DNA of 28,169 bases, from contig DATCKK010000305.1 of NCBI GenBank assembly GCA_036562325.1, forward strand, positions 1 through 28,169, given 5' to 3'. Of this stretch, positions 1 through 28,169 are shown in pieces. The position numbers and the translations under genes were made by a program. The stretch is from Cytophagaceae bacterium (GTDB lineage Bacteria > Bacteroidota > Bacteroidia > Cytophagales > Cytophagaceae). Every line of letters starts with the position of its first letter. Positions within the stretch are counted from its first letter, which is position 1. A model generated the notes under the pieces. That model had not been told where the DNA came from, made no database searches, and saw nothing but the letters and a program-made list of their open reading frames with translations.

Positions 1-2
1 AT

Positions 3-3000
3 ATTAATCTATGTACTAACTCAGGAATAATATCCAAATTAACTAAGAACGGTAACACATGGAGTAAAATAGATCTGGTGAGAGGATTGCCAAGATCTGA
101 GGAAAACCATTCTTGTAATGGGTTAGTATATGATGAAGTTACCAACAAGTTATTTGTAACCGTTTCAGGAAATACCAATGCCGGTTCTCCTTCCAAACTT
201 TTTACTTATCATTCAGAGTATGCATTATCTGCCGCCATATTATCCATAGATATGAATATGATCAATGCCATGCCGGTTAAAGATATCAACTCAGCCCATC
301 CTTACATCTATGATTTACCAACACTCGATGATCCTACCCGCCCCAACTTACCTGACGGATCAGATGTCAATGATCCCTTTGGAGGTAATGACGGATTGAA
401 TCAGGCTAAAATAGTACCCGGCGGGCCTGTTCAGGTTTATGCTTCCGGATTCAGGAATGCCTATGATGTTATAATAACAAAAACACCGGGAAAGCAAAGA
501 TTAATGTACACTATTGATAATGGGCCTAATGGTAACTGGGGAGGTCATCCTGAAAATGAAAACACACCCAATGTAACCAACAACTACGTAGAAGGTGAAC
601 CGGGTTCAACCAACAATGGCCCTAATGATCCAACAGTAAATAACCTGGACAACCTTCATCTGATTGGAAACATAGATAGTTACACACCAGGCTCATTCTA
701 TGGTGGGCATCCCAATCCTACACGTGCCAATCCTGCAGGAGCCGGGTTATATACTCATGACGGGCCTATAGATGGAGGTACAAGAGTATGGAGAACACAA
801 AAAACCAATACGCCTTATCCTTTGCCTACAGACTGGCCTCCTTTACCTATTTCCATGGCCAATCCTGTTGAAGCAGACTACAGAAGCCCGGGCGAAACAG
901 ATGGCGCTTTTATCACATTTACTTCATCGGTCAATGGATTCTGTGAATATACGGCTTCAAATTTTAATAATGCTCTAAAAGGAAATTTACTGGCAGCAGG
1001 ATTTAACGGTGTTATACATAGAATAAAGTTAAATGCCAACGGTACTGCCGTATTAAATAACTTAGGCAATAAAAAATTAAACCTCGACCCTCCTATTGCT
1101 TCCGGGTTTGGCAACAAACCTTTGGATATTACTGCGCAAGGTGATACAGATCTTTTCCCTGGAACTGTATGGATAGCAGTATATGCTTCTAACACTATAA
1201 CCATACTTGAGCCTCAGGAAGTGGCGTGTACAGCTGCCAACAATCAACAGGACGATGACGGTGACGGATATACCAATGCAGATGAATTAGCCAATAATAC
1301 GGATCCATGCTCTGCTGCCAGCAAACCCAACGACAATGATATGGACTTCCTGTCAGACCTGCTGGACAATGATGATGACAATGACGGCATCAACGACATG
1401 CAGGATTATTTTGCATTGGACTTTCACAATGGATCTACTACGGAATTGCCATTAAAATATGAACTATTTAATAATGATCCGGGAACAGGATTTTTCGGTG
1501 TTGGCTTTACCGGATTAATGAGCAATGGAACCTCTGACTATAGAAACCTATTCGATATTGAAAACATTATTGCCGGAGGAGCCGCAGGAGTAGTAACAAT
1601 AGAGAATGTACACCATGGAGATGCGGAAGGCTCTTTAAACAATCAGCAATACGCCTTCCAATTCGGACTAAAAACGACTCCATCCATGCAGCCATTTAAA
1701 GTGACCGTTGCTATGCCCGGTACATTCTTTAATGGCAACCAGCCATCTAATTATCAATCACAGGGATTCTATATAGGTAAAGGTGATCAGGACACTTATG
1801 TTAAAATTACTTTAGGTACCAATGGTTCACAACCTGCCATACGTGTAGTGTATGAAAACAACGGCAATATAAGTTCCAACTACTACCCTATAGCAGGCCT
1901 ACCAACTACTTCCATCAAGCTATCCTTATTGGTAAATCCATCCAGCGGAATAGTACAACCTCAATATATAATAGATGGTGGATTTATCCAGAATGCAGGC
2001 AACAACATTCAACTACATGGTGAGTTATTAAACATAATCAAAGGCTCTGCTTCTCTGGCTATAGGAATAATAGCAACATCCCGAGGAGCCTCTCCATTTA
2101 ATGCAAGCTGGGATTATATTGAAGTAGAACCCTACAACATACCTGTATCTGAAAATGGCACATGGGTAAATATTGCCTATCAGGGGGCCACACAACCTGC
2201 ACAAAGACACGAATGCGGTTTTGTACAGGCAGGTAATAAATTTTACCTGATGGGAGGAAGAGGTGTTAAAGCTGTAAATATATTCAACTATGAAACTAAC
2301 ACATGGGAAACAGCTCCTGCCCCTCCAATTCAATTACATCATTGCCAGGCAGTAGAGTATAAAGGACTCATATATCTGGCAGGCGCATTCACCGGAGGTT
2401 ATCCTACGGAAACTCCTGTTGAGCATATTTATATTTATGATCCTGTAACTAAACAATGGCATACAGGCCCCGAAATACCTGCACATAGAAGAAGGGGCTC
2501 TTGCGGTGTGGTAGTTTATAATGATAAATTATACCTGGTAAGTGGCATTATTAACGGACACACTTCCGGGCATGTTGCCTGGTTTGATGAGTACGATCCT
2601 TCCACTAATACATGGAAAGAACTACCTGATGCTCCACGGCCGAGAGATCATTTTCATGCTGCAGTTATTGGTGACAAACTTATCGTTGCCAGCGGAAGAA
2701 GGTCTTCTTATCCTAACACTTTTGGGCTAACAGTAAGTGAAGTAGATATTTACAATTTTACTACCGGACAATGGACCACAGGGCCTAACCCTATACCTAC
2801 CCCACGTGCCGGTGCATCGGTAGCTGTTATCGGACAGGAAGTAATATATATCGGAGGAGAAAGCATGTCGCAATTAACAGCCCATGCCACTACAGAAGCC
2901 TGGAACAGTACTACCGGACAATGGAGAACCCTTTCTGATTTAAATACAGGAAGACATGCCTCGCAAGCCATATGTTCCAATAATACCATTTATATAGCCG

Positions 3001-5906
3001 GAGGATCGGGAAGCCGCGGAGGAACTCCTGAGTTGAACAGCATGGAGAAGTTTTATTTCGGCACTCCTTCTGCTCCACAAGGGAACACTATTGCCAAAGG
3101 AAATTTAAACATTCCTTCAACTGTTAACTTTGGAGTGTCCACTCCAGGGAATAGTAGCAAACGAATCATAAATGTTACCAATACGAATGGGAATCAATCT
3201 ATACTAATATCAAATATTCATATAACTAACTCAAATGAGTTTTCCATTGATTCAAATTTTAAATTTCCATTTATTGTACACCCCGGACAGCACCTTACCA
3301 TTCGTGTCTCCTTTACACCTTCATTTACTGGAGAAAAGTCGGGACAGTTAGTTATTCAAAACACCGGAAGCAATACACAACAAACCTGCTTGCTTACAGG
3401 AGGATCATCAACCACCGAACCTCAAGCTACTATATATCTGATTAATGCAGGAGGTACAGAAGTAAGTGCAAATGGAAAACTATGGGCTACCGATTCAGAA
3501 ACACAACCAAGTCCTTATTCCAATCATACGGCAACTTTCAATAAAATAAAATGGGAAACATTTACCGGTACCAATAATACAGACGCCCCTGATGCCATTT
3601 TCAACTCTTACCGTTGGGATGGAGGTGTCGCTGGTGATCCGGCAGATAAAGAGTTACGATGGTCGTTTCCCGTTGAAAACGGCACCTATCAGGTAAGTTT
3701 ATATTTTATAGAAACTTATCCCGATGCGGGTATTATTAACGGAAGAGTATTCGACGTTGCCATAGAAGGAGTAGTTGTGTTTGACAATCTGGATATATTT
3801 GCAGAAGCAGGGTTTAACAATACCTTGCAAAAAAATGCCACTGTAAATGTAGTAGACGGCATCTTAAATATTGATCTGCTGCATGTAATTCAAAATCCAA
3901 GAATACACGGTATACAAATTAAAGGAAGCAATGGCAACGTTAATGAAAACAAACTGGTAATTACACCTCAGCAAATTAACTTTCCATCGGTAGAAGTAGG
4001 TAAGTCTTCCGTTAGCTCTTTTGTTCTGTCTAACACAGGAGAAACAACTATAACCATATCTAATATACAATTATCTGGTAATGACAATAGTTTTTCCCTT
4101 ACACAATCTACTCCATTTACAATAGCACCTGGCAGCAGCCAAACGTTAAATATTACTTTTGCCCCAACTTCAGCAGGGACAAAGTCTGCTACATTAGTTA
4201 TTAGCACTACATCCGGTGATATACCAATCAGCCTTCCTGTTTCAGGTGAAGCACACTTCCCTTCTACCGGAAATACAGGAGCAATAGTATACCGAATAAA
4301 TGCAGGAGGAAACGAAATTGTAAATCCTGATAAAAACTGGGATGCAGATAATATTTCTACCCCCTCTGGTTACAGTAACTATAATGATACCTATAACAAA
4401 TTAACTGTTATCAATTATACGGGAGCGAACCTGACCGATGCACCTACAGAGGTATTCAACACGTATCGATGGGATGGTGGTGTACAAGGTGATCCTATAA
4501 GTAAAGAAATGAGATGGACATTTCCTGTAGAACCAGAAACTTATATCGTTAAATTATACTTTTCCGAAACATGGCCAGAAGCGCAAACTAGCGGAGCAAG
4601 GGTATTCGATATACTTATGGAGAACACTTTGGTAGAAAATAACTTTGATATATATGCAGAAGCCGGGTTTAATCATGCCATCACCAAATCCTATGAAATA
4701 GAAGTTACTGACGGAGTACTGAACATTGATTTCATTCATAAAGTACAAAATCCAAGAATCAATGCTATTGAAATATTAAGAAAGCAAACCGGTTCAGTGA
4801 TCATACATCCGGAATCGCTAAGCTTTGAAGCCACACCCGCAGGCACTATTTCCACTTCAAAGCAAATATCCATTATTAACAATACTTCTTCAACGGTTAC
4901 AATAAGTTCTGTTCAATCTGCAAATAATGATTTTGAAATAAACAATTCATATATATCCACTATTCCTCCGGGAGACACCAGTAAAATTTTAATATACTTT
5001 TCTCCTGATTCTCCGGGCACTAAAACCGGGGCTATTACAATACATCATTCATCAACAGGTAGTCCTCTTTCTGTCCTTGTTTCCGGAAATGCCACACAAC
5101 CAACAAGTGTAACTCCAAAACCAATATACAGAGTTAATACCGGTGGCTACCCCATACAAGACACCGCGCTCACATGGGAAGAAGACACGCATGCCCTGCC
5201 TTCCGGCTACAGCAATTACGAAGTTACCGGCAACAAAACGTATGCAACGTCAGAGCCTATAACTGTAGCAGGCAATGTTCCGGCCACTACACCTTCCATT
5301 ATTTTCAGTTCAGAAAGATCTAATGGAGTCTGGATAGAAGATTCACTTACATACACATTCCCGGTAGCCCCAGGTGGAGAAGTTGAAGTAAGACTCTACT
5401 TTGCTGAAATATATTTCAATGATCCCGGAAGCAGGAAGTTTGATATTAAAATTGAAGACAGCCTGGTTACAAAAGACTACGACATATTAGAGGAAGTAAG
5501 TAAAAATACAGGTGTGATGAAATCTTATATAACAACCAGCGACGGCAATATAAATATCAATCTTATTCGTAAAGTCAATCAGCCTAAAATAAGCGGAATA
5601 GAAATAATCTGTCTTAATGATAAATGCCTTCATCCTGCTGCCAGGAAAAGAATTACCGAGCTGGCTGGCGTATATCCCAATCCGGTAAGAGAAAAAGCTG
5701 TGATTAATTTCAAAGAAGCGATTAACGAAATGATGAAAGTAGAAGTGTATAATGCAGCAGGTGAGTTAATGGAAGTTATACCTATATCGCCTTCATCATC
5801 TTCTTCCATAGATTTCAATATGGCTAATTATCCTACCGGAATGTACTTCCTTCAAATAACAGATAAGGAAAAAATATATGAAAGAATAAAAATTTTAAAA
5901 GACTAA
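3..5906 (+). CDS. Large T9SS-secreted modular protein, 5'-truncated: GSDH/sorbosone-dehydrogenase-like beta-propeller, acidic Ca-binding repeats, lectin-like region, Kelch propeller, 3x (Ig-like choice-of-anchor D + malectin), T9SS CTD
   Basis: The frame is open from base 3 (INLCTNSGIISKLTKNGNTWSKIDLVRG), so the GTG at 78 is internal. Motifs: VYASGFRNAYD (GSDH-like), DDDGDGYTN / DDDNDGIND, Kelch GG...W repeats, malectin YRINAGG...VxLYFxE...RxFDI...NPxIxxIEI, and the C-terminal GVYPNP...GMYFLQI...KILK sorting domain. Confidence 0.9.
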   Translation: MNLCTNSGIISKLTKNGNTWSKIDLVRGLPRSEENHSCNGLVYDEVTNKLFVTVSGNTNAGSPSKLFTYHSEYALSAAILSIDMNMINAMPVKDINSAHPYIYDLPTLDDPTRPNLPDGSDVNDPFGGNDGLNQAKIVPGGPVQVYASGFRNAYDVIITKTPGKQRLMYTIDNGPNGNWGGHPENENTPNVTNNYVEGEPGSTNNGPNDPTVNNLDNLHLIGNIDSYTPGSFYGGHPNPTRANPAGAGLYTHDGPIDGGTRVWRTQKTNTPYPLPTDWPPLPISMANPVEADYRSPGETDGAFITFTSSVNGFCEYTASNFNNALKGNLLAAGFNGVIHRIKLNANGTAVLNNLGNKKLNLDPPIASGFGNKPLDITAQGDTDLFPGTVWIAVYASNTITILEPQEVACTAANNQQDDDGDGYTNADELANNTDPCSAASKPNDNDMDFLSDLLDNDDDNDGINDMQDYFALDFHNGSTTELPLKYELFNNDPGTGFFGVGFTGLMSNGTSDYRNLFDIENIIAGGAAGVVTIENVHHGDAEGSLNNQQYAFQFGLKTTPSMQPFKVTVAMPGTFFNGNQPSNYQSQGFYIGKGDQDTYVKITLGTNGSQPAIRVVYENNGNISSNYYPIAGLPTTSIKLSLLVNPSSGIVQPQYIIDGGFIQNAGNNIQLHGELLNIIKGSASLAIGIIATSRGASPFNASWDYIEVEPYNIPVSENGTWVNIAYQGATQPAQRHECGFVQAGNKFYLMGGRGVKAVNIFNYETNTWETAPAPPIQLHHCQAVEYKGLIYLAGAFTGGYPTETPVEHIYIYDPVTKQWHTGPEIPAHRRRGSCGVVVYNDKLYLVSGIINGHTSGHVAWFDEYDPSTNTWKELPDAPRPRDHFHAAVIGDKLIVASGRRSSYPNTFGLTVSEVDIYNFTTGQWTTGPNPIPTPRAGASVAVIGQEVIYIGGESMSQLTAHATTEAWNSTTGQWRTLSDLNTGRHASQAICSNNTIYIAGGSGSRGGTPELNSMEKFYFGTPSAPQGNTIAKGNLNIPSTVNFGVSTPGNSSKRIINVTNTNGNQSILISNIHITNSNEFSIDSNFKFPFIVHPGQHLTIRVSFTPSFTGEKSGQLVIQNTGSNTQQTCLLTGGSSTTEPQATIYLINAGGTEVSANGKLWATDSETQPSPYSNHTATFNKIKWETFTGTNNTDAPDAIFNSYRWDGGVAGDPADKELRWSFPVENGTYQVSLYFIETYPDAGIINGRVFDVAIEGVVVFDNLDIFAEAGFNNTLQKNATVNVVDGILNIDLLHVIQNPRIHGIQIKGSNGNVNENKLVITPQQINFPSVEVGKSSVSSFVLSNTGETTITISNIQLSGNDNSFSLTQSTPFTIAPGSSQTLNITFAPTSAGTKSATLVISTTSGDIPISLPVSGEAHFPSTGNTGAIVYRINAGGNEIVNPDKNWDADNISTPSGYSNYNDTYNKLTVINYTGANLTDAPTEVFNTYRWDGGVQGDPISKEMRWTFPVEPETYIVKLYFSETWPEAQTSGARVFDILMENTLVENNFDIYAEAGFNHAITKSYEIEVTDGVLNIDFIHKVQNPRINAIEILRKQTGSVIIHPESLSFEATPAGTISTSKQISIINNTSSTVTISSVQSANNDFEINNSYISTIPPGDTSKILIYFSPDSPGTKTGAITIHHSSTGSPLSVLVSGNATQPTSVTPKPIYRVNTGGYPIQDTALTWEEDTHALPSGYSNYEVTGNKTYATSEPITVAGNVPATTPSIIFSSERSNGVWIEDSLTYTFPVAPGGEVEVRLYFAEIYFNDPGSRKFDIKIEDSLVTKDYDILEEVSKNTGVMKSYITTSDGNININLIRKVNQPKISGIEIICLNDKCLHPAARKRITELAGVYPNPVREKAVINFKEAINEMMKVEVYNAAGELMEVIPISPSSSSSIDFNMANYPTGMYFLQITDKEKIYERIKILKD
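1251..1410 (+). repeat. Acidic Dx[DN]xDG (TSP3-like) calcium-binding repeats inside the giant protein
   Basis: Translation DDDGDGYTNADE...DNDMDFLSDLLDNDDDNDGINDMQD. Confidence 0.7.
2157..3053 (+). repeat. Six Kelch repeats (one six-bladed beta-propeller)
   Basis: Six units with an R/H-x, hydrophobic-GG/SG/AG, (Y/F/W)D/N...W pattern: QRHECG..FYLMGG, LHHCQA..IYLAGA, RRGSCG..LYLVSG, RDHFHA..LIVASG, RAGASV..IYIGG, RHASQA..IYIAGG. Confidence 0.85.
3099..5609 (+). repeat. Three tandem (Ig-like + malectin) units; malectin domains at about 3429-3923, 4284-4778 and 5124-5609
   Basis: Protein-level repeats. Ig: ..NF..V..G......(I/L).NT......I..I....F......I.PG....(L/I)...F.P...G.K.G.L.I. Malectin: IY(L/R)(I/V)N(A/T)GG...W..D...(Y)SNY...F..(Y/E)R...FPV..G...V.LYF.E...R.FD..(I/M)E...DI..E.G...N(I)....V.(N/Q)P.I..I(Q/E)I. 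Confidence 0.85.
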
Positions 5907-5957
5907 GGTTTAACTAATAGGTAATAACTTAGGTTATATTAGAAAATATGAACCTAT

Positions 5958-6857
5958 ATGATAGTGAATATTACTAAGCGTACCATTATTTCCATAACAG
6001 TTTTAAGTGTCTTACTTATAGCAGGCATAAATTATAGTATTGGCCAATCCATTGACCCGGAAGTATATGAAAGTATACTTTACCGGGTTAATGCAGGTGG
6101 GCTGACAGTGGAAGGACCAGACCCCGGGCAAATACCCTGGGAGGATGATGACTTTACAAGTCCCAGCAATTACTCAAACTACACTACTACATTAAACAAA
6201 GTGTATCAAAGCAACGATCCTATTTCTTTGCATTCCTCAGTACCTGAGGGTACCCCTGAATACATTTTTCATCAGGAAAGAAGTATAGGCACATGGGATA
6301 TAAATACGATGGAATGGGATTTTGCTGTAGAAGCAGGAAGAAAAGTAGAGGTAAGGTTGTATTTTGCAGAACTCTATTTTACTGATCCGAACATCAGAGT
6401 ATTTGACGTTTATATAGATGGGCAGCTTATGCTGGATGATTATGATATACTGGCAGATGTGGGGCACGATGTAGGTGTTATGAAAACTTTTACCATAACA
6501 ACCGAAGATGACAATCTGGACATCGATTTCAAAAGAGTAAAAAATCAACCTAAAATAAATGCTATTGAAATTTTACTTTTGAAAGAGGAACTGGAAGTAT
6601 TGTCTGCAATTGCCCAAAGCAGGCCGGAAATATCTGTTCATCCTAATCCATTCAATAATTACATAACATTAAAAGGATTGCCCACCGGAAATATCTCAAA
6701 TGAAGTTTTTCTATATAATTCGATGGGTGAATTAATAAAAAAAATAGCATTAAATAATTTTGATTCGGAAGCTATCATTAACTTCTCCGATGTGCATAAA
6801 GGGGTATATTACCTTAGCTTCGACACATTCAAACCGATAAAAATCATAAAACAATAA
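5958..6857 (+). CDS. Secreted malectin-domain protein with T9SS CTD
   Basis: Signal peptide ending YSIG-Q. Malectin domain at about 6075-6575 (ILYRVNAGG...VEVRLYFAELYF...RVFDV...NQPKINAIEIL). CTD SVHPNPF...GVYYLSF...KIIKQ. Confidence 0.88.
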   Translation: MIVNITKRTIISITVLSVLLIAGINYSIGQSIDPEVYESILYRVNAGGLTVEGPDPGQIPWEDDDFTSPSNYSNYTTTLNKVYQSNDPISLHSSVPEGTPEYIFHQERSIGTWDINTMEWDFAVEAGRKVEVRLYFAELYFTDPNIRVFDVYIDGQLMLDDYDILADVGHDVGVMKTFTITTEDDNLDIDFKRVKNQPKINAIEILLLKEELEVLSAIAQSRPEISVHPNPFNNYITLKGLPTGNISNEVFLYNSMGELIKKIALNNFDSEAIINFSDVHKGVYYLSFDTFKPIKIIKQ

Positions 6858-6871
6858 ATATCTGATTATCA

Positions 6872-6905
6872 TAGCCTTTCGGGTACTTTTACACCTGAAA
6901 GGCTA
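6872..6905 (+). terminator. Stem-loop after the malectin genes (terminator or RNA-stabilising hairpin)
   Basis: TAGCCTTTCGGGT (6872-6884) pairs with ACCTGAAAGGCTA (6893-6905): 13 bp with one G-U pair, starting 15 nt after the stop. There is no clear U-tract. Confidence 0.55.
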
Positions 6906-7035
6906 AAATACCACAACTCTTCCGACTCCTCTGGTAATCCAATCTTATACTTCCTATTCTCCCTCTGCTGCATTTCAGAAATTTAACTTTTTATTCAAAT
7001 TATTGAAGTATTTTTAAAATAGAAAGCAAAATCAT

Positions 7036-7043
7036 TAGCTTTA
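7036..7043 (+). promoter_or_regulatory. Possible Bacteroidota -7 promoter element (one mismatch)
   Basis: TAGCTTTA versus consensus TAnnTTTG, 37 nt upstream of ATG 7081. No clear TTTG -33 element. Confidence 0.25.
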
Positions 7044-7080
7044 CATATTAAATCAATCTTAATCTTCATACCCGTCAAAG

Positions 7081-10000
7081 ATGTCGATTCCCAAAACGCA
7101 AACTCCGTTGACTTTTCATTTTAGCATTGAATTTATTAATTCATTTATAGGATGTTTGGAAGAACTATCCTCCAGAAAACCAGGCTTCCGGTATATAAAG
7201 CCCTCCAATTTTAAATATGAAGGGAATAATATAACATTTAGCCCGATTGATTTGCAGGAAGACCCGCAGTGTATAGCACCGGAAGAAACAGGACTTCTCA
7301 CGGATATACCCGACCTTCGGGCCGGATTTTACCGGTTAGGTATTGTTTTATACCATCTCACAACCGGCCAATATCCGTTCTACTCGCAAAGCCCACAAGA
7401 TTTGGTATATATACAGGTAACTAAAGATCCGAAACCGGCCAAAGAGCTCAACAGTAAGACTCCCAGTGCTTTATCTTTAACTATTGCAAAACTTCTCGAA
7501 AAGAAACCTGCTGACCGATATCAAAGCTATGAAGGATTGATAGAAGATTTTCGTGAAATTGCCGATAATCCGGATATTAAAAACTTTGTTCCGGCTCAGA
7601 AAGACACGCCATCTCAGCTCTATTTTTCCAATTTACTTTATGGACGAGGAGCCGAACTACAGCAACTGACCTCTGCCCTTATCGAAAGCATAAAGCAAAA
7701 AGGAATAATATTAATCTCAGGAGAACCTGGAATTGGAAAAACCTCCATTGCACTTTCGGCTTTTACCCACATAGTTAATGATAAAGCATTAACAGCTACC
7801 GGAAAATTTGAACAATTAAAACGCGATGCTCCTTATTCCGGGTTTAGCAATATCATTACCTCTCTCATTAGAGCTGTCGTTGCCAATGGCCACGATGCCA
7901 TAGATTCGTTCAAAAAGGATCTTTTCAAGGCGTGTCCCAACGAGATAAATTACCTTAGCTTATTATGCCCCGAATTTGAAAAAATAGGCGGGCCTATTGA
8001 TAAAGAATTAAACCCAACCATTATTAAACCGGTTTTAGAAACAGCTTTAAAGGCCTTCCTAAAAACGCTGTCTAACCGCTACCACTTAATACTTTTTGCA
8101 GATGACCTTCAGTGGGCAGATCCTGCATCAATTGACCTTCTCTCATTCATTACGCAGGAAAGCGATATCAATTGTTCTATTATCGGTGCTTACCGGGTTA
8201 ATGAATTATCCTCATTCATAGCTACCAAAATTGATTCTTTAAGAACCAACGGATTCGTTCAGAAAGAAATAAACTTACAGCGACTAAAGTCTCAGGATTT
8301 GCTAGAATGGATTAAAGACCTTACACTGTTAAACACAGCAGATAGTAAAATACTCACAGACTTCATTGAAAAAAGAACTTTTGGAAACCCTTACTTTTTC
8401 AGACAATTTCTGCAGGCATTAGAGCAACATCAATGCCTGATTTATACAAAAGGTAAGTGGAACTTTGATATAGAAAAGGCAGAACTCCTTGATTTGCCTA
8501 CTGATGCTACGGCGCTGCTGTTATTACAGGTTAACAGTTTAACCGAATATGAAAAACAAGTATTAATGGCTGCTTCCGTCTTTGGCTCTGTTTTTAATAT
8601 AACACTGCTGAAGAAGCTGATTGAGGAAGCTGATAATCTAAATGAAGCACTACATCATTGCGAACAACTGAGCTTTATTTATCCAGTCTATAATAATAAG
8701 AACAACGATACAATAACATATAAATTCGCTCATGACCATCTGAGAAATGTTTTTTATACATTGATGAGCAATGAGCAAAGAGAACGCTTTCATTTCAAAG
8801 CAGGAAAACATCTGGAAGAAATAAAAGTACCTGTATTTGAAATAGCAGATCAATACAATAATGCTCCCTCCTATTTTAATACATCGGAGCTTCGCAGTCA
8901 ACTGGCAACGATTGGCTTGGAAGCAGGAACAAAAGCTATAAAAAATGGAGCGCCACAAGCAGCATTAAACTACCTGAACAATGCTGACAACCTGCTATCC
9001 GATGACGAATGGGACAGTTATTATGATCTGAAGCTTTCCATTATGATGAGCAAAGCAGAAGCCGAATATCTGAACAGCGAATATGAATTAATGGAAGCAC
9101 ATTGTTATCAGATAATAGAACATAACCCATCTGCCAAACATCTTTTAAAAATAAAGGAACTTCTGATACTGGGCTTCATAGCACAAGGCAAAATGCAGGA
9201 AGCTATAAACTATGGTCTTGAGACCCTGGCTTCTCTGGGAGTTTCCATTCCTTATTCAGCCAATAAAGAAGATGTAGAAAGGGAATTTGAACATATATCA
9301 AAGATGATCAATAGCAAAGGTCCTTCAGAAATTCTTAACCTTCCGGAAATCACGAATTGGGAAATGGAAGCAGCCTTGAGAATAGTGATGCACACCGGGT
9401 CAGCGGCTTACTTTGTAGCTCAGGATATTTATCCATTGCTTGCCTTAAAACAGGTAGAGCTTTCCCTTATCTATGGAAATAGCGAAGTATCAGTAGATGC
9501 CTATACTACTTATGGACTATTACTCTCTGCTTATGCAGGAGACCTGGCCGGAGGGTATGCCTTCGGGCCACTAGGAATAGCGCTGAGAGAAAAGCTCAAC
9601 GCTTTTCACATGGAAGCCAAAACCGCTAATATATTTAATGGCTTTATACAACATACTAAAGATCCGATAGAAAAAACCATAGAGCCATTAAAAAGCGGAT
9701 TTGCAGCCGGAATGGAGACCGGAGATATAGAATACGCCTGTTATTGCCTTACTTTCTTATTCATTCACCAGTTACATACTTCATCCAACTATGCCACTAT
9801 AAAACCTGAACAGGAAAAATGGCTTCAGGTAATGAAGAAACTTAAGAATGATCAAACGCTTGAAATGGCTCTTCCCTGGCATCATTTACTTTTATCTCTT
9901 TCTTCTGCTGAATTCGACAGGCAAATTGCAGAGAATTATATCCTTCAATTAAAAGAAGGAGATAATTTTATTGGCAAGGCTTACGCAATCATTGCAGGCC

Positions 10001-11673
10001 TGATATACGCGGTAATGTTCAATGATAATAATAAAGCGATTGCTTATGGGGAACAAATTCCTGAGTTATTGGAACACATAGCCGGTATCTATACCGTTCC
10101 CTTATGGAACTTCTATTATGGAATTGCTCTTGCAGAGCAAAACAAGGAAAGTGAAACTGTGAATCAATTCCTTTCCGAACTTGAACACCGGGCAACGTTT
10201 GCTCCTGAAAATTACAAGCACAAATATCTGTTGTTGTCAGCAATTGTAAAAGCACAGCGAGAATTTATCCCGAAAGAATTTGAAGAAAGTTGTGAGATTG
10301 CTGAAAAATCCGGAATAGCTATAGAAGCAGCATTTGCATATGAAAAGTTCGGAGATTATTTATTACTCAATCATAAAGACACTTATGCCTCAGGAGCATT
10401 CGTAAAAAGTATTAAATATTACACACAATGCGGTGCTGAAAATAAAGTAAAAGCGATTACTGAAAAGATCAGAAAAATAACCGGCACCATTGGCCTGTAC
10501 TCTTCCAACGATCTCTACATGTCTGCCATAAACGAGATCAACAAAACCATACTTCAGGAAATCTCTATCGATGCTCTGGTACAAAAACTTCTAACCCTTA
10601 CCATCAAAACCACAGGAGCAAATCGGGCATTGCTACTATTGAATAAAGACGAACTGTATCTGGCAGGAGAAGCTTTGGAAAAAGAATACATAGCGCATGA
10701 CATACTTTTCAGTGAGTATAAGAATTATCCGAATGAGTTTATTCGATGGGCCATATATACCGGAGAAGCAAATGCTTGGTATCATGACCAAAGTTCCATT
10801 CTAAGAGGTGAAGATTATTTTCTTTCCGCAAAAATAAAATCGGCGTATGTACAACCGTTGAAAGTGGAAAATAAAGTAATCGGCGTACTTTATATGGAAA
10901 GTGATAAAGCTTCTTTATTTTCCGATTTATCCCTGAGGATATTAAAACCATCGGTGATACAAATTGCTATCAGTATTAACAACGCCTTGCTATACGATGC
11001 TCTTCAGAAAAAAGAAAGAGCGTTAGCTAAAACTGTAGAAGAAAAAGAACAATTGCTTTCCCAACTTTCCACTACTAAGCGGCAAAACATATTGAATATA
11101 ATGCATGTGGAAGAAACGGAAAAACAGCAATTGGCCAGAGAACTTCATGATAACCTCGGGCAACAAATGGCAGCATTGAAATTGATGGTTCAGAATACTA
11201 CTTCCAACCATTCCGAACGCGTTCTTCAACTTATTGATGATATAGCTTCAGGATTAAGGAAAGTAGCCCATAACATGATGCCTAAAACCCTTGAAGAATT
11301 TGGACTGGCTGAAGCCATAGAGACGCTTGTTGAACCCATTTCCAATAGCACACTTAATATCGAATTTGATTATTTCGGAGAAAAAAGAAACAGGCTTCCT
11401 TTGGCTTTGGAACGAGCATTATACAGAATTACTCAGGAACTAATTTCCAATATTATTAAACATTCCGGTGCTACGGAAGCCTACATTCAACTTACCATTA
11501 ATGAAAACATAATACGACTGCTGATAGAAGATAATGGAAAAGGCATAGGAACTACCCGGGAAGGAATAGGATTGTTAAATATAAAAACCCGTATAGAAGC
11601 ATTTGGAGGAGAATTTTCTATGGATAACATAGAGCCTCAAGGTACACTTTCAAGCATAATAATTAATAGATAA
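7081..11673 (+). CDS. Soluble multidomain sensor: degenerate Ser/Thr-kinase C-lobe + AAA/STAND ATPase + helical region + GAF + HisKA_3/HATPase_c histidine kinase (HstK-like architecture)
   Basis: Kinase remnants RYIKPSN, IAPEETG, FYRLGIVLYHLTTGQYPF and DRYQS. Walker A GEPGIGKT (7720-7743), Walker B ILFADDLQWAD, TFGNPYF. GAF ...VIGVLYMES...QIAISINNALLY. HisKA_3 EKQQLARELHDNLGQ (His at 11146-11148). HATPase ELISNIIKHSGA, IEDNGKG, GIGLLNIKTR. No obvious membrane-spanning sensor region. Confidence 0.9.
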   Translation: MSIPKTQTPLTFHFSIEFINSFIGCLEELSSRKPGFRYIKPSNFKYEGNNITFSPIDLQEDPQCIAPEETGLLTDIPDLRAGFYRLGIVLYHLTTGQYPFYSQSPQDLVYIQVTKDPKPAKELNSKTPSALSLTIAKLLEKKPADRYQSYEGLIEDFREIADNPDIKNFVPAQKDTPSQLYFSNLLYGRGAELQQLTSALIESIKQKGIILISGEPGIGKTSIALSAFTHIVNDKALTATGKFEQLKRDAPYSGFSNIITSLIRAVVANGHDAIDSFKKDLFKACPNEINYLSLLCPEFEKIGGPIDKELNPTIIKPVLETALKAFLKTLSNRYHLILFADDLQWADPASIDLLSFITQESDINCSIIGAYRVNELSSFIATKIDSLRTNGFVQKEINLQRLKSQDLLEWIKDLTLLNTADSKILTDFIEKRTFGNPYFFRQFLQALEQHQCLIYTKGKWNFDIEKAELLDLPTDATALLLLQVNSLTEYEKQVLMAASVFGSVFNITLLKKLIEEADNLNEALHHCEQLSFIYPVYNNKNNDTITYKFAHDHLRNVFYTLMSNEQRERFHFKAGKHLEEIKVPVFEIADQYNNAPSYFNTSELRSQLATIGLEAGTKAIKNGAPQAALNYLNNADNLLSDDEWDSYYDLKLSIMMSKAEAEYLNSEYELMEAHCYQIIEHNPSAKHLLKIKELLILGFIAQGKMQEAINYGLETLASLGVSIPYSANKEDVEREFEHISKMINSKGPSEILNLPEITNWEMEAALRIVMHTGSAAYFVAQDIYPLLALKQVELSLIYGNSEVSVDAYTTYGLLLSAYAGDLAGGYAFGPLGIALREKLNAFHMEAKTANIFNGFIQHTKDPIEKTIEPLKSGFAAGMETGDIEYACYCLTFLFIHQLHTSSNYATIKPEQEKWLQVMKKLKNDQTLEMALPWHHLLLSLSSAEFDRQIAENYILQLKEGDNFIGKAYAIIAGLIYAVMFNDNNKAIAYGEQIPELLEHIAGIYTVPLWNFYYGIALAEQNKESETVNQFLSELEHRATFAPENYKHKYLLLSAIVKAQREFIPKEFEESCEIAEKSGIAIEAAFAYEKFGDYLLLNHKDTYASGAFVKSIKYYTQCGAENKVKAITEKIRKITGTIGLYSSNDLYMSAINEINKTILQEISIDALVQKLLTLTIKTTGANRALLLLNKDELYLAGEALEKEYIAHDILFSEYKNYPNEFIRWAIYTGEANAWYHDQSSILRGEDYFLSAKIKSAYVQPLKVENKVIGVLYMESDKASLFSDLSLRILKPSVIQIAISINNALLYDALQKKERALAKTVEEKEQLLSQLSTTKRQNILNIMHVEETEKQQLARELHDNLGQQMAALKLMVQNTTSNHSERVLQLIDDIASGLRKVAHNMMPKTLEEFGLAEAIETLVEPISNSTLNIEFDYFGEKRNRLPLALERALYRITQELISNIIKHSGATEAYIQLTINENIIRLLIEDNGKGIGTTREGIGLLNIKTRIEAFGGEFSMDNIEPQGTLSSIIINR

Positions 11674-12320
11674 TGAAAACAATAAAAGTAGTCATTGCAG
11701 ACGATCATCAGATAGTAGTAGATGGCCTTGTGGCTATGATAAAAGAAGCAGAAGATATTCAGGTAAGGGGCACTGCCAATAACGGCATTCAATTATTGAA
11801 TCTATTAAAGGAAAATACAGTAGATGTTGCCATTGTAGATATTGAAATGCCTGAAATGAGCGGGATTGACGTGACACGCAAAATCATGGAAGAAAACATC
11901 AATACCAAAGTATTAATCCTATCCATGTATAACGAAACTTCCCTGATCAAGCAATTAAGAATAGTAGGAGCCAAAGGATATATTTTAAAAACCATTAATA
12001 AAAATAACTTACTGGAGGCCATCAGAACCATAGCAGAAGGAAATTTTTATTTTACATCTGAAATATTGACCACCTACAATACACAACTAAACGGATATTT
12101 ACAAAGAGAAGATATTCCGGATATAAATGTACTTACCAATAGAGAGAAAGAGATCCTTCTTTTATTATCCGAAGGATTAACCATTCCGGAGATTAGCGAT
12201 AAATTATGTATAAGCCATAAAACGACAGAAACACATAAATCCAATATGATGAAAAAACTAAAAGTAAACAGTAGTTCTAAACTAATAAGAATAGCTTACA
12301 AATCAGGACTTTGCAAATAA
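11673..12320 (+). CDS. NarL/FixJ-family response regulator (REC + LuxR HTH)
   Basis: IADDHQIV, VAIVDIEMP (phospho-Asp), GYILK, and HTH LTNREKEILLLLSEG..EISDKLCISHKTTETHKSNMMKKL. TAATG 1-bp overlap with the kinase stop. Confidence 0.95.
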   Translation: MKTIKVVIADDHQIVVDGLVAMIKEAEDIQVRGTANNGIQLLNLLKENTVDVAIVDIEMPEMSGIDVTRKIMEENINTKVLILSMYNETSLIKQLRIVGAKGYILKTINKNNLLEAIRTIAEGNFYFTSEILTTYNTQLNGYLQREDIPDINVLTNREKEILLLLSEGLTIPEISDKLCISHKTTETHKSNMMKKLKVNSSSKLIRIAYKSGLCK

Positions 12321-12353
12321 ATCTTTAAAACACAAACATCTCTACGACTCAAT

Positions 12354-12383
12354 TACAAAATACAGTTTTTACTGTATTTTGTA
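12354..12383 (+). terminator. Perfect 13-bp inverted repeat followed by a T-tract (intrinsic terminator, or operator palindrome)
   Basis: TACAAAATACAGT-TTTT-ACTGTATTTTGTA followed by TTCTTTTTTT, 33 nt after the regulator stop. The stem is AT-rich. Confidence 0.55.
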
Positions 12384-12537
12384 TTCTTTTTTTCCAAAAA
12401 TTACTTTTTCAACACCTATACATTCACCCAAAATTTATAATCAAAAAATTACAAGAACTTGCAAGTAGTATTCCGTAAAGGTTAAAACTGCTACTATACT
12501 TTATAAAGTAAATAAACATAAATTAAAATCTAATGTT

Positions 12538-13530
12538 ATGAGATTAAAAAACTACTTACTTTTATTACTTATTTTTTCATCACCCCTGATTACTTACGGA
12601 CAAGTATCTTTTAACCCCGAAGCAGTAGTCGGTTCAGACTCTAAGCTTTCCAGAACAGGAAATCTGGATGGAGATGGTAAACCTGATCTGGTATCAGGAA
12701 GCTATAGTAATGTAAGCGTATTTTTAAACATTTCTACCGATGCGCAAATTACTTCCGGGACATTTGCCAATCCGTTACAATTATCTAATAAATTCCCCTG
12801 CTGGCAGAGAAGTTTGGTATAGAAATGAAACTTATGAGATCAAATGGGCCAGCAGCAGATCAGTCAATGTTAAATTGGAATATAGTACCAATGGAGGTTC
12901 TAGCTGGTCAACAATTGCAGCTTCTGTTGTTGCATCTAATGGAACTTATTCATGGACACTATAGCATAAATGGCAGGCTGGTCTACAGAGGAAATTTTAA
13001 TTAAACCATTGTTGCTTACTGCTATATTATTAGGTACGCCCGGAAGCAATATAACGATTACGTATGAAGTTAATGAATCTACTAAATTAAGCTTTGAATA
13101 CTCCATCGATGGTGGTACAAATTGGGAAATTATAGATAGCTGGGTAAATGTCAACAATGGCCAATACACCTGGAAAGTACCTGATGTAAACTCAACCAAT
13201 TGCTTATTACGACTGTCTGACAGTTATAATAGCAGTATATTCGGTATCAGCGATGGCGAATTTACTATCTCTGCCATAACAGAGACAGATACCCCTACAA
13301 ATGAAATACTAAACGTCTTCCCTAACCCTTCAGACAATGTTATTTCAATAAACTTTGCAAGGCAAAGAGAATATGAATTGGTAGATTGGGAAGGCAATAT
13401 AATTTTCAGTGGCAAAACAAACAGCGGTACCGTTGAAAAGATAAACACCCTTGGTATTCATCCGGGTGTTTATATACTCAGACTGAAATCAGACAATAGT
13501 ATTCATACAACCAAAATAATTATTAAATAA
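12538..13530 (+). pseudogene. Fragmented T9SS-secreted protein: signal peptide + one FG-GAP/VCBS repeat + two Ig-like (SPxGGE...YSxDGGxxW type) repeats + T9SS CTD
   Basis: Three consecutive ORF pieces in alternating frames. 12538-12822: signal peptide, GNLDGDGKPDLV..VSVFLN. About 12782-12964: INSPAGREVW..YEIKW..LEYSTNGGSSW..GTYSWT, then stop. 12970-13530: FEYSIDGGTNW..GQYTWKVPD..C.LR.SD, VFPNP..GVYILRL..KIIIK. The last piece has no signal peptide. Confidence 0.75.
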
Positions 13531-13536
13531 ACTATC

Positions 13537-13575
13537 AACTTTCTTTGTTCCCATCCAGTAAGAACAAAGAAAGTT
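13537..13575. terminator. Probable bidirectional terminator between convergent transcription units
   Basis: Perfect 14-bp inverted repeat AACTTTCTTTGTTC (13537-13550) / GAACAAAGAAAGTT (13562-13575) with an 11-nt loop, between the stops at 13530 (+) and 13647 (-). Confidence 0.7.
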
Positions 13576-13646
13576 ATTATTTTCATTTTTAAATCCCATT
13601 GTTTCCAGTGAGACAATGGGATTTATTATTCACACTTTCTACTAAC

Positions 13647-14867
13647 TCAAAGTTTTCGAATTTTCTGACTACCTGCATTAAAACTACCAGAATGAGGTGT
13701 ATGAATGTATTTTGCATTAGCCCCTTTCAATTTGAAAAAGTTAAGAAACATAATCAACATTGCTCTTGGCACCTCTATTATAGCGCTCAATGTTTCTTTA
13801 GTATAAAATCGGGATGGTATAGCCAATAAAAATGTTACCGTATGTATCAGCAAAAGAGAAACCCACAATGCAGTAGACGGATAAGCGCTTATGCCTGTAA
13901 TAATATTAAATAATACAGCTAAAATACAAGTAACCAATACAACAGCCATCAACATTACTCTCGGCACTAAAGTGAACTGAAGTACCTTGTTAAACATATC
14001 AATATTCCCGTATAGGAATAAATGTTTGAATGATGCAAAAAAATACCTTCGAAGGTAAACCAACTGAGCAGAGATCCATCTCCTTCTTTGCTTCTCAAAC
14101 ACTTCTGCATTCTCAACTTTTTCATCGTAAACCATAGCATCTTCTACGTACTCAATGGTTACTTTATCGCGATTAAGCTTTACTTCCAATTCTTTATCAA
14201 ATCCTCCGACTGCATGGACAGTACTCATAACTTTTTTAAAATAACTATATTCAAAGGCCATACCCGAACCAATAAGCCCGGAACTGAATCCAAGCACACG
14301 ATGCCCTTTTCTATAAATATGATTATTTACTTCTTCACTTATCGCATCAAGTATCGCAAACTTGGTATTGATATTTTTTGCAACGCGATGTCCCTGAAGC
14401 GCCTTACAGTGGGTAGCCAGGATCACCTTATTCATCTTGCTTAAAAAAGCAGGTTCCATTATGTTATCCGCATCCAGAATAAGTGCATAATCATACTGCT
14501 CCGGCAAAACCTTCATCGCCTGATTCAGCGATTTAGCTTTGGTACTCACCTCAAAACTAACATTAATAATCCTTATCGGAAGGTCTGCAAGTTTATTTAA
14601 AGTAGCTTCTTTCAATGAGTCGGCTATAACAATTACTTCAAAAAAGTCTTTAGGATAATCCTGCTTAAGAGCCTCTTCGGCAGACTGTATAATCACCCCA
14701 TCTTCTTTATAAGAAGGAATAAACACGGCAAACTTTTTATAGCCGGGAACTTCTTCCACTTTTTTCAGTCTCCCTATTCGTCCGGCCAGAGAATAGATAA
14801 ATCCGTACAAGACACAAAATAGCAGGTATAAAAACAATCCCAATAACAGTATATGTACAATGATCAT
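13647..14867 (-). CDS. Membrane-anchored GT2 glycosyltransferase (CESA/PgaC-like motif set)
   Basis: N-terminal TM, FIPSYKE, VIADS, LDADN, GFDKEL, QRRRW and two C-terminal TM segments. ATGA overlap with the upstream gene. Confidence 0.88.
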   Translation of the reverse strand: MIIVHILLLGLFLYLLFCVLYGFIYSLAGRIGRLKKVEEVPGYKKFAVFIPSYKEDGVIIQSAEEALKQDYPKDFFEVIVIADSLKEATLNKLADLPIRIINVSFEVSTKAKSLNQAMKVLPEQYDYALILDADNIMEPAFLSKMNKVILATHCKALQGHRVAKNINTKFAILDAISEEVNNHIYRKGHRVLGFSSGLIGSGMAFEYSYFKKVMSTVHAVGGFDKELEVKLNRDKVTIEYVEDAMVYDEKVENAEVFEKQRRRWISAQLVYLRRYFFASFKHLFLYGNIDMFNKVLQFTLVPRVMLMAVVLVTCILAVLFNIITGISAYPSTALWVSLLLIHTVTFLLAIPSRFYTKETLSAIIEVPRAMLIMFLNFFKLKGANAKYIHTPHSGSFNAGSQKIRKL

Positions 14868-15790
14868 AATTGCGTAATTTTAATTGAAGGATTTTCGTGA
14901 ATATCTTTATTTACCCAGTTCCAGGTGTAACCTTTATAAAAAGCCTTTAACAAGTCAAACCGTTTTTGCAGCAAATATTTAAAAGTATTTTTTGGTACAG
15001 AAGCCAAAGAAAAAAACAACATGGAAGAAAGCAACTTTAATCCTTTTACATTCCTTCGCATAAACACCAGACGATTTCGTGTCATATAGTAAACTTTTAC
15101 AGGATTTTCCTTTCCTATCGTCATTGACTCTTTATGATAGACTACCGAAGCACCAACGTACCATATAGTATATCCTGCCCGCTTTATCCTTTCACAGAAG
15201 TCCAGTTCTTCATAATACAAGAAATAGATATCAGCCATCATTCCAATATTTTCTATCACCTTTCTTGATACCATCATAGCTGCTCCATGAGTAAAAGGCG
15301 TAGGTGAACAAAAGTTATATTGCCCCTTATCCTTTTCATTTTTACCAACAAAAGAACCTCTTCCAGTATAAGGATTTATTGATTCGCCACCTGCATATTG
15401 TATGGTATCTTTCGAGTGATAATAAATGATCTTTGACCCTACGGCCCCAATCTTATCATCAGACTCCATCTTTTCTACCAATGGCTCCAGGAAACCGGCA
15501 TCCACCTCTGTATCATTATTGAGCATTAAAAAATATTTACCTCGTGCATTGATAAAACCAAGGTTATTACCACCGGCAAAACCAAGATTTTTATCACTAC
15601 AGATAAGATTTACAAAAGGGTATTGGTCTTTAATAATGTTAGGAGATTCCAGAGATGCGTTATCAACCACCAATATTTCCAGATTAGGATAAGTTACATG
15701 CTTTAGTGATTCCAACAACTCACAGGTTACCTTTGCATTATTATAATTAATAGTGATAATAGAAACCAAAGGGTATACTTCTTTTTTCAT
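14864..15790 (-). CDS. GT2 glycosyltransferase (GT2-like-C type)
   Basis: VSIITINYN, VVDNAS, NLGFAGGNN, LNNDT, HGAAMM, FLYYEELDFC, VYHKES. Confidence 0.9.
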   Translation of the reverse strand: MKKEVYPLVSIITINYNNAKVTCELLESLKHVTYPNLEILVVDNASLESPNIIKDQYPFVNLICSDKNLGFAGGNNLGFINARGKYFLMLNNDTEVDAGFLEPLVEKMESDDKIGAVGSKIIYYHSKDTIQYAGGESINPYTGRGSFVGKNEKDKGQYNFCSPTPFTHGAAMMVSRKVIENIGMMADIYFLYYEELDFCERIKRAGYTIWYVGASVVYHKESMTIGKENPVKVYYMTRNRLVFMRRNVKGLKLLSSMLFFSLASVPKNTFKYLLQKRFDLLKAFYKGYTWNWVNKDIHENPSIKITQL

Positions 15791-15847
15791 CTTATTTAGA
15801 TAAGTAGTTGTCTGCTTTAATTAATAAGATGAATTCGGCAACTTTTG

Positions 15848-17281
15848 TTATTGCCTTAGGGAAGTGTTTTTTTCTTCATCCATAGCGGGGCCCAAAAAAA
15901 GAAAAGCAAGACTGATATAAAAACAAACAATGGTAGGCATTTGGCCAATCACCTGATTACCATAACTGGCGACAGCAATACCAAACACACCTGAATATAA
16001 TGCGATAAGCTTTTGTTTCAGATAGACATCCCTGATATTATTGATTTTCACATAGGCAATGGCTAACACTGCCAAAATAAAAAGTATATACAAAGACAAT
16101 CCTACTATGCCCATTTCGGCCCATATACGAACATACCAGCTATCAGTCGGAGTTTTTGCTAAAAATGTACCAGGACTAAATCGTTCTCCCCAATAACCTG
16201 CTGTACCAATTCCACCACCTATAGGACGCGTAGCAAGATACTCTCTGAATTTTCTTTGATTCTCCAATCGCACCTGAAAAGATGGATCTTCAGGATCAAG
16301 CGCACTTCTCATACGTTGTATTTCATATACACCCTGCCCTACATAGGTATATTTAAGCAGATAAAAACACGATCCTAAAAAAACAAGTCCCAGAATAAGT
16401 ACTTTAAAATTCTTACTCAATAATAAATAAAAAAATATACCTGAGAATACAAACATAGCCCCTCTGGTACCTGAGATGGCCATTCCATAAAAACATATAA
16501 GAGCTGCACCAAAGTAATATAGCTTTTTAAGTAGTGTATTTGTCTTTAATCCAACTATGGCTCCTACTACGGTTGAAAATGCCATAAATGCACCAAACTG
16601 TCCTGCATCGGAATAAAAAGAAAATACTCTCAGCTTACCAAAAAGCAAATGCGTTTCGGCAGCACCAGCCGCCAGCCAGGCAGTTTCTACTGCATCCAAA
16701 CCTATATGTAATTGTTTGGCTCCATATAAAGCACTAATTACACTTCCTAATAACCAAACAAAAATAAACTGGTCAAGATCTTTTTCTCTGTAAAAAACCA
16801 AAAAGACCAAAGGAATCACAAATAACATATATAGGGAAACCGACCTCACGGCATAAAACCAGGCTAATCTGCTCACTGCTTCAGGATTAAATAATTCAAG
16901 AACCGTAAACAGAAACCATATAAAGGTCAACACTACCAATACATTATTTAATCGTCCATAGTCCTTTTTGGAGCAATTAAATATTGCCGCCACTAATGTA
17001 AGTAACAATGCAAAGTCTAAGGATAAACCAAGTGGAGCACTTATATACCTGGTAATACCAATGGAAAAAAAACTTACCAGAAGTGCTAAAAAGATACCCA
17101 TTCTTGGCTTTACAAAAATTAAATAGAGTAGAGCAAAAGATACGGGAATAAAAATCAATATTCCTGCTGCCATTAACTTCCCCCAAGCTATAAATATGCC
17201 AACTCCTAAGGCTACAATTGCAAGTAAAAGGGTTATTAATAATAACTTGCCAATGTATTGAATGGAAACGATATACCTCAT
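15848..17281 (-). CDS. O-antigen ligase-like / Wzy-type polymerase membrane protein (Wzy_C)
   Basis: About 11-12 hydrophobic segments, ISGTRGA, a periplasmic loop with RLEN...RPIGGGIG, and AEMGIVG. It lies in a cluster with Wzx and Wzc-like genes. Confidence 0.8.
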   Translation of the reverse strand: MRYIVSIQYIGKLLLITLLLAIVALGVGIFIAWGKLMAAGILIFIPVSFALLYLIFVKPRMGIFLALLVSFFSIGITRYISAPLGLSLDFALLLTLVAAIFNCSKKDYGRLNNVLVVLTFIWFLFTVLELFNPEAVSRLAWFYAVRSVSLYMLFVIPLVFLVFYREKDLDQFIFVWLLGSVISALYGAKQLHIGLDAVETAWLAAGAAETHLLFGKLRVFSFYSDAGQFGAFMAFSTVVGAIVGLKTNTLLKKLYYFGAALICFYGMAISGTRGAMFVFSGIFFYLLLSKNFKVLILGLVFLGSCFYLLKYTYVGQGVYEIQRMRSALDPEDPSFQVRLENQRKFREYLATRPIGGGIGTAGYWGERFSPGTFLAKTPTDSWYVRIWAEMGIVGLSLYILFILAVLAIAYVKINNIRDVYLKQKLIALYSGVFGIAVASYGNQVIGQMPTIVCFYISLAFLFLGPAMDEEKNTSLRQ

Positions 17282-18612
17282 TTCAATATCCCTTTTGATG
17301 GTGCCAGAAAAACCAAAGACTTAGTTTCCTCCCACCCTGCCTTCAATATTCGCTTTAATGAAAAATCGATATTCCTTTTTAAAAAATAAATACCAAATAA
17401 TACGCCGGTGACAAATGTAAAAATAGAAACCATTGCTACCGACCAAACCTCTCCTATAAAATGTATTACCAATAAGTCTCCGCTTAGGTTAACAGCCAAC
17501 ATCATCATAATTTTTTGAAAATTGCGAATGGGTTTATTAATAACATCCAACGTAACACCACTATATCTGTCTATCGCCATAAATCCGGCATATATGGAAA
17601 ATACCCTGAGAATATTGGCAGCTTCGGCATATTCTCTCCCGCCCAACAGCACAACCATTGGCTCGGCGAACACAAAGCAAATCACAACAAAGGGTAATAA
17701 TAAAATAGTAGTGGTACCACTGGTTCTTTCAAAAAATGAAACCAATCCTTTCTCATCGTTTGAATTTACAAGATAAGACAATCGGGGCAGAGCTGTAGCA
17801 ACAAAGCTCCGGAGAGGAATTTCTATAATTTCAAACAACTTAAGCGGCACACTATATATAGCCACAGCTACAGGCCCTAATAAAGCACCTATTAGCAAGG
17901 TATCGGAACTACGAAGCAAATTAGCTCCTATCATTGTTCCCATACTAAACTTTCCAAAATTGAATATCTCCTGAAATTTTTCTTTGGAATAATAAGGTAA
18001 CTGATGTATTCCTGTCCAGTTGAAAACAATGCATAAAACACTGGTAATAATGTTGGATGCCAGAAAGCTATATAAGACAAATTGCAGGCCATAATGGTTA
18101 AAATAATTTATCACCAGCAAAGCAATGAATAATCCCAGCAATATTAACCGGATAAATAAAATTTTTCCGAAAGCGCTTTCTACCTGTAGTTTCCATGTAG
18201 CAAAGTTAAAAGGCAATGTTGCAAGAGAAAATATCCATATCCAATCAATAAATAACTGAAAGCCGACATTAGATATAAATCCTTCCGGAATCAGTAATCC
18301 TAAAAGACTTATCAATGACATGGACAACGAAACTGCTAAGCCTATAACCCAGGCAGTACCTGTTACTTCCTGTACGTATTTCTTGTCCTTTCCTGCTGAA
18401 AATTTGATAAGAGGAGTATGAAGCATACCTGTCCTCAATAAATCCAAAAATGTAACCAGCGTAACAAACAATACCCAACTACCAAATTCTTCTTTAGTCA
18501 ATGACCTGGCCAGTATAGCAAAACTTATAAAACCCAAAGCAGCAGCAGAACCATTGCCCAGTAAAGACAAAACATTATTATTTTGAAATAACTTTTTTAC
18601 TTTATGGATCAT
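17278..18612 (-). CDS. wzx: Oligosaccharide flippase (Wzx/MOP family)
   Basis: LARSLTKEEFG.W, multiple TM segments, DTLLIGALLGPVAVAIYSVPLKL and LLGGREYAEAANILRV, all typical of polysaccharide-synthesis flippases. Confidence 0.88.
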   Translation of the reverse strand: MIHKVKKLFQNNNVLSLLGNGSAAALGFISFAILARSLTKEEFGSWVLFVTLVTFLDLLRTGMLHTPLIKFSAGKDKKYVQEVTGTAWVIGLAVSLSMSLISLLGLLIPEGFISNVGFQLFIDWIWIFSLATLPFNFATWKLQVESAFGKILFIRLILLGLFIALLVINYFNHYGLQFVLYSFLASNIITSVLCIVFNWTGIHQLPYYSKEKFQEIFNFGKFSMGTMIGANLLRSSDTLLIGALLGPVAVAIYSVPLKLFEIIEIPLRSFVATALPRLSYLVNSNDEKGLVSFFERTSGTTTILLLPFVVICFVFAEPMVVLLGGREYAEAANILRVFSIYAGFMAIDRYSGVTLDVINKPIRNFQKIMMMLAVNLSGDLLVIHFIGEVWSVAMVSIFTFVTGVLFGIYFLKRNIDFSLKRILKAGWEETKSLVFLAPSKGILK

Positions 18613-19808
18613 GCCACCTTTTCCGGTTTTTGAGTCAATAACTTTTCAATGATTACCGAAAACTCTTTAACTCTGTTTTCCCAGGAATTCTTTCTGGCAA
18701 ACTCTACTCTTAATTTCTTTTTTTCATAATTATCTGCATACAGTTCCTCTCGCAGATAATTAAGAAACTGCTCTTTGGATTCCGCCGTTCTGACTACTTT
18801 GGTAAATTCAGGTAGTGGAGCAAAGTCTGTCATAACAACAGGCTTAGCTGCCGCGAGATATTCATTAATTTTTAACGGATATACTCCTCTTGTAACTTTT
18901 GATTTTATATAGGGAATAATGGCAACATCTACTTCCTTAAGATATTGGGGGACTTCATCAGGACGGGCACTTCCTAAAAAGATTACATTTGAAAATGGAG
19001 TTAACCTGTTTTTAGCTTCTTCGTTGGTTATTCTTCCAAGAAATCTAAATTCCACCTCTGGAAGCCGGCTAATAGTGTAAACCATTGTTTCCGTATCAAA
19101 CCGCTCATCCAAACTTCCGGTATAACCAACTACCTTCTTTTGATGGGGAGATTTAACAGTAAAATCAGCTACTGCCTGAAAATTTTCAAAATCAACGCCA
19201 TTCTTAACTACATAGCATTTTCTATGTAAATATCCCTTAGATTCATGTAGCGCATCCGATGTTGTAATTACGGCATCTGTTTTCTTTATATAATCTTCTT
19301 CTACAGAAGGCCCGTGAAAACTATACCATTGATCGCCTTTTATCTCATCGTAGCAATAATAAATATGTAACTTCTCGTTTAAATTACCTGCCAGTGTCAA
19401 TCCAAAAAATGGATTGTACCCATTCACTACCACAGGATCTTTTATACCTAAAGTCTTCATTGCCGACTGGATAGATGCTTTTACTATAAGGCCGTTAAGT
19501 TTAAGCAGGCTTCGGTAAGGTATTCTTGGCTTTATCCAGTTGACAGGCAATACAGGCGGCGGTGTAAGCACATGTACTTGCGATCCGTATTCTGTGGTGA
19601 GTGTACGCAACCTTGGTTCTAACCCTATTACTCTGCTTACAGGCACTCTGGGGTTTCGGGTGATAAGATCTTTAAGAGTATATTCATAATCTACAAATAA
19701 CACTTTATTTTCACGGCTCAGGAGAGTCATCATTTTAACCAATGTATTCAGAAACTCACTCTCCCAGGTAGATAAGGCTATACATACAAAAGTCTGGTTT
19801 TTAATCAT
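18609..19808 (-). CDS. GT4-like (GT-B) glycosyltransferase, TuaH-like
   Basis: YYCYDE, VKNGVDFENF, VGYTGSLDERFD, VAIIPY...YPLKINEYLAAAKPVV. Confidence 0.85.
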   Translation of the reverse strand: MIKNQTFVCIALSTWESEFLNTLVKMMTLLSRENKVLFVDYEYTLKDLITRNPRVPVSRVIGLEPRLRTLTTEYGSQVHVLTPPPVLPVNWIKPRIPYRSLLKLNGLIVKASIQSAMKTLGIKDPVVVNGYNPFFGLTLAGNLNEKLHIYYCYDEIKGDQWYSFHGPSVEEDYIKKTDAVITTSDALHESKGYLHRKCYVVKNGVDFENFQAVADFTVKSPHQKKVVGYTGSLDERFDTETMVYTISRLPEVEFRFLGRITNEEAKNRLTPFSNVIFLGSARPDEVPQYLKEVDVAIIPYIKSKVTRGVYPLKINEYLAAAKPVVMTDFAPLPEFTKVVRTAESKEQFLNYLREELYADNYEKKKLRVEFARKNSWENRVKEFSVIIEKLLTQKPEKVA

Positions 19809-21988
19809 ACTTCACTTCCTTTTTTACTTATAACAGATCGTTTAAAAAATTTTAATCCAGTTGATTTTTTCCGTTTGATTCCGTCCAATCCTTCAAGACG
19901 ATCCGTCTTTACTTTATTCAATACTATCAAAGGCTGGTAATTCGTAGCTTTGCTATATAAGCGTGAAATATAAATATCGGACTCTGTCCATGAACGGTCG
20001 GCTGCAATAACTATTAATGCAAGGTCCATATTACTTATCAACTCCACAGGCAATTGATGTTCTGCCAATGAAGGGATCTCCAATACAACAAACTTAAAGT
20101 CTTTTACCTGCTCTTTTTGGGGCAATAAATCATCTACCCTGGACTGATTGACAAAATTTTTATCAGGATTATAATAAAAAGGTTTTAAACATGGATGGTC
20201 TTTTACTTTCGTTTCATTCTTATCTATTTTATATGAAACAAACAAAGTATTTCCATAAATATCGCTTAACTTCTCAGCCAACTTTTGACTGACCCAACTT
20301 TTACCTTCACCAGGTTTAGCGCTGGTTAATACAATCTTTTTCGGAAAATCTAATTTCCCTCTATTATTCAACTCGATCATAATACTACTGATGGTCTGAT
20401 CTAACAGGGCTGATTCCAGTTCGTCAATAGAAGGGGTCGCATCCCTAAAAGGCAATACACCTGCTAAATGTAGTCCGGTTATTCTTTCTGCCCTTGATGG
20501 CGTTTTGATAGAAGCATCAAAAAATTCGCGGGCTACAATTCCTCCGGTCATCAGCACAACACCTACAAAAAATCCAATCATTACCAACATCATACCTTTA
20601 GAAGCATTTGGCTTTGATGGATAATAAGGCCTATCAACTACTTTCAAACTTGAAGTTAACTCTATATTTTGCTGACGTTGTTTATTAATATTTAATGCAT
20701 TCAACGCAGTCATATATTCTTTCTCAGCCACTCTCACCTCTCTTTCCAGACTTGATAAAACAGGACGAAGCGGAGCCATTTTCTCATACATTTTATCAAA
20801 CTCCTTTAGCTTTTCATTCAGCAACCTTAACCGTGCTTCACTTTCATCCATTACCAGTTTATTAGACAACCACTGATTTAATAATCCATCTCTTGGTAAG
20901 CCTTCCTGCGAGTTATTTAATCGATAAAGGTCATTCACTATTTCCTCTATTTCTTCTTTAATCAAGTCTGCTTCTTCTTTCAACTTTCGGATTTCTTCCC
21001 CCTGAATTTTATAGATCTTGGCATTCGCAATCTTATAATTCAAATCCGCCAGCTGCTTCCTTTTTAATAATATCTTTTCATTGGATTCAATAAGGCTTTT
21101 ATTTCCATCGATCTTACTTTCCAAATTTTTAATAGTGGCTTCAGATGCTGTATACAATAAATCTTCTTTCCTGATTTCTTCCAGTATCTCCTGCTTAGAC
21201 AGTGCTATTGATTTTGCTTCTTCATCGTAATTGAGTATTTTATTTTTGACACCAAAATCTCTCAATTTATTTTCTGCCTCTTTTAGCTTTTTATAACTTT
21301 CTTCTGCCTGCCGGGTAAAGTAGTTTACTACACCTATTATTTCACCTTCTTTAATTCTCCTGTATTTATTGATAAATACTTCAGACAACAATTCTAAAGT
21401 ATTCTGACAAACGCCAGGGTCTGTACATGAATAGGAAACTTCAAGCATATCACTATTTTCTCTTCGGAAAGCTTTGATATTGTCTCTGATTTGATTTATC
21501 CCATAAATAGTAGGTGATGACAATATCATATAAATATGACTGGCTCCATCTCCATTCTGATACTTCAACAAGTTTTGATATGTCTCTTCTACCGAACCTG
21601 AAACTACTATATCTTTTCGGAGATTATCAGGAAAAATATTTTTCAAAGAAATAAAAGTCTCATTACTTAATATTTTACTATCAACATTATCTAAAACCAG
21701 ATGCCTGGCCAGTAAACGCATACTTACTTCTTCCATCGTTTCTCTGGCTTTAAGCGTATTTAATAAGTTATCAAAAGCATTATTTACTGCATTATGATCC
21801 AAGCGTGGATGTTCTTCGCTGGTAATTTTAAAACCACTGGCAATACCTGTATATATTAACACAGAAGAAGAATATTCTTTAGGATCATCCTTGGTCAAAT
21901 AATAAATAGTAAATGAAACCAATGATGGAAATAACAACAGAAGTAACCAGTTTTTCTTAAGTACTCTAAGTATATCCTTTATATTCAT
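19805..21988 (-). CDS. wzc: Wzc/GumC-like polysaccharide co-polymerase with a degenerate cytoplasmic BY-kinase domain
   Basis: N-terminal TM (NWLLLLLFP..), long coiled-coil periplasmic region, VVDRPYYP before the second TM, and Walker A SAKPGEGKS (20297-20323). The Walker B region is FVVLEIPSL and there is no C-terminal Tyr cluster. Confidence 0.82.
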   Translation of the reverse strand: MNIKDILRVLKKNWLLLLLFPSLVSFTIYYLTKDDPKEYSSSVLIYTGIASGFKITSEEHPRLDHNAVNNAFDNLLNTLKARETMEEVSMRLLARHLVLDNVDSKILSNETFISLKNIFPDNLRKDIVVSGSVEETYQNLLKYQNGDGASHIYMILSSPTIYGINQIRDNIKAFRRENSDMLEVSYSCTDPGVCQNTLELLSEVFINKYRRIKEGEIIGVVNYFTRQAEESYKKLKEAENKLRDFGVKNKILNYDEEAKSIALSKQEILEEIRKEDLLYTASEATIKNLESKIDGNKSLIESNEKILLKRKQLADLNYKIANAKIYKIQGEEIRKLKEEADLIKEEIEEIVNDLYRLNNSQEGLPRDGLLNQWLSNKLVMDESEARLRLLNEKLKEFDKMYEKMAPLRPVLSSLEREVRVAEKEYMTALNALNINKQRQQNIELTSSLKVVDRPYYPSKPNASKGMMLVMIGFFVGVVLMTGGIVAREFFDASIKTPSRAERITGLHLAGVLPFRDATPSIDELESALLDQTISSIMIELNNRGKLDFPKKIVLTSAKPGEGKSWVSQKLAEKLSDIYGNTLFVSYKIDKNETKVKDHPCLKPFYYNPDKNFVNQSRVDDLLPQKEQVKDFKFVVLEIPSLAEHQLPVELISNMDLALIVIAADRSWTESDIYISRLYSKATNYQPLIVLNKVKTDRLEGLDGIKRKKSTGLKFFKRSVISKKGSEV

Positions 21989-22758
21989 TTTCGATGAATC
22001 AGTTTAGTTATTGGCACTCCCACTAAAATCTCCATTTGCAAAAACAAGGATTGAAAATTCTTTTTAGCCAGTTCATATTTCTCTTCCGAACCGATAAACA
22101 ACTGATTTAATTTGGCGTACTCTTCCAGCTTTATACTTCCTTCACGAAATTGTTTCTCCGCCATTTGTTGAAGGAGGCGGGCACTTTCCCGATTATCTGC
22201 TATCACTTTCAAAATATTCTGTGCAGCTATTAACTCCGAATAGGCTTGGGTAATTTCCCTTGCCAGATCAAGCTCCGCCATTTTTACTCTCTGAGTAGCC
22301 GCCAACAATTCTGCTTCTTCTTTCGCAAGCTTTGGCCTCCTGATGGTAAATTCACTTATAGGTATAGATACATTAATTCCATACCTGTATCCATTCAAAA
22401 AATTGCTTTGCTGTTCAGCGATACCGCTGCTTATTTGAAACTTTTGGTTTCCTGTAGCATAATTACCAAAGAGAGAAATATTCTCCTGCCAACTTCTTTT
22501 AGCAATGATAAGATCATAAGCAGAGCCTTGCTCCAGAGCTTTGTTATATTTTACATAGGGTGAATTTTTTTTTGCTATAGCGATTAAGGTATCTAATGGC
22601 GGTAGTTGATATTCCAGTTCCCCGATTTCAGTTAGATTATACTTTAAAGTATCAACTCTTAAACCGGACTGGCAATAACCCATGTTTATCATCATGAGTA
22701 ATACCAGTACGGAAAGAAGTTGTTTATATCGGTTAGGAAAATGGAATCTTTTTTTCAT
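21985..22758 (-). CDS. TolC/OEP-family outer-membrane protein, single repeat (half length)
   Basis: Signal peptide ending GYC-Q, LDTLIAIAKKNSP, beta-strands ISLFGNY and YGINVSIPI, and helices EITQAYSELIAAQ...AEKQFREG...KYELAK..LEILVG-like ending. Only 257 aa. Confidence 0.75.
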   Translation of the reverse strand: MKKRFHFPNRYKQLLSVLVLLMMINMGYCQSGLRVDTLKYNLTEIGELEYQLPPLDTLIAIAKKNSPYVKYNKALEQGSAYDLIIAKRSWQENISLFGNYATGNQKFQISSGIAEQQSNFLNGYRYGINVSIPISEFTIRRPKLAKEEAELLAATQRVKMAELDLAREITQAYSELIAAQNILKVIADNRESARLLQQMAEKQFREGSIKLEEYAKLNQLFIGSEEKYELAKKNFQSLFLQMEILVGVPITKLIHRK

Positions 22759-22779
22759 ACAAGTTCAACACCTATTATC

Positions 22780-23967
22780 TCATACATTCTCTTTTTGTAA
22801 GAGAGCAGGCACTGTTTTAACTATTATTTCAATATCTCTCCAAAATGAGTAATTCTTTGCATAGTCATTATCCAGTTGTATTCTTTCTTCCTCTGACATC
22901 GGGCCTTTTCTACCTCGTTTGGTTACCTGCCACAATCCTGTAATACCTGCAGGAGCCATAAACCGAAGTGTAAATTGATCCGTAGTAATCTTCTCTGCTT
23001 CATATAAAGGCAATGGCCTGTTTCCCACAATAGACATATCTCCCTTCAACACATTGAACAACTGAGGAAGCTCGTCTATACTGGTATTTCGGATAAACTT
23101 ACCAATTCGGGTAATACGAGGATCATTGCTTATCTTCACAAATGTTCCGCTTTCCGCTTTTTTGTTTTCCAGGTATATCTTTTCACAAACCGCATTACCA
23201 TCCAGATATAATACCGATTGGCATGGGCTGTTGTTTAATTTACAGGTTTCACAAATACCTTCTGCCTTTTGCTTCTCTTTGCCTTTACTGTAAAGATTTA
23301 AATGCGATATATCTTTCAGCTTGGCATCTGCCCCTATCGTCATGGAACGAAACTTGTAGAAGTCAAATATTTTATAACCTGTTCCTACTCTCTTAGAAGA
23401 ATAAAACACCGGCCCTTTTGACTCCAACCGAATTAAAATAGCAATGATAAGAAACACCGGCAACAGCAATATGATGGCAACTAAAGAAAACACTATATCA
23501 AAAGCACGCTTCAATACAGGCACTTTGTATACAGGCTGCCAACACACCCCGTCTCCACAACGTTTGGAGTTTTTCGAACAATAAATCAGATACTTTAGGC
23601 GAAAACAAAAATCCCGTGAATCAAAGTCAGGATCAAAGATTTCAGAAACCCCTTGACGTAATAACTCCTTTCTTACTCTGTTATCAATCTTTTCATGAAT
23701 AAAAACAAAGGGTACTTCCAATAAAGCTTCGGAAGCTCTAAGCATGGAAAGCAGCGGACTTCCGTTAGGACTATTAAATTTACCTGCCGATACAACTGCA
23801 TCTACACATCGGTGGTTTTTATTAATCCAGTCATAAAACTTAAATCCGTTTTCAAATACATATATTTCAAAATCATCTTCACATTTACTGGTGAAGTTTT
23901 TAATCTTCACAGGATCACTTTCAATATATGCAATCTTACTTTTTTCTGAAGTCAACGCGTTCGTCAT
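22780..23967 (-). CDS. Priming phosphoglycosyltransferase (Bac_transf) fused to an N-terminal pseudo-receiver domain
   Basis: KRAFDIVFSLVAIILLLPVFL, GPVFY..RVG, KFRSM, DPRITRIGKFIRNTSIDELPQLFNVLKGDMSIVGNRP, PAGITGLWQV. The first ~130 aa follow a REC pattern (IAYIE..FENG..DAVVS..PFVFI..GVSEIF). Confidence 0.88.
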   Translation of the reverse strand: MTNALTSEKSKIAYIESDPVKIKNFTSKCEDDFEIYVFENGFKFYDWINKNHRCVDAVVSAGKFNSPNGSPLLSMLRASEALLEVPFVFIHEKIDNRVRKELLRQGVSEIFDPDFDSRDFCFRLKYLIYCSKNSKRCGDGVCWQPVYKVPVLKRAFDIVFSLVAIILLLPVFLIIAILIRLESKGPVFYSSKRVGTGYKIFDFYKFRSMTIGADAKLKDISHLNLYSKGKEKQKAEGICETCKLNNSPCQSVLYLDGNAVCEKIYLENKKAESGTFVKISNDPRITRIGKFIRNTSIDELPQLFNVLKGDMSIVGNRPLPLYEAEKITTDQFTLRFMAPAGITGLWQVTKRGRKGPMSEEERIQLDNDYAKNYSFWRDIEIIVKTVPALLQKENV

Positions 23968-23976
23968 ATTATCACC

Positions 23977-24357
23977 TTACACTTTACATGTCCTTTTTAA
24001 TATATTCTCAACACGAGCCTCTAATTCCTCCGGATTAAATGGTTTTATTAAATAATCATCAGCACCTGCTTTTAAACATTGTATTCTGATATTACTATTT
24101 TCATAGCTGGACAAAATCAACAATGGTATATCTCTGAAAAAACCGCTGGAACGGATATGCTTCATAAATTCAAAACCATCCATTTCAGGCATGTGCAAAT
24201 CTGTAATTATCGCATCCGGTAAGTTTCCTTCATGTAACCACTCTAAAGCTTTCTTACCATTTTCTTGTCTAACTACATTATATTTGTATTCCAGGGTATG
24301 ATATATAACTGCTAAAGTAGAGTCTACATCATCTATGACAAGTAATGTCTTTTCCAT
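23977..24357 (-). CDS. Stand-alone CheY-like receiver-domain protein
   Basis: LLVIDD, AIITDLHMPEMDG (phospho-Asp), ILSS, GADDYLIKPF. No output domain. Confidence 0.93.
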   Translation of the reverse strand: MEKTLLVIDDVDSTLAVIYHTLEYKYNVVRQENGKKALEWLHEGNLPDAIITDLHMPEMDGFEFMKHIRSSGFFRDIPLLILSSYENSNIRIQCLKAGADDYLIKPFNPEELEARVENILKRTCKV

Positions 24358-24871
24358 CTTTCTTCACTCATTTTTATAATTACTAACCATCACTTGAAAG
24401 ACCTGTATACCTTAAATAAACCTCTTAAAAAGCCTGATTTATTAAGCTTACTCCTGAGGCTGATTTGTTAAGTTTTACACGATCCTTATATCATCTTAAC
24501 CTTCATGTTTCGTGGAATGTTTGACCATGATACAGGTCTTATGGACACTTATTTTCGCCTAAAAAAACAAATAAAATTTCTATCGGATTTTTAATAATAC
24601 TATAGTGAGTTTTGATTACCTAAAAGAATAAACAGGTATGAAAAAACAGAATAAGTTGCAGATAAGAGAGGCGCTATTCAATGAACCACCATCCTTTAAT
24701 TTTTAATAATTATTCCTTGCGGGAAAAGGAATATAAAAACACATCGGCTTTAAGTTTTCCAATTCACCCTCCGGAAGCTTATACTTTGGTGGTTAGAGTA
24801 TTAAAATCACTTAAAACTTTAAAATTTCCCTAACCCTGGCCCCGAAACTTATTAAATCTCAATATTGTTCC

Positions 24872-24879
24872 TATTTTTG
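24872..24879 (+). promoter_or_regulatory. Bacteroidota housekeeping -7 promoter element upstream of mrp
   Basis: TATTTTTG matches TAnnTTTG, 51 nt before ATG 24931. No clear -33 TTTG. Confidence 0.45.
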
Positions 24880-24930
24880 TCCTAAATGCAGTATATTGCA
24901 CAATAGTTGGAATTTAAAGTTGATCATCGC

Positions 24931-26025
24931 ATGGCTATTACTCAGGAACTAGTACTAAAAGCACTCTCTACTGTGGAAGAACCGGATCTGAAAAAAGACC
25001 TGGTAACTCTTAACATGGTTAAAGATATTGAAATTGAAGGAGATAAAGTTTCATTCACCGTTGTATTAACGACTCCGGCCTGTCCTCTTAAAGAACTCAT
25101 TCGTACTTCCTGTGTGGATGCGGTAAAACGACTGGTAAGTGATGCAAGCGAAGTTGTCGTAAACTTTACTTCGGAAGTAACTACTGCCAGAAACCAGGCT
25201 CCGGTTTTGCCTGATGTTAAAAATATTATTGCCATATCATCAGGAAAAGGAGGAGTTGGTAAATCTACCGTTACCGCCAATCTGGCCATTGCGCTTGCCA
25301 AAGCCGGAGCAAAAGTAGGATTAATAGATGCCGATATATTCGGCCCTTCCATGCCGGTAATGTTTGACCTGGAAGATGTAACCCCAAGAGTTATACAGGA
25401 AAACGGGAAAAACTATATCATTCCTTTACAGCAATACGGGGTAAAACTAATTTCCATAGGATTTCTGACTCCGGCAGAAAGTGCCGTAGTATGGAGGGGG
25501 CCAATGGCTAGCTCAGCACTTAAACAATTCATCACTGATTGTCAGTGGGGAGAACTGGATTATCTGTTGATAGACCTTCCTCCCGGAACCAGCGATATCC
25601 ACCTTACGCTGGTACAAACCGTACCGGTTACAGGAGCCATTGTAGTGACTACACCTCAAAAAGTAGCTCTTGCTGATGCCACAAAAGGCCTGGCCATGTT
25701 CCGGCAACCACAAATCAATGTGCCGGTACTTGGAGTAGTCGAAAATATGGCTTATTTTGTTCCGGAAGAACTACCGGATAATAAATATTATATATTTGGG
25801 AAAAACGGCGGATTTGAACTGGCAGAAAAATACGACATCCCATTACTCGGACAAATTCCAATCGTTCAGGGAATCCGTGAAAGTGGGGATATAGGAAGGC
25901 CTTCCGTATTAAACAATGATGTTACAGCGCAGGCATTTATGGAGCTGGCTGAAAATGTAGCCAGACAGATAGCCATCCGAAATGCTACGCAGGAAGTGAC
26001 CCAACAAGTGGAAATTAAGTACTAA
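24931..26025 (+). CDS. mrp: Mrp/NBP35 (ApbC) Fe-S cluster carrier ATPase with N-terminal DUF59-like domain
   Basis: LTTPACPLK, SSGKGGVGKST, DADIFGPS, VWRGPM, DLPPGTSD, VVTTPQ, GVVENM. ATG 24931 is preferred over TTG 24907 because similarity starts at MAITQELVLKAL. Confidence 0.95.
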   Translation: MAITQELVLKALSTVEEPDLKKDLVTLNMVKDIEIEGDKVSFTVVLTTPACPLKELIRTSCVDAVKRLVSDASEVVVNFTSEVTTARNQAPVLPDVKNIIAISSGKGGVGKSTVTANLAIALAKAGAKVGLIDADIFGPSMPVMFDLEDVTPRVIQENGKNYIIPLQQYGVKLISIGFLTPAESAVVWRGPMASSALKQFITDCQWGELDYLLIDLPPGTSDIHLTLVQTVPVTGAIVVTTPQKVALADATKGLAMFRQPQINVPVLGVVENMAYFVPEELPDNKYYIFGKNGGFELAEKYDIPLLGQIPIVQGIRESGDIGRPSVLNNDVTAQAFMELAENVARQIAIRNATQEVTQQVEIKY

Positions 26026-26029
26026 AACT

Positions 26030-26326
26030 GTGAATACAACTTTGACCAATCAGGAATTAATCAATAAAGTAGAATCGGCCCTGGATAACATCCGTCCATA
26101 CCTCGAAGCTGATGGTGGCAATGTTAAAGTAATCGAAATAACCGAAGACATGGTGGTTAAACTGGAATTACTTGGTACTTGCGGCAGTTGTCCTATGTCT
26201 ACCATGACACTTAAAGCAGGTGTGGAAGAATCCATCCGCAAAGCCATTCCGGAAATTACAGGTGTGGAAGCCATCAATATTACCCCTCCGGACGACATTG
26301 ATGCTTTGCTGTCAGATACCTTTTAA
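26030..26326 (+). CDS. NifU C-terminal (Nfu-type) Fe-S scaffold/carrier
   Basis: LDNIRPYLEADGGNV...LLGTCGSCP (CxxC) ..TLKAGVE. It starts 4 nt after mrp. Confidence 0.93.
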   Translation: MNTTLTNQELINKVESALDNIRPYLEADGGNVKVIEITEDMVVKLELLGTCGSCPMSTMTLKAGVEESIRKAIPEITGVEAINITPPDDIDALLSDTF

Positions 26327-26386
26327 GGGAACTGGCCGTTACTATATGAATTAAAAATTTATACCAGTAAAATTCTAGATATTTAA

Positions 26387-28169
26387 ATGAGAATAGGAAT
26401 ATTTTTCGGAGGACAGTCCAGGGAAAGAGAAATTTCCTTTGCAGGAGGAAGAACGGTTTATGACAACCTTAACAAAGAATTGTTTGAACCGGTACCTGTC
26501 TTTGTAGACAGCATTGGCAACTTCATTCTGCTAGACTGGCAGTATATCTATAAAGGTACTATCAGAGACTTTTATCCTCCATTTAATACAATTCCCAACT
26601 CCCCTAACGGTTTCCAGATTTATATTGAATCTCTGGGCAAACTCAGCACTCAGGAACAGGATGCCATTATTTCCAAAGTTGGAAAAAGAATCCGGCCTGA
26701 CGAGTTCGCCAATTACATGGACTTCGCTTTTCTGGCGCTTCACGGGCCATACGGAGAAGACGGAAACATACAGGGAATTCTGGAATGGTATAATATTCCT
26801 TACAGTGGGTCAGGCATATTGCCTTCGGCGATCGGAATTAACAAAATTGTCCAGAAAGGACTGATGGACAATGCCTTGTTCAAAGGCCCCAAATACACCT
26901 ATTTAAGTAAAAAAGAGTGGAAGGCTACTGAAAACAAAGCAGATATATTCTACCGTCTGGAAAGCGAACTGGGATTGCCATTTGTTGTAAAAGCACCTTA
27001 TCAGGGATCTTCTATCGGTATTTCGGTAGTTTCGGACCATGATATTCCCAATTTTATCAAGGCAGTAAACAGAAGTTTCTTCACAAAAGAAATTGACAGA
27101 AACGAGTGGCTGCAACTGGATGAGGAAAAACAGGTAGCTGCTATCAAAGAACTTACCGACATTCGCGAAGGTATAGGTATGCCGGTAATGATTGATGGTA
27201 AACAAATCAACCATCCGGAAGAACTGCTTACATACATCCGAACTACTTTCAAAACTCCTCAGCAGACTATACAAATGGAAAGTCTGGACAATGAGGAAGA
27301 AATTATTATAGAATCATTTATTCACGGCAGGGAGTTTTCATGTATCGTTATTCAGGACGAAAACGGAAATCCGATTGCGCTTCCTCCTACTGAAATTATT
27401 AAAGGAAATAAAGTTTTCGATTACAGGTCCAAATACCTGCCTGGTATGACCCGAAAACTTACTCCTATCAATTTACCTTACGAACAAATCGAAAATATCC
27501 GCAAGGAATGTGAAAGGCTTTTCAAAGAGCTGAACTTTAATGTTTACGCACGTCTGGACGGATTTATCAATCATAATGGTGAAATATTCCTGAACGACCC
27601 AAATACCACTTCCGGAATGTTGCCATCCTCTTTCTTCTTCCATCAGGCAGCAGAAATTGGAATGAACCCGTCCCAATTCCTGACCTATATCATCAGGACA
27701 TCTATTTCTGAAAGAATAAGAACAGGAAAGAAAACCTTTGCACTAAAACAATTACTCAAAAATCTGGATGATAATCTTCAAAAACTGAAAGCCAAAGAGT
27801 CTGAGAAAATCAGAGTGGGTGTGATTATGGGAGGTTATTCATCAGAAAGACATATTTCCGTAAAGAGTGGAAGAAATATCTATGAAAAACTTTCTTCCAG
27901 TACCAAGTACGAGCCTGTTCCGATCTTCCTTACCGGAAGCAACGAAGATCATCAGCTATATTTAATTCCGGTGAATATTATGCTGAAGGACAATGCAGAT
28001 GACATTAGGGAAAAAGTAGTAAGAGCAGAACCTAAGCATCCTATTCTTGGAAAAATAATTGAAGAAGCCGGAGCTATTACCGGTAAATATGTATCCAATG
28101 CCATTCACGAAGCAGTAAGAATTTCCTACGCTGAACTGGCAGAGAAAGTAGATGCAGTATTTATTGCAC
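26387..28169 (+). CDS. ddl: D-alanine--D-alanine ligase with tandem duplicated ligase modules, 3'-truncated (absent from the ORF track because the window has no stop for it)
   Basis: I translated it by hand from ATG 26387 with no stop to the window end. Module 1: MRIGIFFGGQSREREISF, LALHGPYGEDG, GSSIGIS, FDYRSKY, ARLDG, NDPNTTSGM. A second module starts at 27809: IRVGVIMGGYSSERHISV...AVFIAL. Confidence 0.92.
   Translation, partial: MRIGIFFGGQSREREISFAGGRTVYDNLNKELFEPVPVFVDSIGNFILLDWQYIYKGTIRDFYPPFNTIPNSPNGFQIYIESLGKLSTQEQDAIISKVGKRIRPDEFANYMDFAFLALHGPYGEDGNIQGILEWYNIPYSGSGILPSAIGINKIVQKGLMDNALFKGPKYTYLSKKEWKATENKADIFYRLESELGLPFVVKAPYQGSSIGISVVSDHDIPNFIKAVNRSFFTKEIDRNEWLQLDEEKQVAAIKELTDIREGIGMPVMIDGKQINHPEELLTYIRTTFKTPQQTIQMESLDNEEEIIIESFIHGREFSCIVIQDENGNPIALPPTEIIKGNKVFDYRSKYLPGMTRKLTPINLPYEQIENIRKECERLFKELNFNVYARLDGFINHNGEIFLNDPNTTSGMLPSSFFFHQAAEIGMNPSQFLTYIIRTSISERIRTGKKTFALKQLLKNLDDNLQKLKAKESEKIRVGVIMGGYSSERHISVKSGRNIYEKLSSSTKYEPVPIFLTGSNEDHQLYLIPVNIMLKDNADDIREKVVRAEPKHPILGKIIEEAGAITGKYVSNAIHEAVRISYAELAEKVDAVFIA

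Follow-up and report, generated by a model that had tools for sequence, protein, structure and literature searches.

A conserved Wzx/Wzy-type locus of Bacteroidia pairs a half-length TolC-like protein with a Wzc-like co-polymerase

The DNA that we analysed (the window, 28,169 nt) is contig DATCKK010000305.1 of a Cytophagaceae bacterium (GCA_036562325.1), a Bacteroidota member from soil or compost. Nine co-directional open reading frames run along its minus strand from 24357 to 13647 and encode, in order, a canonical receiver (REC), a priming transferase (PGT) with a REC-like N-terminal domain, a half-length TolC-like protein of the OEP family (half-TolC), a Wzc-like co-polymerase (PCP), a GT4 glycosyltransferase, a Wzx flippase, a Wzy polymerase and two GT2 glycosyltransferases (Table 1). 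Five junctions (OEP/PCP, PCP/GT4, GT4/Wzx, Wzx/Wzy and GT2a/GT2b) are 4-base ATGA overlaps, and the remaining intergenic gaps measure 9, 21 and 57 bp. The hairpins behind the last stop codon are strong (MFE −40.8 kcal/mol, z = −6.9), and none of 200 shuffled sequences folded as well. The original prediction had described these nine genes, at the same coordinates, with five ATGA overlaps and a strong closing hairpin, which proved to be two hairpins in tandem. Its further claim that the operon lacks Wza/OPX and Wzb genes agrees with Pfam and NCBIfam searches, in which none of the nine proteins matched Poly_export, LMWPc or CpsB; nor did Pfam reveal HlyD/MFP, RND or ABC genes in the operon. No Rfam family matched in the window. 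Positions 13500–24500 are also covered, at no less than 99% identity, by an independent metagenome run that belongs to a different study; one contig of that run spans the OEP/PCP junction, which excludes an assembly artefact as the origin of the short OEP gene. Two runs labelled metatranscriptomic yielded scattered small contigs only and probably represent DNA.

Table 1. Genes and terminator-like elements of the operon
Feature	Position	Strand	Basis
Stand-alone REC, single-domain response regulator, 126 aa	23977..24357	-	Pfam Response_reg 3.1e-26
Priming PGT with N-terminal pseudo-receiver and 4-Cys insert	22780..23967	-	Bac_transf 2.8e-62
Half-TolC (one OEP repeat, signal peptide), 257 aa	21985..22758	-	Pfam OEP
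PCP-2a (Wzc)-like co-polymerase, 727 aa	19805..21988	-	Wzz and GNVR below Pfam cut-offs; AF2; Foldseek
GT4 glycosyltransferase, TuaH-like	18609..19808	-	Glyco_trans_1_4 6.3e-11; NF047676 TuaH 7.8e-28, below cut-off
Wzx-type MOP flippase	17278..18612	-	Polysacc_synt_3 1.5e-20; Polysacc_synt 3.5e-14
Wzy-type polymerase (Wzy_C / O-antigen ligase family)	15848..17281	-	PF04932 1.4e-12, 48.1 bits against a cut-off of 31.7
GT2 glycosyltransferase (GT2a)	14864..15790	-	Glycos_transf_2 4.1e-26
Membrane GT2, EpsU-like (GT2b)	13647..14867	-	Glyco_tranf_2_3 2.6e-20; NF041865 EpsU 1.6e-20, below cut-off
Two tandem terminator-like hairpins	13625-13595, 13576-13536	-	After the operon's last stop; convergent gene opposite

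Outer membrane factors such as TolC and OprM contain two tandem repeats per protomer, and their trimers bring together 12 strands and 12 helices. The half-TolC of the operon matches PF02321 in a single stretch (residues 55–247, profile positions 1–187; 3.6e-20, 73 bits against a cut-off of 22). Its AF2 model, computed for the monomer (pLDDT 81.8), consists of a helix, a beta-hairpin, a 73-residue helix and a 36-residue helix, and thereby corresponds to one TolC repeat, with one beta-hairpin, one long and two half helices and no equatorial domain; residues 102–122, which form the extracellular loop, were modelled poorly. The best Foldseek matches were OprM, CmeC, VceC and TolC (probability 1.00), aligned over about 200 columns that cover half of each target. 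An exhaustive profile search, on which the family size rests, gathered 283 clusters at E ≤ 1e-30, and a word-based protein search returned 8 half-OEP relatives only. Among the 150 best family members, 147 are 216–322 aa long, and the other three (125–189 aa) match the profile only partly. The half length that had been predicted for this protein is thus seen in its single OEP stretch, its one-repeat model and the short length of nearly all of the 150 best family members. We rejected the possibility that the gene is a fragment or a frameshift, because hundreds of clusters agree in length and the independent contig spans the junction with the PCP gene. In a structural neighbour from the Atlas, an OEP-like region appears to be fused with an acyltransferase of the inner membrane, a hint that not every protein of this fold has to be a channel in the outer membrane.

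Because each half-TolC supplies one repeat, a trimer cannot close a 12-stranded barrel. The protein might therefore not be self-sufficient and might combine with a full-length TolC/OMF or a different OMP in a hetero-oligomer, or serve as a helical spacer in the periplasm that is held by a small membrane anchor. Full-length OMFs in the same genomes, the occurrence of orphan half-OEPs (two genomes, G111 and G107, have half-OEPs without any PCP context) and the possible acyltransferase fusion of the Atlas neighbour are compatible with such an arrangement, but the cluster holds no conserved second OMP gene, the conserved strand motifs G-N-Y and N-G-Y-R-x-G are typical of a barrel hairpin, and the TolC architecture is rebuilt most simply by a homo-oligomer of single repeats. 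We regard dependence on a partner as improbable and tentatively favour a homo-oligomer.

The product of the adjacent gene was likewise modelled as a monomer (AF2, pLDDT 80.9); the model shows two TMH, extended helices in the periplasmic part and a P-loop fold at the C-terminus. A sequence search of the PDB gave a chance match only; Foldseek aligned the model with E. coli Wzc (9r68, 7nhr; E = 1e-17 to 1e-15) and its P-loop domain with the BY-kinase domains of CapAB, BceF and Etk (TMt about 0.6). The Walker A motif reads AKPGEGKS in the window, and alignment showed that G562 and K563 are kept in 58 of 60 orthologues. A complete loss of nucleotide binding was rejected on the same alignment, in which GK[ST] is kept in 58/60. 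The remaining motifs have diverged from those of the canonical Wzc of the same genome: Walker A′ DxD is absent (LFVSYKIDK against LLDLDMRKP), and Walker B reads VVLEIPS against IFIDTPP, with E replacing D before Pro in 52/60 orthologues. The last 40 residues contain no Tyr in the window protein and 0–2 in 58 of 60 orthologues, as against 6–10 in 17 of 18 canonical Wzc proteins, in keeping with the predicted lack of a Tyr cluster. Judged by these motifs, the PCP carries a degenerate BY-kinase-like domain and has no Tyr cluster. The BY pseudokinase EcpK of Myxococcus xanthus is described as a BY-kinase fold that supports EPS synthesis without Tyr phosphorylation (PMC12004946); as presented there, EcpK is a distinct protein, whereas in the operon the degenerate domain is part of the PCP itself and has retained its P-loop Lys.

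At the head of the operon, the stand-alone REC retains the canonical receiver residues, namely the acidic pair, phospho-Asp, Ser and Lys (D10 in 85/87, D53 in 86/87, S83 in 86/87 and K105 in 87/87 orthologues), and its gene lies directly upstream of the PGT gene in 87 of 91 loci. Hybrid His-kinase/Hpt genes are found upstream of REC in some relatives. The PGT comprises a small monotopic core (aa ~153–395; PF02397, 209.9 bits) with one hydrophobic helix at about 155–180 and an invariant D298 and E299 in the motif SIDELPQ, preceded by the pseudo-receiver (aa ~10–130). The description of this enzyme as receiver-fused stood in part: its N-terminal domain is homologous to the neighbouring REC (BLASTP E = 1e-5), but it gave no Pfam match to Response_reg (PF00072) at E ≤ 0.01 and lacks the phospho-acceptor Asp and the Lys. 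In the window, these positions are Ala61 and Pro110; across 87 sequences, the phospho site is E in 33, Q in 19, A in 8 and D in 7, and the conserved Lys occurs in none. A working receiver was rejected on these grounds. Any Asp phosphorylation would therefore act through the separate REC.

Control of priming by a receiver, which formed part of the original prediction, has already been shown in Myxococcus xanthus, where EpsW~P, a single-domain response regulator whose gene belongs to the EPS locus, regulates the priming PGT EpsZ (PMC12802240). The NCBIfam equivalog scores of the operon proteins fall far under the respective cut-offs (EpsW, 72 against 200 bits; EpsZ, 167 against 800; EpsU, 73.5 against 700), and the operon is therefore to be classed as an analogue and not an orthologue of Myxococcus EpsW/EpsZ/EpsU. 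EpsZ is a large monoPGT without a beta-hairpin, unlike the small monotopic PGT with a fused pseudo-receiver encoded here.

Searching with the PGT alignment, we gathered related loci and found the gene set to be syntenic across the class Bacteroidia. Of 15 loci retrieved from relatives, 10 show the order REC-PGT-OEP-PCP-GT4-Wzx-Wzy-GT2-GT2 in full or almost in full, with the GT4 gene syntenic in relatives, and this order is widespread in loci of Chitinophagales, Cytophagales, Flavobacteriales, Sphingobacteriales and Bacteroidales. Among 60 full-length cases, the half-OEP gene immediately preceded the PCP gene in 57, at gaps of −23 to +33 bp that were mostly −4 or −1, and the two genes were adjacent in 15 of 15 genomes of PCP-bearing relatives. 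A few lineages carry the half-OEP gene after Wzy and not before the PCP gene. Using our own OPX HMM, which found 20/20 positive controls, we detected no OPX in the window or the 95 cluster loci and none within about 10 kb of any of the latter; 4 loci of more distant origin likewise yielded no match. The neighbourhood association that had been predicted, of a short TolC, a Wzc-like protein and a REC–PGT pair without OPX, was thus strongly upheld. In these gene neighbourhoods, half-TolC and the Wzc-like PCP are a near-obligate, translationally coupled pair with no OPX in the locus.

OPX genes are present elsewhere in the same genomes. All 44 cluster-related genomes tested encode at least one, as does the genome of the window, so that no cluster-bearing genome without any OPX was found among them, and the number of Poly_export genes per cluster-bearing genome ranges from 1 to 5. 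The polymer might accordingly leave through an OPX supplied in trans from another locus, either alone or together with a beta-barrel partner, and the half-OEP might be an accessory that stabilises or gates the PCP or that exports a different substrate, for instance a small molecule or a by-product linked to lipid. Genomes G008 and G035 also have large OPX-type frames (about 800 aa), which would suit export in trans; the one retrieved (G008, locus L116) has no adjacent Wzc. However, 18 of 20 OPX genes in cluster-bearing genomes lie directly upstream of their own Tyr-rich Wzc, the other two being one at a contig end and one of the large type; no orphan small OPX was seen among the 20, and the only OPX of the window's genome sits within an OPX-Wzc-CpsB locus. 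With the OPX genes occupied beside their own Wzc, the half-OEP holds the OPX gene position, and its strict coupling to the PCP mirrors that of OPX to Wzc. Together with the lack of any OPX near the cluster loci, this makes export in trans unlikely, and we give cautious preference to export through half-TolC itself.

Alternatively, the product of the locus might be a glycan other than secreted free EPS: an O-antigen-like chain could be ligated to lipid or protein by the Wzy_C-family protein, whose family (PF04932) spans Wzy polymerases and WaaL-type ligases, leaving the half-OEP unrelated to polymer export. We consider this very improbable, since it is export machines, and not ligation pathways, that typically combine a PCP-2a whose periplasmic cage is long with a gene for an outer-membrane partner, and a Wzx flippase is present too.

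Like E. coli Wza–Wzc (group 1 capsule, colanic acid), the operon combines a PGT, glycosyltransferases, Wzx, Wzy and a PCP-2a with 2 TMH, a periplasmic helical cage and a P-loop domain, and its PCP gene is immediately preceded by that of an outer-membrane partner; unlike Wza–Wzc, its partner has the TolC (OEP) fold and not Poly_export/SLBB, and the Tyr cluster, Walker A′ DxD and a phosphatase gene are missing. Half-TolC shares fold and family with the TolC/OprM factors that serve in tripartite efflux and in type I secretion but differs from them in its repeat number, in the missing equatorial domain and in its partner gene, which is a PCP and not an MFP with an RND, ABC or MFS pump. Wzx/Wzy pathways with pores other than the Wza helix barrel are known from composite translocons of a class-3 OPX and a beta-barrel (PMC9603273; PMC12819527), and Myxococcus EPS is exported by the OPX EpsY and the beta-barrel EpsX (PMC12802240). 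Class-3 composites retain an OPX, whereas the operon has none, and its OMP is TolC-like and not a PgaA/BcsC-like barrel.

Building on the observed gene set, synteny, domain make-up and folds, we lean towards reading the locus as a conserved accessory Wzx/Wzy-dependent exopolysaccharide pathway of the class Bacteroidia that works in four steps. First, the stand-alone REC would be phosphorylated by some kinase or phosphorelay and would bind the pseudo-receiver of the PGT, switching repeat-unit initiation on or off; this would be similar to the action of EpsW~P on EpsZ in Myxococcus, except that a REC/pseudo-REC contact would mediate it. Second, the three glycosyltransferases would complete the lipid-linked repeat, for which no dedicated sugar-nucleotide genes would be needed, and Wzx would flip the repeat and Wzy would polymerise it. 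Third, the Wzc-like PCP would form a periplasmic cage, and its cytoplasmic P-loop domain may still bind nucleotide but would not undergo a Tyr autophosphorylation cycle. Last, copies of the single-repeat TolC-like protein would assemble into a homo-oligomer by which the polymer exits; this protein would be made in 1:1 coupling with the PCP and dock on its coiled coil, in the role that OPX has in canonical OPX–Wzc pairs. At least 6 copies would be required for a TolC-like barrel, and 8 would match a Wzc-type octamer.

Taken further, the locus might encode a third, OPX-independent kind of outer-membrane translocon for polysaccharides in Bacteroidia, in which a homo-oligomeric duct of single TolC repeats, perhaps a 16-strand octamer 1:1 with a Wzc-type octamer, docks tip-to-tip on a kinase-dead PCP, and throughput is set at priming by phospho-REC and pseudo-REC and not by Tyr cycling; half-TolC would then be an extant unduplicated TolC fold. 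We advance this fuller model tentatively.

This system was not described in any paper recovered by full-text literature searches that combined TolC with EPS, Wzc, OPX or Bacteroidota or that addressed a half or single-repeat TolC, and a Mucilaginibacter fitness paper makes no mention of these genes. Current models route polysaccharides over the outer membrane either by way of OPX, to which a beta-barrel may be added, or by way of barrels linked to synthases. A duct of TolC fold in association with a PCP would, if true, be a new exporter class that links the architecture of efflux and type I secretion to glycan secretion, and would offer a natural single-repeat TolC for the study of how this fold assembles. 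Response-regulator control of PGTs, so far shown in Myxococcus, would likewise extend to small monotopic PGTs by way of a pseudo-receiver. Among soil, compost, freshwater and anaerobic Bacteroidia, whose biofilms and aggregates are shaped by EPS, the system is common; several cultured carriers exist, which makes the hypothesis directly testable.

We recovered all nine co-directional genes of the original prediction as minus-strand ORFs running from 24357 to 13647, at the coordinates claimed, with five 4-base ATGA overlaps and remaining gaps of 9, 21 and 57 bp. The strong hairpin proposed to close the operon proved to be two hairpins in tandem after the last stop codon (minimum free energy −40.8 kcal/mol, z = −6.9). 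Poly_export, LMWPc and CpsB matched none of the nine genes, as expected for an operon said to lack genes for a Wza-type outer-membrane polysaccharide export protein (OPX) and for a phosphatase. The window corresponds to contig C265 of a 693-contig metagenome-assembled genome (MAG) that is 78% complete. In an independent run, taken from a different study, the entire operon was matched with at least 99% identity and the junction between the TolC-like and co-polymerase genes was bridged, and soil, fertilizer and compost metagenomes hold near-identical DNA.

Genes flanking the operon carry T9SS C-terminal sorting domains, which assign the genome to Bacteroidota. One T9SS cargo protein of >1967 aa has a Kelch propeller, three Malectin domains, Ig-like domains and a sorting tail, and the next gene encodes a Malectin protein of 299 aa that also bears a T9SS tail. 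About 1.3 kb past the operon end, with T9SS cargo genes on either side, lies a pair of coupled genes, one for a NarL-type regulator and one for an AAA_16/STAND-like NTPase of 1530 aa that contains GAF, HisKA_3 and HATPase domains; we found no evidence of a link between this pair and the operon's receiver. A D-Ala-D-Ala-ligase-like ORF with two N-domain and two C-domain stretches, which continues past the window end, may be a tandem or fused Ddl.

Coordinates of the operon genes, other window genes and selected features of other loci
Feature	Locus	Position	Strand	Description
Gene 1	window	23977-24357	minus	canonical receiver (REC), 126 aa
Gene 2	window	22780-23967	minus	Bac_transf priming transferase (PGT), ~150 extra N-terminal residues
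Gene 3	window	21985-22758	minus	257 aa, signal peptide, single OEP repeat (half-TolC, half-OEP)
Gene 4	window	19805-21988	minus	Wzz/GNVR protein, 727 aa (co-polymerase, PCP)
Gene 5	window	18609-19808	minus	GT4
Gene 6	window	17278-18612	minus	Wzx-type flippase
Gene 7	window	15848-17281	minus	Wzy_C-family polymerase
Gene 8	window	14864-15790	minus	GT2
Gene 9	window	13647-14867	minus	GT2, membrane enzyme, EpsU-like
Large cargo gene	window	3-5906		T9SS cargo
Malectin gene	window	5958-6857		T9SS tail
NTPase/NarL-type pair	window	7081-12320		
Ddl-like ORF	window	26387-28168		
Hybrid His-kinases	L041, L092, L095	8197-9405, 7165-9105, 5876-8839		HisKA-HATPase-REC, one with Hpt
Sigma54 NtrC-type	L033, L054	8214-9590, 7821-9173		
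Large Poly_export	L116 (G008:C1:2196288)	5503-7917		
Half-size OEP	L131 (G111)	10018-10812		
Half-size OEP	L135 (G107)	10009-10758		

Of 15 loci fetched from relatives in the same family and order, 10 show the gene order in full or almost in full. At E ≤ 1e-30 the PCP was present in 15 of 40 relatives, with the half-OEP adjoining it in every case, and profile searches placed the half-OEP immediately upstream of 57 of 60 full-length PCPs, at gaps of −23 to +33 bp, mainly −4 or −1. The 80 PGT-anchored loci, which come from named records, cover several orders: Chitinophagales (Lacibacter, Ferruginibacter, Sediminibacterium), Cytophagales (Cyclobacterium, Sabulibacter), Sphingobacteriales, Flavobacteriales (Owenweeksia, Thermaurantimonas) and Bacteroidales/Lentimicrobiaceae MAGs. 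Cultured carriers among them include Sabulibacter ruber, Cyclobacterium salsum, C. plantarum and Sediminibacterium ginsengisoli. Bacteroidia at a greater distance still have the half-OEP within Wzx/Wzy/PCP clusters, but after Wzy. The half-OEP comes directly after Wzy in L133 (G047), L134 (G151) and also L025, and directly after the PCP in L029. An evenly drawn phylum sample yielded half-size OEP frames in the same class only. Two such genes, in genomes G111 and G107, lie outside any PCP/Wzy context, that of G111 with tyrosyl-tRNA synthetase on one side and a DUF6794 gene on the other, which means that single-repeat proteins also occur beyond EPS loci.

The half-length TolC was likewise recognized in both sequence and predicted structure. 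The protein holds a single OEP repeat, and its AlphaFold2 model (pLDDT 81.8, 18-sequence alignment) consists, in order, of a helix of 27 residues, a beta-hairpin, a helix of 73 residues and a return helix of 36; as modelled, this amounts to one TolC repeat. The best Foldseek matches were OprM, CmeC, VceC, CusC and TolC, with alignments of ~200 columns that pair the protein with about half of each target (TMq ~0.6, TMt ~0.35). An exhaustive profile search at E ≤ 1e-30 collected 283 clusters at 50% identity; among the best 150, 147 have one matched stretch and a length of 216–322 aa, the remaining three (125–189 aa) matching the profile partially. This uniformity rules out a gene fragment and indicates that the short form is a genuine family. 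ESM Atlas neighbours include clusters of 240–256 aa named 'TolC family protein', commonest in Bacteroidota. The TolC tunnel is roughly 100 Å long, and at 1.5 Å per residue the 73-residue helix would measure ~110 Å; by this estimate only, the predicted helix lengths are compatible with an assembly spanning the periplasm. Another ESM Atlas neighbour, a 627-aa cluster with Acyl_transf_3 in 100% and OEP in 16% of its members, aligns structurally to the half-OEP over 198 residues and may represent a polysaccharide O-acyltransferase fused to a half-OEP-like domain.

The co-polymerase model (pLDDT 80.9) runs from TMH1 through an alpha/beta base and long periplasmic helices, which measure 58, 68, 29, 36 and 38 residues, to TMH2 and finally a P-loop fold at the C-terminus; the periplasmic domain covers about residues 35–460. 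In Foldseek searches the full model matched E. coli Wzc, 2026 Wza–Wzc complexes included, at E = 1e-17, and the C-terminal domain resembled the kinase domains of CapAB, BceF, Wzc and Etk. Alignment to the canonical Wzc of the same genome revealed that Walker A GK[ST] is retained (58/60 orthologues), that Walker A′ DxD is missing and that a conserved Glu replaces the Walker B Asp. The tail carries no Tyr, in agreement with the claimed loss of the cluster; 58 of 60 orthologues have 0–2 Tyr among their last 40 residues, compared with 6–10 in 17 of 18 canonical Wzc proteins of the same genomes. These motifs show a Wzc-like co-polymerase that would be incapable of a Tyr cycle. PCPs of 930–990 aa, which exceed those of the window's clade by ~200–250 aa, occur in Bacteroidales/Lentimicrobiaceae MAGs and in a few MAGs classified no further than Bacteroidetes or Bacteroidota (loci L041, L046-L048, L050, L053, L056, L060-L062, L064, L066, L067, L069, L072, L078, L079, L098 and L100).

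The source genome has a single Poly_export gene, on another contig, in a canonical locus encoding an OPX (258 aa), a Wzc (807 aa, with Tyr cluster) and a CpsB phosphatase. One to five OPX genes are present in 39 of 40 relatives; the remaining one, a 1-Mb genome, yielded neither half-OEP nor PCP. All five further half-OEP carriers have OPX, and none of the carriers searched was free of it. Of 20 OPX genes from ten genomes that bear the cluster, 18 stand immediately upstream of a Tyr-rich Wzc of their own, one lies at a contig end and one encodes an OPX-type protein of ~800 aa, which leaves no evident surplus of small OPX genes. An OPX HMM built from these genomes' own OPX proteins, which recovers 20 of 20 controls, gave no match in the window, the 15 relatives' cluster loci or the 80 PGT-anchored loci. 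Together, the survey and the HMM result place the half-OEP at the gene position that OPX takes in canonical pairs. Large Poly_export proteins (~800 aa), seen in genomes G008 and G035, are the only OPX-type genes found unpaired with Wzc; no Wzc adjoins the one in the G008 locus fetched.

The stand-alone receiver is canonical, as predicted, with every catalytic residue retained in 85–87 of 87 orthologues. It lies immediately upstream of PGT in 87 of 91 loci; by coordinates, three exceptions (L026, L057, L076) are at or near contig ends, and in the fourth (L028) it is ~2 kb upstream. The receiver-fused priming transferase stood in part: its N-domain is homologous to the neighbouring receiver (E = 1e-5), but it is a pseudo-receiver, in which Ala takes the place of the phospho-Asp and Pro that of the Lys in the window. 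Among 87 sequences (86 orthologues and the window) the phospho site is Glu in 33, Gln in 19, Ala in 8 and Asp in 7, and none has the conserved receiver Lys. Upstream of REC the window has a divergent housekeeping gene; in some relatives a hybrid His-kinase or sigma54 NtrC-type regulator lies directly upstream of the REC–PGT pair, and these are candidate phosphodonors or transcriptional regulators. PGT also has a ~60-aa insert inside its Bac_transf domain (aa ~231–260). The insert has four Cys (C-x2-C-x6-C-x12-C), shared by 8 of the 9 orthologues aligned, and may therefore serve to bind zinc in this small monoPGT.

Receiver domains fused to small monoPGTs were noted in a bioinformatic survey cited in PMC12802240, and a BY pseudokinase in EPS synthesis is known (PMC12004946). 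Translocons combining OPX with a beta-barrel are alternative outer-membrane solutions (PMC9603273, PMC12819527), whereas the window operon has a half-TolC and no OPX gene. The full-text literature searched, which does not include most subscription journals, describes no single-repeat TolC and no Wzx/Wzy locus with a TolC-like exporter.

Together, these results demonstrate a Wzx/Wzy gene set, conserved though patchy in its distribution, in which the component of outer-membrane type is a half-TolC coupled to a Wzc-like protein, and in which the priming enzyme has a pseudo-receiver with a canonical receiver gene alongside. We infer that half-TolC would oligomerize into a duct docked on the co-polymerase, through which the polymer would be exported; a hexamer would rebuild TolC and an octamer would correspond to that of Wzc, and a 1:1 stoichiometry with the co-polymerase is suggested by the translational coupling of their genes. 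Phosphorylated REC could bind the pseudo-receiver of PGT and thereby control initiation. The reading as an alternative EPS machine is partly supported: the case is strong for gene linkage and folds, the points on the pseudo-receiver and on prior knowledge needed correction, and the export role is putative. The operon is a variant of the Wzx/Wzy-dependent pathway, and the half-TolC/co-polymerase pair is its most novel element.
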